Virus record (IMG/VR): IMGVR_UViG_3300005077_000002
Span: 1 to 64,000 of that record
Source of the DNA: a virus
Taxonomy: Duplodnaviria; Heunggongvirae; Uroviricota; Caudoviricetes
Length of the DNA stretch: 64,000 bases
Reading direction: 5' to 3' (one strand)
Shown here: positions 1 through 64,000 of the stretch, piece by piece
How positions within the stretch are numbered: the first letter of the stretch is position 1
Layout: each line of letters begins with the position of its first letter
Position numbers and translations under genes: made by a program
The notes under the pieces: model-generated
Database searches by the model: none
The model's input: the letters and a program-made list of their open reading frames with translations, nothing else
Told to the model about the DNA's origin: nothing

Positions 1-22
1 AAGTTCGGAATTCCGAACTTTT
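1..22. repeat. Perfect palindrome (G)AAAAGTTCGGAATTCCGAACTTTTC, copy 1, truncated by the window edge
   Basis: AAGTTCGGAATTCCGAACTT is self-complementary; an identical copy lies 75 bp downstream. Confidence 0.8.
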
Positions 23-72
23 CCTATAAATGACGATAATGAGATTAATACTCAAAAAGTTGATAAACTACA

Positions 73-98
73 GAAAAGTTCGGAATTCCGAACTTTTC
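73..98. repeat. 26-bp perfect palindrome GAAAAGTTCGGAATTCCGAACTTTTC, copy 2; candidate operator or hairpin
   Basis: Exact reverse-complement symmetry, and the copy at 1-22 is identical. Confidence 0.8.
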
Positions 99-262
99 CA
101 CAGATTGGAAAAAGAAGTATAAATACTAAAGTACTTCGTAATATTTCCAGAGGAAATCTTGGTTTATCAAAACAAAAACAAAGCCAGGCCCATGTTTATT
201 GGAAGTATTTTGGTAAAGTTTCTACTGCAAAAGACGCCAAAGACATTAGTTTAGACTCGGAT

Positions 263-1045
263 TTGGTAGTCAGTGGACACTCTGCGCAAAAACAATTAGA
301 GTTAACATTCAGAGAATTAAAGTCGGCAGTAGGCAGATTAAACACTACCATGGAAAAAGTAATGATGATCGAAGATCTTAGTTCACTGAAAGACTATGAA
401 AGTATAAGGCTATTCGTAGGCCAGCTGGACACGGTCAGCGAGGGCATCATAAGGCTCAGGAAGGATCTATCCAAACAGCTGAATGAAGATACGGAAGGTC
501 AAGCCGCTGAACCTAGTACAAGTACTGGTACTGGTACTACAGTTGGTACACATACTACTACGACTACTACAGGTGATAAATCATCTTTACCAAAACAGAC
601 CGTTAAGCGTGGCGAGTATATCTTCAACGTCAATTCCATAAACATCGATGCAGACAGCATGGTCATGGAACATGGCCTCGGTAAAACACTCTATGTGATC
701 ATTGACCTAGTGTATTACAATGCAATCGCCGGTAAAAGAGTAAAAGAGATAAACATTCAGGATACCCTGCTGGCCAACATAAGGAACAAAGGCAAAATGA
801 TGCACTGCCCTGCCTACTTCCTTATGGAACACATGGACCCTGGATATCTGAAGTATGTGCGCGACGGCTTACCCACAATGCGGGAGCTGGTTAATATAGA
901 ATCTGCACCGTTTGGAGAAGCTTCCTATCTGAATATGGCTAAGAGACCAGAGGCTGTGGAAAAGTATGGAGAGGAAGTTATCGATAATTTGTTAAGAATG
1001 TATGCCGAGAAACGAACCAGATTTATGGCAGAGAAACGTAAATGA
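263..1045 (+). CDS. Hypothetical protein with a Thr-rich linker (TGTGTTVGTHTTTTTTG)
   Basis: 260-aa ORF; the start is uncertain (TTG at 263, or a later ATG). Confidence 0.5.
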   Translation: MVVSGHSAQKQLELTFRELKSAVGRLNTTMEKVMMIEDLSSLKDYESIRLFVGQLDTVSEGIIRLRKDLSKQLNEDTEGQAAEPSTSTGTGTTVGTHTTTTTTGDKSSLPKQTVKRGEYIFNVNSINIDADSMVMEHGLGKTLYVIIDLVYYNAIAGKRVKEINIQDTLLANIRNKGKMMHCPAYFLMEHMDPGYLKYVRDGLPTMRELVNIESAPFGEASYLNMAKRPEAVEKYGEEVIDNLLRMYAEKRTRFMAEKRK

Positions 1046-1065
1046 AAATGGCGCCATAAGCGCCA

Positions 1066-2241
1066 TTAAAAAGGTAATGCGATTTTGGGTTTAGTCGCAA
1101 CCGGGAGGTCGGCGAAGACAGGCTTTGCCTTTGTTAAAGCTTTTGTTTTGGCCGCCTCTTTCTTACTATCGTAGTCTTTAAGTGTATTATACACAAACTC
1201 ATCAGTTTGTTCTACGGCACCCCAGCACTTATCGTAGAATTCACATTTCCACTGTTTTGTGGCACAGGCATACGGACTGGACTTCTTTTTAAAATCCCCT
1301 TCGCGCTTGCTCTTGTCAATCATGGTTGCCGTGTGAATAACGGAATCAGTCAATCTTTTGATATCGTCTTTGCCCCTGGTGCTTTTAGCAACCTTGCCGG
1401 CAGGTACAATACCTGAACCACTGCGGTCTTTCTCCAGCCAATGCAGCATGAGCCCTACCCTGTTTCTATCCGTAGCCATGGCGTACAAAGTGAGCTGATT
1501 GCTATTGTCCACTTTCCACTGATCAGATGTACTGATACCCGTACGCAGCCTAAACTTAAAATCGATCACCGCATCATCGGTAAGCAGATCATAAAATCCG
1601 CGCATAACGATAACATCTTCCGGGCCTGATCCGTAATGGAATCTAACTTCAATGGAGTTCTCCAGGCCAACCACAGTTTTGACACTCGGTTCAAGCATGT
1701 CCATATGCATATTAATAAACATCTTACCGAGATTATGCAGCTGGGATGGATTAAAATGTTCCCAGTTCTCCACAACCGTATGCCTGGATATGTATTCTGC
1801 ATCTGGATCAATTTCATCCAGCAGAGTGATTTCCCACAGCTTCTTTCGGTTATCCGCATCCCTGCGGTGATCCACACTGAAATTAACGCGGCACTCGGTA
1901 CCATCATCAGGCCGCACTTTGAAGACTTTAACAGATCCTGGTACAACATCATGGTGCAATATGTATGTCTTATCCGGACCAAATACCAGCTTCTCATTGT
2001 TCAGCATTTCGAAATAGTCATCAAAATACTTGTACATGATTGATCTGTCGAGGCTCTTACCATACTTCTTGCGATGCTCGTAGTTCGCGCCGATCACGTC
2101 ATGAGCTATATTACCAAACGCCGGAGTTACCGTATTAATGCGTATACCGGCTATTGTAGACATGAAGTACTTGCGGTTACAGAACTCCATACCTTCCATC
2201 TGTGAAATGCTAAATGTAGGCTTGGGCAGCCAAAGTGACAT
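1066..2241 (-). CDS. PD-(D/E)XK nuclease of the RecB/Cas4 family with a Fe-S cysteine cluster
   Basis: N-terminal Cys (FCNRKYF) plus C-terminal CATKQWKCEFYDKCWG triad; IDFK (D/ExK) and QLTLY (QhxxY) motifs; RBS AGGAG 6 nt upstream of the ATG. Confidence 0.7.
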   Translation of the reverse strand: MSLWLPKPTFSISQMEGMEFCNRKYFMSTIAGIRINTVTPAFGNIAHDVIGANYEHRKKYGKSLDRSIMYKYFDDYFEMLNNEKLVFGPDKTYILHHDVVPGSVKVFKVRPDDGTECRVNFSVDHRRDADNRKKLWEITLLDEIDPDAEYISRHTVVENWEHFNPSQLHNLGKMFINMHMDMLEPSVKTVVGLENSIEVRFHYGSGPEDVIVMRGFYDLLTDDAVIDFKFRLRTGISTSDQWKVDNSNQLTLYAMATDRNRVGLMLHWLEKDRSGSGIVPAGKVAKSTRGKDDIKRLTDSVIHTATMIDKSKREGDFKKKSSPYACATKQWKCEFYDKCWGAVEQTDEFVYNTLKDYDSKKEAAKTKALTKAKPVFADLPVATKPKIALPF

Positions 2242-2249
2242 AATTGCTC

Positions 2250-2540
2250 CTAGTTTAAATCTTCGTTAGTATGCGTCATGTATCGTTCGAAGTCCGTGGC
2301 ATCGAAAGGATCGCGGCCACCAAGACAGTAGGCCAGACCAGCCCTGAAACCTTCCAGGGCACTACGATTAACGATATCCATTATTTTAGGTGGCTTTTTA
2401 CGATTGAGTGTCTTGTTCACCAAGCTGATGATACTATTGGTTGTGTGATACTTTTCAAGAATCTCAGACTTACTACGTAATTTTGCACTCACTGGCCACC
2501 TCATTAATTGGTCTATAATATCGAAAGTTGCAATAAGCAT
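2250..2540 (-). CDS. Hypothetical protein
   Basis: 96-aa ORF placed tightly downstream of the nuclease gene on the same strand. Confidence 0.5.
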   Translation of the reverse strand: MLIATFDIIDQLMRWPVSAKLRSKSEILEKYHTTNSIISLVNKTLNRKKPPKIMDIVNRSALEGFRAGLAYCLGGRDPFDATDFERYMTHTNEDLN

Positions 2541-2569
2541 GCCACGTAAATGTAAGTATTTCGAGCTAA

Positions 2570-3340
2570 TTATGCCATAGCAGGTAGGGGAATACGACCA
2601 GTTGCCTGAAGTTTTTTACGAATACGACCAACCGTTGCATGGTGGCAGTCAAGCTGCCTGGCGATACGCCGGTTAGAGAAACGGGGATTATTGATGATCA
2701 TATCCGATATACGCTGTTGCAGGGACTTCGATGCTTCCGTAGTCACGGCAGCTGGCTGTACAGATTCTCCGGTAGCTGTGATCTGCGCGGGCGGTGGTTC
2801 AAAGCTGATTTGCTTTTTACTAACCGATCGTTTTTGACGCTTAGGCGTCGGTTTATTATAATTAATCGGTTCCACCGGGGATTGCTGCGAGCCTGGCTTA
2901 TCTTCAGCGCCTGCAGGCTTGCTTTGCTCAATACGTTGATCGCCGGATATCCAACCAAGCAGGGCAACCATGGTTACAGCTAACACACCCACAATAACAC
3001 CGATCGTCTGCGCGCCTTCCCAGTCGGGAGCAAATTTATACATATAATAGCCATTCATGAATGTACTCACCATGGACCCGAGCACGAGCATGATCTTCGC
3101 CGGTACCAGGTTACGCTTATATTCAACATTCCTGCTGGAGGTGATATACGACATGGTAAAGAATATAGCCATGTCGATAGCGGCCACGAGCATGATCTTC
3201 GATAGCATTGATATATCCAGGCCGCGGTATTCCAAATGACTGGTATACTGACGCAGTATGGAAAAACTAGCTTCAAACGTAGCCACAATAAAGAAGGTGG
3301 ACAGTATAAATGTCCAGATCTTTATGGTTCGTTGCTTCAT
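2570..3340 (-). CDS. Membrane protein (about 4 TM helices) with a C-terminal helix-turn-helix
   Basis: Hydrophobic N-terminal half; C-terminal RIARQLDCHHATVGRIRKKL resembles an IS630/sigma-like HTH; GAGGT RBS before the ATG at 3340 (track start 3376 also possible). Confidence 0.55.
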   Translation of the reverse strand: MKQRTIKIWTFILSTFFIVATFEASFSILRQYTSHLEYRGLDISMLSKIMLVAAIDMAIFFTMSYITSSRNVEYKRNLVPAKIMLVLGSMVSTFMNGYYMYKFAPDWEGAQTIGVIVGVLAVTMVALLGWISGDQRIEQSKPAGAEDKPGSQQSPVEPINYNKPTPKRQKRSVSKKQISFEPPPAQITATGESVQPAAVTTEASKSLQQRISDMIINNPRFSNRRIARQLDCHHATVGRIRKKLQATGRIPLPAMA

Positions 3341-3405
3341 ATAAATTACCTCAAATTTGTTAATTGATACTTGCATAGGTATGTCACACTGTATTAAATT
3401 GGTGC

Positions 3406-3885
3406 ATGGATAGTAATACTAGCAGGATAAAGGACGGCCGTAGCAGGGAATTGAAGATGGGGCAGCGGCAATACGCGCTAATGCGTACCCTGGCCGCGAC
3501 CAGCGACTGGATATACCTGAATGATATACAAACCAAACTGGATACCCGTATTAGCCACAATCATAAGTACCAGATCGTCAAAGACTACTGCGAAAGGGGA
3601 TTCCTGGACCGCCGCTACGAAATATACAACAACAGACCACTGGCGCTTATCCGGATAACACATCTTGGCGCAGCCTGGCTAAGGTATCATGAGTTGGGCA
3701 TCGTGTATGACATGCACGGCCAGTTCGATCCTGAAGAGCGCAGGGAATATACCAGTGTATGTTTGCAGCTCCAGGAATACGGTTTTACGTTCATGCGTGA
3801 TGCAGAGGTGGACGAGCGTACAATAGTAAAGAACTGTCCGGTTGTAGGGAAGGGCAGGGCAGGGGCGCAGTTAGCCCTGTTTTGA
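3406..3885 (+). CDS. Hypothetical protein
   Basis: 159-aa ORF. Confidence 0.5.
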   Translation: MDSNTSRIKDGRSRELKMGQRQYALMRTLAATSDWIYLNDIQTKLDTRISHNHKYQIVKDYCERGFLDRRYEIYNNRPLALIRITHLGAAWLRYHELGIVYDMHGQFDPEERREYTSVCLQLQEYGFTFMRDAEVDERTIVKNCPVVGKGRAGAQLALF

Positions 3886-3886
3886 T

Positions 3887-3915
3887 TTGACATCGATATT
3901 TTACAGTGGTATATT
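3887..3915 (+). promoter_or_regulatory. Consensus sigma-70-type promoter: TTGACA, 17-bp spacer, TATATT
   Basis: -35 at 3887-3892 and -10 at 3910-3915 with exactly 17 bp between them. Confidence 0.55.
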
Positions 3916-3921
3916 GCCCGC

Positions 3922-4110
3922 ATCGGCATGGCCGTGTTGTTAGTGAAACCTATAGTCGTGTTGGCCCCGTTGGCGTGCGCAAGCGAATGATACGCACGAC
4001 CTGTCAAAGGGGATTAAGTTTTAAGCCACCAAGATATCCCACAAATCACTAACAAGTATGGATATCACTCAATAAAACCCTGGTTAGCAATGACCGGGGT
4101 TTTCTATTTT
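3922..4110 (+). ncRNA. Candidate small non-coding RNA (about 190 nt) running from the consensus promoter to an intrinsic terminator
   Basis: No credible ORF on either strand; internal 7-bp hairpin GCGTGCG...CGCACGC; terminator at 4077-4110. Confidence 0.35.
4077..4110 (+). terminator. Rho-independent terminator
   Basis: ACCCTGGT / ACCGGGGT stem with an 8-nt loop, followed by TTTCTATTTT. Confidence 0.6.
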
Positions 4111-4343
4111 ATGGCTATTTCGATACTACGTAATCCTTATACCGAAACAGCCCACCAAACCTTTGTCACTTTGTAAAGCGATCCAGGCCTTGCCATGTAC
4201 GTCCATCGAAATGCTACCTGCAGGAAATTACATATAATAGAAGACCCGCCTTTGGTAGTGCGGGCCTTACTGTGTGGGAGGTGGGTTGGTATAAGGTTTA
4301 CGTAGTATAGTAAGTTATATGTGGGATTATAGATTACAACCCC

Positions 4344-4424
4344 TTATTTTGATGGTCTGGGCTTAGGCTTCGGGGTCGGCTTGGGAGTAGGCCTAAGAGG
4401 TAAGTCCTTGGAAAACATAGTCAT
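4344..4424 (-). CDS. Possible 26-aa Pro/Lys-rich peptide (MTMFSKDLPLRPTPKPTPKPKPRPSK) immediately downstream of the tRNA
   Basis: AAGGAG RBS 8 nt upstream of the ATG on the minus strand. Confidence 0.25.
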   Translation of the reverse strand: MTMFSKDLPLRPTPKPTPKPKPRPSK

Positions 4425-4447
4425 ATGGTAAACTCCTTAATACTTAG

Positions 4448-4520
4448 AGCTAACGGTCAGACTCGAACTGACGACCTGCCGCTTACAAGGCGGCTGCTCT
4501 ACCAACTGAGCTACGCTAGC
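4448..4520 (-). tRNA. tRNA-Thr (anticodon UGU), 73 nt, CCA not encoded
   Basis: Hand-folded cloverleaf GCTAGCG-TA-GCTC-AGTTGGTA-GAGC-A-GCCGC-CTTGTAA-GCGGC-AGGTC-GTCAG-TTCGAGT-CTGAC-CGTTAGC-T; all four stems pair. Confidence 0.85.
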
Positions 4521-4567
4521 GAATGGACGCACGGCAACCTTAGCCGGCCGCTTTATCAGTGCGGTGC

Positions 4568-4813
4568 TTAGCCTGCTGCTTGCGCCCTTATATCTTCAAT
4601 CGCCGATATGGGCATCTCTGTATAAATGGCCACATACCGTTTTTGATCCATTCTATGCATAATGGCCTTGGCCACATGCGCTTCACTTACACCCTGAATC
4701 TTGAGTAATTGTGTCATGGTCAACAGGAACTTGCGGTTCTCATTGCGCAACAGAAACTCCACATCCAGATTATCATTGATCCCGGAATACGACAGGGTGT
4801 ATTTCGCCATCAT
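4568..4813 (-). CDS. Hypothetical protein
   Basis: 81-aa ORF on the minus strand downstream of the tRNA. Confidence 0.4.
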   Translation of the reverse strand: MMAKYTLSYSGINDNLDVEFLLRNENRKFLLTMTQLLKIQGVSEAHVAKAIMHRMDQKRYVAIYTEMPISAIEDIRAQAAG

Positions 4814-5175
4814 ACAAGCACCCCGGCCGTCTTCAATCTGCTCAGCATAACGAAATACTCTTTGCTGGATATATCAAACGCGATGGAACCACCGGTAACC
4901 CTATATTCATTATTGGCCGCGGGTTCCACATGGAAGTCATCACTAAGCGGCAGGATGAACTGCTCACCGCTTATACTGGTTACGTGAATAAACAATGTTT
5001 TACATGCCATTTTAAATACCACGGCCCTTATGCAAAGAAAATACTGTATATAACGTACAACACGATGAATGCTATAAATGCGATGGTCGAGAGTACTACG
5101 AACGCAAAGGCATTGAATATCAGCAGCGGCACATATATGAGCAGCATGAATAATACCGTAAAATCCGTGCCGCAT
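4810..5175 (-). CDS. Hypothetical protein (start uncertain)
   Basis: 121-aa ORF that overlaps the ORF at 5028-5291. Confidence 0.3.
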   Translation of the reverse strand: MRHGFYGIIHAAHICAAADIQCLCVRSTLDHRIYSIHRVVRYIQYFLCIRAVVFKMACKTLFIHVTSISGEQFILPLSDDFHVEPAANNEYRVTGGSIAFDISSKEYFVMLSRLKTAGVLV

Positions 5176-5291
5176 TTCAAGTAAATCTCAAGAAAGGGCA
5201 GCGCGAAGAAGCTAATAATGACCAGCAGTTTAAACAACGGGAATACGAACTTAAATCGCTTGGGTTCATCTGATTTTGTAAGATCTTGCAT
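5028..5291 (-). CDS. Small hydrophobic (membrane) protein
   Basis: 87 aa with two predicted TM helices; overlaps the previous ORF, so only one of the two may be real. Confidence 0.3.
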   Translation of the reverse strand: MQDLTKSDEPKRFKFVFPLFKLLVIISFFALPFLEIYLKCGTDFTVLFMLLIYVPLLIFNAFAFVVLSTIAFIAFIVLYVIYSIFFA

Positions 5292-5398
5292 AAAACTCCA
5301 TAACTCAAAATATCATGTTCAATACGGCGACGGTGATAGCGATCAATCCGCCGCAAAGGAATCCGAGCGCGAATCCAAGTACAAAGGACCGCCAGGCA

Positions 5399-5596
5399 TT
5401 ACTGTACAAAACCGCGCACCCAGTCAATAAATCTAATATACCATGGACACTTATGCCCGGCCCAATCCGGATAAGCATCATCACCACCAATAAACCATTC
5501 CATGTCGGCTGTACTCTGGGGCTGTATTATTTTAATCCTACGCCCACACCTGGGACAGACAGGCAAATCACCAATCGGAACATCTGAAAACTGCAT
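5399..5596 (-). CDS. Small zinc-binding protein (CPRCG...HKCP)
   Basis: 65-aa ORF with a Cys/His motif. Confidence 0.4.
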   Translation of the reverse strand: MQFSDVPIGDLPVCPRCGRRIKIIQPQSTADMEWFIGGDDAYPDWAGHKCPWYIRFIDWVRGFVQ

Positions 5597-5633
5597 ACGA
5601 ACACCACCATTCTAAATGTTTCTTTAGATATGT

Positions 5634-5738
5634 CATTGGTCGTCAAAAATATTGACAACCAATGCGGCTGCGCCGTCATCAAAAGGACACAAAATTGATG
5701 CAGCTACGCTGTAATTATGGTGACAACCAATGCGGCTG
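5634..5738. repeat. Iteron-like repeats: TGACAACCAATGCGGCTG as two direct copies (5653-5670 and 5721-5738) plus an inverted near-copy (5634-5645)
   Basis: 18/18 identical direct repeats 68 bp apart that extend to about 27 bp with 4 mismatches; CATTGGTCGTCA-N7-TGACAACCAATG is an imperfect palindrome. Confidence 0.7.
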
Positions 5739-5939
5739 TACTGTCATTGTGGGGCACCTATACCAGAAAACCAGTAAGGGTGGTTTGGCGCCTTTGCGCC
5801 AGCGGCCTACTGGAACAATGGGGCGGCCGGCCAGTTGTTTATGTAATAAACTGGACAAATCGCTTAATAGGGGCCGAAAATGCTTTGTGTATATTTTGGG
5901 CCAGTACTTTGGCCAGGCTTTGCCTAATATCCAGATTGA

Positions 5940-6180
5940 GCCCACCCCCCCTTCTATACATGGTACATACTAATTACTTTTTAATTACATTCTATATACA
6001 AATTACCTTCATAGGGTTAATATCTATTTATTTAATCTTAATTACGTGTTATAACTAATTACAGTTAATCATCTTTCTATATACTACCCATTAACATATG
6101 TGGGTTAATAATAATCTATGTGTGCACTAGAATATATAATATATAATATATAATACTCCCGGGCCGGCCAAAACGTACCC
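5940..6180. other. AT-rich non-coding tract with TAATTAC repeats and (TATATAA)x3; origin-of-replication candidate together with the iterons
   Basis: Very low GC, repeated TAATTAC four times, tandem TATATAA at about 6133-6158, no ORF. Confidence 0.4.
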
Positions 6181-6304
6181 GAACGGGTATAGCGCTAAAT
6201 TCGGGTTGAAGACTGCTCAGTGCTTTATTACCAACGGTTTGCGGGCTTTTTACGGGCTATTTTTGAACCACCAGGTATACCCGATCGGGTGTAATATGGG
6301 CGCG

Positions 6305-6321
6305 AGTGCATAAATATACAG
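6305..6321 (+). promoter_or_regulatory. Palindromic motif AGTGCATAAATATACAG, copy 1 of a promoter/operator family
   Basis: 19-mer GCGAGTGCATAAATATACA is identical to the copy at 13221-13239. Confidence 0.5.
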
Positions 6322-6330
6322 TGACGAAGT

Positions 6331-6347
6331 AGTGCATAAATATGCAT
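6331..6347 (+). promoter_or_regulatory. Palindromic motif AGTGCATAAATATGCAT, copy 2, 26 bp after copy 1
   Basis: TGCATAAATATGCA is near-palindromic; it lies upstream of the + gene at 6605. Confidence 0.5.
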
Positions 6348-6604
6348 TTCGGTAGGGCAGGGTGGGTTGTAGCTGGGCAGGCGAGCCCTTAATAGGGGTT
6401 GAAATGTGGTGTCGGGAGAGAGGGGCCAGGTATGTATTATATGGTACCTACTCGAATTTACGTTTCGAGCCCACCCGGTACTGTATAACACACTTAACCT
6501 GAGCCCTGTTGCTATGAGGGCCTCATCCAAAGTCGGGTGAGTGGGCGTGCATCGTGCGTCAGGTATTGGGTCATATAGCAGACTATCATAAACAGGAGGT
6601 TCGT

Positions 6605-7063
6605 ATGATAGTTCGATGGCTAGGAGCCTTCCGAAATGACGGCACCGTCAGTACGCTAGAACAGGAACTAGCGAACATGACGGCATTCCATGATGGGTTG
6701 CAATTTGAGGAACGTAGTGCGGAAAGCATACGTTGCGCAGAGGCATCATGCCTGTCCATCAGTGGGTATTCCTGGAAATATAGGCCTTTACTTGGTCTTT
6801 TAGTTTCCAGAAAGTCCGTCATACGTAGGTTTAAAACCGACGTATGGGCGGAGCCCGTTAATGATGGGTCAGGCAGATTAATGCCTACCTCAAAGGGCAA
6901 CGATTCATGGAATGAGTTCTTTGTCAAACCTGACTACGTTGCGGTGATAATCCGCAAAGCAGCCATTAAAGACAAAGAGTTGCTCCGTCAAGTCTCCGAA
7001 GTTGCCCATGCACATGGGTTGACACTGCTTCATGCGGAGACTCTTCGGGAGGTTAAACTATGA
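6605..7063 (+). CDS. Hypothetical protein
   Basis: ACAGGAGG RBS 5 nt before the ATG at 6605 (the track ORF begins at 6554). Confidence 0.55.
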   Translation: MIVRWLGAFRNDGTVSTLEQELANMTAFHDGLQFEERSAESIRCAEASCLSISGYSWKYRPLLGLLVSRKSVIRRFKTDVWAEPVNDGSGRLMPTSKGNDSWNEFFVKPDYVAVIIRKAAIKDKELLRQVSEVAHAHGLTLLHAETLREVKL

Positions 7064-7564
7064 AGCAGAGTCCGGCATGTGGAGTAACATACGCCGCACC
7101 GCATGTCGTTAGAAAGGATAGGAAGTAACCTGTCGCCACACCTCGCTTGGACGTGCTATTGCAAGTCCAAGAAGTGTTGAAGTGGAAGGCGTCATACCTA
7201 GATGGCGGTATGTAAATATTATGCGATTCCCACTTGTCTGTTAGTGGGTGAAAAATAATCAGAAACGCTTTGTGACAGAATGTGCGGTGAAACAATGTCA
7301 CGTTACCAGTGCCACGAGAAGTGGGTAACAGAGGTCGTGCTCTGACTGGTAGCTGTGTGGCATCATTATCCTAAGTCTGAATGGTGCCGCACTGGTCAGC
7401 ACAACACACTTGATCCCCAGGTAGGAAGCTGACTTAAAGGGAATCTGGACCGCTAAAAAACCAGAAGGGGAAAACACAAACCCAAGTAGGTGACTAAACG
7501 TCCCAGCCTGCTTGGGTTTTTAATTATAAGTGGGGCACGTACGCCATATACCAAGGAGGTTGTT

Positions 7565-8242
7565 ATGGCACGATTTAATTCAAATATGTCTATCGGTGAG
7601 ATACTGGCAGCTAAGACTGCGGTGTCATTCGCCGCACTGTCTACAATTGCTGGGACTTACCGTGCCACGCTAGCACGGGAACACAAATTCGCTAATGAGG
7701 AGGCGCGCAGGTCTGACGTTTCCTCATGGGGATCGGATGCCAATTGGGTGAATACCCAACAGGCTTCGGCGGTGAAATATCACCAAGAGGCAGCGTTGAC
7801 TGGTCTTTCCGGTAAGAACCCGAATGCTTTGGAAAAGGCGGCACGTAAAGTGGCTGCAAAGGCCAAGGCTGAGTTCATGGCAGTTGATGCCGTGGCTCAG
7901 GAGTCATCGGACAAGGCATTCGCACGCCTTGAGAATCCGACTCCGCGTCGCCATGATGCGAAGCCAACCCAGAGATTCAAGGCTCTGGTGGGTCAGGCCA
8001 TGGTCGACAAGGCTAAGGCTGACAAGGCAAAGGCGGCCTGGATGCAGGCGTTGCAGGCCTTAAAAGAGGCCAGAAAGGCCGTCAAGGTCGTTGAGGCCGG
8101 GACTGAAAAGGCCATCATACGCTACGAACGTCTTATGATGAGCCCAGACAAGGCCTATGAAGTCCTTGGTGGGAATATGCTCGATGCATCATGGTATGCG
8201 ATAGCTTTGGACAGCTTCGCATACGAGCTCGAGCAGTATTAA
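7565..8242 (+). CDS. Hypothetical Ala/Lys-rich protein
   Basis: AAGGAGG RBS before the ATG at 7565 (track start 7490); lies immediately upstream of the RNAP-like gene. Confidence 0.55.
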   Translation: MARFNSNMSIGEILAAKTAVSFAALSTIAGTYRATLAREHKFANEEARRSDVSSWGSDANWVNTQQASAVKYHQEAALTGLSGKNPNALEKAARKVAAKAKAEFMAVDAVAQESSDKAFARLENPTPRRHDAKPTQRFKALVGQAMVDKAKADKAKAAWMQALQALKEARKAVKVVEAGTEKAIIRYERLMMSPDKAYEVLGGNMLDASWYAIALDSFAYELEQY

Positions 8243-8257
8243 ATAAAGAGGGACGCC

Positions 8258-10891
8258 ATGAGCGCCCCTTCTAACAAGCGAGATACAATGAGTTACCGCT
8301 CAATGTTATCTCATACCCTAAACGCAACAAACACCATGGAGGTAAATATGTTGCACAAAAGTAATGTAGCTATGAATGCTACAAAAGTCAACTCGGTTGA
8401 CGAGTTGTTCGGAAAGGTGTTCGGTAACCTTATGTTGCCGGATGTACAGGCGGAAACGGCAGAGCTTCTGTCCATTGAGCCTAAATACGCCACTATACGT
8501 CACATGATACTCACCATTAAAGTGACTGTAGTGAAGTCGGATGATCCGGCAATGGCAGGCGTTGTTAAGACCGAGATTGTTGGGTTAACACCCAACGAAG
8601 ATATGAAAGATCCAGTTGAAAAACGGATCTGTTTGTATCCTAAAGTCGGTGATGCTGAAGTCTTGTCCGTTACTGTCTTATTCGTCGGATCGGACGACGC
8701 ATCAAAACTGGCATTCGATGATAAATCGTTGGATGTCAAGTTCGGTGAATGGCTAAAGTCAATGGGATACGACCTGATGGGCGGTACATCATTGAATAAG
8801 GGAACGTTCTATCTCGTGAACTGGAAAAGTCACGGGATAAAATTGGCCCATGAGTCCATTGGTTATCTGTCTTTGTTGCTAACTGGCGCTGGATCATTCC
8901 GTGATGGTCAGCCGATGATGTTCGGCGACGGCAAAGAACAAGTGCGTGTTCTTGTCGTGACCAGGGATGAGTTGCGTAAGACAGGTTTGGCGGGCGATGG
9001 TGCTGGATTGGCATTCAGAACATTCGGCCAGCACAGGACACTGTTGAATGGCAAATCCGTAGCCAAGGGCATCTACATTGGCTATAATGATGCCATTAAC
9101 TTCGGTCTGCAGGTTCCGAAAGACTGGATGGATTATCATTTCGTCATTTGTGAAGATGACGTTAAGATAAATCCGGTGAAAGCCGGAATCTATACCGGAC
9201 ATGTTGTCATAACCCATGATAACGTATGGACCATACGTGGTCAAGAGGTTAAAGTGGGCTTTGAAGTGTTTCAGAACATTAAAGAGTCACAAGGTGTTTA
9301 TAGCCTTCTGACTTCAAGAGTTCTGAACGCATCACTGCCATCCTACGAGGAAATCGTGGCCCGCGGTGAAGCTGAAAGGATGCTGGAAGCAATAGCAGAC
9401 GGCACCATTGACGAGTATGAACCGTTGGTAGTGCGCTCGACTCTGATGGAAGCAGTGCTTTCACCGACGTTCGGTCCGCGCAATCCCTGGGTTGCTAATA
9501 AGCTTGAGAACTCCGTGGTTAATTACGTGTTCTCAAAGCCTATGGCAGGCACTGAGTTCAGGATAGTTGTTGTTGTGGATGATACTACCGCAAAGCGTAT
9601 TAATGCCATACGACTGGCAGATGATACACAACGCACCAGCGGTAAATTGTTCTTCAAATATCCGGTAGTAGCTGGGGTTGCGGTCGTCACCGGCAGAAAC
9701 CACTTTGGTCCATTCGTTGTCGTATCAGAGAGTTTGGCAGCAATGCTGAACACAGACTCTGATGGTGATGGCGCAGTGGTTTGGGCTGGTAATACAGTCG
9801 ATTACATTATCAACAATGATCTGGTAAAAGATCTCGTTGATCTGAAGATCGACAAAGCAAACCTGCAACGTCGTGACGACGCCATGGAGCCGGTTAATTT
9901 GGCCAAACAAGCCCTACACATCATGAACTCATCACGGATGATCGGATTCCTTACAAATCTGTATTACCGTGGTGCTGTTTCCAATGCAGTTGGACTGACT
10001 CAGTTGGATTTGAGTCCTATTTACGAGTCTATTGAACTCGTGATCAAGGGCGCCAAATACAAGACTGAAGAAGTGCTGAAGGCTACCATGGCCAGATTGT
10101 GGACAGATATTCCAGTAAAAGCTCTAAACGACATGATAAAGATGCCGTGGGGCAGAAGTGCCGTTGAGAAAATGCTGGCAGCATTTAATGAAGACGGAAA
10201 CATCGATATTCTATCCAGCAGAATAGACGATCCGATTCATTACATGGATGCTGTGTGGAACGCCACACTAGACAGATGTTCCATGGAAATCGGTAAGCTG
10301 CGCAGTAATGTGCTGCCACTGTCCGAGTTTGCCAACAGGATATCAAATCCAAGCAATCCGGAAGATGTGTCTACTGCTTATAAGGAATTGCATGGTATTC
10401 TGCTGGCCTGGAAAGAACTGCGGCCTGGTGGTATCATGGAAGGCAGAGCAGACGTGATGGCAAAGATTGCAGCAGCAGCTGGTCAGCATTTCTCATTGGA
10501 TGTCCGTCGTAAGATTACGAAGGATTATCTCGAGAAAACAGCCAGCAAGACTGGTGCATTCGCTATTCATCTTAACTTCGGTTCTATGACTGAATTAAGT
10601 GGTGGGCCGTCAGTGATGAAAGCTGCAGATTCCAGGTATAAACTCGTACGCGTATTCTGCTCAGGTGATGGTGCATTCGAAGTAACACCTGAAGTGTGCG
10701 ACGATATTAAACTGGATTCAGGTATGTTCTATCGTGGTAACACGATATTCAACTATGGATCAGGTTACTCTGAAGCCGATGTTGATGGCTACGAAGTCGA
10801 AGAGGTAGTGCCATATCTGACGTGGAACAAAGAGGCAAGAAAGATCACGTCCACACGTTCTGCCTGGATACTTCTGTCCAAGAGTAACTAA
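8258..10891 (+). CDS. Large protein (877 aa), candidate single-subunit two-barrel DNA-dependent RNA polymerase (YonO / crAss-like type)
   Basis: LNTDSDGDGAVVW resembles the universal beta-prime catalytic loop NADFDGD(Q)MAV (DxDGD); the size matches YonO-like enzymes; RBS AAGAGGGA; otherwise no recognisable motifs. Confidence 0.45.
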   Translation: MSAPSNKRDTMSYRSMLSHTLNATNTMEVNMLHKSNVAMNATKVNSVDELFGKVFGNLMLPDVQAETAELLSIEPKYATIRHMILTIKVTVVKSDDPAMAGVVKTEIVGLTPNEDMKDPVEKRICLYPKVGDAEVLSVTVLFVGSDDASKLAFDDKSLDVKFGEWLKSMGYDLMGGTSLNKGTFYLVNWKSHGIKLAHESIGYLSLLLTGAGSFRDGQPMMFGDGKEQVRVLVVTRDELRKTGLAGDGAGLAFRTFGQHRTLLNGKSVAKGIYIGYNDAINFGLQVPKDWMDYHFVICEDDVKINPVKAGIYTGHVVITHDNVWTIRGQEVKVGFEVFQNIKESQGVYSLLTSRVLNASLPSYEEIVARGEAERMLEAIADGTIDEYEPLVVRSTLMEAVLSPTFGPRNPWVANKLENSVVNYVFSKPMAGTEFRIVVVVDDTTAKRINAIRLADDTQRTSGKLFFKYPVVAGVAVVTGRNHFGPFVVVSESLAAMLNTDSDGDGAVVWAGNTVDYIINNDLVKDLVDLKIDKANLQRRDDAMEPVNLAKQALHIMNSSRMIGFLTNLYYRGAVSNAVGLTQLDLSPIYESIELVIKGAKYKTEEVLKATMARLWTDIPVKALNDMIKMPWGRSAVEKMLAAFNEDGNIDILSSRIDDPIHYMDAVWNATLDRCSMEIGKLRSNVLPLSEFANRISNPSNPEDVSTAYKELHGILLAWKELRPGGIMEGRADVMAKIAAAAGQHFSLDVRRKITKDYLEKTASKTGAFAIHLNFGSMTELSGGPSVMKAADSRYKLVRVFCSGDGAFEVTPEVCDDIKLDSGMFYRGNTIFNYGSGYSEADVDGYEVEEVVPYLTWNKEARKITSTRSAWILLSKSN

Positions 10892-10897
10892 TAAGAT

Positions 10898-10930
10898 AGC
10901 CCTGGCTTAAGCTGGGGCTCTTATTTATTC
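10898..10930 (+). terminator. Rho-independent terminator
   Basis: AGCCCTGG / CTGGGGCT stem with a 6-nt loop, then CTTATTTATT. Confidence 0.55.
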
Positions 10931-11290
10931 ATGGGGATCCATATGAACATCATCACTTGGTGCGAATTGCGTACTGAAGTTAATACGCGTGATATTCAGA
11001 CTATCAGACAGTCTGAGTGGAAAGCGTATGTCAATGCCGCAACAAACGCCATCCATGATTTTAACAGGGCATACACAGAAGGGAAGAGTGATTTCATCTA
11101 TATCACCGATCTGGGTATGCCTGTTATGCAGTTGAAATGCATTATAAGTGATGCATTCCGTTTACTGGATCAGGCAGAGGTAGACTGGAGTATGGACTTC
11201 AGGGCGTCGGCTTTGCAGAAAGTAGAGCTGGCCATAACTACTGTGCATGAAGCCTGGAAGCACGGTAATCGTGGATTAATAATCCACTAG
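10931..11290 (+). CDS. Hypothetical protein
   Basis: 119-aa ORF. Confidence 0.5.
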   Translation: MGIHMNIITWCELRTEVNTRDIQTIRQSEWKAYVNAATNAIHDFNRAYTEGKSDFIYITDLGMPVMQLKCIISDAFRLLDQAEVDWSMDFRASALQKVELAITTVHEAWKHGNRGLIIH

Positions 11291-11304
11291 AAAGGTACAC
11301 AACC

Positions 11305-11901
11305 ATGAAAAAGAACTTTTATGCAGTTAAGGTCGGAAGAAAGTCCAATGTTGTGGTCAGTACATGGACTGAATGTGAATCTCTAGTGACTGGATTTAAT
11401 GGAGCACAGTTCAAGGGATTTGCAACCTACGATGAAGCCATAGCTTATCTAAATGATTCAGTTCCATGTGCTATGGTCGGTGAATATGATGTCACTATAT
11501 ATGTGGATGGCTCATGCGGCGGTGGAAAGGTCTCATGGGCCTTTGTCGTCTACAGGGATAATACTAGGATATATGAAGACAGTGGACTGGTGTCTACTGA
11601 CAGATATCCTGATGTATTATCCATGAACAACGTAGCCGGCGAACTTGCCGCTGCTATGCGTGCTGTAAAGTGGGCGAGTGACAATAATATAAAGATAAGG
11701 TTAGTGTTCGATTATACTGGAATCCGCGAGTGGGCTATAGGATCATGGAAAGCCAAGAATGAGTACACTAAGGCTTATGTAGATTGGATGAGTAGTAGTA
11801 GCATGGATGTAGTTTCTGAATGGCTACACGTAAATGGGCACACAGGGGTGGAAGGTAACGAGTATGCTGATAAGTTATGCAAGGCAGCATTGAAAATGTA
11901 A
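11305..11901 (+). CDS. rnhA: RNase HI with an N-terminal RNA/DNA hybrid-binding domain (caulimovirus viroplasmin-like)
   Basis: N-terminus FYAVKVGRKSNVVVSTWTECESLVTGFNGAQFKGFATYDEAIAY matches the hybrid-binding domain; catalytic motifs DGSC, AELAA (Glu), FDYTG (Asp) and HVNGHTGVEGNEYADKL (His/Asp). Confidence 0.8.
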   Translation: MKKNFYAVKVGRKSNVVVSTWTECESLVTGFNGAQFKGFATYDEAIAYLNDSVPCAMVGEYDVTIYVDGSCGGGKVSWAFVVYRDNTRIYEDSGLVSTDRYPDVLSMNNVAGELAAAMRAVKWASDNNIKIRLVFDYTGIREWAIGSWKAKNEYTKAYVDWMSSSSMDVVSEWLHVNGHTGVEGNEYADKLCKAALKM

Positions 11902-11904
11902 TAA

Positions 11905-12000
11905 TCCTCCCTTCGGTCGGCTGCCTCCTCCGTCGGCAGCGCTCCTCGTCCCTCGTCGCTGCCGGTCGCTCCGCTCGCCTTCGGCGCCGGCACTATGGCG
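11905..12000. other. GC-rich hairpin cluster immediately after rnhA
   Basis: GCTGCC-N9-GGCAGC and CCTTCGG-type stem-loops; unlikely to be coding (the Arg-rich ORF 11877-12344 looks spurious). Confidence 0.4.
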
Positions 12001-12059
12001 CGACATGTATAAAAATAAACAAAAACAAAAAGCCGGTAGCCCCGGCAAGGAGAAAAAAG

Positions 12060-12344
12060 ATGGAAAGACGCCATCGCATAAGAAAGAACGAACAGATTAC
12101 TATAACCTCATTACTTAACGACAGTCTATTAAGAACTGTCGTAACGACGGTCTATAATAAGCTGATAAATCGGGATGGTCACAGCGACCAGCCCGAGTTT
12201 AGTCAATTTTTAAGGGGAATATGCCCCGTGCCGGTAATATTTGCCGGTAACGGGGGGTACAAGGTAACGGGCGTGGTGCTCGTGCACCCGTCCCCAAGTA
12301 AAAAAGCACATATAACATGTGGGAATCAAGAGTTTTATTTTTGA
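12060..12344 (+). CDS. Possible small protein (95 aa)
   Basis: AAGGAG RBS 8 nt before the ATG at 12060. Confidence 0.35.
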   Translation: MERRHRIRKNEQITITSLLNDSLLRTVVTTVYNKLINRDGHSDQPEFSQFLRGICPVPVIFAGNGGYKVTGVVLVHPSPSKKAHITCGNQEFYF

Positions 12345-12379
12345 TTCTCATACACGCCCTGTGCCCGGGGCGTTAAACA

Positions 12380-12560
12380 ATGGGCTTTCAAGCTACAAGG
12401 TAAGCCGGTGCGAAAACCTAGGTCGGCACCTACGAAAGTAGGTCAAAGTAGAGGTATCGGGATATGAGCCCGGCAAGGTGCCCGGACGCGTATGGTTACA
12501 TACGAGTTGTGGATAGGCACGTAAATACGGGCTTCCTGTCTGGCTCATATCGATCATGGT
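12380..12560 (+). ncRNA. Structured non-coding candidate with a 10-bp long-range helix, a GAAA tetraloop hairpin and a CCGG hairpin
   Basis: GATATGAGCC (12460-12469) pairs with GGCTCATATC (12541-12550); hairpin CCTAC-GAAA-GTAGG; no convincing ORF. Confidence 0.3.
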
Positions 12561-12688
12561 AGCCATTTGTGTTAGTACCCCGCTATTCAAGGGGATTGTG
12601 GCTATTGTTGCCATGATCGGCGGCGCATTATGTGGTAGAGCGCCGGGCATAATGCTAAAGGTTCTACCCAGGACAGAAAGGGATCAGA

Positions 12689-12994
12689 TTGAACTATATC
12701 AATCTGACTCCTCATACTATCGTGCTCAACGATGGGCGCGAATTCCAGCCGTCTGGAATTATTGCACGTGTAAGCGTGCAGTTCGGGCCTATCGTGAACG
12801 ATGTTAGTGTGCAGTCCTATGGGAACGTGGTAGATCTACCAGAACCCAAGGACGACACGTGCTACATCGTTAGTGGCATAGTACTCGCTGCTTGCGGCGG
12901 TCGAGTAGACGTTGTAGCTCCGGCTACAGGTCACAAAGACTGCGTGCGCAACGAGAAAGGACACATTGTGTCCGTACCGTGTTTCACACGATAG
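12689..12994 (+). CDS. Hypothetical protein
   Basis: 101-aa ORF with a TTG start preceded by AAAGGGA. Confidence 0.4.
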   Translation: MNYINLTPHTIVLNDGREFQPSGIIARVSVQFGPIVNDVSVQSYGNVVDLPEPKDDTCYIVSGIVLAACGGRVDVVAPATGHKDCVRNEKGHIVSVPCFTR

Positions 12995-13220
12995 TGTGCA
13001 CAGAGTCCAAAGCCATGGATCACAGGGGCTGCAACGATCCATGGGCTGACGGCCCCATTAGCGGTGCAGGATTCAAAGTTTACCTTTAAAGGGTATATTT
13101 TGAAATCATAATCTGCTGCAACCCTGACGGCTATGAATTATCTAGCCGAGTATGCTCGTCAGGGCAACTTAATATTTGTGCGGCCGGCATACCCGCACAC
13201 CCTGAGATATGGATCTCTGG

Positions 13221-13239
13221 GCGAGTGCATAAATATACA
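13221..13239 (+). promoter_or_regulatory. Promoter/operator motif GCGAGTGCATAAATATACA embedded in the long palindrome CCCTGAG...GAGTGCA-N13-TGCACTC...CTCAGGG
   Basis: Identical 19-mer to the copy at 6303-6321; flanking inverted repeats GAGTGCA/TGCACTC and CCCTGAG/CTCAGGG (13200-13262). Confidence 0.55.
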
Positions 13240-13540
13240 TTGTGCACTCACTCAGGGATCTTTGTTGGTGTATCCCGTGGGGGACTGCGCGTGTGTCCAT
13301 GCCTGACTACCATGGATGTGCGGCGCATAGTGGATCTAGTCCATCCGCAAGTGTCAGGTCCGAGTCCTGCTATGCACCAATATTCCTGCTGGCCAGTTGG
13401 GCAGTAAAAGCCTGGCTGGCCTTTATATTTCCTAAAAGAGGGACAGAGGGGAAAGATTTACCTCCTTGGCTCCTTTGCCTCTCTTTTAGGGTGCTCATGC
13501 GTGAGCACTAATCAGTATTAACCAAAGATAGGAGTGACCG

Positions 13541-13930
13541 TTGAAAAAGAAAACCTTCAAGGTTACCGGAACTGACGAATCCGGTAATCCTGTGAATACG
13601 ATTGTACCGGCGAAAGACCGCGCCGGTGTCATACGTCCAATGGCGAAATGCGGAGATCTCGTTGATGATGTGCTGGTCAGCACCATTGAGCAGTTATTGT
13701 TGGATTACTGTGAAGACGATAAAGCCGTCAGAATCAGAATCAAAAAGGATAAATATGATTATTATCATGTGGCCGCTGACATGGCAAAACCAATGAAAAT
13801 GAACCCTATGACAGTGGCAAAATACATAGTAGGGTCATTGGAACGCGCCGGGTTCAGCGTGGCCATGGACAGACCAAGTCATCCATGGGCCTTCAGATTA
13901 AGACTCGGTGACTGGGAACAACAACAATAG
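13541..13930 (+). CDS. Hypothetical protein
   Basis: 129 aa; AGGAG RBS before a TTG start. Confidence 0.55.
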   Translation: MKKKTFKVTGTDESGNPVNTIVPAKDRAGVIRPMAKCGDLVDDVLVSTIEQLLLDYCEDDKAVRIRIKKDKYDYYHVAADMAKPMKMNPMTVAKYIVGSLERAGFSVAMDRPSHPWAFRLRLGDWEQQQ

Positions 13931-14145
13931 AAGGGACCAAATGGAAACATTTCCTGTTATCTATTTGCTTGCGTTGATAGCCATCGTCGGTGATGGTTAT
14001 CGTCGTTCAACCGCAAAAACAGAATAGGGCCGCGTGGCCCTTTCCAACCAGGTCTCCGGACTACCGTGGTTACACGGCAGTTGCGAATAGCCGCGTAACT
14101 CGGGGACTTCGTTGGGAACCCATAACACATAGAAAAGGAGGGCAT

Positions 14146-14298
14146 ATGCCTGAAGATACCGAGGATATCATCACCACAGATATCCGGAATGCCGTAACAT
14201 GGCAATACCCACAAATGTTCGTGAACGTAATGCCGAAGGGGGGTGATTTGGTACAAATCGGCCCGTGGACACGTGATCGGTTCGAGAAGGAGGACTAA
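14146..14298 (+). CDS. Small protein (50 aa)
   Basis: AAGGAGG RBS 4 nt before the ATG at 14146 (the track ORF is longer, starting at 13990). Confidence 0.5.
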   Translation: MPEDTEDIITTDIRNAVTWQYPQMFVNVMPKGGDLVQIGPWTRDRFEKED

Positions 14299-14299
14299 C

Positions 14300-14449
14300 A
14301 TGGACATTGGTTCTGGTCGCGGATGGCCCGAAAGCGCACTGTCAAACTTCGCGATACATCCGTTTGCATTGGATGGAATACTGGTGTTAACACAGTCGGA
14401 ATTTGTGTCCAGATTGCATAAGCTGAGAAATGAGGCTGACAATGTATGA
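14300..14449 (+). CDS. Small protein (49 aa)
   Basis: AAGGAGG RBS before the ATG at 14300; overlaps the previous stop (coupled translation). Confidence 0.5.
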   Translation: MDIGSGRGWPESALSNFAIHPFALDGILVLTQSEFVSRLHKLRNEADNV

Positions 14450-14632
14450 GGCCCTATTCATGGGTCTCTTACTGCTGGGATACTGGATCTCAGCTAAGTC
14501 AGACGACCTCCCAGAATAGTTAAATATTCTGGCCGCCGCTCCGCTATCCAGGCCATCAGGCGAAATGTGTGAGCCGCGGTTTGAATATTTAAAATCCCCA
14601 ATAAGCCTACTTAAAGCTTGCCGGCACTGGCG

Positions 14633-14654
14633 GGTGTGTATAAATATGCACTCG
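14633..14654 (+). promoter_or_regulatory. Promoter/operator motif GGTGTGTATAAATATGCACTCG
   Basis: Shares the TGYATAAATATGCA core and the TGCACTC arm with the other copies; about 60 bp upstream of the gene at 14715. Confidence 0.5.
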
Positions 14655-14714
14655 TCCTACCCTGCCACTGGGGAATAACTAATAAATATACATAACAGAG
14701 GAGAAGAAAATTAC

Positions 14715-14909
14715 ATGGGAATATCCCATAGAGAACAAGAAATCCTTGACCGCTATTCGGTTGAGGCGGAAGGACTCAGTCCATCCGTATTGAACAGAAT
14801 CATGCACCAGGGAGCGGCGTACCCAGTGTGCAAACATGGCAGCAAAAAGAAGTCCCGCCGCGAAAAGACACGCAAACCCCAGCGTGGGGGAAAACGTGGA
14901 TGCTATTAA
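14715..14909 (+). CDS. Small basic protein
   Basis: GAGGAG RBS; 64 aa with a Lys/Arg-rich C-terminus. Confidence 0.5.
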   Translation: MGISHREQEILDRYSVEAEGLSPSVLNRIMHQGAAYPVCKHGSKKKSRREKTRKPQRGGKRGCY

Positions 14910-15090
14910 AAATCAAAATAAAGCTCAAGGCAAAGTACGTGATAAAAGTACCCGGAATGACAGATTCATCCGCGTCATCCGGTACACCACAAACAATTGC
15001 CCGTTAGAGCTGGGCGATATGGACAACGCAGGATTAGCACGCGCCTGCGAGCATTGTCCTAAGTTAAATGCGTGTGAAAAACTCAATTGA
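14836..15090 (+). CDS. Possible small protein that overlaps the previous ORF in another frame
   Basis: 84-aa ORF containing CxxC/HC motifs; uncertain. Confidence 0.3.
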   Translation: MAAKRSPAAKRHANPSVGENVDAIKNQNKAQGKVRDKSTRNDRFIRVIRYTTNNCPLELGDMDNAGLARACEHCPKLNACEKLN

Positions 15091-15101
15091 AGGAGGTGCT
15101 C

Positions 15102-15332
15102 ATGCACAAAGTCGAAATAGGCAACTTTGTGATATGGCATTCTGGCAGGTTTGTATCCGTGGCTAATACGATAGATGGCCTGCACAGAAAGGCCGTAGCG
15201 GACATTTCCGATAGTCTTATATCAAACTACGGTATAAGACTAAGGAATGGTAAGGCCAGACTCACCGCATTCTCAGAAGTAGCAAAAAACAGGATACAGA
15301 GCTTAATCAACCACGCTCTGACAACCAAATGA
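15102..15332 (+). CDS. Small protein (76 aa)
   Basis: GAAGGAGG RBS before the ATG at 15102. Confidence 0.55.
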   Translation: MHKVEIGNFVIWHSGRFVSVANTIDGLHRKAVADISDSLISNYGIRLRNGKARLTAFSEVAKNRIQSLINHALTTK

Positions 15333-15538
15333 AGAAAGCCGCAATAATAGCAGCACGCCTATCCAGCAAGATTAAAGATGCCCCCTGCACGGTATTCATG
15401 TGCGGTGGCGGATCCAGCAAAACACCGGCAAAAGTGCTGCGCTCGTCAACACCACAGGCGAGCAGAGAAACCCTGGCCATCATGGCTGAAGAAGCCAGAC
15501 GAGGTCGGTGGAGGCCCCCGGAAGGAAGAAAGAGATAA
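15329..15538 (+). CDS. Small basic protein
   Basis: ATGA start/stop overlap with the previous gene. Confidence 0.35.
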   Translation: MKKAAIIAARLSSKIKDAPCTVFMCGGGSSKTPAKVLRSSTPQASRETLAIMAEEARRGRWRPPEGRKR

Positions 15539-15684
15539 GTCCAATGTGGCATAAACGCCACAAAGAACATCATCAATCTACAGAAGGGAGTAAAATTAAT
15601 GATTACATTGTCCACAGTAGGTATAATAATTGGCACGGCATTAATGTTGTGCCTCACCACATCACCACGAAGAAGGAGGATCAA

Positions 15685-16041
15685 ATGAAAACAAAATCCA
15701 CCACCACCGCACACAAAGTACGCAAGGCCCACAAGGCCAGCATACTGCTCAGCAACAACAGAGTGTTAAAGGACCTAGCCAGGGAGAACTGGCTGCGTAA
15801 GCAACAGGACTACTTGAACATGCACCTGACCGGTATGGCTCAGGGCGCTGATACCGTAGCAAAATGGTTCTCAAAGGACCAGCGCGGATTGAAGCAAGTC
15901 GTCAAGGCTCTGTGGCCAATCCTGAAGCACGATGCGCGCCTGCTGGGCAAAGTAACCCAGGAACAGTTATATAAAATCAACACCTTTGTTGCATACCGGC
16001 ATAGCATCGCCGATGCAGCGAAGGAATATATTAACAATTAA
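15685..16041 (+). CDS. Basic protein (118 aa)
   Basis: GAAGGAGG RBS 5 nt before the ATG at 15685 (track ORF from 15508). Confidence 0.55.
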   Translation: MKTKSTTTAHKVRKAHKASILLSNNRVLKDLARENWLRKQQDYLNMHLTGMAQGADTVAKWFSKDQRGLKQVVKALWPILKHDARLLGKVTQEQLYKINTFVAYRHSIADAAKEYINN

Positions 16042-16053
16042 ATCGGAGGAATC

Positions 16054-16479
16054 ATGTCAGAGAACATCACCACCACACCCACACCTGCACCGCAGAGGAA
16101 AAAGCGTCAGACCACACGTGACGCAGTCAGTCGTAAGAACGTAGAACCCCGTGACAATGTAAATAATATTCTAAAAGCGATGAACTCCATCGGATCAGAA
16201 TTCAAACAAATGGTAAAACCTTCGCCGCAAAGCGACGAAGCCCTAAAGCGTAAACTGGATAAGATCAGGGCCTCCGTGGCCCGTGGAGTTACTGTGCAGG
16301 ATAAACAGAGAGAGGAAATCAGTCTCCTGTCAAAGTTCGAACGTGGTAAAACCGTAGCATCAGTTGGCCGGTCCATTCATGGATTATTTACATCAGGCGC
16401 TGACCTGATGAAAGACTTCGCTGAAGGACTTAAGGGAAAACCATCCCGAGCGGAACAAAAACTGATGCAGAATAAATAG
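16054..16479 (+). CDS. Hypothetical protein
   Basis: GGAGG RBS; 141 aa. Confidence 0.6.
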   Translation: MSENITTTPTPAPQRKKRQTTRDAVSRKNVEPRDNVNNILKAMNSIGSEFKQMVKPSPQSDEALKRKLDKIRASVARGVTVQDKQREEISLLSKFERGKTVASVGRSIHGLFTSGADLMKDFAEGLKGKPSRAEQKLMQNK

Positions 16480-16504
16480 CGAGCCTATCCCTCGCTGATA
16501 TAGG

Positions 16505-16535
16505 GTCGGGGTTAACGCCCCGACTCTTTATGTCT
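16505..16535 (+). terminator. Rho-independent terminator
   Basis: GTCGGGG-TTAACG-CCCCGAC hairpin followed by TCTTTATGTCT. Confidence 0.6.
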
Positions 16536-16645
16536 AAACAGCTCTTTAAAGGGATATGAGAGCAAACAACTTATCCGCTAATGGTGGATGTGCGGATTAA
16601 GAATAACTAGTAACCACCAACAATAAAACAGGAGGAAGACACCCT

Positions 16646-17128
16646 ATGATGTCAATGATGAGACTGACCGTGATGGGTCGACTTGGCGGGGATGCTGAAG
16701 TAACGACACTCAGCTCCGGCAAGGAAAAAGCCACAATGAGTGTAGCGATTGACAAAAGCTACAAGAAAGGTGATGAAAAGATCGAGCGTACGGAATGGGT
16801 ACGCATTACGATCTGGGATCCGTCGGACTACTTAAAGGAAAACCTGGCAAAGGGAGCCATGGTTTATGTAGAAGCCGAGCAGCGTACTTCCAAGAAGGAA
16901 GAGGACGGCAAGAATCGGTATTTCTACAATTGGGAGTCCTATCCCAATAACGTCATGGTACTCAAAAACGGTAATGGCGTCGCCAAAGCAGCCGCTGCAA
17001 CAACCGATGAGTATGACGAAGACCTGGCCGAGGATAATCCGGACGAAGAACCGCCGCCGTCGTCATCCACGAAGAAACCCACGTCAAAACCGCCTGCAGG
17101 GGGTAAGGACAAGAAATTACCCTTTTAG
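16646..17128 (+). CDS. ssb: Single-stranded DNA-binding protein
   Basis: OB-fold pattern (RLTVMGRLGGDAEV...TEWVRITIW...LAKGAMVYVEA...YFYNWE), Gly/Pro-rich linker, and a C-terminal acidic/aromatic tail ending LPF. Confidence 0.8.
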   Translation: MMSMMRLTVMGRLGGDAEVTTLSSGKEKATMSVAIDKSYKKGDEKIERTEWVRITIWDPSDYLKENLAKGAMVYVEAEQRTSKKEEDGKNRYFYNWESYPNNVMVLKNGNGVAKAAAATTDEYDEDLAEDNPDEEPPPSSSTKKPTSKPPAGGKDKKLPF

Positions 17129-17494
17129 GCCCTAACTGCCCGCCCCGCGAGGGGCTTGATGCCCCGAGCGGGTGCAGTGGCAATTATTGAAAAGCTCAAA
17201 AGCTTGCCCATTAAGTAAGTGAAGTCGTGTTTTTAATACCGACTGTACAATGGGGCGCCGCTTGCAGAGCATGTCAATAATAAGCCACTCGTCGTGCCAG
17301 TACAAACTGACACGAGGCGTAACGATAGTGAAGCCACGTTGACGAACGACGAGGACTCGTCATAGTGCACGACGTAAAAGCGCGAACTCCGCGCACCGTA
17401 ATTAACCTCGTTACTACAACCTAAAAACCTTGGTACTTGCTCCCGCCGGAGGCGGGGCTACTGACTACACAGTTACTCATAACAAGGAAGGGCA
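17129..17494. other. 365-bp hairpin-dense intergenic region
   Basis: GCCCC-GCGA-GGGGC (GNRA loop), GACGAG-GA-CTCGTC, CCCGCC-GGAG-GCGGG, and long-range CGTCGTGC...GCACGACG. Confidence 0.4.
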
Positions 17495-18196
17495 ATGCAC
17501 GTAGTACTTAGATTCGGAAAGCCTTACCATAAGCTTTCCACGTCCGTCAAGGACTATATAGACAAGCACATTAAAGAAAGAGTACACCCGGGCCACTTGG
17601 TAAATGCACCAGAAATTCCGCCGCAGTCTACCGCGGCAGCTTGCCTAGGTCCGATTCCCGATGACGTTGCAACTTCACTGCAACAACAGATCAATAATCC
17701 AAATACACCATATGCGGGCGCTGCTCTCAGAGAAGCAACCCGCGGCATTCCAATTTCCTGGTACGAAGGATCGTACTGGGCACCCATGGATCCCGATGTC
17801 GACGTCCTATTATACCTGGGGAAGAACCGGCTGTACTACGCCGACCCGCGCCCTGAGTATAAACGGGACGGAGAATCAATCAGTAAGTTGGAATTGGTAA
17901 AAACCATTGCCACATCCAAACCAGTCTGGTCAGTAAAACTGGACGGACAGTTAGGAAATGGCAATAATGAAGCGTTTAAACATGCGCTTGTAATTCGGTA
18001 CGAATTGCTGCGAGGCGCTGATGTTGTAACGCTGTCCCGGAAAGTGAAGATCGACGAGCCTTATGCGGTTGTGAAGGTCCGAGACTCCTGGATTTGGCCT
18101 CTCATCACATTGCACACTGCTACTCTCTTCGAACGCAGTCGAGCCAATCCAGTTAAAGTCTCCACACCTGCAGTTAAACCCGTTAGCTCCGTCTAA
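17495..18196 (+). CDS. Hypothetical protein; last gene of the GC-rich module
   Basis: AAGGAAGGG RBS; 233 aa. Confidence 0.6.
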   Translation: MHVVLRFGKPYHKLSTSVKDYIDKHIKERVHPGHLVNAPEIPPQSTAAACLGPIPDDVATSLQQQINNPNTPYAGAALREATRGIPISWYEGSYWAPMDPDVDVLLYLGKNRLYYADPRPEYKRDGESISKLELVKTIATSKPVWSVKLDGQLGNGNNEAFKHALVIRYELLRGADVVTLSRKVKIDEPYAVVKVRDSWIWPLITLHTATLFERSRANPVKVSTPAVKPVSSV

Positions 18197-18347
18197 CCAT
18201 TGACAACTATAACGACTTCAATCCCACCCTAGTTGTAGCCGTTATATATAACAGTAATCTCTACAGTATAGGGTACCCCTGGTAGTGTCATGCCCCGCGT
18301 ACTTGGCGGGGTATGCACGCTACTGGTTTTATTGTTCAATTAAACAT

Positions 18348-18507
18348 GCCAGCACAGCGCATGGTAGCGCAAGTTCATGGCTTGATGGTGTTGATACTCA
18401 AAAAAAGTCTCAGTAAGGTCGGCAAGTATGACGATACTGAAAGACTGAATACTGGAAAGCGTAAGCTAAACCCTACACCTATACTGGTTCGAATCCAGTA
18501 GCTGGCG
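18348..18507 (+). other. tRNA-like element with canonical 5' acceptor + D-arm and 3' T-arm + acceptor, separated by about 110 nt; an interrupted or intron-bearing tRNA, or an att-like tRNA fragment
   Basis: 5' GCCAGCA-CA-GCGC-ATGGTA-GCGC; 3' ACTGG-TTCGAAT-CCAGT-AGCTGGC-G; the acceptor pairs at 6 of 7 positions; the insert contains GATACT-type internal repeats and an A7 run. Confidence 0.4.
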
Positions 18508-18509
18508 CT

Positions 18510-18761
18510 TTGTATCTTAATCAAAAAATCATTGCTTTGGCTATGGTTTGTACCTGGCTTATGTATATAAATATATACTTTAGGTTACAGGCGTATGGTA
18601 AGAGGTTTGTTATTGGAAGAGGCGGCGACTTGTCCCGGCCCGGGAATAAAACAGAATGTGTCATACATGATTTTCCTAATGGTATGACTGTTCATGAACT
18701 CAAGTATATAATTAAAGACTGGCCGACTGTAAATCAATTTGGTGCGGTTAAAGTTATATAA
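18510..18761 (+). CDS. Hypothetical small protein (uncertain)
   Basis: 83-aa ORF; it contains a TGTATATAAATATATAC motif and copy 1 of the 18-bp GC-rich repeat. Confidence 0.3.
   Translation: MYLNQKIIALAMVCTWLMYINIYFRLQAYGKRFVIGRGGDLSRPGNKTECVIHDFPNGMTVHELKYIIKDWPTVNQFGAVKVI
18615..18632 (+). repeat. GGAAGAGGCGGCGACTTG element, copy 1
   Basis: 18/18 identity with the copies at 19136 and 19476; a GC-rich island in AT-rich DNA. Confidence 0.8.
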
Positions 18762-18851
18762 AATAGCTTTTGTAATGGATTCTATTGCTTGCCTATGTTG
18801 CATTATTGCTCCATTCATAAATCATTAATGAAGAAAGGTAGTGTGTAAACT

Positions 18852-19184
18852 ATGTTTTATTTTCATAACGGAGTACCACGTATACAACTTGGTACTGGCG
18901 ATGTTGCTGTCGGTGTATTGAAATTTTATGATAATCCTAACAAGATAGCCGGTATTGCTTTCACCCAGTGTGAACCTACAGAAATAGGATCTGACATGCC
19001 GGATCTTGATGGTAAGCGAGAAAATGAAGTTAATGCGGTATTTGAGCTGCTGTTTACGGATGTGCGGTCGATCGACGTTGTTTTAAGTCGACTCGAGAAA
19101 GCGAAAGAGATATTTCTGCAACATCAGAATGTCAAGGAAGAGGCGGCGACTTGCTCTAGCCCGGGAAACAACAATGAAGTTTAA
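18852..19184 (+). CDS. Hypothetical protein ending KEEAATCSSPGNNNEV
   Basis: 110-aa ORF; its 3' end carries repeat copy 2. Confidence 0.55.
   Translation: MFYFHNGVPRIQLGTGDVAVGVLKFYDNPNKIAGIAFTQCEPTEIGSDMPDLDGKRENEVNAVFELLFTDVRSIDVVLSRLEKAKEIFLQHQNVKEEAATCSSPGNNNEV
19136..19153 (+). repeat. GGAAGAGGCGGCGACTTG element, copy 2
   Basis: Identical 18-mer, 22 nt upstream of the ATG at 19175. Confidence 0.8.
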
Positions 19185-19545
19185 AGTAAGTACAGAATTG
19201 TTAGTAATAATCTATTATGTGTTTCTGGCAGCGGCAGCTTTCACGGCCGGCTACCTACTATGTGACCATAATTCCCTCAAGATGAAAAGTAAAAATCCAG
19301 TAATGGCTGTTGCTCAGGACATCAGCGGTACAGTATACATTGGTGTACTCCATAAATCTAATGAGCAGGACAATGTGTATTACGGTAGATTTACTAAGCT
19401 GAGTACGGTAGTAAATAAGGACAGTAGCAACAGTACTGTTAAAAAAGGATTCAATGTGGTAAGAGCTGCCAATGTGGAAGAGGCGGCGACTTGTTCCACA
19501 AAAAATACTATAAGGATGAACCATGACAAAGCTTCAGGAACTTGA
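19175..19545 (+). CDS. Membrane-anchored protein (MKFKVSTELLVIIYYVFLAAAAF...)
   Basis: ATG at 19175 (the track ORF starts at 19129 inside the previous gene); N-terminal TM helix; its 3' end encodes EEAATCS via repeat copy 3. Confidence 0.5.
19476..19493 (+). repeat. GGAAGAGGCGGCGACTTG element, copy 3
   Basis: Identical 18-mer, 30 nt upstream of the ATG at 19523. Confidence 0.8.
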
Positions 19546-19954
19546 AAAAGAATTCAATAATCTGCAGAAAAGATTATTCGGTAACTGCAAATTCGCCATA
19601 CCAGACAATTCACAAGATTGGCAAAGGTACGACCAACTGAAAGCTTTCTTTCATCCTGAGTTCAGAACAGAAAGCTGGGTTAACCCTATCTTTGCTGACA
19701 ATATAAAAGGAAGAATTATTATTCATGTTGTGAATGGCGAAGTAGATTCGGTAGCATCGGATATTCCATCTGATGTGTTAATTCTTACGAACAATACGAA
19801 TGAAGCTCCAAAACGTACGTCTCGTAACACAGAATCAAAAGATAACTACAATTACACTGCGAATAGTATGCGCAATCTCATGAAAGAATATCGTGACAAA
19901 TATAATGATGAGTGCAGGATAGCTGATTTCAATTTATTCTTTGAAAAGAGGTAA
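19523..19954 (+). CDS. Hypothetical protein
   Basis: 143-aa ORF. Confidence 0.6.
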   Translation: MTKLQELEKEFNNLQKRLFGNCKFAIPDNSQDWQRYDQLKAFFHPEFRTESWVNPIFADNIKGRIIIHVVNGEVDSVASDIPSDVLILTNNTNEAPKRTSRNTESKDNYNYTANSMRNLMKEYRDKYNDECRIADFNLFFEKR

Positions 19955-19957
19955 GCT

Positions 19958-20191
19958 GTGAAGTACACAAATTATAGAGAAGTATTAGCTATATTAGCCA
20001 TTATCGGTGCGTTAATTAATATTATATTAATGTTGGGTATTACTGTTGTTATGATAAAGACAAACGTAATCCCTGAACCTTTCACATTATTAACGCCAAC
20101 CTTGTCCATGGTCGCGTGCATCATACTGTATTCAATATTTGAAGGTTATACAGATGATGTTGACGACGACGAAGATCAAACCAACCCATAG
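19958..20191 (+). CDS. Small membrane protein with an acidic tail
   Basis: Two predicted TM helices and a C-terminal DDVDDDEDQ. Confidence 0.55.
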   Translation: MKYTNYREVLAILAIIGALINIILMLGITVVMIKTNVIPEPFTLLTPTLSMVACIILYSIFEGYTDDVDDDEDQTNP

Positions 20192-20295
20192 TAACCCTAC
20201 ATATTCGAGGGAGGAGGTGAGTACAATGAAAAATTAATTATAATAATTCATATTATTGTATAAGTATTCATTTTAACAACCAAACTTGGAGGACT

Positions 20296-21117
20296 ATGCG
20301 TTTATTTGCAACATTGTTAGCATTATTGATGTTAGTAACATCATGTAAGTTTGCGTCTATCGAAGGCGATGAAGTCGGCGTGATACAAAGAAAACCAACC
20401 ATCTTTAGTATGTTTTACAAAGGTGGTGTGGATAAAAATGCCGCACAACCAGGAACTGTTACCGTCGCCTGGACTACGCAAGTACTACGATTCAAGACTT
20501 CCCCACAGGTATATAAGGAAGTTTTTGATAACATCATTACTGACGACAACAATCCGGTTGATTTTGATTGTTATATAAGTATCAAGATCCAATCGCAGTT
20601 TGCACCAAATCTTTATTCTAACTTTGGTGAGAACTGGTATATAAATAATATTTCTCCTTTAGCCCGAGCAATTATTCGGGACAAATGCTCGCAATATATT
20701 ATGTTTGACTTGGCGGGCAACCGAGAAGTTCTTGAGAATATAGAAAATTTTATGCAGGACTCTCTCAGGAATTACTGTATCGTATCCAACCTACCTGTGT
20801 CAATTATCGATGTAACCATGGGTCAGGTAACTCCACCGGCCGACGTGCTTAAAGAAACCGAAAGAACCGCCGCTGAAAAACAATCCAGCCTTACACAAAA
20901 GGCCCGTTCCAATTCGGAAATCGCTAGAGCCGAAGCAGAGAAGAATAAGGCAATAGCTGATAAAGCATATCGCACAGAAATGGGAATGACAATTACTGAG
21001 TATTTGGAACTTCGAGCAATCGAAGTTGAAAAGGAAAAGGTCGAGATAATTAAGGATAAAAAAGATGTTACTATCGTCTTCACTGGGAATTTGCCCGTGA
21101 GTTATCCGGCAAAATAA
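20296..21117 (+). CDS. Putative lipoprotein (possibly SPFH/band-7-like)
   Basis: Signal peptide with lipobox LVTSC; GGAGG RBS; C-terminal AEAEKNKAIADKAYRTE resembles SPFH proteins (weak). Confidence 0.55.
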   Translation: MRLFATLLALLMLVTSCKFASIEGDEVGVIQRKPTIFSMFYKGGVDKNAAQPGTVTVAWTTQVLRFKTSPQVYKEVFDNIITDDNNPVDFDCYISIKIQSQFAPNLYSNFGENWYINNISPLARAIIRDKCSQYIMFDLAGNREVLENIENFMQDSLRNYCIVSNLPVSIIDVTMGQVTPPADVLKETERTAAEKQSSLTQKARSNSEIARAEAEKNKAIADKAYRTEMGMTITEYLELRAIEVEKEKVEIIKDKKDVTIVFTGNLPVSYPAK

Positions 21118-21128
21118 TTATCTCCGGC

Positions 21129-21222
21129 TCCGGTATAGTATAATGGCAATACAGCCTGAAAGTAATGTGTTACCGTACACAGTATTTCAGGTAATAAGTG
21201 GGTTCGAATCCCACTACCGGAT
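21129..21222 (+). tRNA. tRNA-like gene (94 nt) with about 20-22 extra nt in the anticodon arm; if spliced, the anticodon would be GUA (Tyr); function uncertain
   Basis: Acceptor TCCGGTA/TACCGGA (7/7), D-arm GTAT-AATGGCA-ATAC, T-arm GTGGG-TTCGAAT-CCCAC; extended helix CCTGAAA/TTTCAGG enclosing an inner hairpin TGTGT-TACCGT-ACACA. Confidence 0.45.
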
Positions 21223-21255
21223 CAATTAATAAACGGAAATTATAAACAAATTGGA

Positions 21256-21501
21256 GTGGAATTCAAGACAGGTTGCATAATGAGTTTTGAAAGCAATTAC
21301 TTAACTGCCATGATTGCAGCTATGTTTGGAGATTTTGACTATCTCTATAGACAGAATAATCGGTTCTTTATGCAGGAACGCGTAAAGAAGCATCGCTGCA
21401 AAGTATGTGGTAAGTCCACAGACTTTGATTCTAAATTATGCAGTAAGAATTGTTATTTATTGTATAAAAATAATTCAAGATTATATGAGGAGAACAAATA
21501 G
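21256..21501 (+). CDS. Small zinc-ribbon protein (CKVCGK...CSKNC)
   Basis: 81-aa ORF. Confidence 0.5.
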   Translation: MEFKTGCIMSFESNYLTAMIAAMFGDFDYLYRQNNRFFMQERVKKHRCKVCGKSTDFDSKLCSKNCYLLYKNNSRLYEENK

Positions 21502-21794
21502 TGGGAATATTAGTAGGCGGCCTAGTTGCAGGTATTGGTTCATTTCTGACATTTTACCTTTTATTAATGAAATCACCATTCCTGAAAAAGCTGGTAATTA
21601 AGCATCATTTAATGAGCGATATTCTGTTTACGGTATTAGCTTTCTGGCTATTACCTACGAATGGTGTAACAGCCATAGTTGGTGCCGGGATATTCAATGG
21701 CATTTGGTCATTGTATCTTGTATACATGCACAATCAGATGTATCCAAAACCTAACGCCAAAAAGCAATTCAGCTGGTTGGTTAATACTAAATAA
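21501..21794 (+). CDS. Membrane protein (3 TM helices)
   Basis: 97 aa, hydrophobic; start overlaps the previous stop. Confidence 0.55.
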   Translation: MGILVGGLVAGIGSFLTFYLLLMKSPFLKKLVIKHHLMSDILFTVLAFWLLPTNGVTAIVGAGIFNGIWSLYLVYMHNQMYPKPNAKKQFSWLVNTK

Positions 21795-21806
21795 GGAAAT
21801 CCATTT

Positions 21807-21980
21807 ATGGGTATACTCATGCTTGCAATATTAACCATAGTAGCTGTTTTGATACTACTAGCATTTATAGCTTTTGTTGTATTCACAGTAATTAAAATTG
21901 TCGCTATCTTAATATTGGTGGCGACTTTACTTGGCCTTGGTACAGCATCTTACTGGATTATAAAAGTATCCAATAAATAA
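21807..21980 (+). CDS. Small membrane peptide (57 aa; not in the ORF track)
   Basis: MGILMLAILTIVAVLILLAFIAFVVFTVIKIVAILILVATLLGLGTASYWIIKVSNK; RBS AAGGAAA. Confidence 0.45.
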   Translation: MGILMLAILTIVAVLILLAFIAFVVFTVIKIVAILILVATLLGLGTASYWIIKVSNK

Positions 21981-22177
21981 AAAGGAAACAAATATTAGTG
22001 TGTAGATTTAAATCTGGAATTGTGGTACCAACAGGTGATTTGCTATACAACTGGTTCACTGACAGTCATGAGGATTTGATTGATATGTACAATCTGAAAG
22101 GTACTAATTTCGTATGGGTTGAATATACATCAGATACCATAGAATTATTAGATACATCATCTTTAGAATAGGTTTTT

Positions 22178-22417
22178 ATGATTTCAAATCAAGTACGTTT
22201 TCAGTTTTATGAACGACCAAATGCATTTCGCAAATCAGGCAAAGAATGGGCTTTATCCGTACAGTTTGTCAATAATGATCCGTGGGTAATTAAGGATTGG
22301 GAGAAGGAACCCACCCCTGAAATAGTAGAAGATGTGAAAAAGGTGGCTATGCGCTGTTTTGAGTTTTATCATAACCATCTGCAAATACCACGTTTTGATA
22401 TAACCCAAGTTGATTGA
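22178..22417 (+). CDS. Hypothetical protein
   Basis: 79-aa ORF. Confidence 0.5.
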   Translation: MISNQVRFQFYERPNAFRKSGKEWALSVQFVNNDPWVIKDWEKEPTPEIVEDVKKVAMRCFEFYHNHLQIPRFDITQVD

Positions 22418-22748
22418 GTCCAATTATTGGCACATTTTGCCAAATTGCGCAGACGATTTGCTGATTAGCTGTTCGAGAATATGAATTAGTTCGTGTAACG
22501 CGAACATACTCGAATACCGGGATACTTGACCATATTGTTGGTATTACCAAAATGATTTATAGAATAGGTGGTACATTGAAATTACTGGAAACATCCATGG
22601 AAAACATAAATGTTGGGGATAATTATCTTGTTCTAACAGATTCAGGTGAAATATATCACTGCAGAAGGATTAGTTTATTACAATCCGAATTCTGTGCTTC
22701 ACGTTTTAACAATGTAACACAATTCTGGTGTCCATTTTATAATAAAGT

Positions 22749-23051
22749 GTGAAAGGTATTAGATTGAAGATACTTAATGTAATTCTCCATAGAACCAAAG
22801 TAAAACTTACTAAAAGTGAGTGGCGCAGACTTATGCGTCATAACTTCTCAAAGGTCGTAAAACCCTTGCTTATCGATGCGGGTGTTGTGGATAATACCAT
22901 ATCTTATGGAGACTATCCATACCCGCATATTATGTTCGAAGCAGATGGGGTGTACATGGACAAATTAACTCGGGTTATAAAAAATATTATTAAACCAAGA
23001 AAGTACAAGAAACACAAATGTCAATTAAAGCAGCTGAACTTGGACCTATAA
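22749..23051 (+). CDS. Hypothetical basic protein
   Basis: 100-aa ORF. Confidence 0.5.
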   Translation: MKGIRLKILNVILHRTKVKLTKSEWRRLMRHNFSKVVKPLLIDAGVVDNTISYGDYPYPHIMFEADGVYMDKLTRVIKNIIKPRKYKKHKCQLKQLNLDL

Positions 23052-23102
23052 TATTTCTGGATGCCATTAAGAATAGCCAAATTTCTATAAAGGAACAAAC
23101 AC

Positions 23103-25325
23103 ATGCGGTATTTAATTTTAATGACCGGTTCGCCAGGTTCCGGAAAATCTACCTGGATTAAAGATCATGGGTTGAAACCATATACCATTTGTCCAGATGA
23201 TATCAGACTGATGTTTCAGACACCGGTTATAACTCCTGAGGGTAGTACGTCTATTTCACAGAAAAATGATAAAGACGTCTGGGAAATACTGTTCAGGATG
23301 CTGGAAAAGAGAATGGAACGTGGTGAGTTTACAGTTATTGACGCAACTCACTCTACAACGGACAGTATGAATGCATATAAGAAATATGCTGAAAAACACA
23401 GATATCGTGTATTCGCTGTTTCATTCCGTGATATACCGTTTCATGAATGTGTGCAGCGTAATTTAAATCGTGAACCATTGAAAATAGTACCTTTTGAAGT
23501 TATCCAGAGAAGTTACGCCAGATATGAAACCGAAGCCGGCCGCATTCCATCTTACATAAAAGTTCTTATGCCAGGCAGTGAGAAAACAATCAATTACAAT
23601 GTTCATGATATGAACAATTATAAAAGGATTCACCATATTGGTGATATTCATGGTTGTTTTGATGTATTGATGAAGTACTTCAGTGAAGTTGGTGTTGATC
23701 CTAATAATCTGCCAGCCGATGAATTGTTCATATTCACTGGCGATTATATTGATCGTGGCATTCAGAATTACGAAGTAGTACAGTATTTATTATCCATCTA
23801 TGCAAAATCTAATGTTATTATGCTGGAAGGCAATCATGAGAAATGGTTAAGACAATATGCTCATGATACCATTGAGCCAAATTGCAGTAAAGAATTCATT
23901 AAAACCATGAAGCAATTCTATACGCATCCAATAGATAAGAAGAAACTTCGTGAGTTTACCCGGCATTTGGCACAACTTACTATTTATGATTACGGATTAT
24001 ACAAGGTTATGGTAACTCATGGTGGTTTACCTTTTATTCCGAAAAATCCATTACTGGTTTCTACCCAGCAGATAATCAACGGTGTTGGCGGATATAATGA
24101 TATTACAATAGTAGATGAATCATTCAGTAAAACGTCAAATGAATCTAATCTATATTATTGTATTTCTATACATGGTCATCGCAATAAAATGGATGAACCC
24201 ATACAATCTTCCAAATACACTTATAATCTTGAAGGTAAAGTTGAATTTGGTGGAATGTTGCGGTGTGTAACACTGGATAAATCAGGCATCAAAACATTCG
24301 AAATCAAGAATGATGTATTTGCAGCCCCGGAATTAATATCAAAATCCGAAAATGATTTATCCGGCACTGCGTTGACTATTAATGAACTTTTTAATGCGCT
24401 TAATACAAGCAAATTCATAAACTCCGTTAATGTTTATGGTGATATTTATTCATTCAATTTCACCAAACAAGCATTCAAACTTAATGAGTGGAATGATCTA
24501 ACAAAGCTTGCCAGAGGTTTATTCATTGACAAGGCCAATATGAAGATAGTGGCCCGCGGATGGCCAAAATTCTTCAATGAAAACGAACCCGAAGTAAATA
24601 ATATTCAGGAATTATCACTCAGGATTGCTTATCCGTTGTCAGTATATCTTAAATACAATGGATTTCTTGGTCTTCTTGGATATGATGGTTCAGATTTCAT
24701 TATGGCATCTAAAAGTTCCACGAATGCATTCCATGCTATGCTGTTTACTACAATGATGCGTAATAGACATGGCGCCAAATTCAATGAATTGCGCGAATAT
24801 ATGTCAGCATCGAATACAACATTGCTATTTGAAGTAATTGATTGTGTCGAAGATCCGCATATTATCTATTATCCTGAGCCAAGAATTGTTTTGTTGGCTG
24901 AAGTAAAGAATGATATCGATTTCGTGCAAACTCCTTATAATGAATTACTCGAACTTGGCAGAAGGTTCGGATTTGAAGTTAAGCAATTAGTACAGGTAAT
25001 TAACAACAAAAACGAATTATTCTCTTTGATTGATTCAACAAAGGGAATAAACACTTCAAATCCTATTGAAGGATATGTGATTGAGGACTCTGGGGGCTAT
25101 ATGCTCAAGGTTAAAACAGAGTATTACAGATATTGGAAAATGATGCGTGCAATCCAGCACAACATTATTAATTCATCGAATCAATCCTTCAGAGGATTAT
25201 TCACTCCTGAAGCCATAAGATTTGTTCAATTCATGAAAAACAAACAACGATTTGAATTAATGGAAAAATCAATCATTCAATTAAGGATGGAGTTCAATGA
25301 AGAATATTTTAAAGCAACTGCGTAG
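23103..25325 (+). CDS. pnkp: Trifunctional Pnkp-like RNA repair enzyme: T4-Pnk-type 5'-kinase, calcineurin-type phosphoesterase, and C-terminal ligase-like nucleotidyltransferase
   Basis: N-terminus GSPGSGKSTW + PDDIRL matches T4 Pnk (GCPGSGKSTW, Asp-x-x-Arg); GDIHG / GDYIDRG / GNHE metallophosphoesterase motifs; C-terminal KYNGF (KxNG variant of the ligase motif I). Confidence 0.75.
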   Translation: MRYLILMTGSPGSGKSTWIKDHGLKPYTICPDDIRLMFQTPVITPEGSTSISQKNDKDVWEILFRMLEKRMERGEFTVIDATHSTTDSMNAYKKYAEKHRYRVFAVSFRDIPFHECVQRNLNREPLKIVPFEVIQRSYARYETEAGRIPSYIKVLMPGSEKTINYNVHDMNNYKRIHHIGDIHGCFDVLMKYFSEVGVDPNNLPADELFIFTGDYIDRGIQNYEVVQYLLSIYAKSNVIMLEGNHEKWLRQYAHDTIEPNCSKEFIKTMKQFYTHPIDKKKLREFTRHLAQLTIYDYGLYKVMVTHGGLPFIPKNPLLVSTQQIINGVGGYNDITIVDESFSKTSNESNLYYCISIHGHRNKMDEPIQSSKYTYNLEGKVEFGGMLRCVTLDKSGIKTFEIKNDVFAAPELISKSENDLSGTALTINELFNALNTSKFINSVNVYGDIYSFNFTKQAFKLNEWNDLTKLARGLFIDKANMKIVARGWPKFFNENEPEVNNIQELSLRIAYPLSVYLKYNGFLGLLGYDGSDFIMASKSSTNAFHAMLFTTMMRNRHGAKFNELREYMSASNTTLLFEVIDCVEDPHIIYYPEPRIVLLAEVKNDIDFVQTPYNELLELGRRFGFEVKQLVQVINNKNELFSLIDSTKGINTSNPIEGYVIEDSGGYMLKVKTEYYRYWKMMRAIQHNIINSSNQSFRGLFTPEAIRFVQFMKNKQRFELMEKSIIQLRMEFNEEYFKATA

Positions 25326-25734
25326 TCAAACTGAACTATTGAGTAAAACATCGCATCCGGAGGATGCAATTAATATCCAGGCTAGAATACTAAATCTGTT
25401 TTCAAAACTGGAATATGGCAGCTCAGATTCAACTCATGCAGGTGCTAATACCATGCTGAACAAATTCGAGGAATTGTTTCCAAATATAAATATTGAATTT
25501 AACCTGGTAATGCTGGTACATAATATCAAATTCAGAATATTTACTTCCTCACTGAATGGAATGTATATCGTTTTAATTGAAGATATGTTAACCGGTGTTA
25601 TGGATGCAGTAAGAGTATTACCTGCATCAAGTGTTATATCATATATCCAGGATTTATGTGACAACATTAATAAACAAGCATCAGATCATGAATTTGAGAT
25701 GCCAAGAGAGGAATATTATGGAACCGAAGATTAA
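25297..25734 (+). CDS. Hypothetical protein
   Basis: 145-aa ORF. Confidence 0.5.
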   Translation: MKNILKQLRSQTELLSKTSHPEDAINIQARILNLFSKLEYGSSDSTHAGANTMLNKFEELFPNINIEFNLVMLVHNIKFRIFTSSLNGMYIVLIEDMLTGVMDAVRVLPASSVISYIQDLCDNINKQASDHEFEMPREEYYGTED

Positions 25735-26329
25735 AGATTTCTACTTCGATGTGGAAACAACGGGGTTTGATCCCGAAAAATGTGGTATTCACCAAATAGC
25801 TTTTGTTATTGCCATTGATGGTAAAGTCGTTGAACGACATTCCATCAACATGCGTCCATTCAAAGATGCTATTATTATGGATGAAGCACTGGAAGTAACC
25901 GGTATTACATTAGAACAAATAAATGCATATCAAACCGAGAAAGATGCTTACAATAAGCTGATAAAGATTTTGTCCAGACATGTGGATAAGTTTAACAAGA
26001 TTGATAAACTCTTTCAAATCGGCTATAACATTGGATTCGATGTGCAGTTTCTGCGAGCCTGGTTTAACAGGGTAGGTGATAAATATTATGGATCATGGTT
26101 CTGGCCAAATCCGTTGGATACAATGTCATTAGCTCTGCAGTATCTTAAATCACGCCGGCATTTAATGATTAATTTCAAACTGGCAACAGTAGCAATGGAA
26201 TTGGAATTGCTGGATGATGTTGAAGAAGAAGAGGAAAAATCATCATCACACAACTTCCATGATGCACTGTTTGACATTGATATTACCAGACAAATATACT
26301 TAAAAGTTACGGGAGCACATTTTGACTAA
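25718..26329 (+). CDS. DEDDh 3'-5' exonuclease (DnaQ / RNase T-like)
   Basis: Exo I FDVETTG, Exo II YNIGFDVQFL, Exo III HDALFDIDIT; GAGAGGAA RBS before the ATG at 25718. Confidence 0.75.
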   Translation: MEPKIKDFYFDVETTGFDPEKCGIHQIAFVIAIDGKVVERHSINMRPFKDAIIMDEALEVTGITLEQINAYQTEKDAYNKLIKILSRHVDKFNKIDKLFQIGYNIGFDVQFLRAWFNRVGDKYYGSWFWPNPLDTMSLALQYLKSRRHLMINFKLATVAMELELLDDVEEEEEKSSSHNFHDALFDIDITRQIYLKVTGAHFD

Positions 26330-27596
26330 AATTGATTCATTAACTCAACAGCTGGTTAAGCTTTATCGAGAAGTAACCGGCAGTGATTCTGGGGTAGATG
26401 TAGCTAAACCTAGTTTTACATATGCTACTGTCTACGCTAATAATGCATCACACAGATCATCGAATAATCCTTTGGATATCGTTCGTATTATTAAACATAA
26501 CAAACCTATACCACAAGTTATGCAACTAGACACAGGTGCACAGAATGAAGAAACAGGTGTAAAGGAATTGTATCTTCGTGGTGGCGAAGTTCTAATATTT
26601 GTTCAGTACTTCAGTTATCGGCGTGGAGTCGAAGCTGAATGTTTATTGGTTGGTCCACATGGATTTCCAAAGAAACTGGATAGATATTTCAAATCCTGGA
26701 AAAATAAATACTTAGAAAAGAAATATGAAATAACTCCAGGATATTATGCGATTATGCAGACTCCTATGGGATTAACCATATCTCCCAAATTAACCAAAAA
26801 TGCGTTTAATCAAATCCCGGTAGTGCATGATTCAGTTTCTGAATTGAATACAGACATGCAACATTATTTCTCTAACTTAAAAGACTTTAAGCGTTACGGT
26901 CAATCAGGAATACGCAAAGTTTTATTAGTAGGTCCTCCGGGATCAGGTAAAACTACGATGATAAATAATATTATTCGTAATATGAGGGAAACACATGTTG
27001 TTAGCTATGGCACAGGTATAGGACAAGCAGCCCATTTCAGCTATAGGATGTCAAGATCTAAATTCCCATCCATCTTTATATTTGAAGATGCAGAATCTTC
27101 ATTAAACATGGATAATTCCGATGTATTGAATTTTCTAGATGGTCAAAATCAGCCCAAAACAAAAAGCGGCCATTACGTTATAATGACCACAAATTATCCT
27201 GAGAAGATATCCGATCGTATATTAAAACGTCCTGGTAGAATTGATAAATTCATCTTCGTAGGGGCACTGCGTGGTAAACAAGCCATTGAATGCTTTAACC
27301 TGTACAAACCCAAATTCAATAAGTTTAATCTTGCTGATCTCGAGAAACATCTCGATAATTGTACAGGTGCCGAAATAAAAGAAATTGCAATGGCATCGCG
27401 CAGCTATGCAGCCAGTCATGGCGTACCATTGGACAATAATGCTGTCATAAAAACAATCGATATCATGCGAAACGGCTTTGACATAATAACCCGATACAAT
27501 GAGACTATAGGAAGCAAACTACTGGAACATAACAATACGTCCAGTAGGTTCGGATTCAACAGACCGAAATACTACGAAGAGGAAGTAGAACTGTGA
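26322..27596 (+). CDS. AAA+ ATPase (classic Cdc48/FtsH-type module) with an unknown N-terminal domain
   Basis: Walker A GPPGSGKTT, Walker B IFIFEDAE, sensor 2 RPGRIDKFI. Confidence 0.75.
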   Translation: MTKIDSLTQQLVKLYREVTGSDSGVDVAKPSFTYATVYANNASHRSSNNPLDIVRIIKHNKPIPQVMQLDTGAQNEETGVKELYLRGGEVLIFVQYFSYRRGVEAECLLVGPHGFPKKLDRYFKSWKNKYLEKKYEITPGYYAIMQTPMGLTISPKLTKNAFNQIPVVHDSVSELNTDMQHYFSNLKDFKRYGQSGIRKVLLVGPPGSGKTTMINNIIRNMRETHVVSYGTGIGQAAHFSYRMSRSKFPSIFIFEDAESSLNMDNSDVLNFLDGQNQPKTKSGHYVIMTTNYPEKISDRILKRPGRIDKFIFVGALRGKQAIECFNLYKPKFNKFNLADLEKHLDNCTGAEIKEIAMASRSYAASHGVPLDNNAVIKTIDIMRNGFDIITRYNETIGSKLLEHNNTSSRFGFNRPKYYEEEVEL

Positions 27597-28009
27597 TAAA
27601 CAGAATAACAAAACCATTAATAACTAAAATCGGATTAAATGAAGTGTTTGTGTTCGGTAGTAATGAATCTGGTATACATGGCGCTGGCGCAGCTAGAACA
27701 GCTATGTCTTTCGGTGCTATCCGAGGCAAAGGTGTGGGTCATTATGGTAATACCTATGCTATTCCGACAGTTGCCAAGAATATTAGCGGTAAGTTACCGC
27801 TTGCAACTATTCAGACGTATGTCAATGATTTCATTGAATACGCCAAAGCTCATCCGGAATTTAAATTCCTGGTAACTATGATAGGTTGTGGTCTTGCCGG
27901 ATACAATATCAGCTCAATTGCGCCTTTGTTTAAAGGTGCAGTATCCGTGAATAACATTCATTTACCCAAAGAATTCTGGAATGTACTTAACAAGCAGGAG
28001 AAGTCATGA
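27593..28009 (+). CDS. Hypothetical protein with a FGSNESGIHGAGAA glycine-rich motif (possibly a SLOG/DprA-like or macro-like nucleotide-binding fold)
   Basis: 138 aa; the motif assignment is weak. Confidence 0.4.
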   Translation: MINRITKPLITKIGLNEVFVFGSNESGIHGAGAARTAMSFGAIRGKGVGHYGNTYAIPTVAKNISGKLPLATIQTYVNDFIEYAKAHPEFKFLVTMIGCGLAGYNISSIAPLFKGAVSVNNIHLPKEFWNVLNKQEKS

Positions 28010-28186
28010 TAGTAAAACGATATCTTGAAAAAGGCGACACAGCTTACACTACCGGTGCATATATTGTGTATGCTGGAGATGGTAAATGGACCCTTGGTTC
28101 TATGGAAGAAGATACTTATTTCGATGGCGCTATAGTTAACAATGAGGAAACTAAGCCATATATTGAAGTTAAAGTGAAGCAGACTC

Positions 28187-28492
28187 ATGACAAAACATTT
28201 TAAACCTGGAGACAGCATAACTGTTGATGGTATAACTCTGAATTTAGTGAATGATGGTAAATGGATTGCCAAAATATCTAAACAACAACATAAGCAATGG
28301 ATGAATATTGGTGTTGATAAATGTCCGTTGTGTTTATCGTCAGATATAACTGCCACTTCCAATGATTTTGATGTAAACTATGCTGTATCTCATTGTGAAT
28401 GTAATAACTGTAATGCTACTTGGGATGAAGTGTACTATCTTAAGTATGTTGAAAACATAGTACCTGGGGTGACTATTGTTAATGATCACTGA
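28187..28492 (+). CDS. Zinc-ribbon protein (CPLC...CECNNC)
   Basis: 101-aa ORF. Confidence 0.5.
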   Translation: MTKHFKPGDSITVDGITLNLVNDGKWIAKISKQQHKQWMNIGVDKCPLCLSSDITATSNDFDVNYAVSHCECNNCNATWDEVYYLKYVENIVPGVTIVNDH

Positions 28493-28718
28493 AATATGGG
28501 CCGAGAAAGTTTCAGATAAAAACATACTACACGGAGACTATGAATTGGTGTCTTCCAACAGAATGTCAAAACATGGATGGACATCAATTGCAGAATTCCG
28601 TTCTAGTATCGAAAACCATGCTTTGTACATCGGCGAAGTAACTCCTGGTCGATTTAAAATGGACATGGGCCACTTCTTCAACAGGCATGCTTTTACACTA
28701 GTATATTTTTACACATAA
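28476..28718 (+). CDS. Hypothetical protein
   Basis: 80-aa ORF. Confidence 0.4.
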   Translation: MLMITEIWAEKVSDKNILHGDYELVSSNRMSKHGWTSIAEFRSSIENHALYIGEVTPGRFKMDMGHFFNRHAFTLVYFYT

Positions 28719-28741
28719 TTAATAATCTCAAGGAGTACAAA

Positions 28742-29500
28742 TTGAATATTAATATCCCAGATTCTGATTTAAGATTTATTGTAACTAGGATTCCAAAAGA
28801 TGTCCGTGATCTAATGATGAAGTATCCGGATCTTATTCTGGCTGGTGGATTTATTCGTGCCACAATCGCCGGTGAAAAAGTTTCTGACATTGATATTATG
28901 GCCAGATCCGAAGAATATGGCAAACGGGCGGCAATGGAACTTGCTGTTTCCAGAAAAGCACGAATACATACTACTGAAAATGCCATTACTGTATTGGCGC
29001 CCCCACGAATACCCGTGCAGTTCATCACAAGATGGACCTATTTAGCTATTGATCATGTTGTACTTTCATTTGATTTCACGATAGCCCAGGCAGCCATACA
29101 GTTTGATGCTGCAAAGAATAAATGGATCGGACTTTGTTCCGACATGTTCTACGTTGACCTGGCTGCTAAACGACTTAATTACGTTTGCCCAAAGAGAGTA
29201 GAAGATGCCGGCGGATCTATGATACGTGTACTAAAGTTTCTGAACCGCGGCTATAAAATACAGGCTTTGTCTTTATCTAAAGTAATAGCGCGGTTAGCCT
29301 TTGGTGTAAATGGTATCGATTCGATCTATACTGAAGACAAGCTGGCTCATATACTAGCGGGTTTACTGCGTGAAGTTGATCCATTAACAGTTGTTGATGG
29401 GTTTGATATTGTGGATGAACATGAAGTGTTGGAAAAACCAACTGTTCAGCCTGAACCCATTGTAGCTGTTACACCTGTTGGTTCTATCCATGAAGTATAA
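28742..29500 (+). CDS. Pol-beta-superfamily nucleotidyltransferase (CCA-adding-enzyme-like head motif)
   Basis: LAGGFIRATIAGEKVSDIDIMA resembles GGAVRD...DxD of class II tRNA nucleotidyltransferases; RBS AAGGAG; start codon TTG or ATG. Confidence 0.45.
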   Translation: MNINIPDSDLRFIVTRIPKDVRDLMMKYPDLILAGGFIRATIAGEKVSDIDIMARSEEYGKRAAMELAVSRKARIHTTENAITVLAPPRIPVQFITRWTYLAIDHVVLSFDFTIAQAAIQFDAAKNKWIGLCSDMFYVDLAAKRLNYVCPKRVEDAGGSMIRVLKFLNRGYKIQALSLSKVIARLAFGVNGIDSIYTEDKLAHILAGLLREVDPLTVVDGFDIVDEHEVLEKPTVQPEPIVAVTPVGSIHEV

Positions 29501-29894
29501 GATTCTTCTGCTGGTATTTTTACCAGTATTAGTATTGTCTCAGAACTGGTCCATCAAGGATCTTCAGAAAAAGATTAATATCGATTCTAACGCAGGATAT
29601 GAAATTACATTTCCCGGGTTAGATACCGAAGTATCTTTGGAAGTTGAGGCAACTGATAAACCAACTGTTGACAATCCAAAACATAAGATATGGATTGGTT
29701 TTATGTCATCTAATAACAGGAAAGACTTCATACAACTAAAAGACATACGTATAGATTCAGAATTTCTTTATATGAGTTTGCTGGTTATAATTGATTATAA
29801 AGAATATCCTTTGGAATACTATGTTCCGACATCATCCATTCGATGTATATTTATTCATCATAATGAAAATAAAGTATTAATTGTAGCTAAGTAA
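29478..29894 (+). CDS. Secreted protein with an N-terminal signal peptide
   Basis: MKYKILLLVFLPVLVLSQNW. Confidence 0.5.
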   Translation: MVLSMKYKILLLVFLPVLVLSQNWSIKDLQKKINIDSNAGYEITFPGLDTEVSLEVEATDKPTVDNPKHKIWIGFMSSNNRKDFIQLKDIRIDSEFLYMSLLVIIDYKEYPLEYYVPTSSIRCIFIHHNENKVLIVAK

Positions 29895-29902
29895 TCAATG
29901 TA

Positions 29903-30112
29903 ATGAGTAATAACAAATTATTATTATTGAAAATATCTGAAACTCAGTACAAATCTGAAAATGGTTTTGTCATGCAACGTGAATATGGTCTTACTCCTCA
30001 TGGCAATAACATTAATGGTTTTTGGGTACTGCGTGGCCCGAATAGTGAATGGATTGATTGTAACCAATTCAGACGTGATTTAGCAGAAAGGTATGGGTTC
30101 AAAATTGAGTAG
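29903..30112 (+). CDS. Hypothetical protein
   Basis: 69-aa ORF. Confidence 0.45.
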   Translation: MSNNKLLLLKISETQYKSENGFVMQREYGLTPHGNNINGFWVLRGPNSEWIDCNQFRRDLAERYGFKIE

Positions 30113-30311
30113 CACAAATAAATTCAGATTGTTTAAACTCAATGATTATTGGGGCATCATTACCAATAATCGTATCTTATATGATGCTGACTTTAAAGCA
30201 AAAGAACATGCTAATGCTATACTAGATGCACATTCAAAAGGTGCGGAAACATTTGAGGAAGCACTGCTTAAAATAGATCCCGATGTAGCTGGTGAAATAT
30301 TGAGATCTTAA
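30093..30311 (+). CDS. Hypothetical protein
   Basis: 72-aa ORF. Confidence 0.45.
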   Translation: MGSKLSSTNKFRLFKLNDYWGIITNNRILYDADFKAKEHANAILDAHSKGAETFEEALLKIDPDVAGEILRS

Positions 30312-30414
30312 TATTAACTACTAACGCATACTATTTCCGCAAGCTGTAGACTCCTGTCTACAATCTATCAAGCCAATCTACATATTTCTCATAAAATAAC
30401 AGGTAAATTCCACA

Positions 30415-30615
30415 ATGAATATACGAATGGTGCAGGTCGAATGCCCAGCTTGCGGTTATAGTATGGCTGTTAAACGTTGTAAAACGAAATTCAATAAACC
30501 AGCAAGTTCGTGGGTACGCATAACCGATGTTGGTATATGTCCAAATTGCTTTCAACAAGTATTTGTGTCAGCACTTATAAAAGAAAATGTATTAGAGGAA
30601 AATGATGAATACTGA
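30415..30615 (+). CDS. Zinc-ribbon protein (CPACGY...CPNCF)
   Basis: 66 aa; palindrome GTAGAC-TCCT-GTCTAC lies upstream. Confidence 0.5.
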   Translation: MNIRMVQVECPACGYSMAVKRCKTKFNKPASSWVRITDVGICPNCFQQVFVSALIKENVLEENDEY

Positions 30616-30985
30616 TTTCACAAAATTATTTCCAACTGAAACCGATCCAACAGCAACCGAACATCCCTGCGATTACTGCTCCCAGACTCAAAATTGTCCT
30701 TTGGTAAATTTATTAATGCAGAATGCAGATTTCATACAATTACATAATTCACTAAAAAACGGTAATACAATTGGTGGAATCCATGTCAATACCGACCAGG
30801 ATCTGCTGATGTTTGCTCAAAGTGAAGTTACCGTCTCAATGGCAAATAATTATCCGCAGTCAGATGGGCATGAACCTTCATATCTTAAATGCCCGCACAG
30901 AATTGAGGTTGATTCAGCCACAAGGACCCAAAGAGATTTATTAATACAACAATTTCAAGAAGCTGCTCCAGCAGTTGAATGGTAG
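30602..30985 (+). CDS. Hypothetical protein
   Basis: 127-aa ORF. Confidence 0.5.
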   Translation: MMNTDFTKLFPTETDPTATEHPCDYCSQTQNCPLVNLLMQNADFIQLHNSLKNGNTIGGIHVNTDQDLLMFAQSEVTVSMANNYPQSDGHEPSYLKCPHRIEVDSATRTQRDLLIQQFQEAAPAVEW

Positions 30986-31409
30986 AAAGGACTACCTTAT
31001 TAGACACGTAACCGCTCCGTACTGCGTAGTTCAAGATCATGTTATAACATTGATCGAGAACCTTAGCCATTATCCGTTAAAATCGGATGATATCGTATTT
31101 GAAAAACCAAGAATAACCATTTATGGATCTACACTTACATTGCAGGGTAACCGGGTATATCCTAAACATGAATGGGTAGAAGTACCTGCATCCGGTAATG
31201 AGATTCATAGAAATACTAAAGGTATTTATTATAAAAGAAAAACACTTTTGGGCCTGTTGCCTTATGGCAAACTGCGTCCATTTATTCTCAAGAGTAACGT
31301 CAGCTTTATGCTGAAGGATTTCCAGAGAATGGTGTTTTCTTTCTGGATTCTTCATGAAACCCAGGATGACATTCAACCCATAAGAACCGAACCGAGGGAA
31401 CACGCATGA
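30975..31409 (+). CDS. Hypothetical protein (non-ATG start)
   Basis: 144-aa ORF with no in-frame ATG near its start. Confidence 0.4.
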   Translation: MNGRKDYLIRHVTAPYCVVQDHVITLIENLSHYPLKSDDIVFEKPRITIYGSTLTLQGNRVYPKHEWVEVPASGNEIHRNTKGIYYKRKTLLGLLPYGKLRPFILKSNVSFMLKDFQRMVFSFWILHETQDDIQPIRTEPREHA

Positions 31410-32137
31410 GAAATATAGTGGTAGTAGGTGTAAACGGTAAAATTCAATCCGGCAAAGATACTTTTGTTGGAATGGTTATGAGTATACTGCAGGAATATGA
31501 TATTCGCTGCAGGACAATCAATTTTGCTGATAAACTTAAAGTGGTTGTAATGGACTTGTTTTCATTAAACCACGATGATGTATTTACTCAGGAAGGCAAA
31601 GCTCGCCGCCATCCAGAACTCAATAATATGACAACGAGATACATATTGCAGAAATTCGGTACTGAAGTTGCCCGCAATATATTTTCAAAAGTATGGGTCA
31701 ATTATTTGATCAAAACAGTAAGACTGATTTCTGACATTGATCATAATGTTCATGTAATTTTTGTATCGGATATGCGATTCATCGATGAGTTTAATGCTAT
31801 TAAATCTATGAATGGCATAACTGTTCGTGTAAAACGACTTGGCTTTGAACACACCAATCAAAATCATGAATCGGAATGGGGATTGGATAAGTACCCCTAT
31901 TTTGGTAAATGGTACAGTATCAGTGATATATTCACATTTTTGTACAATTTTATTGTTGTGCGCAAGGCAAAACCATTACTCATATCATTTGATACTGAAG
32001 TAGCTGCTTTGGATCTGCATGAATTGCAGGCCGCTGCTCATGAATTTTCCTATAAGATATTGGGAATACTTAAAACACGTAATGAAAGAAAATACCAGCA
32101 TGAAAGTAGTAAAGAGTACCGGTACACGGCGGTTTGA
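31406..32137 (+). CDS. Deoxynucleoside monophosphate kinase (T4 gp1-like)
   Basis: N-terminal GVNGKIQSGKDTF matches T4 gp1 GVKRSGKDT. Confidence 0.6.
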   Translation: MRNIVVVGVNGKIQSGKDTFVGMVMSILQEYDIRCRTINFADKLKVVVMDLFSLNHDDVFTQEGKARRHPELNNMTTRYILQKFGTEVARNIFSKVWVNYLIKTVRLISDIDHNVHVIFVSDMRFIDEFNAIKSMNGITVRVKRLGFEHTNQNHESEWGLDKYPYFGKWYSISDIFTFLYNFIVVRKAKPLLISFDTEVAALDLHELQAAAHEFSYKILGILKTRNERKYQHESSKEYRYTAV

Positions 32138-32495
32138 GTGCGCCTGCGGCGACACAAGCCATTTATTATCTGTTACACATCATAGCTTTTCCAGGATATA
32201 TGAATATTCCAAAGCTCAGCCTGTACCAGACGAGGATGTGTATATTGAAGTTCAGGTTGAATCAAAATCTGGTACTAAATCATGGTTTGGATCTTTCATA
32301 TGGCGTATTAAAACAGCTCTGGTACTGCTTATAACTGGCAGTGTGAGTATGTCGTATGAGATGTATCTATCTCCGAACACCAAAGATTCCGAGGACTTAT
32401 CAACTATTAAGTCATTGGCAAACTGGCTAACAAAGATCTATGATAATGTTACCTACAATCTAAGTTTAATTGAAGATGCAAATAACCAGCAATGA
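32100..32495 (+). CDS. Hypothetical protein with an N-terminal Cys/His motif and one TM helix
   Basis: ATG at 32100 (the track ORF from 32019 would overlap the kinase gene by 118 nt). Confidence 0.35.
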   Translation: MKVVKSTGTRRFECACGDTSHLLSVTHHSFSRIYEYSKAQPVPDEDVYIEVQVESKSGTKSWFGSFIWRIKTALVLLITGSVSMSYEMYLSPNTKDSEDLSTIKSLANWLTKIYDNVTYNLSLIEDANNQQ

Positions 32496-32528
32496 TCTTA
32501 TTAAAGTGGAAATCATCCAGGAGGATAA

Positions 32529-33518
32529 ATGAATTCATTTACGGATATACTTAGTAGACAAGTAACTGTTACTAAATCCGCAAAAGATCAAAATACCTTT
32601 AATTTTGTAGATTACTATCTCAATAATATTGCTATACTTAAAAAGATTGAACTTTGTTCTAAATACTGTTCAGAAAACATAAGGCCAATTGATATTACTT
32701 CCTATGATAAACATGAGGAATTTGTTCGTGCTATCCAGTTAATCAGGAAAACCATAGACAGCAGTTTTAAGAACTTGGTATCAAAGAGATTTGTATGTGA
32801 GAATATAGGTATACACCGTAAGGATGATTATGATGAAACTGGTATTCCTATTGGATATGTTGGAATACATCCTAAAGGATTAATTTCCATACGTATTTCA
32901 CATTATGCAACACAAGCTCGTTATTTGTTTGGACTTTATGTTGATGAGGAAAAGCTTATTTATAAGATGTTCCATCACAAAAAAGATGAATTCTTAGAAT
33001 GGGCTGAATCTATTCCTAATCGTTCTAAAATCTTTTACAAAGTATATAAAAAGTTCTGTGATACTCTAGTGCCATTTTTTGAAATGTATCCAGAACCATT
33101 CGTACGATCAGATGGATCTCATATAGAAATAGATTTATTATCAGGTACGCGTAAAATTAATACGATGTATGCTTTTAATGAAAAATGGGAAAAAGCAGTA
33201 ATTGTTGTTCACAGAGTATATGTGAGTAATTATAGTTCTGGAAATGATTCAGAAATTATATATAGTGTTGATGGTCTTGATCAAAAGATTAAAGCAAAGT
33301 TTAATGTACGTAGTTTTACTGATGATATCGAAATAAATCCTGTACTTTCCGTTTTGTCTAATGAAATATTAGCAAGTCTCAGACAGGAAATAAAGATGTT
33401 TAAAATCAGAAACAAAGAAAAAACCATTGAAGTTGCTAATACTAAAAATAGTATGGATCTGATACTTACCCATATTAGGGAAGAAATGAGAGCTATAACT
33501 ACAGCAGTTGGGGTGTAA
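32529..33518 (+). CDS. Hypothetical protein, paralog of the ORF at 45217-46257
   Basis: Shared blocks IQLIRKTIDSSFKNLVSKRF vs LNTIQKTINNAFRNLVSKTH and FLEWAESIP...FCDTLVPFFEMYP vs FSDWAYTIK...LSDILMPIFDIIP; RBS AGGAGG. Confidence 0.6.
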   Translation: MNSFTDILSRQVTVTKSAKDQNTFNFVDYYLNNIAILKKIELCSKYCSENIRPIDITSYDKHEEFVRAIQLIRKTIDSSFKNLVSKRFVCENIGIHRKDDYDETGIPIGYVGIHPKGLISIRISHYATQARYLFGLYVDEEKLIYKMFHHKKDEFLEWAESIPNRSKIFYKVYKKFCDTLVPFFEMYPEPFVRSDGSHIEIDLLSGTRKINTMYAFNEKWEKAVIVVHRVYVSNYSSGNDSEIIYSVDGLDQKIKAKFNVRSFTDDIEINPVLSVLSNEILASLRQEIKMFKIRNKEKTIEVANTKNSMDLILTHIREEMRAITTAVGV

Positions 33519-34393
33519 TGAGTCATACTCTAGCAAAATCCATAGTAAATCTTCTTAGTTATGTAAGTGAAATAAATAAGATTAATGAAGATTATTATAG
33601 AGAAACTGATCATGCTTTTAAAATACCATCTGGAATGCCAATAAACATGCCTCGCATTACGAAATTATTTAATATTGGATTTAGAAACGTAGTTAGTAGT
33701 AAACATGAGTGTTCTAATCCAAGGCATTACATACTTTATATAAATAAAAGAGGAATTGTTTTTAATATACCTTACGACGTAAAAGATGGAATTATGAGTG
33801 GACCCCTGTGTAGTGGTTCAAACAATATTGCTACAGAATTCATTCTGCTTAAGCACTTTTTTGTTTATAACTCTGATTATATAGGAGAGTGGTTTAATAC
33901 TCTTACTCCAAGAACCAAATTAGCTGCAGAAATATATTTCAAATATAAGGACGCATTTACCCCATATTTAATGCATTTTGACGAAAGTAAGTGGACTATA
34001 AGTAATGGTTTCCAAGAAATTGGTTTCTATGCTACTCAATTAAAATATAGTTTATTAGATATTCAAATAAATGTTATTGATCCATATTTAGCTATACTAG
34101 TTGGGCAATCAAACAGTAACGCAGTACAAATTCGTTTTGAAAGTTCAGGGTATCAGACCGGTATATCTTGTAATAATGTTTACTTTCCAATAAGTGATGT
34201 TAGTACATTTGTTGTTTTATTGGAGCCATATTTACCAAAAATAGTCTCATTAATGCGCAAAGAATTTGATAAAGCTAAGAAGGAATCTGCTGAAATACAG
34301 CATCATAATATGACTTTAATCGAAGAGGAAAAGTCTATGATCAATGAAATACAATCTAAATTACAAAGCATATTAACTATTAAAACACTATGA
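33518..34393 (+). CDS. Hypothetical protein
   Basis: 291-aa ORF, start coupled to the previous stop. Confidence 0.55.
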   Translation: MSHTLAKSIVNLLSYVSEINKINEDYYRETDHAFKIPSGMPINMPRITKLFNIGFRNVVSSKHECSNPRHYILYINKRGIVFNIPYDVKDGIMSGPLCSGSNNIATEFILLKHFFVYNSDYIGEWFNTLTPRTKLAAEIYFKYKDAFTPYLMHFDESKWTISNGFQEIGFYATQLKYSLLDIQINVIDPYLAILVGQSNSNAVQIRFESSGYQTGISCNNVYFPISDVSTFVVLLEPYLPKIVSLMRKEFDKAKKESAEIQHHNMTLIEEEKSMINEIQSKLQSILTIKTL

Positions 34394-34451
34394 CAGTATT
34401 TACACATAATGACGCACTAACGGTAATTAAAAAACTATAGGAGAAATAGGA

Positions 34452-35612
34452 TTGAGAAAAGTTAATCATGCCGCTTTGGCAAAGAATTTTGTTAGATGTT
34501 ATACGGCCCAGGTATCTCCATTTGTACATGGTACATTTGGGATAGGTAAAAGCGAGACAGCAGCTGTTGTTGCTAAATTTCTGGCAAAGAAAGAAGGTCG
34601 TAACTTTATTCATTGGAACGAATCTGATCGTGAACTTAAGCAAGAAGTAATGAATGATCCATCCAAGTGGTTTGTGTATGCGGATGCTAGACTTACCCAG
34701 ATGGATCCTACAGACTTGCGTGGGTTACCTGGTTTATTTGATAAATCAGAAGTAGTAGACTGGAAACGGTCCATGCTGTTCAATACTATGGGTAAACCTA
34801 CTGCCCGCGGATTCTTGTTCTTTGATGAAATGAATCTTGCTGTACCATCTATGCAGGCTGCTGCTTATCAGTTGGTTAATGATCATCAGGTTGGTGAGTA
34901 TCCGATCTGCAAGGATGTATTTATTGCCGCTGCTGGTAATCGTGCTGAAGATATGGCCGCTACATTTGCCATGGCTGCTCCATTACGCAACCGTTTTGTG
35001 CATTATGAATTGATGCCCCCTTCAGTAGAAGAATGGTCCCGTAATTATGCAATTCCCAAAGAAATCGATAATCGTATTATTGGGTTTTTGCACTTCAAAC
35101 CGGCTGCACTCATGGCAGATAAAGATTCTATGAAACATATGGCCATGCCATCTCCCAGAACATGGGTAAAAGCCAGCCGGCTTATTAAGAGTCTTAAGGG
35201 TGATAAGGAAAGTCATTATCCTGAAATTGAAGATCAGGTTGCTGCAGCCGTCGGTGATGGTATTGCTGTTGAATTTGTAGCCTGGATTCGAATCAGAGAT
35301 GAATTGGATATTAAAGGTATTCTGGAACATCCTGAACGAGCAGCAGATATCACGCGTGTTGATATTAAATGGGCGCTTACGACTGGTATTAACGAAATTT
35401 ACCGCACCAGTACTGCTAAGGAATTTAATATCGATAATGCTTTCAGGGTTGTGAAATACTTTGGAGCTGAATTTGGTATTCTGCTTCTTCGCATGCTTAA
35501 GTATAGCAAAGGTCAGCAGTCCTTTATTACCAAGGCAATTCAGTCCCCAGCATACAATGATTTCATTAAGAATCATGCTCATATTCTTAATGAATCAGAA
35601 ATAACTAGTTAG
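34452..35612 (+). CDS. MoxR/CbbQ/CobS-like AAA+ ATPase
   Basis: Walker A GTFGIGKSE, Walker B FLFFDEMNLA, AAGNRAED...LRNRF; TTG start with an AGGAGA RBS. Confidence 0.7.
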   Translation: MRKVNHAALAKNFVRCYTAQVSPFVHGTFGIGKSETAAVVAKFLAKKEGRNFIHWNESDRELKQEVMNDPSKWFVYADARLTQMDPTDLRGLPGLFDKSEVVDWKRSMLFNTMGKPTARGFLFFDEMNLAVPSMQAAAYQLVNDHQVGEYPICKDVFIAAAGNRAEDMAATFAMAAPLRNRFVHYELMPPSVEEWSRNYAIPKEIDNRIIGFLHFKPAALMADKDSMKHMAMPSPRTWVKASRLIKSLKGDKESHYPEIEDQVAAAVGDGIAVEFVAWIRIRDELDIKGILEHPERAADITRVDIKWALTTGINEIYRTSTAKEFNIDNAFRVVKYFGAEFGILLLRMLKYSKGQQSFITKAIQSPAYNDFIKNHAHILNESEITS

Positions 35613-35633
35613 CCCGCTTATGCGGGCTTTTCC
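35611..35633 (+). terminator. Rho-independent terminator
   Basis: AGCCCGC-TTAT-GCGGGCT followed by TTTTCC. Confidence 0.6.
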
Positions 35634-35647
35634 ACAAAAGGAAAATT

Positions 35648-36955
35648 ATGTCATTATCCGCTGAAGACAAATTCGTAGCTGCAAAGCTAACGCTTCAAAC
35701 AAAAGCTACTTTCTTCTTTGCTTTATCAACAAATCTCAAATTTATCGAAACAGAATATGTTCAAAGTATAGCTGTAGACATCCGCAGTAATCTATACTGG
35801 AACAGAAGTTTTGTGGATTCCTTATGTACATTAGAAGTAGCTGGTGTGCTAGCGCACGAATCTTTGCATACCGCTTTTATGCATTGTCATCGTACAAATG
35901 GCAGGCATGCTGATTTATGGAATATAGCCGTCGACATAAAAACAAATGCAATGTGCTTATTGATGCAGTTGCAATTGCCAAAGGGTGGTATTATTCCTGA
36001 TGTAAATTCAGATAGTATTAAGATCACAATAAACGGTGTGAATATCTTTATTGAAAAGTTAACTGATCTTACTGCTGAAGACATTTATGACAAATTGTAT
36101 CATGAATTGGTTAAGAATAATGCATTACCACCTGAATCCAAGGACTGCAATACTTTAGGTGAACCGCAATCTGGTAATGGAAAATCTGACAACGATGACG
36201 GTGATAGCAATGATAGCGGTGGGAATAAAGATAGCAAAATGCCTCATAACTGGGATAAGCACATACTGAGTTCTGAAGGAGATATCCGCCAGGATGAAGT
36301 AGATGCAATTCGCAGAAAAAGTAAACAAAACATCGCAATGGCCGCTCAAATGGCAAAAGCTCGTGGAACTATGCACGGTGCGTTCCAAGGAATGATTGAT
36401 GCATTTCTGAAGGATATAATTAACTGGAGAACATTATTAAGTAATTTTATTACAAATATGCTTCCCGTAGATTATACATTTAGACGCCCGCATAGAAACA
36501 GTCTTTCCACTGGATCATACATGCCATCAATTGTTCGTGAAAGCATTGATGTCGTTATTGCCATAGATACATCAGGATCCATTGGTGATAATGAATTATC
36601 TGAATTTCTGGGCCAAGCAATTAGGATTTCCAGATCCTATGCTAATGTAATAATGACTTTATTATTTGCTGATATGGACATTCATGACATTATTGAACTC
36701 ACAAGCTCTGATTCACCTGAAGAAATTCTATCGCATGTACGCATAAATGGCGGAAGAGGGGGCACTAGCCATTTATGCATAGCTGAATGGGTAGCCGAAC
36801 ACAAAAGTAATGCTACCGCAGTCGTGTGTCTTACAGATGCTTTCACTGAATTTCCAGAACCATCTTCAGTTGTTGGATCATGGATGTGGGTATTGCCAAT
36901 TGGATCAGGAAACGTAAATATCCCATTTGGTATTGTAATTAAAATGGAGGAATAA
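35648..36955 (+). CDS. Putative metallopeptidase-like (HESLH) + von Willebrand factor A domain protein; DUF2201-type partner of MoxR ATPases
   Basis: N-terminal HExxH (HESLHTAFMH) and a C-terminal MIDAS motif DTSGS. Confidence 0.65.
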   Translation: MSLSAEDKFVAAKLTLQTKATFFFALSTNLKFIETEYVQSIAVDIRSNLYWNRSFVDSLCTLEVAGVLAHESLHTAFMHCHRTNGRHADLWNIAVDIKTNAMCLLMQLQLPKGGIIPDVNSDSIKITINGVNIFIEKLTDLTAEDIYDKLYHELVKNNALPPESKDCNTLGEPQSGNGKSDNDDGDSNDSGGNKDSKMPHNWDKHILSSEGDIRQDEVDAIRRKSKQNIAMAAQMAKARGTMHGAFQGMIDAFLKDIINWRTLLSNFITNMLPVDYTFRRPHRNSLSTGSYMPSIVRESIDVVIAIDTSGSIGDNELSEFLGQAIRISRSYANVIMTLLFADMDIHDIIELTSSDSPEEILSHVRINGGRGGTSHLCIAEWVAEHKSNATAVVCLTDAFTEFPEPSSVVGSWMWVLPIGSGNVNIPFGIVIKMEE

Positions 36956-37516
36956 GTGAGTAAAAAACCATTTGATCCTAATGATGTAAGAAGCATTAGG
37001 GATCTTGATCCATTATTTCAGGTATCAAAACCTGATGACTATGGTCTTGAAGATATGGATCTTCCGGAATTCAGAGATGATAAAACACCGGCAGACGACT
37101 TTGATTTCAATGATTTGGATAGTGTGTTTACCACCATGCGTACAACCAGTGAGTTTGTAGATGGTATTGATACTTCTGCAATTTTAATTGCTGAGGACAA
37201 TATCGAGAATGAAAATCTAGATCCAGATCCAGAAGACTTTGATGAAAATGTATCGGAAAATACCGAATCCTACATAGAAGAGAACCAGGTTAGTTCTGAT
37301 AGTACAGTAACTGATGATATTTTGGGTACAGTATCTGAAGATCTTATTTCATCCGTTGAAACTATTTCGGATGAAGATACTGATAAACCGGTGATTGAAA
37401 AACAACCTATTACCAAAATCAATCAACAGTTTCTGAGTAGTTTATTCAAATTTAAGAAGGAAATTGCGCATGTTGAATCTACAGAATCTGACATTGAATC
37501 AAATGATGCCGAGTGA
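36956..37516 (+). CDS. Extremely acidic protein (186 aa, about one-third Asp/Glu); DNA-mimic or anti-restriction candidate
   Basis: GTG start with a GGAGG RBS; pervasive D/E-rich composition. Confidence 0.5.
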   Translation: MSKKPFDPNDVRSIRDLDPLFQVSKPDDYGLEDMDLPEFRDDKTPADDFDFNDLDSVFTTMRTTSEFVDGIDTSAILIAEDNIENENLDPDPEDFDENVSENTESYIEENQVSSDSTVTDDILGTVSEDLISSVETISDEDTDKPVIEKQPITKINQQFLSSLFKFKKEIAHVESTESDIESNDAE

Positions 37517-37952
37517 TTTCAGTGATTTGCTGGTCAAACTCGATGTAAATAATCCCCTGGCCGAGCTGGAAATAAAGCATAAACTGAATGGATATGACAT
37601 TGGTAGTTATATCGATGGTTACTTTCATCTGCGTAAAATATTGTCAGCAGGATTTAAGAGTGCCCATGAATTGACTGCCAGGTTAACATCAGAATTGCTT
37701 GATCGTGGAATTGATCCAACTGCTATTGATTTCAAAGCTGTTGTAAACGGAAAGAAAATAACTATTCCACCTGATGTTGATGACGCAACTAAAGAACGTT
37801 TAATGGAAGAACAGCGACTTGCTATTCCGGCACCTGGTACTGAAGCAATGATCATTTACAATGAAAACCCTGTTGTATGGGTAATCGTTAAAAATGGAAT
37901 AATGAGTATTGGAGGTGACAAGAATTGTCTGATGATTCCGAAAAGAAATTAA
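37470..37952 (+). CDS. Hypothetical protein
   Basis: AAGGA RBS 8 nt before the ATG at 37470. Confidence 0.5.
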   Translation: MLNLQNLTLNQMMPSDFSDLLVKLDVNNPLAELEIKHKLNGYDIGSYIDGYFHLRKILSAGFKSAHELTARLTSELLDRGIDPTAIDFKAVVNGKKITIPPDVDDATKERLMEEQRLAIPAPGTEAMIIYNENPVVWVIVKNGIMSIGGDKNCLMIPKRN

Positions 37953-38161
37953 AGGGTATACCTGTACACAGGGCTATATCTGTAGATATGAATGAGTCTG
38001 TGGTACGTGTAGCTGATATTGTTGATTTTCTAGCTAAACTTAAATCTGTTTATAGCCATACTATTGATATAAATGAAATGTTAGTCCAGGAAATTAACAG
38101 TGTTTGCACTGTAGCTATTAAAAACAACCGTCCTGGTAATAGTAGATACTCTAGTGGATAA
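37925..38161 (+). CDS. Hypothetical protein
   Basis: 78-aa ORF. Confidence 0.4.
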   Translation: MSDDSEKKLKGIPVHRAISVDMNESVVRVADIVDFLAKLKSVYSHTIDINEMLVQEINSVCTVAIKNNRPGNSRYSSG

Positions 38162-38234
38162 TGTAGCTATTTTGCTACATAAAGAGTCACCTTACACGTA
38201 ATTATAGAATATTTTACTATTATATTGGAGTACA

Positions 38235-38675
38235 ATGGAAGAATCATTAGACAAAAGTATAGTTACCATAGTAACTGACGACACCATAAAAATAGCATTG
38301 AACATTGAGTATGATCTAGCAGATGATGTCGAAGACAAATCTCCATTCGAGGTTAGTTTTAAATTTCCTGGAATATTTAAACCATTGGTAAACAATACTG
38401 ATTTGCAGAGAGATTTATCTGATATTGTTGTTCATACATTTACAACATTGTTTATGTACGAACAGGACGTTCCGGATCTATTTCAAAAAACTATTAGTAA
38501 TCTGCATTCAGATTTGTTTATTAAAACCAATGAAATCATAGAAGTTGCTATGTCCGTGCTAAATGCAGAAAAATCAGACCAGGATAGTCCTGCAGAGCAA
38601 GAGGAACAACCTGAAGATTATCCGACGCTTCCATCTCCTGGCAACCATTTATTTAATCATGGGTTATCATCATGA
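38235..38675 (+). CDS. Acidic protein (146 aa)
   Basis: GGAG RBS; Asp/Glu-rich; hairpin TGTAGC-TATTTT-GCTACA upstream. Confidence 0.5.
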   Translation: MEESLDKSIVTIVTDDTIKIALNIEYDLADDVEDKSPFEVSFKFPGIFKPLVNNTDLQRDLSDIVVHTFTTLFMYEQDVPDLFQKTISNLHSDLFIKTNEIIEVAMSVLNAEKSDQDSPAEQEEQPEDYPTLPSPGNHLFNHGLSS

Positions 38676-38950
38676 CAGAAGTTCACAAAGTTGCTTTGAA
38701 TGGAATTATTGCACAGTTAGCTGTTGTGATATCTTCTATAGCTTCAGATAAAATGATAACACCACAAGCAGCAGCTGAAGAAATAGCTCCACGCATCGTT
38801 AACGAACTTAAGCAACTCTATGTAGTTACTTTGAGTAAACGAGAGCTTGATAGATTTAAAGAGAATGTGAAGAATGTTTATGGTGATGCACCAGAAACTG
38901 AACACTATTTATATATACTTAAGGTATTGGAGGATTACATTGAAACTTAA
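38672..38950 (+). CDS. Hypothetical protein
   Basis: 92-aa ORF. Confidence 0.5.
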   Translation: MTEVHKVALNGIIAQLAVVISSIASDKMITPQAAAEEIAPRIVNELKQLYVVTLSKRELDRFKENVKNVYGDAPETEHYLYILKVLEDYIET

Positions 38951-40085
38951 ATCAAATGTTTTACTTGATGCTCTTAACTTCCTGATGCCAGGCTTTGAAA
39001 AGACCGGTACAATTATTGAAACCGGTAAAGTACAATTATCCTCGCATTTATTTGTTCAGGAAGAAGGTCCATCGAAACACTATTTATTACTATCCACCAG
39101 AAGCAGGTATGTTGCCGGCCGCGTTGGTATAGAAATCGAAGAATCGGAATTCATTCCTGATTTTAATACGCTGGTGGATTATGATAAACTTCGTAATTAC
39201 ATCGGAATGTTACCCGCTAATACGGATATTGATTTGTCTTACAATTCCAGTAAAGGCGCCTTGGCTATCAATGATTCAAAAGGTATCTACCGGTTTTCAG
39301 TAGATAATCTTGAATTTGATGTTGAAATGCCTGAGATGGACAGCGTTGGTTCATTACCTTTTGATCAGTTTAATACGCTTATGGACCATGCCCGAGCGTT
39401 CACGACTACTGAACGCAATACACAAACCGGTAACAGCATTCGTCTGACATATGATGGTGATAACAATGATATGCTGTGGGCCACAGTGTATCATCGTTCG
39501 CTTATCGCAGCGTTTTCTATAAAACCTGGTACCAAAATGGAAAAGCTGGATGTGTATGTCCGCGCCAGTATCTTTAAGAAGATCGGCCGGCAGGACGGTC
39601 TTATGTACATTTTATCCAGTAAAGATTCGAGTGTACTTGGTCTTGCACCGGAAAATGTACTTGGTAGAATGGCTGTAACAACTCTTAATGATATCGAAGA
39701 TTCTAGCGAAATTATTCGTTCAGTTCTTCAAATAGAACGGCCTTATCTGGTTACGTTTAATCGTAGTACACTCAGTAACGTTGTCGAGAAGATGTCTTTG
39801 TTTTCGCAGGAATCTGTCTTGATCGATGTTCATGATGGTAAAGCCCACGTTTCTTCGAAATCATCCGCTGGTTCAGATGGTAATGAAGTACTGGCTGTTG
39901 AGCACATTGGTGCATTCCACATTGAATTGCCCATTAAAGTTATTAATAACGTGCTACGTATTGACTCCGACAGTGAGACAGTTACATTTGATATTTCCGA
40001 GGATGCTTCCACCGCTATGGTGACTGGTAAATCTTCCGATATCAACTATGTGATAGTTACTTCGTCCGCATCTGATACTGAGTAA
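38940..40085 (+). CDS. Candidate DNA polymerase sliding clamp (beta-clamp-like)
   Basis: TTG start 5 nt after a GGAGGA RBS; N-terminus MKLKSNVLLDALNFL... and ATVYHRSLIA (compare ATDGHRLA) are clamp-like; about 380 aa; weak. Confidence 0.4.
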   Translation: MKLKSNVLLDALNFLMPGFEKTGTIIETGKVQLSSHLFVQEEGPSKHYLLLSTRSRYVAGRVGIEIEESEFIPDFNTLVDYDKLRNYIGMLPANTDIDLSYNSSKGALAINDSKGIYRFSVDNLEFDVEMPEMDSVGSLPFDQFNTLMDHARAFTTTERNTQTGNSIRLTYDGDNNDMLWATVYHRSLIAAFSIKPGTKMEKLDVYVRASIFKKIGRQDGLMYILSSKDSSVLGLAPENVLGRMAVTTLNDIEDSSEIIRSVLQIERPYLVTFNRSTLSNVVEKMSLFSQESVLIDVHDGKAHVSSKSSAGSDGNEVLAVEHIGAFHIELPIKVINNVLRIDSDSETVTFDISEDASTAMVTGKSSDINYVIVTSSASDTE

Positions 40086-40090
40086 TTATA

Positions 40091-40450
40091 ATGCCTCGGG
40101 ATGAACTTGAACTGTTTATTGAATCCGAACTTGGTGAGCTGCAGCAATTGCGGCTCACTTCCGGATCTGGTAATCAGTTTGGTGACGGTGATATCAAACC
40201 CATAGTAAGACAGTTACTTGCTTATGCTAGTTTTGGGTACGAGGCTAAACGTACATCAACTTCCCGTAATCATCTGGTTAAATGGAATGATTGGGAAAAA
40301 GCTAGAAAGCAAATTCACAGACAAGATAATATTCCTATTTTGGTCACTCAAAACTCCATGAAACATCGCATGGTTCATCTTGAATTTGATGACTGGAAAC
40401 AATTGATGCAGCTGCTTAAGGAGATGAGCCAATGGACACCAGCAAAGTAG
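40091..40450 (+). CDS. Hypothetical protein
   Basis: 119-aa ORF. Confidence 0.5.
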   Translation: MPRDELELFIESELGELQQLRLTSGSGNQFGDGDIKPIVRQLLAYASFGYEAKRTSTSRNHLVKWNDWEKARKQIHRQDNIPILVTQNSMKHRMVHLEFDDWKQLMQLLKEMSQWTPAK

Positions 40451-40983
40451 AAAAGCTTCTGGATAGTAAGTTACTGTATAGTATAAAAGAATGGTTCATG
40501 CATTATTTCTCTGAGTTTTGTAATATAACAAATCCAGACCTTATATATTTTAACAGTATACCTTTAGGTTCTACAGGATTCCAAATACATGTAATTTCGA
40601 ATTTTGGTAGTCCGCCTGTTAATTTCGCTAAAATAACTACGAGCCACGATGGTAGGGGCATGCTCATTGATTCAGTTACAATTGATGTTAAACTGCTGCG
40701 AATCATGCAAGATAAATTACCGAAACTGCCTAAATTCGTGCAGGAACCAGATGTCATTGCTTTAGGCATAGAAAAACATTCCAGAAGCAATGCGCAGGTA
40801 TGGTATTCTGCAGTTTCAGCATTGGTAGATTCTTATAATAGTATAACCAGTGGAACTGAAACTTCAATGCAAAAAGTGCATGATGCAATTAAGCTGGACG
40901 ACGTCTACTCTCTGCTTTCATTTCTTCATCATTTGAAGGACTCATCAAATGTTCAGCAAAACAAAGTATCCCAGATGCAGTGA
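40432..40983 (+). CDS. Hypothetical protein
   Basis: 183-aa ORF. Confidence 0.5.
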   Translation: MDTSKVEKLLDSKLLYSIKEWFMHYFSEFCNITNPDLIYFNSIPLGSTGFQIHVISNFGSPPVNFAKITTSHDGRGMLIDSVTIDVKLLRIMQDKLPKLPKFVQEPDVIALGIEKHSRSNAQVWYSAVSALVDSYNSITSGTETSMQKVHDAIKLDDVYSLLSFLHHLKDSSNVQQNKVSQMQ

Positions 40984-42295
40984 GTGTGCTTTTTTAGGAT
41001 CTAAAGACAATCAGGATGTTTGCTATCGTAACTATCCACCAATACCTAACTTTATGCCTGATTGCAAAATGCGATTATATAACAATGGACCATGGATATC
41101 GGCGTTTATTAAGCGTCATTCATGGTTAATGGAATTGGATGAATTGTTTGGAAAGGAAATAATAGACATGAGTACAGCAACTCTTGATGAAAAGAAAGCC
41201 CGGGCAAAGCAATTTCTTAGTAAATATGCCAAGTCGACCCTTGAAAAGGGTTCGTCTGTTGTTGCAGATTTTGCAGAGAAGTTGCCGGAGCAATTTCAGT
41301 CGTTTCAAAGAATGAATCTCGGGATACCGAGTATCGATTCTTTCTTTGGCGGCGGATTACCACTGGGTGGATTAATTACTTTATTTGGGGATACCAGTGT
41401 CGGCAAAACATCGTTATGTCTAGCTATTACATCCGCAGCTCAGAAAGCTGGTAAACTGGTATTGTACTGCGATGCAGAAGGTACACTTGATATGAGTTGG
41501 GCCAGAACTCTTGGTGTTGACACCGCTAATATGGTGTACATAGGTAGTGATGTACCACCGGATGAAAACTTTACTCCGGCCACTCTTGAAGATTATCTCA
41601 ATGCAATTGTATCCAGCATGAATGATAATATATTCGACTTAGCTGTTATTGATTCACTGGATGCTATGATGGCTCGCGGAAGGGTACAGAGCAAAAAAGG
41701 TAAGAAACGTGATCTGGACGATGATGATATCGCACTTAAGGCACGCAAATTATCTGATTTCTATCCCAGAATAATTGGCTCGTTACGAGCCGGTTCACAT
41801 GGTCTTATTCAAATAGGTCAGATGCGGGCAACCGGAATCGGTTCTGCATTCGTAACTCAAACTATGAGTGGTGGTAATGCCAGAAAGTTTTATGATCTGC
41901 TTACTTTGAGATTAAGCCGTGGTGATAAGGCATCAGCCCCGATGGATGGAGATACACCAGTCGGATACGGATTAAATATCCGTGCCACTAAATCTAAGAT
42001 TAGTGGTATCAAAGAAGGCCAAACAACCAGTACAGCATTTTTCTTTGGTACAGGATTCGATCCTGTTTACGAAATGGTTTTGGCTGCCATGGCTAATGGA
42101 GCTATTGCAAAGAAATCTGCAGCATCGGTTGAACTTACAACAGTTGACGGCCGTGTTATACCGATTCGTTATGGTAAAGAATATCGGATCGCTAACTACA
42201 TCAAAGAGAATAATCTTGTTGATGACTTACGCGCCGTTGCCACAGGTGAATTAACTCCGGATGTTGAAGCAGCATTGGGTGAAGGTGAAGAATGA
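40949..42295 (+). CDS. RecA-family recombinase (RecA/UvsX-like) with an N-terminal Cys-rich extension
   Basis: GDTSVGKTSLCLAITSAAQKAGKLVLYCDAEGTLD (Walker A + AEHALD-like), VIDSLDAM (Walker B), MSGGNARKFYDLLTLRL (compare RecA GGNALKFYASVRL); N-terminal C-x2-C...C...C. Confidence 0.7.
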   Translation: MFSKTKYPRCSECAFLGSKDNQDVCYRNYPPIPNFMPDCKMRLYNNGPWISAFIKRHSWLMELDELFGKEIIDMSTATLDEKKARAKQFLSKYAKSTLEKGSSVVADFAEKLPEQFQSFQRMNLGIPSIDSFFGGGLPLGGLITLFGDTSVGKTSLCLAITSAAQKAGKLVLYCDAEGTLDMSWARTLGVDTANMVYIGSDVPPDENFTPATLEDYLNAIVSSMNDNIFDLAVIDSLDAMMARGRVQSKKGKKRDLDDDDIALKARKLSDFYPRIIGSLRAGSHGLIQIGQMRATGIGSAFVTQTMSGGNARKFYDLLTLRLSRGDKASAPMDGDTPVGYGLNIRATKSKISGIKEGQTTSTAFFFGTGFDPVYEMVLAAMANGAIAKKSAASVELTTVDGRVIPIRYGKEYRIANYIKENNLVDDLRAVATGELTPDVEAALGEGEE

Positions 42296-42534
42296 TCTGT
42301 TATAAAGATAAAACATTTTGTCCGTTTCACGAAGAATGCAGATATGGTATTATATGCGCAGATGCTCTTACCGAAGCTGTTCTTAGAGCAGCTAAAGAAT
42401 GGTGGGGAAACGCTTCAGGTGACCCGCCCATATCCAAATACATAGTACGACCTGCTTGTTTCATGAAAAAGGATAAAGAAACAATTAAACATTTCACAGG
42501 AAAGGAAGAACAAATTGGCGCAATTACCGACTAA
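42292..42534 (+). CDS. Hypothetical protein
   Basis: 80-aa ORF. Confidence 0.45.
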   Translation: MICYKDKTFCPFHEECRYGIICADALTEAVLRAAKEWWGNASGDPPISKYIVRPACFMKKDKETIKHFTGKEEQIGAITD

Positions 42535-42970
42535 TTTGATATTTTATCGTACTAAGTCAGCGCTGTCCGCGGACTTTATGTTGCCGAAACGTAATGAAAA
42601 AGGGTATGTAGATTCCATCGGCGGCATATTATTGAAGTTCGCGTCAGCTGTTGCTGATCGCAAGTTCAACTGGGAAGCCGCATTGAGTTTCGCTTTAACG
42701 CCTATCGAGATTTCGAAGATAGAAGTTAATCGTCTCTCAGGCAATCAGACTGAATTACTGCATGATCCAAATGCCGGTACTGGAAAAAAGGGTACGGTCA
42801 TAAAAAAGCTGTATGTCTCAATCACTGACGATGGAAATGGCATAAAGTTTTTTATAACCGTAAAGGAAAAGGAAGGAAATAACACTGCTACATTTATTAT
42901 GTCGCATGAAGAATTCTTTCTGTTCCGTACTCTGGCTCTCAGTTTTATACCGACTTGTTACGGCCTATAG
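42515..42970 (+). CDS. Hypothetical protein
   Basis: TTG start after a GGAAGGAAG RBS. Confidence 0.5.
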   Translation: MAQLPTNLIFYRTKSALSADFMLPKRNEKGYVDSIGGILLKFASAVADRKFNWEAALSFALTPIEISKIEVNRLSGNQTELLHDPNAGTGKKGTVIKKLYVSITDDGNGIKFFITVKEKEGNNTATFIMSHEEFFLFRTLALSFIPTCYGL

Positions 42971-42977
42971 TTAAAAC

Positions 42978-42998
42978 GGGGCCTTGTGCCCCTCTTTT
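42978..42998 (+). terminator. Rho-independent terminator
   Basis: GGGGC-CTTGT-GCCCC followed by TCTTTTAT. Confidence 0.6.
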
Positions 42999-43004
42999 AT
43001 ATCT

Positions 43005-43868
43005 ATGGAAATACAATCATTATCTATTCATGTACCTGGCGGATGTCCTAATGAATGTAAGTTTTGTGTGGCAAGACTACATCCAAGCCACTATGATAAT
43101 CTTATTGGAATCAAAGATAATAGGATTTTTCATTATACTAATGAGTATATAGCTAGACTAAACTTCGCAAGGGACAACGGCTGCAACACAGTTATTCTAA
43201 CCGGTGATTGTGAGCCGCATTTAAATGAACATTTCTTATCGTTATTTGCCGGCTGGAACAGATCCCTGCAATCTCCTTTCAGGTGGATTGAACTGCAAAC
43301 CAGTGGAATAAGACTTCCAGATAAGTTACACTTTCTTAGGAATGTTGTTAATATCAGTACAATATCTCTGAGTCTGTCATCTTTAAAGTCTGATGAAAAT
43401 ATTGAGTATAATGGCATCCACGAACGTGATCACTTTGATATTGATAAATTGTGTACACATATAAAGGAAGCCGGATTCAATCTGCGCATCAGTTTAAATA
43501 TGACCGATGTAGTGTGCCGATGGTATCCTGTTGATGTATTTGAGAAGTTGTATAATTTGGGAGCTGATCAGGTTACATTACGCAAGCTTTACCATTCGAA
43601 ATCCAATGAGACCATCAATGAGTGGATAAACCAACATGGCGCCACGGATATTGATATTGCACCTTTTAAGAAATATATCAGGGATGAAGGTGTTCCGTTG
43701 GAAGTGCTTTCATTTGGTGCTACACGATATGCTGTAAATGGCATGTCTGTCGTCCTGGATGATGACTGTATGTCTACCGAAGCAAAACGATCATTGAAGT
43801 ATCTTATTTTAAGGCCCAATTGCAGATTATATTCGCATTGGGATACACCAGGTTCACTAATATTTTAA
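43005..43868 (+). CDS. Radical SAM enzyme (function unknown)
   Basis: CPNECKFC (CxxxCxxC) near the N-terminus and ILTGDCEP (GGEP-like); ATG at 43005 after the terminator. Confidence 0.7.
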   Translation: MEIQSLSIHVPGGCPNECKFCVARLHPSHYDNLIGIKDNRIFHYTNEYIARLNFARDNGCNTVILTGDCEPHLNEHFLSLFAGWNRSLQSPFRWIELQTSGIRLPDKLHFLRNVVNISTISLSLSSLKSDENIEYNGIHERDHFDIDKLCTHIKEAGFNLRISLNMTDVVCRWYPVDVFEKLYNLGADQVTLRKLYHSKSNETINEWINQHGATDIDIAPFKKYIRDEGVPLEVLSFGATRYAVNGMSVVLDDDCMSTEAKRSLKYLILRPNCRLYSHWDTPGSLIF

Positions 43869-43878
43869 CCGGAGGTAT

Positions 43879-45204
43879 ATGCAAGTATCTTGGAATCTTA
43901 TTCAACAGTCCAGATTAGGTGGTAACAAACTACTTAAGATCTGGGTTGATGATAATTCAAATGCAATTAATCGGGAATGGGGTCTCGAGGGTGGTAAAAT
44001 GCAATCATCCACCTCGATTGTTGCCGGTAAAAACATAGGCAAGGCCAACGAGACCACACCACATCAGCAAGCTGTTCTGGAAGCCACGTCCATTGCGGAA
44101 CGTAAAATGCGTGAAGGTTACCGGGTAAATGATGGAAATAAACCCGCAGTCACTGAAATCGAATTCGTGTTTTATCCGTTACCATCAAATTTCACACCAA
44201 GTAAACCCATCGAGGATCCGCCGAAGGGGGTAACCTTTGAGGGTGGTTACGAAAGTTACTTTGCTGAACGCAAGAACAATGGTGTTAATCTGTTACAGGT
44301 AACGGATGAGAGTGGAAATAGGCATACATACACCCGTGGCATCAAGGATATAACAGCCATTACAGCTGACATAGATATTATTCAGGATCTCGGTAAGATG
44401 GATATTCCGAACAAATCAATTGTCAGCTATGAGTTTGTTTTCTATAACAACAAAGGCAAGGAAGTTCCTAAAGAACTCCGCGGCATTGTTAATGAACGGA
44501 CTACACCTGAAAAGGCCACAGCAAGGTATAACAAATTGCTGCAATCCGGGGGTTCATTTGCCATTAAGGTATTTGACATCCTGTTTTATGATGGCAAAGA
44601 TGTGACTAAATTGGATTATATCGATCGTCGGCGCTTACTGCATAAGCGTTATTTTAGTTTAAATAAAGCTTATGAGTCATCGTACGCCAATCCGCTGACA
44701 CCCGAATTGATACAACGATCCAAGGATCTTAACTGGGAAGGCTGGGTACTACGCAAATTAACTACCCCTGAAAGTCACGTGGAATTTACCATGAATGGAA
44801 AACCATACAGGCGTGGCGCCTGGAAGTTTGTGTTTCACAGAATGGAAGATTTCTTCATTTATGAAGCACAGACCGGCGATTCGGGTAGATTGCAGAACAG
44901 ACTGGCTCAGTTTCATCTGGGTAAATATGATGAAGCCGGCAACATTGTTGATATCTGCTGGGCTGGCCCGGGTACCCTAAAAGATGACGACATAGACGCT
45001 CTACCGGAATTACTTGGCATCGATTTGTCCGGAACTACGCCGCGTACTCCATTCACAACTAAATTGTTAACGGTAGCAGTTAAATACAGAGCGAAACAGG
45101 AAGACTCCGAAGCACTGGAGCATCCGGTTATAATGGAAATCCGGCAGGATAAACCTGCTACGGAATGCCTTATCACCGATAGTGCTGTTATCTGCGATAA
45201 ATAG
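43879..45204 (+). CDS. ATP-dependent polynucleotide ligase (DNA-ligase-like nucleotidyltransferase)
   Basis: Motif I variant ERKNNG (KxNG), motif IIIa VFDILFYDGKDV...RRRLL, motif IV EGWVLRK, motif V WKFVFH; GGAGG RBS. Confidence 0.6.
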   Translation: MQVSWNLIQQSRLGGNKLLKIWVDDNSNAINREWGLEGGKMQSSTSIVAGKNIGKANETTPHQQAVLEATSIAERKMREGYRVNDGNKPAVTEIEFVFYPLPSNFTPSKPIEDPPKGVTFEGGYESYFAERKNNGVNLLQVTDESGNRHTYTRGIKDITAITADIDIIQDLGKMDIPNKSIVSYEFVFYNNKGKEVPKELRGIVNERTTPEKATARYNKLLQSGGSFAIKVFDILFYDGKDVTKLDYIDRRRLLHKRYFSLNKAYESSYANPLTPELIQRSKDLNWEGWVLRKLTTPESHVEFTMNGKPYRRGAWKFVFHRMEDFFIYEAQTGDSGRLQNRLAQFHLGKYDEAGNIVDICWAGPGTLKDDDIDALPELLGIDLSGTTPRTPFTTKLLTVAVKYRAKQEDSEALEHPVIMEIRQDKPATECLITDSAVICDK

Positions 45205-45216
45205 TTTATGTAACGG

Positions 45217-46257
45217 TTGGGAGTAAAATCCCAGCCATTTTTAATTAAATCACGAAGGGCATTGATGATAATTCCAAGCGTAGATCCCGCAACTACTTAT
45301 AAATATGAATTGATTTCGGAAGAGTTCAAACAAAATGATAGTATACTTACTGACATCAAAAATGTAAGACAGAATATTTATGATATACAATCACGTATTA
45401 TGTTATCATACAGTGGTGCGAATAATAAATTTCAATATAATAATGAATACAAACTTATTAAGGAACTTAATACTATTCAAAAAACTATTAATAATGCGTT
45501 TCGTAATTTAGTTAGTAAGACACATATCATGGATGATTTCGATTTTATAGACAACGCTAATATATTAGGTATTTCAAATTCTTCATTATTCTTGCGGAGA
45601 CCATCTAAAACTACTTATATGTTCAAGAAATCGCTTGGATATTATCTAAGAGCATTTTATACTATTTTTTATACTAAACGTAAACAGTTCTCAGACTGGG
45701 CTTATACTATAAAAGATAAAAAGCAGGCATTGTATACTATGCATAATACTTTATCGGACATTTTAATGCCTATATTCGATATAATTCCTAATTACCTTTA
45801 CATTACACCATATTTGCATGGGGTTAATGCGTTTAATTATTCTACAACTACTGATTTTGTTGATTACGATGGTGTATTAGTTATCAATTGTACTATTGAA
45901 AATAAAACATATAATGCAGCACCAAGGTCTTTAAATAGTAGATACATAACTATTACATCCTGGGGAAACATTTATGTAGAATTTACTAATATGACTGTTA
46001 AATTCATGGATCATTTTAATAAGTTTATATCTACTGATGTTCATAGATATGTTAACATTGCACCCTATTTTTTAACTATCCTACATGAACTACAGAATTT
46101 GCATGAAAAGATTGTTTTAGAAAAACAAACCAAAATAGAACTATTAAGCAATAGGCTAGACGTGTTATATCGTAGTAAAAAGCATTTAGATTTCAAAGAT
46201 GCCATGGAATTGGTAAGAAATAAACTTTTACCACTTTCCATTGCTCAAGGTCTTTAG
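45217..46257 (+). CDS. Hypothetical protein, paralog of the ORF at 32529-33518
   Basis: The start may be the TTG at 45217 or the ATG at 45264 (AAGGG RBS). Confidence 0.55.
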   Translation: MGVKSQPFLIKSRRALMIIPSVDPATTYKYELISEEFKQNDSILTDIKNVRQNIYDIQSRIMLSYSGANNKFQYNNEYKLIKELNTIQKTINNAFRNLVSKTHIMDDFDFIDNANILGISNSSLFLRRPSKTTYMFKKSLGYYLRAFYTIFYTKRKQFSDWAYTIKDKKQALYTMHNTLSDILMPIFDIIPNYLYITPYLHGVNAFNYSTTTDFVDYDGVLVINCTIENKTYNAAPRSLNSRYITITSWGNIYVEFTNMTVKFMDHFNKFISTDVHRYVNIAPYFLTILHELQNLHEKIVLEKQTKIELLSNRLDVLYRSKKHLDFKDAMELVRNKLLPLSIAQGL

Positions 46258-46435
46258 CCGTCGCAGCAATAATATCAATTTTACTTGCTATGATTCATCC
46301 ATTGCTATTTATGGTATTTGTTACTATAGCAGTATCTCTTTTATTTGGAATAAAATGGTAAATCAAGATATTGAGAAATTGCTAATTGGATAATTGGAAA
46401 AACATACAGGTGTTATTACTGGTTAGGAGTCAATA

Positions 46436-46834
46436 ATGAATTTAAAAATAGTAGATCCGAATAATGTACAATTAATGGGACCATATGAATGTCCACATTG
46501 TGGTTATCATATGTGTATCGATTTTACTTTCGATGATCAAATATCCGATACAATTTCGTGTCCAGGGTGCGGTGGGTTCGTTGAAGTGCCCCAGAATGAA
46601 GAACCACAGTTTATAGTAAAATTTGAACCAGCTAAAGCAACCACAACATCAAAGCCTAAAGTAGTTATCTGTGTTGATGGTGGTTCTGTGACATCAGTCA
46701 GATCAACTATCCCTGATATTGAAGTCGTATTGTTCGATCGGGACAACGAAATAGAATTTAAAACTTCAACAGAACTGGATCTGTTGTGGGAATTAGAATA
46801 CGAACGTGAATACCCACATGAAATAGAGTTTTAA
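46436..46834 (+). CDS. Zinc-ribbon protein (CPHCGY...CPGCGG)
   Basis: AGGAG RBS; 132 aa. Confidence 0.55.
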   Translation: MNLKIVDPNNVQLMGPYECPHCGYHMCIDFTFDDQISDTISCPGCGGFVEVPQNEEPQFIVKFEPAKATTTSKPKVVICVDGGSVTSVRSTIPDIEVVLFDRDNEIEFKTSTELDLLWELEYEREYPHEIEF

Positions 46835-46846
46835 GAAAGATATTAC

Positions 46847-47176
46847 ATGGCAAAACAAGATATTAAAAAACGCAATGTAGAATGTAATAATTGCGACTGG
46901 ATAGGAATAATAGATGAATGCGAACACATATTTCCAGATATACCTAATATTTTGTCCCGTATTGCGCCTGGTGAAGAAGTTCCAGCATGTGAATGCCCAT
47001 ATTGCAATGCGTTGGCACATTACAGAAAATCCGCATCTCAAGTAGAATGTCCAAATTGTAATGCTTTAGTAGACGTATCCGGTATGGCAGATTATGAACT
47101 TACTAATTGCCATAATTGTGGTCATGCACTCGAATATGATGGATCAATATTAATAGATGGGGATATAGATGAATAA
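46847..47176 (+). CDS. Protein with multiple zinc ribbons (four CxxC pairs)
   Basis: CNNC, CECPYC, CPNC, CHNC. Confidence 0.55.
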   Translation: MAKQDIKKRNVECNNCDWIGIIDECEHIFPDIPNILSRIAPGEEVPACECPYCNALAHYRKSASQVECPNCNALVDVSGMADYELTNCHNCGHALEYDGSILIDGDIDE

Positions 47177-47783
47177 AGAATTACAGGTTTTTGCACGAAA
47201 GAGATTGAAAACTGAATTAGCGAGATTGCCGAAATCAGATCAGGATTTCTTTATATATGCGTATGACAAGAGGAATAATTATTTATCTATTAATGATGTT
47301 GTAGACTCCTTGCCTGAGCATTATCTTGATTCAGCCATGGCTGGAGTGCAACAACTTTTGGCAAATAGATTTATTTTGGATAACACACAGCAAACCGATT
47401 CTGATAGTGTTGATGAATATCAATTACATGCTTGTCCGTTTTGTGGTTCAAATGATGCGCATCTCCAATTAATACTACGTGATATAGAGTATTGGGTTGT
47501 AATATGTAATACCTGCCAGGCACGTGGTGGATACAACACAGCAAAAGATGAAGCCGCTAGAATGTGGAATTCACGTAAAAGATTAATACCTGAAAATAAA
47601 GTTTACTCATTCAAATCAGAATTGAAAGACCTACTTAAACAGTACAATGCTGACATCTATATCGAACTGGACGGTGACACTCATGGTCTATATTCAGCTA
47701 TTATAATTGATCTAGACGGCAAAGAGATTATGAGATCTGGAAACGGAACGTTGGATTATAGTGAAATTAGATTAGATAAGTAA
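47169..47783 (+). CDS. Protein containing a Lar-family restriction-alleviation-like zinc-ribbon domain
   Basis: CPFCGSNDAHL...CNTCQARGG...DEAARMWNSR follows the Lar-family pattern CPFCGG...C..CGA.G...EA...WN.R. Confidence 0.5.
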   Translation: MNKELQVFARKRLKTELARLPKSDQDFFIYAYDKRNNYLSINDVVDSLPEHYLDSAMAGVQQLLANRFILDNTQQTDSDSVDEYQLHACPFCGSNDAHLQLILRDIEYWVVICNTCQARGGYNTAKDEAARMWNSRKRLIPENKVYSFKSELKDLLKQYNADIYIELDGDTHGLYSAIIIDLDGKEIMRSGNGTLDYSEIRLDK

Positions 47784-48049
47784 TGGGATTCTGGTGTGGC
47801 GGAAAAGCCCTTGCGTATATTGGATATACTTGCGGATCAGTGGCTTGATGAAGAAGCTAAGTATTTAAAAAGTAAAGAACAACAGGGGAGTACAAATGGG
47901 TAAACTCATTCAAATATTAATAGAATCCGGGTCCTTGACAGGCGCTGAAGCTGAGAAATTGGAAGATTCTATTGCTAATGTTTGCGCCGAGTATGGTCTT
48001 GGCGGCAGTGTTGAATCATCATTAACTGGAAACAGCACAGCGTTTCCGA

Positions 48050-48313
48050 TTGAGACAGACCATGAGTAGCAATAAAGTTTCACTATTATATAGTGATCTT
48101 ATTGAATTACTTAAGAACCGCATTAGTCTTTGTGAAGATACAGACGAAACGATGCGTCACACGGAGAGTATTCTCAGTGTTTCCTATGCCAAGTATGATG
48201 CAATCACTGATCGTGTTATTATTGAGCTTGGTCCAGAAAATGTTAAAAGTAATACGGAAGACTTTTTCACACAGGAAGAGATCCAGCAATTCTCTATTGC
48301 TGAATGTGAGTAG
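48050..48313 (+). CDS. Hypothetical protein
   Basis: 87-aa ORF. Confidence 0.45.
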   Translation: MRQTMSSNKVSLLYSDLIELLKNRISLCEDTDETMRHTESILSVSYAKYDAITDRVIIELGPENVKSNTEDFFTQEEIQQFSIAECE

Positions 48314-48319
48314 AGTAAT

Positions 48320-48862
48320 ATGAACACTGGTCTGGTTAAATGTTGCGGTGTTGTACCGCTCATAAAAACATCATATATAGAATGTCCAAACTGCCATGCA
48401 AAGGCTAGTACTTTACCAAGTAGCATTGAATATCTGTCTTTGACGTGGAATACAAATTTCCAAAAGATTGACTTTTTAAAATCACGCCAGGAAATGTTCA
48501 CAATAATGCCGATCGACGCACCTGATGGATATCATTGGGCAGAGTTGGATATAACCTATTTATATCTCGGTGGACAAGCAGGTAAGAGATTACCTTTTAT
48601 ACTCTTCAAACATGAAATTCCACTTAAAGATATGTGGTTTGGTCGACAAAATGTTTTCAATTCACTTTCATTGATGCGTATAAATCATGAAACTCCATTC
48701 GAACTAAGTTTAGGTAGAAAGCAAGGACTTGCAGCATATATATCATCCACGACCTGTTCAGATAATACCGGACATTTCACATTAAGATTACAAATATTTA
48801 AAGAAAAAGCTCTTAAAGAATTCCAAGAAGTAACTGGGATTAATATTGAGGTTAAAGATTAA
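48320..48862 (+). CDS. Hypothetical protein with an N-terminal zinc ribbon (CCG...CPNCH)
   Basis: 180-aa ORF. Confidence 0.5.
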   Translation: MNTGLVKCCGVVPLIKTSYIECPNCHAKASTLPSSIEYLSLTWNTNFQKIDFLKSRQEMFTIMPIDAPDGYHWAELDITYLYLGGQAGKRLPFILFKHEIPLKDMWFGRQNVFNSLSLMRINHETPFELSLGRKQGLAAYISSTTCSDNTGHFTLRLQIFKEKALKEFQEVTGINIEVKD

Positions 48863-49245
48863 TGTCTAAGCTAAAAGAGATAGTCGAACAGATTTATGCC
48901 GCGGATGATAATGTATTCCTGTTAATGGAAGAAGTATTCAATGGTGATTCACCAAAGATTGATCTTAATTTGGACTATGTATCTGTGCCTAGAGAGCAAA
49001 GACAATATATTAAATATAAATACTGTAGTCGTCCAAAGTTTAACGGGCCAAGAGATACTAAGCATTACGTCATTCAATCTACCAGAATTAACATACGTGT
49101 ATTATATGCTTTTCTATTATCTGAACTTGTAAGATCCATACATATTAGCAACTTTGGTGATAATCCAAAAGGATACATATCCAAATCTGATATAATAAAA
49201 ATTCCTTTTAAGCAGGTTATACTTAATCATAAAGTAGCAAGTTAA
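48862..49245 (+). CDS. Hypothetical protein
   Basis: 127-aa ORF. Confidence 0.5.
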   Translation: MSKLKEIVEQIYAADDNVFLLMEEVFNGDSPKIDLNLDYVSVPREQRQYIKYKYCSRPKFNGPRDTKHYVIQSTRINIRVLYAFLLSELVRSIHISNFGDNPKGYISKSDIIKIPFKQVILNHKVAS

Positions 49246-49763
49246 TGCGTACAAAATCAATTGAATTTTATAACAATATGCTAGCAGATACACAAGAAGA
49301 AGTTGCTGCCTTAGTAATCAAAGATATATGGCATAATTTTGTGCGGGCAAGCAAAAGGTATAAGTACCTTGATTATGTCTATTATGGCATGGGATTATTT
49401 GGAATAGAAGGGAAAGTACGGGTTAAATTTGATGATCGTGATAGTGAAGGATATACTTGGGCTGATTCATTCCTGCTGCATGACATCATGACTGATGAAC
49501 GGTATAGTCTGTCGAAACCCATATCACAGAGTCTTAGAAATGTGTTTAATTTATCATTTTTTTTAGTTAATGGTCTTAATGGTTCAACACTTATCCGAAC
49601 TATTGATGCTGAAGGCGTCCACTTTGAAGTAGCATCAGGATTCAGCCCGTTCGGACCAATAGAAATTACCACATTGAAAAAGTCAAAACTGTATAAACTG
49701 CTAAAGAAGTCTATACCCGTGTTTATAGACATGGAGAAGAATTATGAAGCATCAAGTTCCTAA
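49245..49763 (+). CDS. Hypothetical protein
   Basis: 172-aa ORF. Confidence 0.5.
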   Translation: MRTKSIEFYNNMLADTQEEVAALVIKDIWHNFVRASKRYKYLDYVYYGMGLFGIEGKVRVKFDDRDSEGYTWADSFLLHDIMTDERYSLSKPISQSLRNVFNLSFFLVNGLNGSTLIRTIDAEGVHFEVASGFSPFGPIEITTLKKSKLYKLLKKSIPVFIDMEKNYEASSS

Positions 49764-50055
49764 AGGCTGGGAAGTTAAGAATGGTAAATCAGAAAGATTC
49801 CGGCCCAATAAACAATCGGCCGGCATTACTGAGTCATTATTTAGACATTTCACAGAACGTCGTGAAGTAATTAAGTTATCTTTATTTGGCACCCTGGACT
49901 CTTTTGCAAAAGTACTTACAATATCAATACACAGTAAGTGTCCATGTTGTGGAGCTATGACCGGGAAATTTGTATTAAGCCGGCATGGTAAATATCTACT
50001 AAAAAAGTACAGAGAAAAATACAATTCAAATGGTCAAAATAAAGAACTTTTATAA
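49744..50055 (+). CDS. Hypothetical protein (CPCCG motif)
   Basis: 103-aa ORF. Confidence 0.45.
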   Translation: MKHQVPKGWEVKNGKSERFRPNKQSAGITESLFRHFTERREVIKLSLFGTLDSFAKVLTISIHSKCPCCGAMTGKFVLSRHGKYLLKKYREKYNSNGQNKELL

Positions 50056-50749
50056 TATTGTAATTGAAGTCACACGTAGATGCAATATGAAGTGCGACCA
50101 CTGCTTGCGTGGTGCGGCGCAACCAAAAGACATCAACCCTGCCGTCATTGACAAGTTAACCAAACAGGCTGATTATATATCAATCATAACGCCAACCGGA
50201 GGCGAGCCTTCAATTAACGCAGCGGCAATAGACATCTTTTTAAAGAAGTGCAAAGAAAATAACTGCTCGTATGGTGGATTCTATATAGCCACCAACGGCA
50301 AGAAGTACAAGGACGACTTTATTGTGACGATTGCAAATTTCTACGCCAATGCGCAAGATCAAGATGTGTGTAGAGTTGAATTTTCACAGTCACAATGGCA
50401 TCGTGAAAATGGACAAAGCAAACATGAAATGGATAAACTTCGGGCTTTACGTTTTGTTGACGACCGGCATCCATTATCATATGAAAACCTAATCGACAGG
50501 GGTCGTGCCAAAAAGAACGGATTAAGCACAAGAAGACATCATCACAGGGATATCATCAAGCCGGATGAAATAAACCTGGATGATGATTTTTTTGAACCAC
50601 TTGTTTACATCACGGTTGACGGTGATGTCATATTGGGAGACTGCGATTTATCATATGTACAAATGAAAAGGAAATCCATCGGTAATATTCTTCAGGATGA
50701 TCTTTCATATATTATAGAAAGGTATGCGTTAAAACGTCATGCAGCTTAA
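50030..50749 (+). CDS. Radical SAM enzyme (small, activase/QueE-like size; function unknown)
   Basis: EVTRRCNMKCDHCLRG (CxxxCxxC) and ITPTGGEPS (GGEP). Confidence 0.7.
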   Translation: MVKIKNFYNIVIEVTRRCNMKCDHCLRGAAQPKDINPAVIDKLTKQADYISIITPTGGEPSINAAAIDIFLKKCKENNCSYGGFYIATNGKKYKDDFIVTIANFYANAQDQDVCRVEFSQSQWHRENGQSKHEMDKLRALRFVDDRHPLSYENLIDRGRAKKNGLSTRRHHHRDIIKPDEINLDDDFFEPLVYITVDGDVILGDCDLSYVQMKRKSIGNILQDDLSYIIERYALKRHAA

Positions 50750-51053
50750 AGCATTAGAGATATCAACCGCACACATAACAGAAAATGATAATAGAATCTT
50801 ATCAGACAGAAGCTATTTAGCTAAAGATTATGAAATTGATTTTCCGCTAAGTGTTTCCAGTCATACGTATGGTTATTACATAGCTGTGCCTGACAGTATT
50901 GATTCGGATAGAAACAAAACTATCATGGAAACTTATGGGCTAAGTCAGGCTTTTGTAGATCTTATTGATGCTGTTATTAAATCACGCTACTCATTACTGA
51001 GCCTGGACAGAGACGGTGAAGTTTTACCTAAAATGCAAAAGTTCGATTGGTAA
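50739..51053 (+). CDS. Hypothetical protein
   Basis: 104-aa ORF. Confidence 0.45.
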   Translation: MQLKALEISTAHITENDNRILSDRSYLAKDYEIDFPLSVSSHTYGYYIAVPDSIDSDRNKTIMETYGLSQAFVDLIDAVIKSRYSLLSLDRDGEVLPKMQKFDW

Positions 51054-51179
51054 TTGAAACGATATGATATATTATGTGCCATGGTAAAGAAGACAAAGGA
51101 CGGATGTGTACAGACAAACCTGGTTAATACCTAATGGAGACACTACCATGTCACATAATTTTACTTATAAAGGAAAAAT

Positions 51180-51974
51180 ATGATAGATCATAGACTACTA
51201 AGAGGAACTTATGTTTCATTGTTGAGAACTGACATAGCTGGTCTTGACCAGAATGCAGAACAATTCGGGACAATAATTGAAAGGGATGGCAGTTATTTAT
51301 TAGTTCACCCTGAAGATATACTGTTTCCGATTGAACTTTATCCCAACGAGGTTAAGGTAATCAGAGAGGCGTGGACAGTAACTAATTCAGTTAGACGTGA
51401 ACACAGACGGAAATTAGAATCTAAAATGAATTTGCCGGATATGCCAACTAACGAGCAGGGTCGAAATTACAGATTCATTGTTACTGATAAGGATGGCAAT
51501 AATAAATTGTTCGCCCGAGGTTATGTAAGGGTTGTTTATGGAAATAATGGTCCTTTAATAGAATTTGATTCGACTCATATCAAAGTTAATTTACAGCATC
51601 CTTCCTGGCGTAAGCAGTTTTTATTGGGTCAAAAGTCTACAAGAAATTCAATTCGGATGGTGGTGCCAGATGTACCTCATTTGAAAATTGATTTTCAGCT
51701 TAAGACTTCGTCGAATTCAATAGATTTAAGACGTGGTATGTACTATGTTAATCCATATGATTTGCAATTAATAGACAAACCGTTATTACTCAGATTTGGA
51801 ACATACAGGACAAAGGATGGTATGAGCCATTTCGGTTTATTTATGTCGGATACCAAAGAAAACTATGCCGACACAGTTGATGCTGTTAATATAATTAATC
51901 CATCCAACAAAGATTTGTGTGAGCACATCGCGAAAGTGTATAATATGGCCGTAGAAAAAGGAATCTATGGCTAA
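51180..51974 (+). CDS. Hypothetical protein
   Basis: AAAGGA RBS; 264 aa. Confidence 0.55.
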   Translation: MIDHRLLRGTYVSLLRTDIAGLDQNAEQFGTIIERDGSYLLVHPEDILFPIELYPNEVKVIREAWTVTNSVRREHRRKLESKMNLPDMPTNEQGRNYRFIVTDKDGNNKLFARGYVRVVYGNNGPLIEFDSTHIKVNLQHPSWRKQFLLGQKSTRNSIRMVVPDVPHLKIDFQLKTSSNSIDLRRGMYYVNPYDLQLIDKPLLLRFGTYRTKDGMSHFGLFMSDTKENYADTVDAVNIINPSNKDLCEHIAKVYNMAVEKGIYG

Positions 51975-52075
51975 TGGATGCTTTATTTGATTTTATTGTT
52001 TTAATCGCAGCCATCGTTGTTGCAACTTTTATCAGGGCAATATTCCCGGCCTTATTTCGAAGGAAGTGGAAATAG
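51974..52075 (+). CDS. Small hydrophobic peptide (33 aa; not in the ORF track)
   Basis: MDALFDFIVLIAAIVVATFIRAIFPALFRRKWK; TAATG overlap with the upstream stop; followed by a terminator. Confidence 0.35.
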   Translation: MDALFDFIVLIAAIVVATFIRAIFPALFRRKWK

Positions 52076-52114
52076 TTGCTCTTTGGCGAATTCATTTCGT
52101 CATGCTTTCTATAA

Positions 52115-52150
52115 AGGGACAAGCTTAGGCTGAGTCCCTTTTTTGTTTTC
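52115..52150 (+). terminator. Rho-independent terminator
   Basis: GGGAC-N13-GTCCC followed by TTTTTTGTTTTC. Confidence 0.55.
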
Positions 52151-52159
52151 GGAGGTAGA

Positions 52160-52816
52160 GTGAATAAGGATTTTACTCAAAGAATAGATGGCAAATCTAA
52201 ACAAAAGTTTATCGCAGGTACTATGTTTTCCAATTTTGCTAAATCAATTGCTGCAAATGCTAAAGTTCACCGCGGACTGGAATTAACTGCTGATAATGTG
52301 GAAACCTGTCTTTTGGAAGCAGGCTTAATATTTGGTGGCCGGGCTTTTGACAAATATCATATCTATGAGCATGATGAGTCAGTTGTAAAAAGAATTCATG
52401 CTATAAAAAACAGTATGGATCCAAAAGTGAAAAATACATTGGCCAAGAAAATATACATCAATCTGGGAAATAACGATATTCTTGCACATGGTATGAAAAG
52501 TGCGAATACCAAGGATGTTACATACTTTGGTCTTGATTTCTGCAGTTATCTAAGTTTTCCGCATTTAGCAGATGTATATAATCTGATATGTAAAAATGCC
52601 GCTCAGCAAAGTATTGTTATGCTGACTTCCTCGGTCAGACCATTTGGGGAAGAAACAGTTATTGCACATATGGATATGCTTAAAGAGGAACTTAAACGTT
52701 CCGGATTTGAAATAACCCAATATTATGGCCCGAAAAGTTACTTTGTTACTTCAGCCATGTACTTTTTGGCGTTGGCTCTCACCAGGGTACCAAAAAATAA
52801 GAATGAACAAGTGTAG
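52160..52816 (+). CDS. Hypothetical protein (weak resemblance to a SAM-methyltransferase motif I)
   Basis: GTG start after a GGAGG RBS; YFGLDFCSY resembles hLDlGCG (weak). Confidence 0.5.
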   Translation: MNKDFTQRIDGKSKQKFIAGTMFSNFAKSIAANAKVHRGLELTADNVETCLLEAGLIFGGRAFDKYHIYEHDESVVKRIHAIKNSMDPKVKNTLAKKIYINLGNNDILAHGMKSANTKDVTYFGLDFCSYLSFPHLADVYNLICKNAAQQSIVMLTSSVRPFGEETVIAHMDMLKEELKRSGFEITQYYGPKSYFVTSAMYFLALALTRVPKNKNEQV

Positions 52817-52903
52817 CATATACGCTACAATTTCATCATACATCCTACATTCTATTTCTTTTTATAGTGCTATATTACAGTAATAGTGCTAGGAGATTAT
52901 TCT

Positions 52904-53086
52904 ATGAAACTTATTGATATTAAATGTAATAGTTGCGGTACTGTATCAGAGATTAATGAAGTCGCGGGCGTGGACAATTCATGTCCAGCCTGCGGCAGTA
53001 CTGATGTAGAACGCAAATATTCAGGAGTTGCTTTTATTCTAAAAGGCCCGGGATTTTACAAAAACGATTATGTGAGGAAATCATAA
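52904..53086 (+). CDS. FmdB-family zinc-ribbon protein
   Basis: CNSCG...CPACGS...FILKGPGFYKNDY resembles FmdB C..CG...CP.CG...F.LKGSGWYETDF; AGGAG RBS before the ATG at 52904. Confidence 0.55.
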   Translation: MKLIDIKCNSCGTVSEINEVAGVDNSCPACGSTDVERKYSGVAFILKGPGFYKNDYVRKS

Positions 53087-53430
53087 TGGCATTTATTGAT
53101 CTTCGAACAATTTACACAGGCAATCTGGATTCCACCAGGAAACATCATAAAGAGATGAATGCCATATCGGCATCTGTAACAGCTGCAATTCATGATGCTT
53201 TAATAAGCATAGAAAGTGAAGCAGATCAATCTATTGTGCGATCAAAATTGATTGAACTTTCAGATATGGAAGCTCAGCTGGCAGATATCCATGTTCGTAT
53301 GCACGGATCTGATGTAGATTCTACTGTTCAAGTTAAATTGAATTCCATACTTGATTCTTTGAGGAAATCAATTACCAGGGTAGAACGGGTACTGGCTTCA
53401 TATATGAACCAGGCCAATAACGATAGATAG
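53086..53430 (+). CDS. Hypothetical protein
   Basis: 114-aa ORF. Confidence 0.5.
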   Translation: MAFIDLRTIYTGNLDSTRKHHKEMNAISASVTAAIHDALISIESEADQSIVRSKLIELSDMEAQLADIHVRMHGSDVDSTVQVKLNSILDSLRKSITRVERVLASYMNQANNDR

Positions 53431-53440
53431 ATAGGAAAAT

Positions 53441-56287
53441 ATGGACCTTTCCGTACAAGAAATAACGAAACTAAATAAGTTTCGTGAAAGAGTAGGCGGT
53501 TCCCGGTGTAGTCGTTGCGAACTAAATGCCATGATGCCCGAGGGCAGAATGCCTGTTACCGGCAAAGGCATGGGTCGAATTATGTTCGTAAGTATGTCTC
53601 CATCCGTGGAAGAGCATACATCTCAGGCCAGTAAGCATAATGGCGTATTTAATGCCATGGTCCGCTCGGAAGTGTCTAAACTTTCTGGCATCAATGTGGA
53701 TATGGATGCTTATGTAACTACGTTAGTTAAATGCCACCCGGATCAGCTTACCGGGTATAAAAGCACACATCGCAAAGCCTGTTCAAAACATTTAATTGAA
53801 GAAATACAAATTGTAAATCCTGTGATTATTGTGTTTCTTGGCAAAGAAGTTTTCACATCCGTGTGTTATGCGGAAGACTTTAAGGGTCATGGCATTCCTT
53901 TCAAAGCCACAGTATTTGGCAAAGAATACTGGGTTATGGTAACCAACAATCCGGCACTAATCGTCAAGGATGTTACCCAGTATAAAATGTTTTCCATGCA
54001 GATCAGGGTCTTGGCCGGCTGGTTAAACGACGAATTAGATTTCTATACGAAACGCGGCATACCACAGCCAAAATTGATTTCGAATTATAGATTCAAACGT
54101 GACTATGTAGTCATAGACAGTAAAGAAGCTGCTAATGAAGCATATAAGCGCATGGAATCTGAAGCCACACTGATAGATGGCAAGAAGTATCTAACACTGG
54201 ATACTGAGACTACTGGCTTGGATTTGTTTGTTCCGTCATTTGATATCGTCGGTTTATCATTGGCAGTTAATGAAACAACCGGATATTACATTCCTATTGG
54301 ACATGCGAATCATCCAAAATCTCTGGTAAAACTGCCTATTAAGCAGATGAGTTTGAATGATGCTTTTCAATTCGTTCAGTTTTTGATCAGAAGTTATGTT
54401 TTGATCTTTCATAATTTCCAGTACGATTATCGTGTTCTAAATAAATTCAAATTCAAAGTACCGTTCATTGATGTAGCTAACGATGTATGGTATCACGATA
54501 CCATGTTAATGGCTTATCTGTGTAATGAGAATGATAAGCTTGGTCTGAAAGATCAGTCTTTCATGCGGTTTGGGTACGCAGCTAAGAAGTTTACGGATGT
54601 AGTAGAAGATTCCAATTTCAAGTACACCAAGATCGAGACTGCAGCCAAGTATGCTGGCGACGATGCTGTGAGTACCTGGAAATTATTCGAGACATTGCGG
54701 CCTATTCTGGTTTCCAAATCTGAGAAGCAAACAGACGGTAAATTATTATCGCGCATTTACCCGGAAGAACTTAAGGTAATGCGTGTTATGTCTGATGCAC
54801 AAGATTATGGTATGGCTGTAGACATTGAATATCTTAATGACCTGCATGACAGACTTAGCAAAGAAGCTAAAAGTCTGTTCAATGAATTAGATTCTATTTG
54901 TAATACCATTACTCATTCCAGCTCCAGTCAACTGGTGCACATGCTGGATGACATTATAAAATCAGCTAAGGATGCAGCTGAGGGTACAGCGGATGCCAGC
55001 TTAGATGATATCGAATTCGATATCACAGCCAGTGAAGATAGTTTACACCAGATAGAAGGTCTTGTTACCAGCAGTTCAAAGACTTTCCGCTGGACAGAAG
55101 AAAAGTTGCATAAATACATATCTGTCCTGTTAACTTACAGGAAAGTTATGAAATTGTTATCGACTTATGTTTCGATGCGTGATCGCGCTAAGTTTGATGA
55201 TAATGGCAACTATATTATTCATGGTGAATTCAAAACCATTGGTACCACCAGTGGTAGAATGTCCAGCAGACATCCAAATCTTCAGAATATTCCAAGAGAT
55301 ACCGTTAAGCCACCAAAGAAGTGTTCACATTGTGGACTCACGGATAGTGATGTAATAACATCAACTTTAACCGGATCTGTGGTTGCTGATATTAAGAAAA
55401 CATTACCCTGGTATTCATCTACGGATAAAACCGGCGGCATATTCACATGCAGAAAGTGTGGGCTCACCACATCGAATTATCAGGCTGATATCCGCAGAGC
55501 ATTTGTGGCCAGAAAGAATAAAGTCTTTGTAACATCCGATTGGAGCTCCATGGAAATGAATGTCTGTGGAGCCGTATCTGCAGATAAAAAACTACTGGAA
55601 ATTCTGAATGGTCAGCGTGTGGATCCAAAGAATCCAAATTTCGATATGCACCGTGTTACAGCATCAGCAATGTATCATGTACCCGTGCTGGAAGTAACTG
55701 CAGATCAGCGTCAGAACGCTAAGCCTGTAAACTTTGGCGCTATTTATCTTATTTCAGAGATAGGACTTGCCAATAATTTACGTATACAAGCCGGCTTACA
55801 TGTTACTAAAGATGAAGCGTTAAGCTTTCTGGATGGATTTTTTAGTACCTATCCAGGTATTAAACTTAACTGGATTGTTCCTGGCAAAAGACTGTTAGCC
55901 ACTCAACATTATATTACACATCCTTACGGCCGTATACGGCATATATCCAAATCAGCTACCGGAGAGGAAGTTCGCAGTGCACTAAATTTTACTATTCAGG
56001 GCTGGTGTGCCTCTATCATGAAGGAAGCTGTTAATAAGATATTTTATGAAGGTGTGCAACATATTAAAGAAGCTAACCTGATATCAGTTATCCATGATGA
56101 AATTATCGTGGAATGCTATCCAGAAGATGTAGCACAAGTTGTTAAAATCATGTATGACGCCATGAACATTTATATTGAGGATAAAGCCCGCGTTCTATTG
56201 ATGGCCGAGGAAGCCATCAAGTATAATCTGTCCAAAGCAGCCAAATCTTACACGTTAAAAGAATTCAAAGAATTACTTAAGGAGTAA
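53441..56287 (+). CDS. polA: Family A DNA polymerase with an N-terminal UDG-like domain, a 3'-5' exonuclease, and a Zn-ribbon insertion in the fingers region
   Basis: UDG-like GKGMGRIMFVSMSP...KCHPD; Exo I LTLDTETTG; NLQNIP ... RRAF; motif A VTSDWSSMEMN, motif B KPVNFGAIY, motif C VIHDEIIVE; insert CSHCG...CRKCG between NLQNIP and RRAF. Confidence 0.9.
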   Translation: MDLSVQEITKLNKFRERVGGSRCSRCELNAMMPEGRMPVTGKGMGRIMFVSMSPSVEEHTSQASKHNGVFNAMVRSEVSKLSGINVDMDAYVTTLVKCHPDQLTGYKSTHRKACSKHLIEEIQIVNPVIIVFLGKEVFTSVCYAEDFKGHGIPFKATVFGKEYWVMVTNNPALIVKDVTQYKMFSMQIRVLAGWLNDELDFYTKRGIPQPKLISNYRFKRDYVVIDSKEAANEAYKRMESEATLIDGKKYLTLDTETTGLDLFVPSFDIVGLSLAVNETTGYYIPIGHANHPKSLVKLPIKQMSLNDAFQFVQFLIRSYVLIFHNFQYDYRVLNKFKFKVPFIDVANDVWYHDTMLMAYLCNENDKLGLKDQSFMRFGYAAKKFTDVVEDSNFKYTKIETAAKYAGDDAVSTWKLFETLRPILVSKSEKQTDGKLLSRIYPEELKVMRVMSDAQDYGMAVDIEYLNDLHDRLSKEAKSLFNELDSICNTITHSSSSQLVHMLDDIIKSAKDAAEGTADASLDDIEFDITASEDSLHQIEGLVTSSSKTFRWTEEKLHKYISVLLTYRKVMKLLSTYVSMRDRAKFDDNGNYIIHGEFKTIGTTSGRMSSRHPNLQNIPRDTVKPPKKCSHCGLTDSDVITSTLTGSVVADIKKTLPWYSSTDKTGGIFTCRKCGLTTSNYQADIRRAFVARKNKVFVTSDWSSMEMNVCGAVSADKKLLEILNGQRVDPKNPNFDMHRVTASAMYHVPVLEVTADQRQNAKPVNFGAIYLISEIGLANNLRIQAGLHVTKDEALSFLDGFFSTYPGIKLNWIVPGKRLLATQHYITHPYGRIRHISKSATGEEVRSALNFTIQGWCASIMKEAVNKIFYEGVQHIKEANLISVIHDEIIVECYPEDVAQVVKIMYDAMNIYIEDKARVLLMAEEAIKYNLSKAAKSYTLKEFKELLKE

Positions 56288-56290
56288 CAC

Positions 56291-56512
56291 ATGGATGAGA
56301 TATTAGCAAAGATAGAAGAAACATTGGATTATCTGTCTGATGATGTTTCGAAGGATATATTTTATGATTCACAAACTTTCGAACCAGATTACCCGGATGA
56401 TGGATTTACAAAATCCATTAATAGGGTGAGGACCACTCCAAAGGAACTCGTGGAATTATTTAATGCATTGAAAACTGAAATGGAGAAAGCAAATAATGCC
56501 AGACAAACTTGA
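56291..56512 (+). CDS. Hypothetical protein
   Basis: AGGAG RBS; 73 aa. Confidence 0.5.
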   Translation: MDEILAKIEETLDYLSDDVSKDIFYDSQTFEPDYPDDGFTKSINRVRTTPKELVELFNALKTEMEKANNARQT

Positions 56513-57215
56513 TTCATGGATTGCTGAAGTAGGCAGGGGCAATTCCAGGATAAGTAAAAATCTCGAAGACGAATTGTTTGATAAATATATGAATGGCACA
56601 CCTGCCGAGAAAACAATGGCTTTGGATAAACTGTTGTCATATAATGCACTACCTATAGCTGATATAGCTTTGGATGTTTATCATCGTTACCCGAACGGCC
56701 GTAAAGCAGATATACTGGATCTTGTACATGTTGGTGTTGCTGTGTTTATTAGAAACCTGGTAAACTTTAATCCAGATACAGCCAGGTTGATCACATTCTA
56801 CACTAGGGATGTTAAAACACATATGCAAAGATTTGTTATGCACTATGCCGTTAGTGTCCAACAGGGTAGTGTGTATCTGCAGTTTATAGCTGGTAAACGT
56901 GTTAAAGCACGTAAGTTGCTTGAACAGCAATTGGGCCGGGTACCAACTAATACTGAAATAAGCAATTTTATGGAAATACCGGTTCATACCCTGCAAACTG
57001 TGGACACCTATACCATGCCAAATGTTGCGGCTGTACCTGGAATAGAACTGATGAATACTCCTGATGGCAAACCCACACATATTGAAAGTATGGTAACAAT
57101 ATTACGTACTAAGCTTACAAGTTTAACCGATAAAGAGTTTGATGAACTCTATACAGCTCTTTACTTCAAAGAAGATGTCAATGAAAATCTAATTACCAAA
57201 GTATTGGATAGTTGA
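56496..57215 (+). CDS. Sigma-70-family factor-like protein
   Basis: ADILDLVHVGVAVFIRNLVNFNPDTARLITFYTRDVKTHMQRFV matches the sigma region 2 pattern (DLVQEGNIGLMKAVEKFDP..FSTYA.WWIR); the C-terminal LTDKEFDELYTALYF is region-4-like. Confidence 0.55.
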   Translation: MPDKLDSWIAEVGRGNSRISKNLEDELFDKYMNGTPAEKTMALDKLLSYNALPIADIALDVYHRYPNGRKADILDLVHVGVAVFIRNLVNFNPDTARLITFYTRDVKTHMQRFVMHYAVSVQQGSVYLQFIAGKRVKARKLLEQQLGRVPTNTEISNFMEIPVHTLQTVDTYTMPNVAAVPGIELMNTPDGKPTHIESMVTILRTKLTSLTDKEFDELYTALYFKEDVNENLITKVLDS

Positions 57216-58495
57216 TGGATGAAAGAGACTTGCTGCGATTAAAACTCGCTGACTACATGAAATACATGGGTATAGAATTGAATCGTTCGGGATTCGCTTT
57301 ATGCCCCCTGCACCCGGATAAAGAAACCAAGTCTTTTGGAATAGTAAAGGGTAGACCAACTCAATATCATTGTTTCGGGTGCGGAGCACATGGTGATATA
57401 TTCCAGTTAGCACATGAATTAGAAGGATTGCCATTAAACGGTTTAGAGTTTTATGACGTAACCATTACTACCTTAGCCAAAAGATTTGGCATTCCATTAC
57501 AGCCAAAAACGTATAGCGATACTGCTGTAAAGAATAACAAAATGCGTGCTGTGTTTGTCTTTATTAAAAACAAACTGATGATCGATGATATGGTTTTGAA
57601 GTATATGGAAGATCGTGGATTTAATAAGGACATTCTGAAAAGATTCGGCATAGGCCGCATTAATTTCGATAAGCTGAAGAGTTCTTTGCGTAAGGAATTT
57701 ACTGAAGAAGTTCTTGGTGATACGAATGTTATGCATGAGGAATTATTTAAAGATCGGATTATATTCACATTATTTGATGAATATGGCTCTCCAATAGGAT
57801 TCACAGGCCGATTACCAGAATATACACCAGAATCTCCCAGGGCCAAATACGTTAATAGTATTACTAATCCATTCTTTGATAAATCCAAATATTTGTACAA
57901 TCTTCATTTTGCAAAAGAACATGAGTGGACTTATGTGGTAGAAGGCCAAACTGATGTTCTACGTTTATTTGTTAATGGCATACATAATGTTGTGGCAACT
58001 AGCGGCACATCAGCTACAGAGCATCATATTAATATATTACGTAGTAAATTCAAACGTGTGGTATGGGCCTATGATGGTGATTCAGCCGGGCTGCGCAAAG
58101 TAGATGATTTACGAAAAATCCTACCAAGATCAGCATCCATAATTATTCCTGATAATCATGATCCGGATTCTTTTGTAAGAAACTATGGTATAAATGCTTT
58201 CAAAAAACTGGAAGAATTGGATAATCTTGCATGGACCATTCTTAGAACAGAATATAATCAGCCTGAGAAGCAGGCGATACCATTTATAAAACGTATTGCA
58301 GAAGGAGATGTAATAAAACATGATGGATACTTAGCCAAGTTAGCAGTAAGCAGTGGTATTGAATATATCACTCTGAGAGAAAGTCTTCGAAATCATCTTA
58401 ATACCAAATCATGGGATATGTTGGATACTATAATGAAATCCAAGGATAAATTCGAAGGTCATATTTCTATAAACATACATGTAGAACACAAATAA
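57215..58495 (+). CDS. dnaG: DnaG-type DNA primase (CHC2 zinc finger + TOPRIM)
   Basis: CPLHPDKETKSFGI...YHCFGCGAHGD zinc-binding domain; TOPRIM VVEGQTDVLRL ... YDGDSAG. Confidence 0.85.
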   Translation: MDERDLLRLKLADYMKYMGIELNRSGFALCPLHPDKETKSFGIVKGRPTQYHCFGCGAHGDIFQLAHELEGLPLNGLEFYDVTITTLAKRFGIPLQPKTYSDTAVKNNKMRAVFVFIKNKLMIDDMVLKYMEDRGFNKDILKRFGIGRINFDKLKSSLRKEFTEEVLGDTNVMHEELFKDRIIFTLFDEYGSPIGFTGRLPEYTPESPRAKYVNSITNPFFDKSKYLYNLHFAKEHEWTYVVEGQTDVLRLFVNGIHNVVATSGTSATEHHINILRSKFKRVVWAYDGDSAGLRKVDDLRKILPRSASIIIPDNHDPDSFVRNYGINAFKKLEELDNLAWTILRTEYNQPEKQAIPFIKRIAEGDVIKHDGYLAKLAVSSGIEYITLRESLRNHLNTKSWDMLDTIMKSKDKFEGHISINIHVEHK

Positions 58496-58535
58496 CTGTT
58501 CTTACAAATTCACCACATTCAATTAGGAGTAAATT

Positions 58536-58994
58536 ATGGCTGGAGCAAAAAAGAAAGATCCAGATAAAATTGTTGAAACTGATATCAGTGAGATTTCTAA
58601 TGTAACTCTTGAAGATTCAGAGTATGTGGATAACATAATCAATAATTCAGGTACATTGAAACGTTATCTCAATCTGAAATATGAAGCTGAGGAACTGGCC
58701 GCTGAAGCTGATGCACTGTACCCGGAAGCCATCAAGGAATACCAGGAATTATTCTCCAATGCCCAGCTTGCTAAGGGAACCCTGGTCAAGCTGAATCTTA
58801 AGTATAAAGCCTCTAAATGGGAGTTTTCACAGGCTGTTGAGAGTCTTGAAAAGACTTTGGCTATGGTAAAAGATACTGAGAAAACTCATGGTATTGCCAA
58901 GAAAACAGAAACTATGGAGAAGTCATTGGCCGTTTCCTTTAATAAGGAAGCCATTAAGGCAACACAGAACAAAAGTGAAGCGGAGGCCGCTTGA
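58536..58994 (+). CDS. Hypothetical coiled-coil protein
   Basis: AGGAG RBS; 152 aa. Confidence 0.55.
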   Translation: MAGAKKKDPDKIVETDISEISNVTLEDSEYVDNIINNSGTLKRYLNLKYEAEELAAEADALYPEAIKEYQELFSNAQLAKGTLVKLNLKYKASKWEFSQAVESLEKTLAMVKDTEKTHGIAKKTETMEKSLAVSFNKEAIKATQNKSEAEAA

Positions 58995-59740
58995 AGAAGA
59001 TAGACTTATGGCTTAAACAACTAAAAAGACCATTACCTCCAGAACTTATTATGCATCGCAAAGAAGGCGGTACAGAACTCGATTACATTGAATGGACCAC
59101 AGCCAGTGAAATTCTGGATGATATTTTGGGTCCAAATTACGATGTAGAGATAATGGATTCTATTATTGTTGGCCCGCATTATGTCGTCCGGGTACGTATT
59201 AGTATTACTGATCCGGATACAGGTATTATGATCTGGCGTGAAAACACCGGCTGGGAAAAGACTGGTGTTATTGAATATGGCGATACAGCGTCCAATGCTT
59301 TCGCTATGGCATTCAAACGAACTTGTGCTATGTTCGGTCTTGGCCGTGAACTTTATAAAGGCCCGAATATTGATTCATTCCGGGTAGCAACTGAAGAACA
59401 GATTGAAAAGTTAAAGCAGCTGCTGGACAATGGTAAGATGCCGGCGGATCTTCGTGAACCGCTTATGCTCGAGATTGAAGCTGGCACTTTAACAAGGGAA
59501 CGTGCAGAAAGTGGTATAACTGCGTACGATATTGAACCTGAACCGAAACCTAAACCGGAACCGGAACCGGAACCCAAGTCAGAATCAGTTCCTGCACCTG
59601 AGCCGGAACCCGTTACACTTACTGAATCCATACCTAAAGATGAGTATGACACAACGGAAACTGTTTTGTACACAGATACGCCAGTTGCTACTGTGTTACC
59701 TCCAAGAACACGCCGTCGTAAGGTAGAATCCCCAGTTTAA
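58991..59740 (+). CDS. Rad52/Sak-family single-strand annealing protein with a C-terminal PEPKPKPEPEPEPK repeat
   Basis: YIEWTTASEILDDILGP...RVRISITD...ENTGWEK...AFAMAFKRTCAMFGLGRELY (Rad52 FGIGRYLY signature); the start (TTG 58991 or ATG 59050) is uncertain. Confidence 0.7.
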   Translation: MKKIDLWLKQLKRPLPPELIMHRKEGGTELDYIEWTTASEILDDILGPNYDVEIMDSIIVGPHYVVRVRISITDPDTGIMIWRENTGWEKTGVIEYGDTASNAFAMAFKRTCAMFGLGRELYKGPNIDSFRVATEEQIEKLKQLLDNGKMPADLREPLMLEIEAGTLTRERAESGITAYDIEPEPKPKPEPEPEPKSESVPAPEPEPVTLTESIPKDEYDTTETVLYTDTPVATVLPPRTRRRKVESPV

Positions 59741-59745
59741 TAATA

Positions 59746-59766
59746 GGGGCATATTGCCCCTTTTCT
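59746..59766 (+). terminator. Rho-independent terminator
   Basis: GGGGC-ATATT-GCCCC followed by TTTTCT. Confidence 0.6.
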
Positions 59767-59807
59767 GACAAATCTATACTCCTTTAACTTATCTAGGAGA
59801 TGTAATT

Positions 59808-62276
59808 ATGAATGTAGGTACTCTACAGTACGACATATGGAATTCGTCGTATCGTTATGATAACGAACCCACTGTTCAGGATACTTGGAGACGCGTAGCA
59901 AAATATTTAGCCAGTGTTGAGAGAGATTCTGTTTATTGGGAAGAGAAATTTTACAATAATCTTGCTGATTATAAAACAACACTTGGCGGTCGTATCTTAT
60001 CCAATGCCGGCACCAGGTTCTCAGGCACCAGCTTGATGAATTGTTTTGTGCTTGGGCCCAGGTTGGAAGATGTGGACAGCCTGGAGTGTATTTACACCGA
60101 TCTGAAAGAACAGGCTTTAACATTAAAGTCTGAGGGTGGCTGGGGTTACAACTTTAGTCATATTAGGCCACGCACAGCTTTCATAAATGGGGTAGGAGCT
60201 GAATCACCAGGATCAGTTAGTTTTATGGAGCTGTACGATATGTCCAGCCGAATAATTACTTCCGGATCCGGCAAAAAGAAGAAGCATGCCACTACCAAAG
60301 AAAAGATCCGCAAAGGCGCCATGATGGGTATCATCGAAATATGGCATCCGGATGCTATTGAATTCATTACAGCCAAACAGACACCAAACCGATTGACTAA
60401 ATTCAATCTGTCTGTTGGATTAAATGATGATTTCATGAATGCTGTTATCGAGGGCAAGGATTGGAATTTTATATTCCCGGATATCAATCATGAAGCTTAT
60501 AAGGTTAATAAATGGAATGGGGATATTCGTAAATGGATTGAAAGTGGTTATCCAGTTGTAATATACGATACTAGACCAGCGAAAGATATCTGGGAACTTA
60601 TTATGACTTCCACTTACAATCGTAATGAACCAGGCATCGTATTTCTTGATGCAGCTAATCGTATGAATAATCTATGGAAGACCGAGCGAATTATAGCTAC
60701 CAATCCGTGCGGAGAAATAACTCTGCCAGATGGTGGAGTATGTTTACTTGGGTCCATAAATCTTGTTCATTTTATTAATGGCCGTGATTGGGACTACGAA
60801 AAACTAAAAGAGATCATTCCAGTGCAGGTTCGTATGATGGATAATGTCAATGATCTATCACATGTTCCTCTCCAGATACAGAAAAAGAATATGATTCAGA
60901 AACGCCGTATAGGAATGGGTTTACTTGGTTACGGCAGTGCTCTGATGATTATGGGTATTAGGTATGGTTCAGATGAAGCCATTGCTATAACCGAGAACCT
61001 AATGAGTTTCATTGCAAATCAGGCATATCAGGCTAGTGCTATCCTTGCAAAGGAAAAGGGCCCGTTTAAATTATATAATTCTGATGAAATATATTATTCA
61101 AAATTTATAAATAGGCTTGATCCAGAAACACGAGTAATGGTTGAGAAATATGGTTTACGCAACAGTCATTTATTGGCTATTGCGCCGACAGGCCAAACTT
61201 CCATTTATGCTGGTATGGTATCTGGTGGATGTGAACCTGTTATGTACTTGGAGTATGATCGATGGGTTATTCAGGACAGACCACCTGAAGGTATGATAAG
61301 TCCGGCTTTCTGGGAAGGTAAATTCCACGAAACCGAACATTTCAAATTTGACAAAGTAGCTGACGTTGATGTGTTACGTGGTATCGGTGAATGGTCAGAT
61401 TATATGATTGACAAAGACCGCGGACTGGTGAAACGTAATACTGTTATGGACTATGCCTGGCAAGTGATAAAAGATAGTGTAAAAGGCGATGAACCATTTC
61501 TGGATACTATTAACCAGTTGGGTCCGGATGACCATCTTAAAACACTACATGTCATGGCAAAATACATTGACCAGGCTATTTCGAAGACCATTAATCTTCC
61601 GAATGATTATCCGTACGAATATTTCAAAAACATATATCTTGAAGCGTGGAAAGCCAATATTAAGGGGCTAACTACGTATCGAGCCGGAACCATGACAGCT
61701 GTTATATCCGCCAAGGAAGAAAAGGAAAAGGATTGGATTAACGGCGAAGAAATTGTCACGGATCATATCAAATTACCAGATAATTTTGATAGCCGCGGCA
61801 CAACATTACGTTCCTACGACCATGGCTCCAAGAAGAAATGGTATGTGTTTGCGAATTTCTTTTCTGGTACCAACAGACCGTTTGCTCTCTTTGTGGTAAC
61901 AAATCACTCAGAACCAAAAGTTATCGTGTCCGATACACTGGACAAACTGTTTAAGTTGGCGCTGGATAAGGGTATTCCAGAAAAGTATATCGAGGACACC
62001 AGGGATAAATGCAAAATCCAAAATGGTGCCACGCAGATCTGCAGGGCCATATCGCTAAATCTTAGGCATGGGGTGCTTATTAAGAACATCGTAGCATGCC
62101 TGGAACAGGTAGAAGTACCACTTGGATCTTTTGTGCAACAGATACGCAAATATCTGTCCAGTTACATAAGAGATGGTGAGAGCACTTCAGGCGTTTGTCC
62201 GCAATGTGGCAATACCAAGCTGGTGTTTATCGAAGGATGCAAAGCCTGCAAATGTGGATGGCGGGCTTGCGGTTGA
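59808..62276 (+). CDS. nrdJ: Ribonucleotide reductase catalytic subunit, class II-type (NrdJ-like)
   Basis: Active-site ATNPCGEI, LAIAPTGQTS; C-terminal CPQCGN...CKACKCG zinc ribbon; AGGAGA RBS. Confidence 0.8.
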   Translation: MNVGTLQYDIWNSSYRYDNEPTVQDTWRRVAKYLASVERDSVYWEEKFYNNLADYKTTLGGRILSNAGTRFSGTSLMNCFVLGPRLEDVDSLECIYTDLKEQALTLKSEGGWGYNFSHIRPRTAFINGVGAESPGSVSFMELYDMSSRIITSGSGKKKKHATTKEKIRKGAMMGIIEIWHPDAIEFITAKQTPNRLTKFNLSVGLNDDFMNAVIEGKDWNFIFPDINHEAYKVNKWNGDIRKWIESGYPVVIYDTRPAKDIWELIMTSTYNRNEPGIVFLDAANRMNNLWKTERIIATNPCGEITLPDGGVCLLGSINLVHFINGRDWDYEKLKEIIPVQVRMMDNVNDLSHVPLQIQKKNMIQKRRIGMGLLGYGSALMIMGIRYGSDEAIAITENLMSFIANQAYQASAILAKEKGPFKLYNSDEIYYSKFINRLDPETRVMVEKYGLRNSHLLAIAPTGQTSIYAGMVSGGCEPVMYLEYDRWVIQDRPPEGMISPAFWEGKFHETEHFKFDKVADVDVLRGIGEWSDYMIDKDRGLVKRNTVMDYAWQVIKDSVKGDEPFLDTINQLGPDDHLKTLHVMAKYIDQAISKTINLPNDYPYEYFKNIYLEAWKANIKGLTTYRAGTMTAVISAKEEKEKDWINGEEIVTDHIKLPDNFDSRGTTLRSYDHGSKKKWYVFANFFSGTNRPFALFVVTNHSEPKVIVSDTLDKLFKLALDKGIPEKYIEDTRDKCKIQNGATQICRAISLNLRHGVLIKNIVACLEQVEVPLGSFVQQIRKYLSSYIRDGESTSGVCPQCGNTKLVFIEGCKACKCGWRACG

Positions 62277-62282
62277 TTGATC

Positions 62283-62307
62283 GGGCCGCAATATGCGGCC
62301 CTTTTAT
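62283..62307 (+). terminator. Rho-independent terminator
   Basis: GGGCCGC-AATAT-GCGGCCC followed by TTTTAT. Confidence 0.6.
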
Positions 62308-62673
62308 GGAGTACATATGCAACTGAACACATTAATAGATTATATATCAGAACACCACAGGTTAGTACTTAGTGATGGTGAACTTTCACAAATATATGAT
62401 ACGCTAAAATCATGGATTATTGAAAATGATAATGTTCGAATCTCATATATTCAAATACATGTACTGTCTGAAGACAGATTGGCAATATTTGTAAATAGTA
62501 CCAACATGGAAGTCAGTAGTGGTTGTTTCATAAAGTATTTATATTCTACAGTACCAGCTGCTGCTTACATTGCTGTTAATTCAGAATGGAAGCGTATAAG
62601 CGCTGTTCAACTTGATCTGTTTGGTCATTTTGACCATACACCAGTACCAAAGTTTCATTTATTTTTAGTATAA
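62293..62673 (+). CDS. Hypothetical protein
   Basis: 126-aa ORF. Confidence 0.45.
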   Translation: MRPFYGVHMQLNTLIDYISEHHRLVLSDGELSQIYDTLKSWIIENDNVRISYIQIHVLSEDRLAIFVNSTNMEVSSGCFIKYLYSTVPAAAYIAVNSEWKRISAVQLDLFGHFDHTPVPKFHLFLV

Positions 62674-62686
62674 ACATTTAATACCT

Positions 62687-64000
62687 ATGAGTTCAGTAAA
62701 AAGTAATACCATATTAGATCCAGCTGTATTAAAAGTTCTTAGTAGTGGAAAAGACGTTACTGTAAAGGTAAATGATTCAGAAACGATGAGTACAGATTCC
62801 AGGGTAATTTATTTGCCAGCAGAAGTAACTAAAAATGATAATCTTAATATTCTGCGCGGCAGTATAGACCATGAAACCGCTCACGTGTCATATACCGATA
62901 TGGCAGTAAGCAAAGGTATGTCCAAAAGATTATTCGGATGTCTTAATCTGCTCGAGGATCTTCGTATAGATGAAATACGCAGGTTATCAGGCCGCGGATA
63001 TTCATTGAATAATAAAGCTTTGATGGATTACCTTGTTTCTAAAACAAAAGACAAGGGTGCTATAAGAGATGATTTGTTGGCGGCATTCGAAATGCATTAC
63101 CAAGTCATCAGAGAAAAAAATCCATTAGGAAGCAAACATACTGACAGAAGTCGTAAAATGGCTGCTGCAGCTAGATCACTTGTGGATAAAGCAGTAGAAT
63201 CAACAACTACAGAGGAAGTTGCTATAATTGCCAGGGAACTTGAAATCCTTTGGTACGGTGATACTGACGAAAATAAAGAGAGGGACGGTGGTGGTATATC
63301 GGATAAATCTGAATCCAAACCAGATGATTCCGTGGATAAAGGCAAATCTTCCAAAAGTTCATCAGGTTCAAAAGATGAATCTGAGGAAACAGGACCAAAA
63401 GCTGATTATGATAAAGCCGGAGATAAAGATGAAACTGAAGATAAAGAAACCGAAAATGAAGCTAAAGATAAAGATAAAGATGTAGATGACGGTGAAAGTG
63501 AATCAGAATCAGATTCTAAACCGGATGGCACGGAAGATAATTCCAGTGAATCAGAAGCAAATGTAACATCTAGACCAGGAGAATCTACATCAACCAAAGT
63601 TCCGGATAAGCCTATTACATCAAAAGCTGCATTTACCAAGCTGGGTGTTGATGAAAATGATGATACATTATTTAAGGCTACTGAGCCTGAATTTGTAACA
63701 GAACATGAAACTGAAAAATCATATATAGTTGATACATCCAGGGATATGGTTTACAAAGCTCGGTTTTATTCATCTTCGTATATAACATCCGAATTAAAAT
63801 CACTTACATTTATAGCTGGATTAATGCAATATTTTGCAAATTCAATGCTCTCCGAAAACAGATCCAGATTTACAAGAAAACTATCTAGGGGCCGTGTAGA
63901 TAGTAGATCATTAGCTGGTGTACTTGTGGATCCGCGTGTATTTATGAATAAAACTAAACAAATAGACTTTAATACGGCCATTACTTATCTCATAGATTTA
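62687..64000 (+). CDS. Partial CDS (runs off the window): HExxH (DHETAH) metallopeptidase-like N-terminus and a long D/E/K-rich low-complexity linker (CobT-like or DUF2201_N-like)
   Basis: ATG at 62687; open through 64000 in frame; tandem GATAAAGAT-type repeats encoding KDKDKD. Confidence 0.55.
   Translation, partial: MSSVKSNTILDPAVLKVLSSGKDVTVKVNDSETMSTDSRVIYLPAEVTKNDNLNILRGSIDHETAHVSYTDMAVSKGMSKRLFGCLNLLEDLRIDEIRRLSGRGYSLNNKALMDYLVSKTKDKGAIRDDLLAAFEMHYQVIREKNPLGSKHTDRSRKMAAAARSLVDKAVESTTTEEVAIIARELEILWYGDTDENKERDGGGISDKSESKPDDSVDKGKSSKSSSGSKDESEETGPKADYDKAGDKDETEDKETENEAKDKDKDVDDGESESESDSKPDGTEDNSSESEANVTSRPGESTSTKVPDKPITSKAAFTKLGVDENDDTLFKATEPEFVTEHETEKSYIVDTSRDMVYKARFYSSSYITSELKSLTFIAGLMQYFANSMLSENRSRFTRKLSRGRVDSRSLAGVLVDPRVFMNKTKQIDFNTAITYLIDL

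Follow-up and report, generated by a model that had tools for sequence, protein, structure and literature searches.

Single-subunit two-barrel RNA polymerases (RNAPs) represent, in a minimal form, the enzyme by which all cellular genomes are transcribed, and have been used to reason on the origin of this enzyme. To our knowledge, only a few of them have been studied experimentally, namely QDE-1, YonO, crAss gp66, and P23-45 gp64 and gp96. YonO, encoded by the Bacillus prophage SPbeta, is a demonstrated DNA-dependent RNAP (PMC5467207). In QDE-1, the beta-like barrel uses Q736-x-R738, K743 and K767, with Q736 contacting the 2'-OH of the product (PMC9508822). Some two-barrel RNAPs are virion proteins that are ejected, as in the cases of P23-45 gp96 and crAss gp66 (PMC10770324; bioRxiv 10.1101/2020.03.07.982082), and the gene for P23-45 gp64 sits among early genes, not structural genes (PMC10770324).

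The gene and its sequence family

The window analyzed here is a 64-kb stretch of an uncultured-phage genome of approximately 189-190 kb, in which the initial annotation had pointed to an 877-aa ORF as a candidate YonO/crAss-like single-subunit two-barrel RNAP. The ORF list of the window indeed contained exactly one long ORF at 8258..10891 (+ strand, stop codon included), which starts with ATG and is preceded 6-7 nt upstream by a GAGG-type ribosome-binding site. The size, previously considered to fit YonO-type enzymes at about 880 aa, was comparable to that of YonO (877 vs 839 aa), and the gene was confirmed to lie in a GC-richer module (GC 0.43-0.49 in 1-18 kb vs 0.32-0.41 beyond). A terminator-like GC-rich hairpin was located 7 nt past the stop codon (10898..10919, + strand; RNA fold -21.1 kcal/mol, z -2.5), and a hairpin at the start codon and ribosome-binding site of the gene was not significant (z -1.8). 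We consider that the product is probably a non-virion DNA-dependent RNAP of this approximately 190-kb phage, composed of both barrels in a single chain.

The protein had been described as otherwise unrecognizable, which agreed with the results of our searches. No match was obtained in Pfam, NCBIfam or the PDB sequences, and tblastn against 50,697 phage records returned nothing. One marginal PHROG of unknown function (phrog_32589, E 0.012), an NCBIfam ABC-ATPase match (E 0.018, 14 bits vs a cut-off of 392), and PDB sequence matches to RLP24, COG2 and a spike protein (E ~0.06-0.1, by single sequence and profile) were rejected as noise. Relatives were collected by an exhaustive HMMER search of 1.84 billion proteins, giving a family of 24 representatives, whereas a word-indexed search gave only three even when queried with a profile. 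From scans of public collections, we obtained just one further locus in IMG/VR and two metagenome loci that were new, and no family member was present in the GTDB species-representative genomes. The family was found in uncultured phages, where the long contigs, if present, were approximately 190-200 kb. Its enzymes are compact (780-880 residues), and none of 20 members matched Pfam, including the Rpb1/Rpb2 models. Four sub-lineages (P0002, P0004/P0005, P0006 and P0018; five listed proteins) carry N-terminal extensions of 100-150 residues with 2-3 transmembrane-like hydrophobic segments, and such an extension is absent from the window protein. The signatures of the family were not found in the supplement text of a survey of 23 two-barrel families (PMC10770324). 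Judging from their sequences, these proteins constitute a separate, deeply divergent family and are not members of the YonO or crAss families.

Predicted fold and conserved motifs

A structural model was generated with AF2 from 20 sequences and no templates, showing a mean pLDDT of 82 and a pTM of 0.72, with all five models at 78-82. An earlier model from four sequences was discarded due to its pLDDT of 35. The top Foldseek matches in the PDB were QDE-1 (5.6e-10), P74-26 gp62 (1.8e-7) and P23-45 gp96 (2.5e-4), with dozens of beta-prime/Rpb1 chains below them, and the match in BFVD was P23-45 gp64 (2.2e-8). The model also matched RDR2, gp66 and lone double-psi beta-barrel (DPBB) proteins. Two independent structure-comparison methods, run on two libraries, pointed only to two-barrel RNAPs, and no competing unrelated fold family, structural or virion, appeared among the matches. 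The initial annotation had proposed examining a predicted structure for two DPBBs, with their absence or a relationship to an unrelated structural or virion family counting against the assignment. The examination was positive, as the significant PDB matches of the model were exclusively single-subunit two-barrel RNAPs, and neither adverse outcome was seen in the structure searches. The model predicts a fold in which two DPBBs form an active-site cleft. The catalytic core of archaeal PolD DP2 was not the closest structural likeness, and a reading of the motif as Toprim (DxDxxG) or archaeo-eukaryotic primase (AEP) was rejected, as the fold search gave no Toprim or AEP and a DnaG primase is already present.

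Anything beyond the sequence motifs in the following layout rests on the predicted structure, and the domain boundaries were drawn from its secondary structure, not from residue-level superposition. All features lie on the + strand. Residues 1-62 are predicted to be disordered, and are followed by an N-terminal alpha/beta domain (approximately residues 63-225, 8444..8932) that was delimited by secondary structure, pLDDT and the conserved GGTxLNKGxFY and GYLSLLxTP motifs. The putative beta-like barrel (DPBB-B/DPBB1; approximately residues 226-340, 8933..9277, boundaries approximated from a beta-strand run at 229-331) is N-terminal to the Asp-loop barrel, the same order as in QDE-1 and gp64 (PMC10770324, PMC9508822). 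It contains G257-Q258-x-R260...K270-G271 (9026..9070), candidate product/NTP-binding residues that would grip the RNA 3' end and the incoming NTP. GQxR followed by KG 12-16 residues on was detected by regex in 16 of the 18 members covering the region, and in a 17th (P0015) in the alignment. In the two-barrel superfamily, the basic residues at this site are two Lys or, in the QDE-1 clade, Q-x-R plus Lys. The signature of the window family resembles Q736-x-R738/K743 of QDE-1 and GQIRTKK of YonO, the equivalence of Q258, R260 and K270 being assigned by position only. Since Q736 of QDE-1 contacts the product 2'-OH, the matching Q-x-R favors an RNA product.

The putative beta-prime-like catalytic barrel (DPBB-A/DPBB2; approximately residues 429-510, 9542..9787), onto which the YonO profile aligns, consists of strands at 429-509 with pLDDT above 85, and holds both a K-x-P strand and the Asp loop. 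The former, K467-Y-P469-V-V-A472-G473 (9656..9676), is presumed from conservation and spacing to be the counterpart of beta-prime R425-A-P427-T-L-H, and K467, P469, A472 and G473 are each at least 90% conserved. It precedes N498 by 31 residues (31-33 in nearly all members). The [KR]-x-P to Asp-loop spacing, some 30-40 residues in the superfamily, is 33 residues for E. coli beta-prime and 41 for YonO. The loop N498-T-D500-S-D502-G-D504 (9749..9769; residues 497-509 are LNTDSDGDGAVVW) is comparable to N458-ADFDGD-464 of beta-prime and QFDNDGD of YonO, and its three aspartates are predicted to bind the catalytic Mg2+. A 33-residue helix (545-577, 9890..9988) carrying the conserved IGxLTxxYY is a candidate bridge helix, as this motif lies 61-64 residues past the Asp loop in all members and the YonO-profile alignment runs through the helix. 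The helical hairpin 586-626 (10013..10135) with the near-invariant I592-E593-x-x-I596-K597-x-x-K600 may be a trigger-loop-like element, a role assigned from its position following the bridge helix. The remainder is a C-terminal helical domain with a PLHYMDxIWN motif and a terminal beta domain (794-875), together at 10154..10882, as judged from conservation and the model.

On sequence grounds, a bare D-x-D-G-D is weak evidence when taken alone, as it is not rare. The chance expectation from the called-ORF composition was 0.02 in the protein and 0.23 over the approximately 19,700 ORF residues of the window, while that for N-x-D-x-D-G-D was 0.012. When all ORF frames of 150 codons or more were examined, the NTDSDGD loop was the only D-x-D-[GSA]-D in the window. 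Among 20 relatives with 20-42% identity to the window protein, D502 was invariant and N498, D500, G503 and D504 were at least 90% conserved. Of the 19 aligned relatives covering the region, 18 keep N-x-D-x-D-G-D, and P0020 has lost it. In these 18, the distance from K-x-P to the loop was 31-33 residues, and those from the loop to IGxLTxxYY and IExxIKxxK were 61-64 and 91-99 residues, respectively. The conservation in a divergent family and the fixed spacing to three other motifs raised the NTDSDGD loop above chance.

The fold matches place the protein, as far as the model indicates, among the compact single-subunit RNAP relatives comprising QDE-1/RDR, YonO, P23-45 gp64/gp96 and crAss gp66. QDE-1/RDR (PDB 7y7p/7y7q, 7w84) shares with it the predicted order of beta-like barrel, connector, Asp-loop barrel, bridge helix and trigger-like hairpin. 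Its first barrel carries a Q-x-R...K signature similar to the one described here, and its second barrel also has a D-x-D-x-D loop. In contrast to QDE-1/RDR, the window protein is encoded by a phage and not a eukaryote, shows only 11-12% identity and has no PF05183 match; the dimerization and C-tail regulation of QDE-1 are not evident, and we presume a DNA template. P23-45 gp64 and P74-26 gp62 (PDB 8f5m) are likewise phage single-subunit two-barrel RNAPs from an early region, although they are approximately 260 residues shorter and come from other hosts and a genome of 84 kb vs ~190 kb. No sequence homology to gp64/gp62 was detected by tblastn against phage genomes. As non-virion RNAPs transcribing phage genes, they are the closest functional counterparts of the predicted enzyme.

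YonO shares the single chain, and its GQxR and x-D-x-D-G-D are at similar positions, with the Asp loop at ~535 vs 500 here. It differs in the loop (DNDGD vs D[SGA]DGD in the window family), in its C-terminus, a Cys-rich zinc-ribbon-like tail with no counterpart in the window protein, and in family size, as the YonO family has more than 4,600 matches, many with PF05183, while the window family has 24 representatives and none of 20 members matched PF05183. The only HHalign match to YonO or the YonO-family profile aligned the Asp loops and extended into the bridge-helix region, with probabilities of 1.5% and 11%. As there was also no Pfam or PDB match, homology to any known RNAP was not significant at the sequence level. 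The crAss-like phi14:2 gp66 (PDB 6vr4), a virion cargo protein of ~2,180 residues among structural genes with the motif DFDxD, matched the model less well than QDE-1 or gp62 did, and the window protein displayed none of the gp66-type features (~2,000 aa, structural module, DFDxD). The proposal of a YonO/crAss-like single-subunit two-barrel RNAP was therefore upheld with respect to the kind of enzyme, by fold and motifs, but not with respect to YonO membership (no PF05183, HHalign 11% at best) or the crAss gp66 type. In multisubunit RNAP, NADFDGD with R-x-P 33 residues upstream is close to the window motif with its spacing of 31, whereas both predicted barrels here lie in one 877-aa chain and not in a beta-prime/beta pair. 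Other multisubunit-RNAP modules and Rpb1 Pfam domains were not detected in the window protein, which places it outside the Rpb1 family.

Genomic context, promoter candidates and alternative roles

The neighbors of the polymerase gene are early/replication genes, encoding a PD-(D/E)XK nuclease, RNase H and SSB, and not structural genes. An RNase H1 gene with hybrid-binding Cauli_VI and RNase_H domains in Pfam (11305..11901, + strand) is the conserved downstream partner. Homologous RNase H genes (33-42% identity between contexts) were present at most three genes downstream in five of eight family contexts, in which the polymerases are 25-39% identical. The other three had none nearby, and a search there for diverged RNase H genes was also empty. 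The window further encodes PolA (family A DNA polymerase) and a complete DnaG-type primase (57212-58495), both separate from the polymerase gene, so that the roles of DNA polymerase and primase are already filled. The phage of the relative P0007 likewise encodes a family A DNA polymerase. From the ORF, the conserved motifs with their spacing, the fold prediction with its matches and the gene neighborhood, we infer that the polymerase is catalytically active on a DNA template and yields RNA, and its timing and promoter specificity are likewise inferred. Its expression would be early, from the region of the early/replication genes, and a portion of the phage genome would be transcribed by it without the need for host RNAP.

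The initial annotation had also linked the polymerase to the promoter-like motif TGCATAAATAT, but our analysis gave no support for this motif as the promoter of the enzyme. It forms an almost perfect palindrome of 18 bp with four copies, of which two precede the operon of the polymerase itself, and a related phage lacks it in the homologous region. The full 18-mer was in excess (4 copies vs 0.17 expected), while the TGCATAAATAT 11-mer with at most one mismatch was not above chance (9 vs 4.5 expected). In appearance, the palindrome is closer to an operator than to a promoter, and the AGTGCATAAATATGCACT sites may be targets of the polymerase or of a repressor. A promoter search by k-mer enrichment in 32 intergenic gaps gave nothing convincing, as the enriched words, for example CTATAAAGG and TAACTAATAA, were all AT-rich or linked to Shine-Dalgarno sequences, and a sigma-70 scan was at the background level (18 sites vs 16 expected).

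ColE1 plasmids and mitochondria start replication by transcription-primed synthesis, and the two-barrel RNAP could similarly serve mainly in replication, its origin transcript or R-loop being trimmed by RNase H1 into a primer for the Pol I-type polymerase. The recurrence of RNase H behind such divergent polymerases in five contexts keeps this role under consideration, as do the SSB and PD-(D/E)XK nuclease in the same module and the family A DNA polymerases of the window phage and the P0007 relative. RNAP-based priming was also raised by Iyer et al. 2021 for jumbo phages carrying RNase H1 (PMC7824862). We nevertheless regard this role as rather unlikely, since the DnaG-type primase already covers priming, phage replication modules commonly include RNase H1 to remove Okazaki primers, the adjacency could reflect inherited synteny of one phage lineage, and three contexts lack RNase H nearby. 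Both the conserved association with RNase H and the presence of transmembrane-like N-termini in some relatives could point to functions apart from plain transcription. It is conceivable, but doubtful, that the polymerase and RNase H1 form a dedicated two-gene R-loop module, with the sub-lineages having such N-termini working membrane-anchored where the DNA enters.

The N-terminal extensions in four sub-lineages, together with the ejected P23-45 gp96 and crAss gp66 (PMC10770324; bioRxiv 10.1101/2020.03.07.982082), would also fit a virion-delivered or membrane-anchored early RNAP acting on incoming DNA, like crAss gp66 or the tape-measure-fused gp96. This is improbable, as the window protein has no hydrophobic extension and in all contexts inspected the gene was among early/replication genes and not next to genes for tail or ejection proteins. 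An RNA-dependent RNA polymerase (RdRP) of the QDE-1/RDR type, working on phage or host transcripts, is very unlikely; QDE-1 itself uses DNA templates, and we know of no dsDNA-phage process that requires an RdRP. QDE-1 and plant RDR2 were indeed the best structural matches and Q-x-R has been called typical of RNAi-related RdRPs (PMC9508822), but GQIR is also present in the DNA-dependent YonO (PMC5467207). It is extremely unlikely that DxDGD is coincidental and the protein unrelated or catalytically dead. The chance expectation of ~0.23 in the window ORFs, the lack of a significant RNAP link by any sequence method and the loss in P0020 would be compatible with coincidence, whereas the motif with its three companions at fixed spacing across the family and the agreement of the structure comparisons argue against it. 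The non-virion DNA-dependent RNAP remains our preferred interpretation.

Implications for large uncultured phages

From these results, this large uncultured phage probably encodes a transcription enzyme of its own that had not been catalogued before, belonging to what would be a new deeply divergent two-barrel family invisible to standard annotation. As the family occurs in uncultured phages, of about 190-200 kb where long contigs are available, such phages are probably not wholly reliant on host RNAP, and a result of 'no RNAP found' for large metagenomic phages can be a false negative. If the replication-priming role were true, a large-phage lineage would begin replication by transcription-primed synthesis, and either an R-loop module or membrane anchoring would put the two-barrel fold to a new function in phages. 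The compact enzymes, the RNase H partner and the membrane-anchor-like variants provide testable leads for enzymology and for the start of infection.

The ORF and its protein family

The ORF listing of the window confirmed the 877-aa ORF with an NTDSDGD loop described in the initial annotation, as a single long ORF (8258-10891, + strand) with an ATG start. A Shine-Dalgarno sequence of the GAGG type lies directly 5' of the ORF, and a terminator-like hairpin was found 7 nt past its stop codon. The Asp loop (N498-T-D500-S-D502-G-D504) falls within residues 497-509, LNTDSDGDGAVVW, and is the sole such motif among the long ORFs of the window, where the composition of the called ORFs gave chance expectations of 0.23 for D-x-D-G-D and 0.012 for N-x-D-x-D-G-D. 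As a sequence pattern taken alone, the motif is weak evidence. The protein was indeed otherwise unrecognisable, as had been noted: it matched no Pfam family at E up to 1, no PDB sequence and none of 50,697 phage genomes in tblastn, while NCBIfam gave nothing meaningful and PHROG one marginal match to a family of unknown function.

Among 5.8 billion proteins, word-indexed searching detected only three relatives (35-39% identity) of the protein, whose source contig is 188,693 bp long. The family is small and rare, as only 24 proteins (E up to 1e-3) emerged when 1.84 billion cluster representatives were searched exhaustively with an HMMER profile. It occurred on one contig only in IMG/VR, and 185,579 genomes representing bacterial and archaeal species yielded no member. 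In the alignment of 20 members, 20-42% identical to the window protein, G473, D502, G563, I592, E593, K600 and N668 were invariant, and residues conserved in at least 90% included G257, Q258, K270, G271, K467, P469, A472, N498, D500, G503, D504, I562, T566, Y569, Y570, I596 and K597. The loop consensus was N-[ITVA]-D-[SGA]-D-G-D, with NADSDGD or NADGDGD in some members, compared with NADFDGD in cellular beta-prime. Spacing was also fixed across the family, with KG 12-16 residues after GQxR, the N of the loop 31-33 residues after K-x-P, and IGxLTxxYY and IExxIKxxK located 61-64 and 91-99 residues C-terminal to the loop, respectively. The K-x-P distance agrees with the 33 residues from R425-A-P427 to N458 in E. 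coli beta-prime; in YonO, R-S-P lies 41 residues ahead of the loop. One relative, P0020 (1007 aa), has lost the Asp triad and GQxR and carries large insertions, and from these sequence changes is probably a catalytically dead paralogue.

Predicted fold and relation to known polymerases

AlphaFold2 failed with a 4-sequence alignment (pLDDT 35). The model used here, built from the 20-sequence alignment and no templates, had a mean pLDDT of 82 and a pTM of 0.72, all five models reaching 78-82, and disorder was limited to residues 1-62 and 784-791. The proposed two-barrel fold, which the initial annotation suggested testing by structure prediction, was supported by this model. All three significant Foldseek matches in the PDB were single-subunit two-barrel RNA polymerases, namely QDE-1 (E = 5.6e-10), P74-26 gp62 (1.8e-7) and P23-45 gp96 (2.5e-4), followed by dozens of chains of beta-prime, Rpb1 and the Pol IV largest subunit. 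The search of BFVD detected P23-45 gp64 (2.2e-8), an experimentally validated non-virion RNA polymerase (PMC10770324), along with several unnamed viral proteins and giant-virus RNA polymerase subunits. No competing unrelated fold appeared in either database.

The secondary structure of the model and the motifs pointed to the following order after the disordered residues 1-62: an N-terminal alpha/beta domain (63-225), a beta-like barrel (about 226-340), a helical connector (345-425), the putative catalytic barrel (about 429-510), a bridge-like helix (545-577), a trigger-like hairpin (586-626), a helical domain (633-781) and a terminal beta domain (794-875). The same domain order is given for gp64, QDE-1 and gp66 (PMC10770324). 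In the beta-like barrel of QDE-1, Q736, which touches the product 2'-OH, replaces the first canonical lysine, and R738, K743 and K767 bind product and NTP (PMC9508822). Both the family pattern G-Q-x-R...K-G and AGQIRTKK of YonO fit this signature, an equivalence suggested by position.

HHalign of the family profile with YonO gave one match with the Asp loops aligned (probability 1.5%), and the 18-member YonO-family profile gave a single match (probability 11%, pairwise E = 0.0027), whose 88 columns start at the Asp loop and reach into the predicted bridge helix. The latter alignment, not significant by itself, agrees with the fold result. The window protein would work like QDE-1, YonO and gp64, yet belongs to none of those families. 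The suggested assignments to YonO and the crAss gp66 type were not upheld, as the protein has no PF05183 match while many YonO relatives have one, and gp66 is far larger and lies in another genomic setting; gp64 has no sequence similarity to it. The protein is probably a new family-level member of the two-barrel RNA polymerases. The P23-45 study counts 23 such families described so far (PMC10770324), and its supplementary text, including lists of RNA polymerase motifs in phages, holds no DSDGD, DGDGD or VIKSAK strings. The absence of these strings from that text suggests that the present family is uncatalogued.

Genomic setting and the palindromic motif

The source of the window is a large phage equipped with nucleic-acid machinery of its own. 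It encodes a RecA/UvsX-like protein (40949), a DNA ligase (43879), a family A polymerase, PolA, with 3'-5' exonuclease and an N-terminal uracil-DNA-glycosylase-superfamily domain (53441-56287), a DnaG primase (57212) and a ribonucleotide reductase (59808). A 740-aa fusion of kinase (AAA_33), metallophosphatase and T4 Rnl1-type RNA ligase (Pnkp-RNA ligase; 23103-25325) resembles an RNA (tRNA) repair enzyme in a single chain. PolA was at best 22-27% identical to those of cultured phages, the best matches being Bacillus phages such as JL, CP-51 and SPO1L1 and Thermus phages TSP4 and phiFa, and the DNA-level search found no match for the window. The AT-rich part also encodes an AAA ATPase (26322-27596) and a DUF2201 metallopeptidase/VWA-like protein (35648-36955).

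The polymerase gene does lie in a GC-richer left part. GC content shifts sharply from 0.43-0.49 in 1-18000 to 0.32-0.41 in 18001-64000, and AT skew is unusually high (+0.24) at 14-18 kb. A stretch of about 2.6 kb without long ORFs (3900-6550) divides leftward from rightward gene blocks; it contains a tRNA-Thr(UGU) gene (4447-4520, - strand) and several short direct repeats (5653/5721 and 5969/6054). Positions 1-99 hold two copies of a perfect 24-nt repeat, AAGTTCGGAATTCCGAACTTTTCC, at a distance of 75 nt, and a palindrome lies within each.

The order PD-(D/E)XK nuclease (1066-2241, on the opposite strand), polymerase, RNase H1 (11305-11901) and SSB (16646-17128) is common to the window and the 198-kb contig of relative P0002 (locus L001). 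A homologous RNase H gene was located at most three genes downstream of the polymerase in five of eight informative contexts from across the family (window, P0002, P0008, P0011 and P0016), at L001 13201-13794, L013 3662-4276, L016 3590-4081 and L018 12000-12584 besides the window, with 33-42% identity where BLAST paired them. Those of the window and L001 carry an N-terminal hybrid-binding (Cauli_VI) domain. Other recurrent neighbours were a CCA-adding-enzyme-like gene (P0004, P0008) and Csx3-domain genes (Cas_csx3, PF09620; P0012, P0016), the latter being the next annotated gene after the polymerase (L017 11033-11326; L018 10433-11590) and possibly having an anti-CRISPR function. Two genes downstream of the polymerase, L001 also encodes a 181-aa protein (14046-14591) weakly matching the RNA polymerase alpha-subunit C-terminal domain (PF03118), for which BLAST found no window counterpart.

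Intergenic k-mer enrichment in the window revealed no convincing promoter of the polymerase. The recurring palindromic motif previously proposed as promoter-like proved real, being part of an 18-bp near-palindrome, AGTGCATAAATATGCACT, with four copies of at most two mismatches each where chance would give 0.17, all of them located in the GC-richer 6-15 kb (6305-6322, 6331-6348, 13224-13241 and 14635-14652). Its reading as a promoter fared less well. As two copies stand in tandem upstream of the operon containing the polymerase gene, and the related 198-kb phage lacks the motif in its homologous region, the pattern looks more like the operator of a dimeric regulator than like a single-subunit polymerase promoter.

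Proposed function and its alternatives

The evidence best fits a non-virion, DNA-dependent, single-subunit RNA polymerase, for which we infer the template, product, timing and promoter. The three aspartates of the loop would bind Mg2+ and the Q-x-R...K residues the RNA 3' end and NTP, while placement of the template would fall to the bridge-like helix. The gene setting resembles that of P23-45 gp64, among early/replication genes, and structural genes adjoined the polymerase in none of the family contexts examined. As PolA and DnaG are separately encoded, the protein is not needed as DNA polymerase or primase.

The conserved RNase H partner would also fit replication priming of the ColE1 or mitochondrial type, an RNA polymerase-based idea raised for other jumbo phages by Iyer et al. 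(PMC7824862); as the main role this is unlikely, given that DnaG is present and RNase H1 is frequent in replication modules. Delivery with the virion or membrane anchoring appeared quite improbable for the window protein. Four sub-lineages (P0002, P0004/P0005, P0006 and P0018; loci L001, L005 and L009) have N-terminal extensions of 100-150 residues with two to three transmembrane-like hydrophobic segments, which would be unusual for an RNA polymerase and hint at anchoring or ejection, but the window protein lacks such segments. The structural matches to QDE-1 and RDR2 could indicate RNA-dependent activity, which we consider highly improbable, as YonO with the same signature is DNA-dependent (PMC5467207). 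A chance origin of the Asp-loop motif was made very unlikely by its conservation and the fold, and deserves almost no weight.

The interest of this putative polymerase family lies in its deep divergence, in its being missed by standard annotation of large metagenomic phages, and also in its conserved RNase H partner and membrane-anchor-like variants.

What the first reader, a model, noticed from the sequence alone, without database searches (positions are those of the whole stretch)
18348..18507. Split tRNA-like element: canonical acceptor/D-arm and T-arm/acceptor halves separated by about 110 nt, sitting exactly at the GC-content boundary
The 5' half (GCCAGCA-CA-GCGC-ATGGTA-GCGC) and the 3' half (ACTGG-TTCGAAT-CCAGT-AGCTGGC-G) have textbook tRNA geometry, and their acceptor strands pair at 6 of 7 positions. 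About 110 nt lie where a 22-nt anticodon arm plus variable loop should be; this insert contains GATACT(C/G)AAAGWCT internal near-repeats and an A7 run. Three readings are possible: a tRNA carrying a non-group-I intron or insertion of roughly 90 nt, which would be very unusual in a bacterial virus; a tRNA disrupted by a small mobile insertion; or a tRNA-derived structured RNA or attachment-site remnant marking the junction between two differently composed genome modules. A GCGGGG hairpin lies 40 nt upstream.
Basis: seen in the sequence. Interest (0 to 1): 0.7.

Follow-up and report, generated by a model that had tools for sequence, protein, structure and literature searches.

The report
Phage tRNA-like gene, anticodon arm replaced
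An uncultured phage carries a gene with the full body of a tRNA but 111 unrelated bases where the anticodon arm should be, so it most likely makes a non-decoding tRNA mimic, a kind of phage RNA already known but whose function is unknown.

Summary
At 18348-18507(+) there is a 6/7 Watson-Crick acceptor stem, a GCGC/AUGGUA/GCGC D arm and an ACUGG/UUCGAAU/CCAGU T arm. They enclose 111 nt where a tRNA has 22. The same strict signature never occurred in 1000 shuffled windows. The best-fitting GC change point is 18508, the element's 3' end.

It is not a recognisable tRNA, intron-containing tRNA, group I intron or tmRNA. ARAGORN in normal, intron and tmRNA modes and Rfam give nothing. No anticodon stem-loop flanks the insert, and the insert alone folds no better than shuffles.

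No relative was found in phage, viral, metagenome or genome collections. The phage itself has no close relative, so conservation could not be tested.

A second aberrant tRNA-like gene lies at 21129-21222, with a 29-nt hairpin in place of the anticodon loop. A Pnkp-Rnl1 RNA-repair fusion lies 4.6 kb downstream.

Best reading (about 0.45): a non-decoding tRNA-like small RNA, comparable to T4 RNAC. Rivals are a decaying tRNA relic at a module junction, and a Lak-megaphage-style "enigmatic intron" tRNA.

Interest is moderate.

The parts
18281..18334 (+). Long GC-rich hairpin (18281-18324) followed by GG and TTTTATTG. Probably the intrinsic terminator of ORF 17495-18196, or an RNase III-type processing stem.
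   Evidence: fold of 18280-18540 pairs 18281-98 with 18306-24. The simple terminator scan did not flag it, because the stem is imperfect.
18348..18371 (+). 5' half of the tRNA body: acceptor strand GCCAGCA, C8 A9, D arm GCGC-AUGGUA-GCGC (A14, G18 G19, A21 present), A26.
   Evidence: D-stem pairing probability is 0.75-0.88. ARAGORN accepts this half when a borrowed anticodon arm is spliced in.
18372..18482 (+). 111-nt insert in place of the anticodon arm and variable loop. Sub-features: a stub hairpin C-AAG/UUCAUGG/CUU-G at 18370-84, with a 7-nt loop carrying U33-like U and CAU; helix GGUGU 18387-91 / ACACC 18475-79; a hairpin at 18406-46; and a GNRA hairpin AGC-GUAA-GCU at 18458-67.
   Evidence: Pairing probabilities: central hairpin about 0.85, GNRA hairpin about 0.9, GGUGU/ACACC about 0.5, CAU stub about 0.3. 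The insert alone has z = -0.85 against shuffles. No Rfam match at E<=10.
18483..18507 (+). 3' half of the tRNA body: T arm ACUGG-UUCGAAU-CCAGU (G53:C61, T54 Psi55 C56 R57 A58 positions canonical), acceptor strand AGCUGGC, discriminator G. No encoded CCA.
   Evidence: A 20-nt exact match covers the T arm and acceptor of a normal tRNA-Met(CAU) in a 315-kb IMG/VR phage contig (L083:11289-11365). The same T arm occurs in the tRNA-Met of Streptomyces phage Comrade.
18508..18508 (.). Compositional change point: about 48% GC to the left, about 37% GC to the right.
   Evidence: maximum-likelihood change point 18508, support 18311-18648.
21129..21222 (+). Second aberrant tRNA-like gene. It has a perfect 7-bp acceptor, a D arm, anticodon stem GCCUG/CAGGU, a 29-nt self-pairing 'loop', a 5-nt variable loop and a T arm.
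   Evidence: Found by my own scan. Rfam tRNA scores 44.2 bits with relaxed filters. The fold is a clean cloverleaf with z = -5.2. ARAGORN intron mode calls it tRNA-Tyr(gta) i(32,20), but that reading gives A33 and U37.
23103..25325 (+). Polynucleotide kinase / phosphatase / T4-Rnl1-type RNA ligase fusion, a tRNA healing-and-sealing enzyme. It is context only; a functional link is inferred, not shown.
   Evidence: Pfam AAA_33, Metallophos and RNA_lig_T4_1. Homologues in other large phages lie next to tRNA clusters.
4447..4520 (-). The only canonical tRNA in the window, tRNA-Thr(UGU). By my reading, its 5' half matches the element's 5' half at about 20 of 26 positions.

Best explanation
The locus is a real tRNA-derived gene that no longer encodes a decoding tRNA. 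It keeps the acceptor stem, D arm and T arm, with every nucleotide that builds the tRNA elbow. The anticodon arm and variable loop are replaced by a 111-nt domain made of several short hairpins.

The most likely product is a stable tRNA-like small RNA. It would be transcribed with, or read through from, the upstream genes. RNase P would cut its 5' end, and its 3' end would be trimmed and given CCA by host enzymes, because those enzymes read only the acceptor/T-arm/elbow half of a tRNA. That step follows from established knowledge of RNase P and the CCA-adding enzyme; it was not shown here.

The tRNA body would then serve as a processing and stability scaffold, or as a mimic that occupies tRNA-binding proteins, while the expanded arm carries whatever specificity the RNA has. 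The phage has at least two such genes (the second at 21129-21222) and an Rnl1-type tRNA repair enzyme. One attractive target is therefore the conflict between host tRNA-cleaving defences and phage repair, but that step is pure inference.

The element's 3' end also marks the junction between two differently composed blocks of one phage genome.
For: - The geometry is canonical and non-random: 0 hits in 1000 strict shuffles against 3 real hits.
- The two halves, joined to a borrowed anticodon arm, are called a tRNA by ARAGORN at its default threshold.
- In the isolated 160-nt RNA the pairing probabilities are acceptor 1.0, D arm about 0.8 and T arm about 0.64. The whole element has z = -2.9.
- No reading restores a decodable anticodon arm.
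- A second gene with the same theme, an intact body and an expanded anticodon arm, lies 2.6 kb downstream on the same strand and scores 44 bits against the tRNA model.
- Precedents exist. T4 RNAC is a 139-nt stable RNA with a CCGGG-UUCGAAU-CCCGG T arm and acceptor-like ends (5/7 by my reading). It is expressed, and its function is still unknown.
- The Markov-normalised tetranucleotide signature of 9-18.3 kb correlates with the right-hand blocks (0.26-0.45) about as well as those blocks correlate with each other (0.35-0.51). This argues for one genome rather than a chimera.
Against: - No relative exists, so there is no covariation or conservation evidence.
- The insert alone is no more stable than shuffles.
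- Position 8 is C rather than U, and the 7:66 pair is an A-A mismatch.
- No promoter-like site was found between the upstream gene and the element, and a terminator-like hairpin sits 16 nt upstream.
- There are no expression data.
- The link to the Pnkp-Rnl1 enzyme rests on proximity only (4.6 kb).
Confidence: 0.45

Rival explanations
1. It is a decaying tRNA gene, a pseudogene or relic. A former tRNA, perhaps of the Met/CAU type, had its central part scrambled by insertion or recombination when two genome modules were joined at this point. Only the outer halves still look like a tRNA.
For: - The GC change point falls exactly at the 3' end.
- The insert is not more structured than shuffles.
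- C8 and the A7-A66 mismatch are departures from a working tRNA.
- There is no promoter, and a terminator-like hairpin lies just upstream.
- A stub hairpin with a UUCAUGG loop, plus a 3' half identical over 20 nt to a phage tRNA-Met(CAU), could be remnants of the original tRNA.
- No homologue or normal-length version of this D arm occurs in 185,579 species' genomes.
Against: - Both arms and 6 of 7 acceptor pairs are perfect Watson-Crick, and all elbow nucleotides are intact, which is unexpected under neutral decay.
- A second gene with the same kind of change in the same arm argues for a selected design.
- There is no trace of a tandem-duplicate origin: the two halves do not align, scoring 15 against a shuffle mean of 22.
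Confidence: 0.27
2. It is a functional tRNA gene interrupted by a non-self-splicing insertion of about 80-110 nt, like the 79-114-nt 'enigmatic introns' of Lak megaphage tRNAs. An endonuclease would remove the insert and the phage Pnkp-Rnl1 enzyme would reseal the RNA.
For: - Lak phage tRNA-Tyr, Phe, Thr and Gly genes of about 155-190 nt carry 79-114-nt inserts of unknown mechanism (PMC6784885 text and Table S6).
- Deleting 79 nt (18385-18463) gives an ARAGORN 'tRNA-Ala(GGC)' of 82 nt.
- A healing-and-sealing ligase is encoded 4.6 kb away.
- ARAGORN intron mode calls the neighbouring element 2 tRNA-Tyr(gta) with a 20-nt intron.
Against: - In Lak genes the insert sits at 37/38 inside a canonical anticodon stem-loop. 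Here no such stem-loop exists.
- The single deletion solution lacks the Ala identity pair G3:U70 and has G73. A complementary 5-mer somewhere in about 100 nt is expected by chance roughly half the time (my estimate).
- I saw no bulge-helix-bulge motif.
- No splicing endonuclease or Tpt1 was found among the ORFs scanned.
- Element 2's 'spliced' loop has A33 and U37.
Confidence: 0.15
3. It is an attachment-site remnant. A mobile element or a whole module integrated site-specifically into the 3' end of a tRNA(-like) gene, which explains the sharp GC change at 18508.
For: The change point is exactly at the discriminator base. tRNA 3' ends are classic integration sites (established knowledge).
Against: - No integrase domain was found in the ORFs scanned on either side.
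- The 3' half has no direct-repeat copy of 12 nt or more elsewhere in the window.
- Both flanks carry core phage replication genes in the same orientation and share an oligonucleotide signature.
- This reading does not explain the 111-nt insert.
Confidence: 0.06
4. It is an assembly chimera or a chance resemblance.
For: The source is a metagenome contig, and the GC shift is abrupt.
Against: The strict signature never arises in 1000 shuffles. The tetranucleotide signatures of the two sides agree as well as blocks within one side do. Gene orientation is continuous across the junction.
Confidence: 0.04

Closest known systems
Bacteriophage T4 RNAC (species 1 RNA, rnaC; NC_000866 70908-71046)
   Same: Both are phage-encoded RNAs of about 140-160 nt. 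The 3' end is a canonical T arm (GGUUCGAAUCC) followed by a strand that pairs with the 5' end like an acceptor stem, with about 100 nt of other hairpins between. Neither has an anticodon loop, and the function is unknown.
   Different: T4 RNAC has no recognisable D arm, and by my reading only 5/7 acceptor-like pairs. It sits inside the T4 tRNA cluster. My blastn searches of the phage collection, a collection that holds T4, returned no match beyond T-arm-sized pieces. The present element keeps a full D arm and elbow.
Lak megaphage tRNA genes with 'enigmatic introns' (Devoto et al. 2019, PMC6784885, Table S6)
   Same: These are phage tRNA genes of about 155-190 nt in which 79-114 nt interrupt the anticodon region. 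They have no Rfam match and no known splicing mechanism.
   Different: In Lak genes the insert lies at position 37/38 within an intact anticodon stem-loop with a readable anticodon, and the insert itself contains a nested T arm and acceptor-like unit. Here there is no flanking anticodon stem-loop and no nested T arm, and I saw no resemblance between the inserts by eye (not aligned).
Class II tRNAs (long variable arm) and tRNA-scaffold RNAs
   Same: One reading gives a five-helix core: acceptor, D arm, short CAU hairpin, helix GGUGU/ACACC, T arm. This is the class II topology.
   Different: The 'variable arm' would be about 97 nt rather than at most about 21 nt. The 'anticodon stem' has only 3-4 bp, there is no nucleotide 26, and position 37 is G next to a CAU triplet.
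tmRNA and bacterial Y RNA (YrlA) tRNA-like domains
   Same: Both are non-decoding RNAs that mimic the acceptor/T-arm half of a tRNA.
   Different: ARAGORN tmRNA mode and Rfam are negative. There is no G3:U70. The only reading frame through the element runs into the T arm and acceptor strand, so it is not a credible tag ORF. At 160 nt the element is shorter than typical tmRNAs (recalled as about 230 nt or more). In YrlA the RNA ends lie in the Ro-binding stem rather than the acceptor stem, which is the opposite topology (from my recollection of the literature, not tested).

Membership tests
Canonical tRNA (Rfam RF00005 / ARAGORN) | Covariance-model score at or above the gathering threshold (29 bits), or an ARAGORN call | tested here: not met
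   Nothing at gathering. With relaxed filters there is only 13.4 bits (E 8.3) for the mini-helix 18461-18507. ARAGORN at default finds nothing.
Canonical tRNA (Rfam RF00005 / ARAGORN) | 7-bp acceptor stem, a D arm with A14/G18G19/A21, and a T arm with a TPsiCRA loop and G53:C61 | tested here: met
   (6/7 acceptor pairs; all other features present; C8 in place of U8). The two halves plus a borrowed anticodon arm are called a tRNA.
Canonical tRNA (Rfam RF00005 / ARAGORN) | 5-bp anticodon stem with a 7-nt loop (U33, purine 37) at the correct spacing | tested here: not met
   The 111 nt between A26 and the T stem contain only a 3-4 bp stub with loop UUCAUGG (probability about 0.3).
Protein-spliced intron-containing tRNA (archaeal/eukaryal type, or Lak-phage type) | Insert within or next to the anticodon loop, flanked by an anticodon stem; removal restores a tRNA with matching identity elements | tested here: not met
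   ARAGORN intron mode (0-3000 nt) finds nothing that uses these halves. Of 1357 deletion variants, one solution family appears (Ala-GGC, 15-nt variable region), but it lacks G3:U70 and A73.
Protein-spliced intron-containing tRNA (archaeal/eukaryal type, or Lak-phage type) | A spliced mature product in vivo | not testable with these tools
   This needs RNA-seq or a Northern blot.
Group I intron in a tRNA gene | P1-P9 core detectable by the Rfam group I intron model, and a size of about 200 nt or more | tested here: not met
   No Rfam hit at E<=10 in 18200-18650. The insert is only 111 nt.
tmRNA | tmRNA covariance model or ARAGORN -m call; G3:U70; a tag reading frame | tested here: not met
   ARAGORN -m finds nothing even at ps80/ps90. 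No Rfam hit. The 3:70 pair is C-G.
T4 RNAC-like phage stable tRNA-like RNA | About 140-nt RNA with a 3' T arm and acceptor-like pairing of the termini, and no anticodon | tested here: met
   The architecture was compared directly with T4 rnaC (against 1, 13).
T4 RNAC-like phage stable tRNA-like RNA | Sequence homology to rnaC | tested here: not met
   blastn of the locus and of the element against 50,697 phage records, a collection that holds T4, returned only T-arm-sized matches. There was no direct pairwise alignment to rnaC.
T4 RNAC-like phage stable tRNA-like RNA | Accumulates as a stable processed RNA during infection | not testable with these tools
   No expression data are available for this uncultured phage.
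tRNA-gene integration site (attL/attR remnant) | A recombinase nearby and a direct repeat of the tRNA 3' segment at the other end of the inserted block | tested here: inconclusive
   No integrase domain was found in the scanned ORFs, and no repeat of 12 nt or more occurs in the window. Both blocks run beyond the 64-kb window.

The most novel reading that the evidence does not exclude
The phage deliberately builds RNAs on a tRNA chassis; at least two were found in 64 kb. There are two versions of this reading. In the first, these are precursors that are cut and resealed by the neighbouring Pnkp-Rnl1 enzyme, which would be the first enzymatic (non-self-splicing) tRNA splicing pathway encoded by a bacteriophage. 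In the second, they are tRNA-shaped decoys whose expanded arm traps a host tRNA-targeting defence nuclease or a tRNA-modifying enzyme.
Probability: 0.1. Interest if true: 0.8.

Novelty: new variant of a known kind. Interest (0 to 1): 0.4.

Why it matters
Phage tRNA-like RNAs have been known since T4 RNAC, and their function remains unexplained. The 'introns' of Lak megaphage tRNAs are equally unexplained. This locus adds a third design: a complete tRNA body with the whole anticodon arm swapped for a 111-nt domain. It sits beside a second gene of the same type and near a tRNA repair ligase, in a phage lineage with no close relatives.

If the RNA is expressed, it would be a natural 'tRNA scaffold' RNA and a candidate player in the conflict over tRNA cleavage and repair.

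It also has a practical lesson. Default tRNA finders and Rfam gathering-threshold scans missed both aberrant genes, so such elements are probably under-counted in phage genomes.

Tried and rejected
**Searches for relatives (all failed)**
- blastn of the locus and of the element against 50,697 phage records gave only T-arm-sized hits.
- The flanking 233-aa and 110-aa proteins have no relatives in IMG/VR. The 233-aa protein has only itself among 5.8 billion proteins.
- The source contig (JGI, 188,693 bp) could not be retrieved.
- IMG/VR pattern scans for the D arm plus T loop found nothing. The element 2 3' half gave no hits. The element 1 3' half gave one hit, a normal tRNA-Met.
- Metagenome scans: the 21-mer of the 5' half gave 0 hits. 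A relaxed D-loop...T-loop pattern gave 71 hits, all unrelated; by my reading they are tandem tRNAs or coincidences.
- Genome scans (185,579 species): the 3' half gave 0 hits. This D arm at normal tRNA spacing gave 0 hits.

**Synteny routes (failed)**
- Pnkp-Rnl1 homologues are at most 45% identical. Their loci hold ordinary tRNA clusters and nothing like this element.
- The SPFH homologues examined sit among bacterial housekeeping genes, not phage genes.
- The 18-nt repeat GGAAGAGGCGGCGACTTG gave only three hits in IMG/VR, which I judged chance-level. Window ORFs have no tblastn match to those loci.

**Readings rejected**
- tmRNA and group I intron: negative.
- Known small ribozymes and Y RNA: no Rfam family of any kind matched at E<=10.
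- Remnant of two tandem copies of one tRNA: intact tandem tRNAs do produce the same about-160-nt signature in other loci, but here the interior shows no similarity to the outer halves.
- Antisense target in the window: no complementarity of 12 nt or more.
- The ARAGORN ps80/ps90 call 'tRNA-Phe(aaa) 18297-18508 with a 126-nt intron' is spurious. Its acceptor is poor, and the same threshold gives several other calls in the window that I consider spurious.

**Not established**
- The 20-nt identity to the L083 tRNA-Met could be chance, given the very large number of tRNAs in IMG/VR (my estimate). No protein similarity links L083 to this phage.

Full report
**What is there**

The acceptor 5' strand GCCAGCA is at 18348-54, followed by C8 A9. 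The D arm is GCGC-AUGGUA-GCGC (18357-70), and A26 is at 18371. Then come 111 nt (18372-18482). The T arm is ACUGG-UUCGAAU-CCAGU (18483-99), the acceptor 3' strand AGCUGGC is at 18500-06, and the discriminator G is at 18507. Six of the seven acceptor pairs are Watson-Crick, and 7:66 is A-A.

The nucleotides that build the tRNA elbow are all present: A14, G18, G19, A21, T54, Psi55, C56, R57, A58 and G53:C61. Only U8 is replaced, by C. No CCA is encoded.

**Is it more than chance?**

I wrote a scanner for a T arm, a complementary acceptor, and a D arm at the correct spacing, allowing any insert up to 450 nt. With lenient rules it finds 0.06 hits per dinucleotide-shuffled window. With rules as strict as the observation it finds none in 1000 shuffled windows. 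In the real window it finds three: this element, the genuine tRNA-Thr(UGU) at 4447-4520(-), and an unannounced second element at 21129-21222.

When the two halves are joined to a borrowed anticodon arm and variable loop, ARAGORN calls a normal 72-nt tRNA at its default threshold. The halves therefore form a competent tRNA body.

**The GC boundary**

GC is 0.47-0.49 up to about 18.3 kb and 0.35-0.38 from 18.5 kb to the end of the window. The maximum-likelihood change point between 6 and 40 kb is 18508, the base after the discriminator. The 2-lnL support interval is 18311-18648. Third-codon-position GC is also lower on average to the right: 0.40-0.59 on the left against 0.31-0.40 on the right.

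Genes run on the + strand across the junction. The Markov-normalised tetranucleotide signature of 9-18.3 kb correlates with the right-hand blocks (0.26-0.45) about as well as those blocks correlate with one another (0.35-0.51). I therefore read this as a module junction inside one genome rather than an assembly chimera. Only read mapping can settle that.

**Context**

The window is part of a large uncultured phage. P0001, P0002 and P0122 are 100% identical proteins on a single JGI contig of 188,693 bp.

- The left block encodes a PD-(D/E)XK nuclease, RNase H, SSB and many proteins with no relatives.
- The right block encodes an SPFH protein, a kinase-phosphatase-Rnl1 RNA ligase fusion (23103-25325), a DEDD exonuclease, an AAA ATPase, a family A DNA polymerase and ribonucleotide reductase.

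The polymerase is only 22-28% identical to any phage in GenBank. The ligase fusion is at most 45% identical to anything among 5.8 billion proteins. The phage therefore has no close relatives in these collections.

ORF 17495-18196 ends 85 nt before a long GC-rich hairpin (18281-18324), which is followed by TTTTATT. The element starts 16 nt after that. No sigma-70-like promoter lies between them.

**What it is not**

- ARAGORN finds nothing with default, intron (0-3000 nt) or tmRNA settings. At reduced thresholds it only produces a call that uses the upstream hairpin as a poor acceptor, alongside several other calls in the window that I consider spurious.
- Rfam at gathering thresholds finds nothing here. 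With relaxed filters and E<=10, the only matches in 18200-18650 are a 13.4-bit tRNA alignment of the mini-helix 18461-18507 and a 12.7-bit match to nuoG at 18517-18530 (E 5.4), which I take to be chance. Nothing matched group I introns, ribozymes, tmRNA or Y RNA.
- No 5-bp stem with a 7-nt U33 loop flanks the insert.

I deleted every stretch of 60-105 nt within the insert, giving 1357 variants, and ran ARAGORN on each. One solution family appears: removing 79 nt, for example 18385-18463, gives a 'tRNA-Ala(GGC)' of 82 nt with a 15-nt variable region. It has C3-G70 instead of the alanine identity pair G3:U70, and G73. By my estimate, a complementary 5-mer somewhere in about 100 nt is expected by chance about half the time. 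I do not regard this as evidence for an intron.

**Structure of the insert**

Folded as an isolated 160-nt RNA, the acceptor (probability 1.0), D arm (about 0.8) and T arm (about 0.64) form. The whole element is more stable than shuffles (z = -2.9). Inside the insert the predicted elements are:

- a hairpin at 18406-46 (probability about 0.85);
- a GNRA hairpin AGC-GUAA-GCU at 18458-67 (about 0.9);
- a helix GGUGU(18387-91)/ACACC(18475-79) (about 0.5);
- a stub hairpin C-AAG/UUCAUGG/CUU-G at 18370-84 (about 0.3).

Together these would give a five-helix core like a class II tRNA, with a truncated anticodon-like arm (loop U-U-CAU-G-G) and a variable arm of about 97 nt.

However, the insert alone is not more stable than shuffles (z = -0.85). 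Without homologues none of these helices can be confirmed.

**Ancestry hint**

The last 20 nt of the T arm and acceptor occur exactly once in IMG/VR. The match is in a normal 77-nt tRNA-Met(CAU) of a 315-kb phage contig (L083:11289-11365). That tRNA has essentially the same acceptor stem (GCCAGCU/AGCUGGU) and the same T arm. The same T arm plus AGC occurs in the tRNA-Met of Streptomyces phage Comrade.

Together with the CAU-loop stub, this suggests descent from a Met/CAU-type tRNA. The evidence is weak. Given the very large number of tRNAs in IMG/VR, one such match could be chance (my estimate). The D arms differ. No protein similarity links the two phages in the 15 kb available.

The element's 5' half also matches the window's own tRNA-Thr 5' half at about 20 of 26 positions, by my reading of the alignment.

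**The second element**

At 21129-21222(+), 11 nt after the SPFH gene, lies a 94-nt cloverleaf:

- a 7/7 acceptor stem (UCCGGUA/UACCGGA) followed by U8 A9;
- D arm GUAU-AAUGGCA-AUAC, then A26;
- anticodon stem GCCUG/CAGGU;
- a 29-nt 'loop' that self-pairs (AAA/UUU, an internal loop, UGUGU/ACACA, hexaloop);
- variable loop AAUAA and T arm GUGGG-UUCGAAU-CCCAC (z = -5.2).

It scores 44.2 bits against the Rfam tRNA model with relaxed filters. It was missed by the gathering-threshold run and by default ARAGORN. ARAGORN intron mode calls it tRNA-Tyr(gta) with a 20-nt intron, but the resulting loop has A33 and U37. No simple excision gives U33.

So two genes within 2.6 kb of each other, on the same strand, keep an intact tRNA body and have an enlarged, non-decoding anticodon arm. 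This is the main argument that element 1 is a design rather than debris.

**Search for relatives**

Every route failed (details are under 'tried and rejected'). Conservation and covariation, the usual tests of a structured RNA, are therefore unavailable. This limits confidence in any functional reading.

**Comparison with known systems**

- T4 RNAC (species 1 RNA) was fetched from NC_000866. It is a 139-nt stable RNA ending in CCGGG-UUCGAAU-CCCGG plus a strand that pairs 5/7 with its 5' end (my reading), with about 100 nt of hairpins between. It is expressed late, and its function remains unknown (PMC9697503, PMC3014915). It lacks a D arm.
- Lak megaphages carry tRNA-Tyr, Phe, Thr and Gly genes of about 155-190 nt with 79-114-nt 'enigmatic introns' (PMC6784885). 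There the insert sits at 37/38 inside an intact anticodon stem-loop. Reading the Table S6 sequences, each insert appears to contain a nested T-arm and acceptor unit.

The present element shares size and theme with both but fits neither. It is a full tRNA body whose entire anticodon and variable region is replaced.

**Verdict**

The specific 'intron' reading is not supported. The 'tRNA-derived RNA at a module junction' reading fits best.

I favour a non-decoding, RNase P/CCA-processed tRNA-like small RNA (about 0.45). The alternatives are a decaying tRNA relic (about 0.27), a Lak-type interrupted tRNA that is somehow spliced (about 0.15), an att remnant (about 0.06), and a chimera or chance (about 0.04).

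Processing by RNase P and the CCA-adding enzyme is inferred from what those enzymes are known to recognise. Any link to the Pnkp-Rnl1 repair enzyme or to host anticodon nucleases is speculation based on proximity.

This is a new variant of a known but unexplained kind of phage RNA. It is moderately interesting, and cheap to test by RNA-seq or a Northern blot.

Noticed in passing
window 21129-21222 (+): A second aberrant tRNA-like gene. It is a perfect cloverleaf body with a 29-nt self-pairing hairpin in place of the 7-nt anticodon loop. Rfam tRNA scores 44.2 bits only with relaxed filters. Default ARAGORN and the gathering-threshold scan both missed it. ARAGORN intron mode says tRNA-Tyr(gta) i(32,20), but that reading gives A33 and U37.
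   Followed up: partly
window 18615-18632, 19136-19153, 19476-19493 (+): An 18-nt GC-rich motif, GGAAGAGGCGGCGACTTG, repeated exactly three times just right of the GC boundary (0.02 expected by chance). Each copy lies about 40-50 nt upstream of a likely start codon, and the flanks are not conserved. Two copies lie in ORF 3' ends, where they encode 'EEAATC'. It looks like a regulatory DNA or RNA site for the first genes of the low-GC block.
   Followed up: partly
window 6305-6322, 6331-6348, 13224-13241, 14635-14652: A palindromic motif resembling AGTGCATAAATATGCACT occurs four times, only in the high-GC block (5 matches against 0.17 expected). It is a candidate operator or promoter element. 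A weaker AT-rich inverted repeat, GTATATAAATATATAC, sits at about 18565-18580.
   Followed up: no
window 14500-17500: There is a strong excess of A over T on the + strand (AT skew 0.2-0.4) across the last genes of the high-GC block, including the SSB gene at 16646-17128.
   Followed up: no
window 23103-26329: A three-domain kinase / metallophosphatase / T4 Rnl1-type RNA ligase fusion (740 aa) is followed immediately by an RNase T/DEDD-type exonuclease gene (25631-26329). In two other large phages examined (L001, L002), homologues of the fusion lie beside tRNA clusters.
   Followed up: partly
window 13541-13930 (+): A 129-aa ORF has a borderline Pfam match to the N-terminal domain of arginyl-tRNA synthetase (E 4e-4; 21.4 bits against a cut-off of 21.5). 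As I recall, that domain binds the tRNA D loop. It lies 4.4 kb upstream of the element.
   Followed up: no
window 20296-21117 (+): The phage SPFH/Band 7 gene has its closest homologues (about 50% identity) on contigs of bacterial housekeeping genes. One neighbour carries a Por secretion tail domain, which I associate with Bacteroidota, a weak host hint.
   Followed up: partly
L083:11289-11365 (IMGVR_UViG_3300044712_000810, 314,837 bp): A normal tRNA-Met(CAU) in a jumbo-phage tRNA cluster shares a 20-nt exact 3' segment and essentially the same acceptor stem with element 1. This could indicate ancestry, or it could be coincidence.
   Followed up: partly
window 1-24 and 76-99: An exact 24-nt direct repeat, AAGTTCGGAATTCCGAACTTTTCC, occurs at the very start of the window. 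Each copy is itself a hairpin followed by a T-run (terminator-like).
   Followed up: no
L044, L047, L035 and other metagenome loci: Tandem identical tRNA genes give the same 'split tRNA of about 160-230 nt' signature in a naive scan, because the 5' half of copy 1 pairs with the 3' half of copy 2. This is a general false-positive source for this kind of finding. It was excluded here because the interior contains no tRNA halves.
   Followed up: yes

What the first reader, a model, noticed from the sequence alone, without database searches (positions are those of the whole stretch)
21129..21222. Second tRNA-like gene with a 20-22-nt insertion in the anticodon arm (possible intron-containing tRNA-Tyr(GUA))
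The 7-bp acceptor stem is perfect, and the D-arm (GTAT-AATGGCA-ATAC) and T-arm (GTGGG-TTCGAAT-CCCAC) are canonical. The element is 94 nt long but has only a 6-nt variable region, so it is not a type II tRNA. The anticodon region instead forms a 7-bp helix CCTGAAA/TTTCAGG capped by a 5-bp inner hairpin, the geometry of an intron-bearing pre-tRNA. Removing 20 nt after position 37 would leave the loop AAGUAAU with anticodon GUA, but without the usual U33, so function is uncertain. Two such atypical tRNA-like genes next to one normal tRNA-Thr, in a genome that also encodes a healing/sealing enzyme, is a striking coincidence.
Basis: seen in the sequence. Interest (0 to 1): 0.6.

Follow-up and report, generated by a model that had tools for sequence, protein, structure and literature searches.

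The report
Phage tRNA-like gene, anticodon loop replaced
A virus of bacteria carries a gene that folds like a normal transfer RNA, except that its decoding loop is replaced by a 29-base hairpin extension, so it probably cannot read codons; the idea that it is a spliced tyrosine tRNA is only weakly supported.

Summary
Window 21129-21222 (+) is a tRNA-derived gene: Rfam tRNA 44.2 bits against a threshold of 29, and 42.9 bits (E 5e-10) with my own tRNA model. The acceptor, D and T arms are perfect. A 5-bp anticodon stem encloses 29 nt instead of 7. Those 29 nt extend the stem into a closed arm (-15.7 kcal/mol, z -5.3).

The intron-tRNA-Tyr reading is only partly supported. ARAGORN in intron mode does call Tyr(GTA) with a 20-nt intron. 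However, an exhaustive test found no single excision that gives a 7-nt loop with U33. There is no bulge-helix-bulge motif. No splicing endonuclease was found in the part of the window scanned. Bacterial Tyr identity marks (long variable arm, A73) are absent.

The "normal tRNA-Thr next door" is 16.6 kb away on the other strand. The other "atypical tRNA" is only a T-arm hairpin. The kinase-phosphatase-RNA-ligase gene 1.9 kb downstream is real, but it did not co-occur with comparable elements elsewhere.

The phage has no close relatives, so conservation could not be tested. Similar tRNA bodies whose anticodon loop cannot be restored by excision recur in other viral contigs.

Best reading (0.45): a non-decoding tRNA mimic. 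Rivals: a non-canonical spliced tRNA (0.2), a young pseudogene (0.25), a cis-acting processing signal (0.1).

The parts
21129..21222 (+). Whole tRNA-like gene (94 nt, no encoded CCA). It begins 11 nt after the stop codon of the SPFH gene and ends 57 nt before the next ATG.
   Evidence: Rfam RF00005 44.2 bits; own model R1 42.9 bits, E 5e-10; MFE cloverleaf -34.7 kcal/mol, z -5.2.
21129..21135 (+). Acceptor stem, 5' strand UCCGGUA. It pairs 7/7 with 21215-21221; the discriminator U is at 21222.
   Evidence: Sequence. The same acceptor occurs mostly in bacterial tRNA-Asn(GUU).
21138..21152 (+). D arm GUAU-AAUGGCA-AUAC, with A14, G18, G19 and A21 in place; it is preceded by U8 A9.
   Evidence: Sequence; aligned to the model consensus.
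21154..21158 (+). Anticodon stem, 5' strand GCCUG. It pairs with CAGGU at 21188-21192 (G27-U43 is a wobble pair).
   Evidence: pair probabilities 0.96-1.0.
21159..21187 (+). 29-nt segment in place of the 7-nt anticodon loop. AAA (21159-21161) pairs with UUU (21185-21187). The internal loop is GUAA (21162-21165) opposite GUA (21182-21184). The inner helix is UGUGU (21166-21170) / ACACA (21177-21181). The hexaloop is UACCGU (21171-21176).
   Evidence: Fold of the arm -15.7 kcal/mol, z -5.3. Shuffling only these 29 nt, 15 of 3000 shuffles reach the observed energy. The segment is unique in the window. No excision restores a U33 loop.
21160..21179 (+). The 20-nt 'intron' as placed by ARAGORN (AAGUAAUGUGUUACCGUACA, position 31/32). 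It would leave the loop CAGUAUU with anticodon GUA.
   Evidence: ARAGORN -i.
21193..21214 (+). Variable region AAUAA and T arm GUGGG-UUCGAAU-CCCAC.
   Evidence: Sequence.
20296..21117 (+). Upstream gene on the same strand: an SPFH/Band 7 protein. Its closest relatives (about 50% identity) are chromosomal genes in contigs with Bacteroidota marks.
   Evidence: Pfam PF01145 E 8e-21; homologues and their contexts.
23103..25325 (+). 740-aa fusion of polynucleotide kinase, metallophosphatase and Rnl1-type RNA ligase (RNA healing and sealing), 1.9 kb downstream. Context only; no link to the tRNA-like gene is shown.
   Evidence: Pfam AAA_33, Metallophos, RNA_lig_T4_1; full-length match to phrog_8238, E 7e-207; 113 phage records with a full-length match, 213 with any match, including Staphylococcus and Bacillus phages.

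Best explanation
The element is a phage-encoded, tRNA-derived gene whose product keeps the complete L-shaped tRNA body but has no anticodon loop. In its place the anticodon stem runs on as a closed, irregular helix of about 16 pairs capped by a hexaloop. As transcribed it cannot decode, and no simple excision turns it into a canonical decoder.

I infer the following, none of it shown. It is transcribed with the SPFH operon. It is cut out by the host enzymes that recognise the tRNA body (RNase P at the 5' end, a 3' endonuclease or exonuclease plus the CCA-adding enzyme at the 3' end). It then persists as a stable, non-decoding tRNA mimic.

The most plausible use for such an RNA in a phage that also carries a tRNA repair enzyme is to occupy or divert host proteins that recognise tRNA by shape, such as tRNA-directed defence nucleases, without being consumed in translation. 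The existence of the gene and its fold are shown. Expression, processing and the role as a mimic are inferred.
For: - tRNA body intact: every one of the 29 predicted pairs is a Watson-Crick or G-U pair, and the conserved D-loop and T-loop residues are present. The element scores 44.2 and 42.9 bits with two tRNA covariance models despite losing the loop.
- The replacement segment is structured beyond chance and extends the stem coaxially.
- No single excision gives a U33 / purine-37 loop.
- No aminoacylation identity set fits. The acceptor is Asn-like but the discriminator is U73. There is no long variable arm for bacterial Tyr, and pair 3:70 is C-G, so it is not Ala.
- Same strand and tight spacing between two genes, with no terminator-like site next to it.
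- The same architecture recurs in unrelated viral contigs: L040 5594-5685(-) has a 5-bp stem, a 28-nt structured loop, and cannot be restored. In a capped IMG/VR survey, 41 of 102 insert-bearing tRNA bodies could not be restored by excision, and 11 of these keep the 5-bp anticodon stem around a 20-40-nt loop.
- T4 rnaC, a stable phage RNA of unknown role, also scores as a partial tRNA body with a replaced middle.
Against: - There is only one sequence. The phage has no close relative in any collection searched, so neither conservation nor covariation of the insert could be tested.
- There are no expression data.
- A decoy role is an inference from context. The anticodon loop that many anticodon nucleases read is exactly what is missing.
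- A freshly disabled tRNA gene would look the same.
- Intron-like inserts that are removed by an unknown route do exist in phage tRNA genes (Lak megaphages, PMC6784885; L029/L002 tRNA-Ala-like), so splicing by non-canonical rules is not excluded.
Confidence: 0.45

Rival explanations
1. It is an intron-containing tRNA precursor. An endonuclease removes 20-22 nt, and the phage kinase-phosphatase-ligase fusion (or a host ligase) joins the halves. The product is a decoder with anticodon GUA (Tyr), or AGU in the canonical 37/38 register, carrying an unusual A33 loop.
For: - ARAGORN in intron mode calls tRNA-Tyr(gta) with a 20-nt intron.
- The short repeat AGUA flanks the insert, so several cut positions give the same GUA-containing product.
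- A healing/sealing enzyme is encoded 1.9 kb downstream.
- Phage tRNA genes with unexplained introns are on record, including a type I tRNA-Tyr(GTA) in Lak megaphages of Bacteroidota (PMC6784885).
- In IMG/VR contigs a tRNA-Ala-like gene with a 52-nt insert does restore the loop AUUGCAA on excision.
Against: - No excision yields U33.
- ARAGORN's site is 31/32, and its product loop CAGUAUU also lacks a purine at position 37.
- There is no bulge-helix-bulge; the putative splice sites lie in or next to continuous helix.
- No EndA/Sen-type endonuclease was found in the ORFs scanned.
- U73 and the short variable region do not fit bacterial TyrRS.
- The ligase fusion is widespread in phages (113 records with a full-length match, 213 with any match). 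I did not examine the tRNA genes of those phages.
- The ligase fusion is absent from 120 loci holding insert-bearing tRNA bodies.
Confidence: 0.2
2. It is a recently inactivated tRNA gene (probably Asn- or Gln-like). Its anticodon loop was destroyed by a small palindromic insertion or rearrangement. It has no function and has not yet decayed.
For: - There is no canonical loop and no fitting identity set.
- It is an orphan with no detectable homologue.
- It stands alone rather than in a tRNA cluster.
- Small palindromes can arise by replication template switching (general knowledge).
Against: - There are zero mismatches in 29 pairs, and the D-loop and T-loop signatures are intact.
- The insert is not merely a hairpin dropped into the loop. 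The loop-closing bases themselves form three extra pairs, so the whole arm is one stable helix.
- Removing the insert does not recover any canonical ancestral loop, which a simple recent insertion should allow.
- The same design recurs independently elsewhere.
Confidence: 0.25
3. It acts only in cis. The tRNA-shaped fold between the SPFH gene and the downstream small genes serves as an RNase P / RNase Z cleavage signal, or as a 3'-end stabiliser, dividing the polycistronic transcript. The released RNA itself has no role.
For: - It sits in a 162-nt gap between two same-strand genes, 11 nt after a stop codon.
- No terminator-like site flanks it.
- tRNA-shaped processing signals in operons and in organelle transcripts are established (general knowledge).
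Against: - A processing signal needs only the acceptor/T-arm minihelix. Here the D arm, the anticodon stem and a structured extension are all kept intact.
- No other intergenic gap in the 64-kb window carries such a signal.
Confidence: 0.1

Closest known systems
'Enigmatic' introns in tRNA genes of Lak megaphages of Prevotella (Devoto et al. 2019, PMC6784885)
   Same: A large phage, probably of a Bacteroidota host. A tRNA gene seen only by intron-aware prediction, with extra sequence inside the anticodon loop. A type I (short variable region) gene labelled Tyr(GTA). Mechanism unknown.
   Different: The Lak tRNA-Tyr has U33, and a one-base shift of the published boundary gives the canonical loop CUGUAAA (my reading of their Table S6). 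Its insert is 93 nt and partly tRNA-like, and it is conserved among Lak genomes. Here the insert is 20-22 nt, no excision restores a canonical loop, and there are no relatives to test.
Archaeal/eukaryal protein-spliced tRNA introns (bulge-helix-bulge; the eukaryotic tRNA-Tyr intron)
   Same: Short insert (12-60 nt) in the anticodon loop. The label is Tyr(GUA). A heal-and-seal ligase set (kinase, phosphoesterase, ligase) is encoded nearby, with the same activities as fungal/plant Trl1.
   Different: No 3-nt bulges flank a 4-bp helix. There is no canonical 37/38 solution with U33. No splicing endonuclease was found. The host is a bacterium. In the IMG/VR survey, the Tyr(GTA) genes that can be restored by excision carry a different D arm, and several lie on giant-virus contigs.
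Phage T4 stable RNAs rnaC/rnaD (species 1 and 2 RNA)
   Same: Phage-encoded small stable RNAs of unknown function. rnaC contains a tRNA-like acceptor stem and T arm, with the middle replaced by 54 nt (17.6 bits with my model).
   Different: rnaC lacks a D arm and an anticodon stem, and it sits inside the T4 tRNA cluster. The window element keeps the full body (42.9 bits) and stands alone. There is no sequence similarity between the two.
Group I introns in bacterial and phage tRNA anticodon loops
   Same: Same insertion site class (the anticodon loop) in bacterial-type tRNA genes.
   Different: Group I introns are about 200 nt or longer with a ribozyme core. Here there are 20-22 nt and no Rfam intron match.
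Bacterial Y-RNA-like YrlA (the tRNA-like partner of Ro/Rsr in RNA repair)
   Same: A non-decoding RNA that mimics the tRNA body and has a long helix where the anticodon stem would be. It is linked to RNA repair modules, some in phages (PMC7824862).
   Different: In YrlA the 5' and 3' ends lie at the far end of the long helix and the 'acceptor' is closed, which is a permuted topology (from my own knowledge of the published structure). Here the ends are in the acceptor stem. There is no Rfam match to Y-RNA families, and no Ro/TROVE protein was seen in the ORFs scanned.

Membership tests
tRNA (Rfam RF00005) | Cloverleaf with 7-bp acceptor stem, D arm and T arm, scoring at or above the family threshold | tested here: met
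   44.2 bits against a gathering score of 29; 42.9 bits, E 5e-10, with independent model R1.
tRNA (functional decoder) | 7-nt anticodon loop with U33 and purine 37 | tested here: not met
   The loop is 29 nt. An exhaustive single-excision test gives no U33 solution.
tRNA (functional decoder) | A coherent aminoacylation identity set | tested here: not met
   Asn-type acceptor but U73, where the tRNA-Asn genes seen have G73. Short variable region and U73 against bacterial Tyr. C3-G70, so not Ala. Nearest bodies are phage Gln/Asn.
Protein-spliced (bulge-helix-bulge) tRNA intron | Two 3-nt bulges separated by a 4-bp helix at the exon-intron junctions | tested here: not met
   The MFE structure and pair probabilities show an 8-bp helix, a 4x3 internal loop, a 5-bp helix and a hexaloop, with no offset bulges.
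Protein-spliced (bulge-helix-bulge) tRNA intron | Excision restores a canonical anticodon stem-loop | tested here: not met
   ARAGORN's own solution leaves CAGUAUU (A33, U37).
Protein-spliced (bulge-helix-bulge) tRNA intron | A splicing endonuclease (EndA/Sen family) available in the phage or host | tested here: inconclusive
   None was found among about 40 window ORFs scanned with Pfam/PHROGs. However, only 64 kb of a 189-kb genome is in hand, and the host is unknown.
Protein-spliced (bulge-helix-bulge) tRNA intron | An RNA ligase able to join the exon halves | tested here: met
   Kinase-metallophosphatase-Rnl1 fusion at 23103-25325. Its activity on this RNA was not tested.
Group I intron in tRNA | Ribozyme core of about 200 nt or more, with an Rfam Intron_gpI match | tested here: not met
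   The insert is 20-22 nt, and the only significant Rfam match in the region is tRNA.
Lak-type phage tRNA intron | Insert in the anticodon loop of a phage tRNA gene, found only by intron-aware prediction | tested here: met
   Missed by default ARAGORN and Rfam; found with ARAGORN -i.
Lak-type phage tRNA intron | Intron-less and intron-bearing alleles, or conservation of the insert among related phages | not testable with these tools
   No homologue of the element or of the phage was found in IMG/VR, the metagenome collection, GTDB genomes or INPHARED.
Bacterial tRNA-Tyr | Type II long variable arm and A73 | tested here: not met
   5-nt variable region AAUAA and U73. For comparison, the tRNA-Tyr(gta) in the distant phage locus L049 is 86 nt long, consistent with a long variable arm.
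YrlA / Y-RNA-like tRNA mimic | Rfam match, or permuted topology with a Ro-binding helix | tested here: not met
   No Rfam hit other than tRNA. The 5' and 3' ends lie in the acceptor stem.

The most novel reading that the evidence does not exclude
The transcript is a true precursor. A phage or host endonuclease cuts both strands of the extended arm, and the phage's own kinase-phosphatase-Rnl1 fusion heals and seals the halves. That would be a Trl1-like, protein-only tRNA splicing pathway operating in a bacterium, producing a decoder with a deliberately non-canonical (A33) anticodon loop that host anticodon nucleases cannot recognise.
Probability: 0.1. Interest if true: 0.85.

Novelty: new variant of a known kind. 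Interest (0 to 1): 0.4.

Why it matters
Insertions in phage tRNA genes have been on record since 2019 as 'enigmatic introns', with no mechanism. I found no paper proposing a mechanism in six full-text searches, although I did not search for work citing that report.

This example is very short and cleanly structured, which makes two alternatives directly testable with one RNA-sequencing experiment and one in-vitro ligation: a spliced tRNA, or a tRNA mimic that never decodes.

The small survey made here suggests that tRNA bodies with a replaced anticodon loop are common in viral contigs and fall into two groups. In one group excision restores a normal loop; in the other it cannot. If the second group is functional, it would be an unrecognised class of viral tRNA mimics, possibly part of the conflict over tRNA-targeting defence systems. 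If it is not functional, these are simply decaying tRNA genes, and annotators should stop labelling them as intron-bearing tRNAs.

Tried and rejected
1. Homologues by DNA pattern. Five IMG/VR scans, one metagenome scan and one GTDB scan found no homologue of the element. The source contig itself is not in the DNA collections.
2. Relatives through neighbouring proteins. SPFH, the ligase fusion and the AAA ATPase are each a singleton at 100% identity, with next hits of at most 52%, 45% and 41% identity. The SPFH relatives turned out to be chromosomal bacterial genes, not phages. The four distant ligase loci showed tRNA clusters in two cases but no insert-bearing gene.
3. INPHARED DNA searches: no match. 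The DNA polymerase is at most 25% identical to any isolated phage.
4. The insert as a repeated or mobile motif: it is unique in the window, and the 52 IMG/VR matches to its outer motif are chance hits without tRNA context.
5. A second atypical tRNA at 18349-18507: rejected as a full tRNA-like gene. The candidate at 46339-46442, from ARAGORN at a lowered threshold, was also rejected.
6. Type II tRNA reading: the 17 nt after position 26 do not form an anticodon stem-loop.
7. Distal hexaloop as anticodon loop: it contains U-GUU-A (Asn-like), but no 5-bp stem with a 7-nt loop can be drawn around it. I treat this as coincidence.
8. K-turn reading of the internal loop: there are no tandem G-A steps.
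9. attP / integration-site reading: the full 5' half is present, and no integrase was seen nearby.
10. General association with the ligase fusion: none was found in 120 survey loci.

Full report
**1. Observation**

The sequence at 21129-21222 (+) reads UCCGGUA UA GUAU-AAUGGCA-AUAC A GCCUG [29 nt] CAGGU AAUAA GUGGG-UUCGAAU-CCCAC UACCGGA U. All stems are perfectly paired. The conserved U8, A14, G18, G19, A21, the T-loop UUCGAAU and the G53-C61 pair are present.

- Default ARAGORN and default-filter Rfam see only one tRNA in the window, tRNA-Thr(UGU) at 4447-4520 on the minus strand.
- With permissive filters, Rfam's tRNA model scores the element at 44.2 bits (threshold 29). It treats 31 nt as a local insertion in place of the loop.
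- A tRNA covariance model that I built from 105 phage and bacterial tRNAs and ran with filters off over the whole window gives 42.9 bits, E 5e-10.
- The minimum-energy fold is the cloverleaf with a prolonged anticodon arm: -34.7 kcal/mol, z -5.2.
- The arm alone (21154-21192) folds at -15.7 kcal/mol, z -5.3.
- With the 5-bp stem held fixed and only the 29 nt shuffled, 15 of 3000 shuffles fold as well.

**2. Corrections to the side statements**

- The normal tRNA-Thr is 16.6 kb away on the opposite strand.
- No second full tRNA-like gene is detectable. At 18482-18499 only a T-arm hairpin matches (14.4 bits, E 0.08). Rfam finds nothing there, and the proposed 159-nt fold is unremarkable (z -1.6).
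- The healing/sealing enzyme is real. ORF 23103-25325 is a kinase-metallophosphatase-Rnl1 ligase fusion. It matches phrog_8238 over its full length. Full-length matches occur in 113 phage records (213 records match in all), including Staphylococcus and Bacillus phages.

**3. Is it an intron-bearing tRNA-Tyr?**

ARAGORN in intron mode returns tRNA-Tyr(gta) with a 20-nt intron. However, it places the intron at the non-canonical 31/32 position and leaves the loop CAGUAUU, with A33 and U37.

I enumerated every single contiguous excision that leaves a 5-bp stem and a 7-nt loop, allowing shifts of register. All 19 solutions that keep five pairs have A at position 33, and none has U33.

The arm has no bulge-helix-bulge. 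The three A-U pairs stack directly on the anticodon stem, and the unpaired parts are a 4x3 internal loop and the hexaloop.

No EndA/Sen-type endonuclease appeared among about 40 ORFs scanned. This covers only part of a 189-kb genome.

The identity marks do not fit bacterial Tyr, which needs a long variable arm and A73. The acceptor stem UCCGGUA/UACCGGA is the one used by bacterial tRNA-Asn(GUU) in 13 of 15 tRNAs found with that 3' end, but those genes have G73. In my biased sample, the body is nearest to phage tRNA-Gln and tRNA-Asn.

**4. Comparative evidence**

The phage is an orphan.
- No DNA match in INPHARED.
- The DNA polymerase is at most 25% identical to any isolated phage.
- The three neighbouring proteins searched are each alone in their 90% clusters, on one 188,693-bp JGI contig. 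Their next relatives are at most 52%, 45% and 41% identical.
- Pattern scans of IMG/VR, the metagenome collection and GTDB genomes found no homologue of the element.

Conservation and covariation of the insert therefore could not be tested. This is the main limit of this report.

The SPFH gene just upstream resembles chromosomal genes on contigs with Bacteroidota marks, such as a Por secretion tail domain. This is a weak hint at the host.

**5. Context from other viruses**

The literature records 'enigmatic introns' in tRNA genes of Lak megaphages of Prevotella, including a short-variable-arm tRNA-Tyr(GTA) (PMC6784885). In the published Lak sequence U33 is present, and a one-base shift of the boundary gives the canonical loop CUGUAAA. 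That is my reading of their table.

In loci fetched here:
- A tRNA-Ala-like gene (L029 4122-4249, L002 2747-2873) with a 52-54-nt insert also restores the canonical loop AUUGCAA on excision.
- L040 5594-5685(-) has the same design as the window element: the same D-arm type, a 5-bp anticodon stem, and a 28-nt structured loop that no excision can restore. It lies in a replication and recombination gene module (DnaB-like helicase, DnaD-like helicase loader, NinB/Orf, exonuclease), without RNA repair genes.

A capped IMG/VR scan for a common D arm and T loop separated by 38-62 nt gave 102 distinct tRNA bodies:
- 3 are type II.
- 58 can be restored by excision. They are mostly Tyr(GTA) with 12-36-nt inserts near position 37, and several lie on giant-virus contigs.
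- 41 cannot be restored. Of these, 11 keep the 5-bp anticodon stem around a 20-40-nt loop, often a hairpin.

None of these 120 loci encodes a homologue of the ligase fusion.

T4 rnaC, a stable RNA of unknown function, scores as a partial tRNA body (acceptor plus T arm) with a replaced middle.

**6. Interpretation**

- Shown: a complete tRNA body; a structured closed extension in place of the anticodon loop; no canonical decoder obtainable by excision; a location between two same-strand genes.
- Inferred: co-transcription, processing by enzymes that recognise the tRNA body, and persistence as a non-decoding tRNA mimic.

I rank the readings as follows: non-decoding mimic (0.45), young pseudogene (0.25), non-canonically spliced tRNA (0.2), purely cis-acting processing signal (0.1). 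The proposed decoy role rests on context only.

**7. Novelty and score**

The element belongs to a loosely known kind: insert-bearing tRNA genes of large phages, and phage tRNA-like stable RNAs. It differs from the documented cases because excision cannot restore a decoder.

With a single sequence and no expression data, the finding is moderately interesting (0.4). It would rise sharply if splicing by the phage ligase, or a decoy function, were demonstrated.

Noticed in passing
window 18000-18600: There is a sharp compositional boundary: 45-49% G+C to the left (1-18000) and 32-40% to the right (18500-64000). A tRNA-fragment-like sequence sits exactly at the joint. It consists of the T arm ACTGG-TTCGAAT-CCAGT (18483-18499) plus AGCTGGC-G, and 110 nt upstream GCCAGCA-CA-GCGC-ATGGTA-GCGC, which would pair with it 6/7. 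This could be a degraded or split tRNA at a recombination junction, or an assembly joint.
   Followed up: partly
window 23103-25325 (+): A 740-aa single-chain fusion of polynucleotide kinase, metallophosphatase and Rnl1-type RNA ligase. It matches phrog_8238 over its full length. Its nearest relatives are only 43-45% identical.
   Followed up: partly
whole window: The phage is a deep orphan. Its family-A-like DNA polymerase (53441-56287) is at most 25% identical to any isolated phage. Every protein searched is a singleton on one 188,693-bp JGI contig.
   Followed up: partly
window 20296-21117 (+): The phage carries an SPFH/Band 7 (stomatin/HflC-like) gene about 50% identical to chromosomal genes of probable Bacteroidota. 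It looks like a host-derived accessory gene.
   Followed up: partly
L040 5594-5685 (-): A 46-kb IMG/VR phage contig carries a replication and recombination module (DnaB-like helicase, DnaD-like helicase loader, NinB/Orf, exonuclease). It also has a 92-nt tRNA-like gene of the same design as the window element: the same D-arm type, a 5-bp anticodon stem, and a 28-nt structured loop that excision cannot restore. ARAGORN labels it tRNA-???.
   Followed up: partly
L029 4122-4249 (+) and L002 2747-2873 (+): tRNA-Ala(UGC)-like genes in two IMG/VR contigs carry a 52-54-nt insert next to position 37/38. Excising it restores the canonical loop AUUGCAA. The insert is far too short to be a group I intron.
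   Followed up: partly
L170, L171, L197, L218, L244, L251 (survey loci): A recurring family of tRNA bodies with a 40-nt non-canonical middle (TTTATCGCGTGAAGGGATATGCGATTGAATACCCTTGGTC and variants). AAGGG...CCCTT changes to AATGG...CCATT, which looks like compensatory change.
   Followed up: no
L087 12869-13837 (+): In a distant phage with the same kinase-phosphatase-ligase fusion, a Thg1-like gene (tRNA 5'-end nucleotidyltransferase family) lies 670 nt downstream of the ligase, followed by an ADP-ribosylglycohydrolase.
   Followed up: no
L140 1909-2047 (-) (phage T4 rnaC): T4 species 1 RNA scores as a partial tRNA body: acceptor stem plus T arm CCGGG-UUCGAAU-CCCGG, with 54 nt in place of the D and anticodon arms (17.6 bits, E 7e-5). 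rnaD shows no such match.
   Followed up: partly
L021 29-201 and 355-447 (+): Two tandem tRNA-like genes share one acceptor stem and T arm (AGUCAGG...CCUGACU) but have different 173-nt and 93-nt bodies without a recognisable anticodon stem-loop.
   Followed up: no
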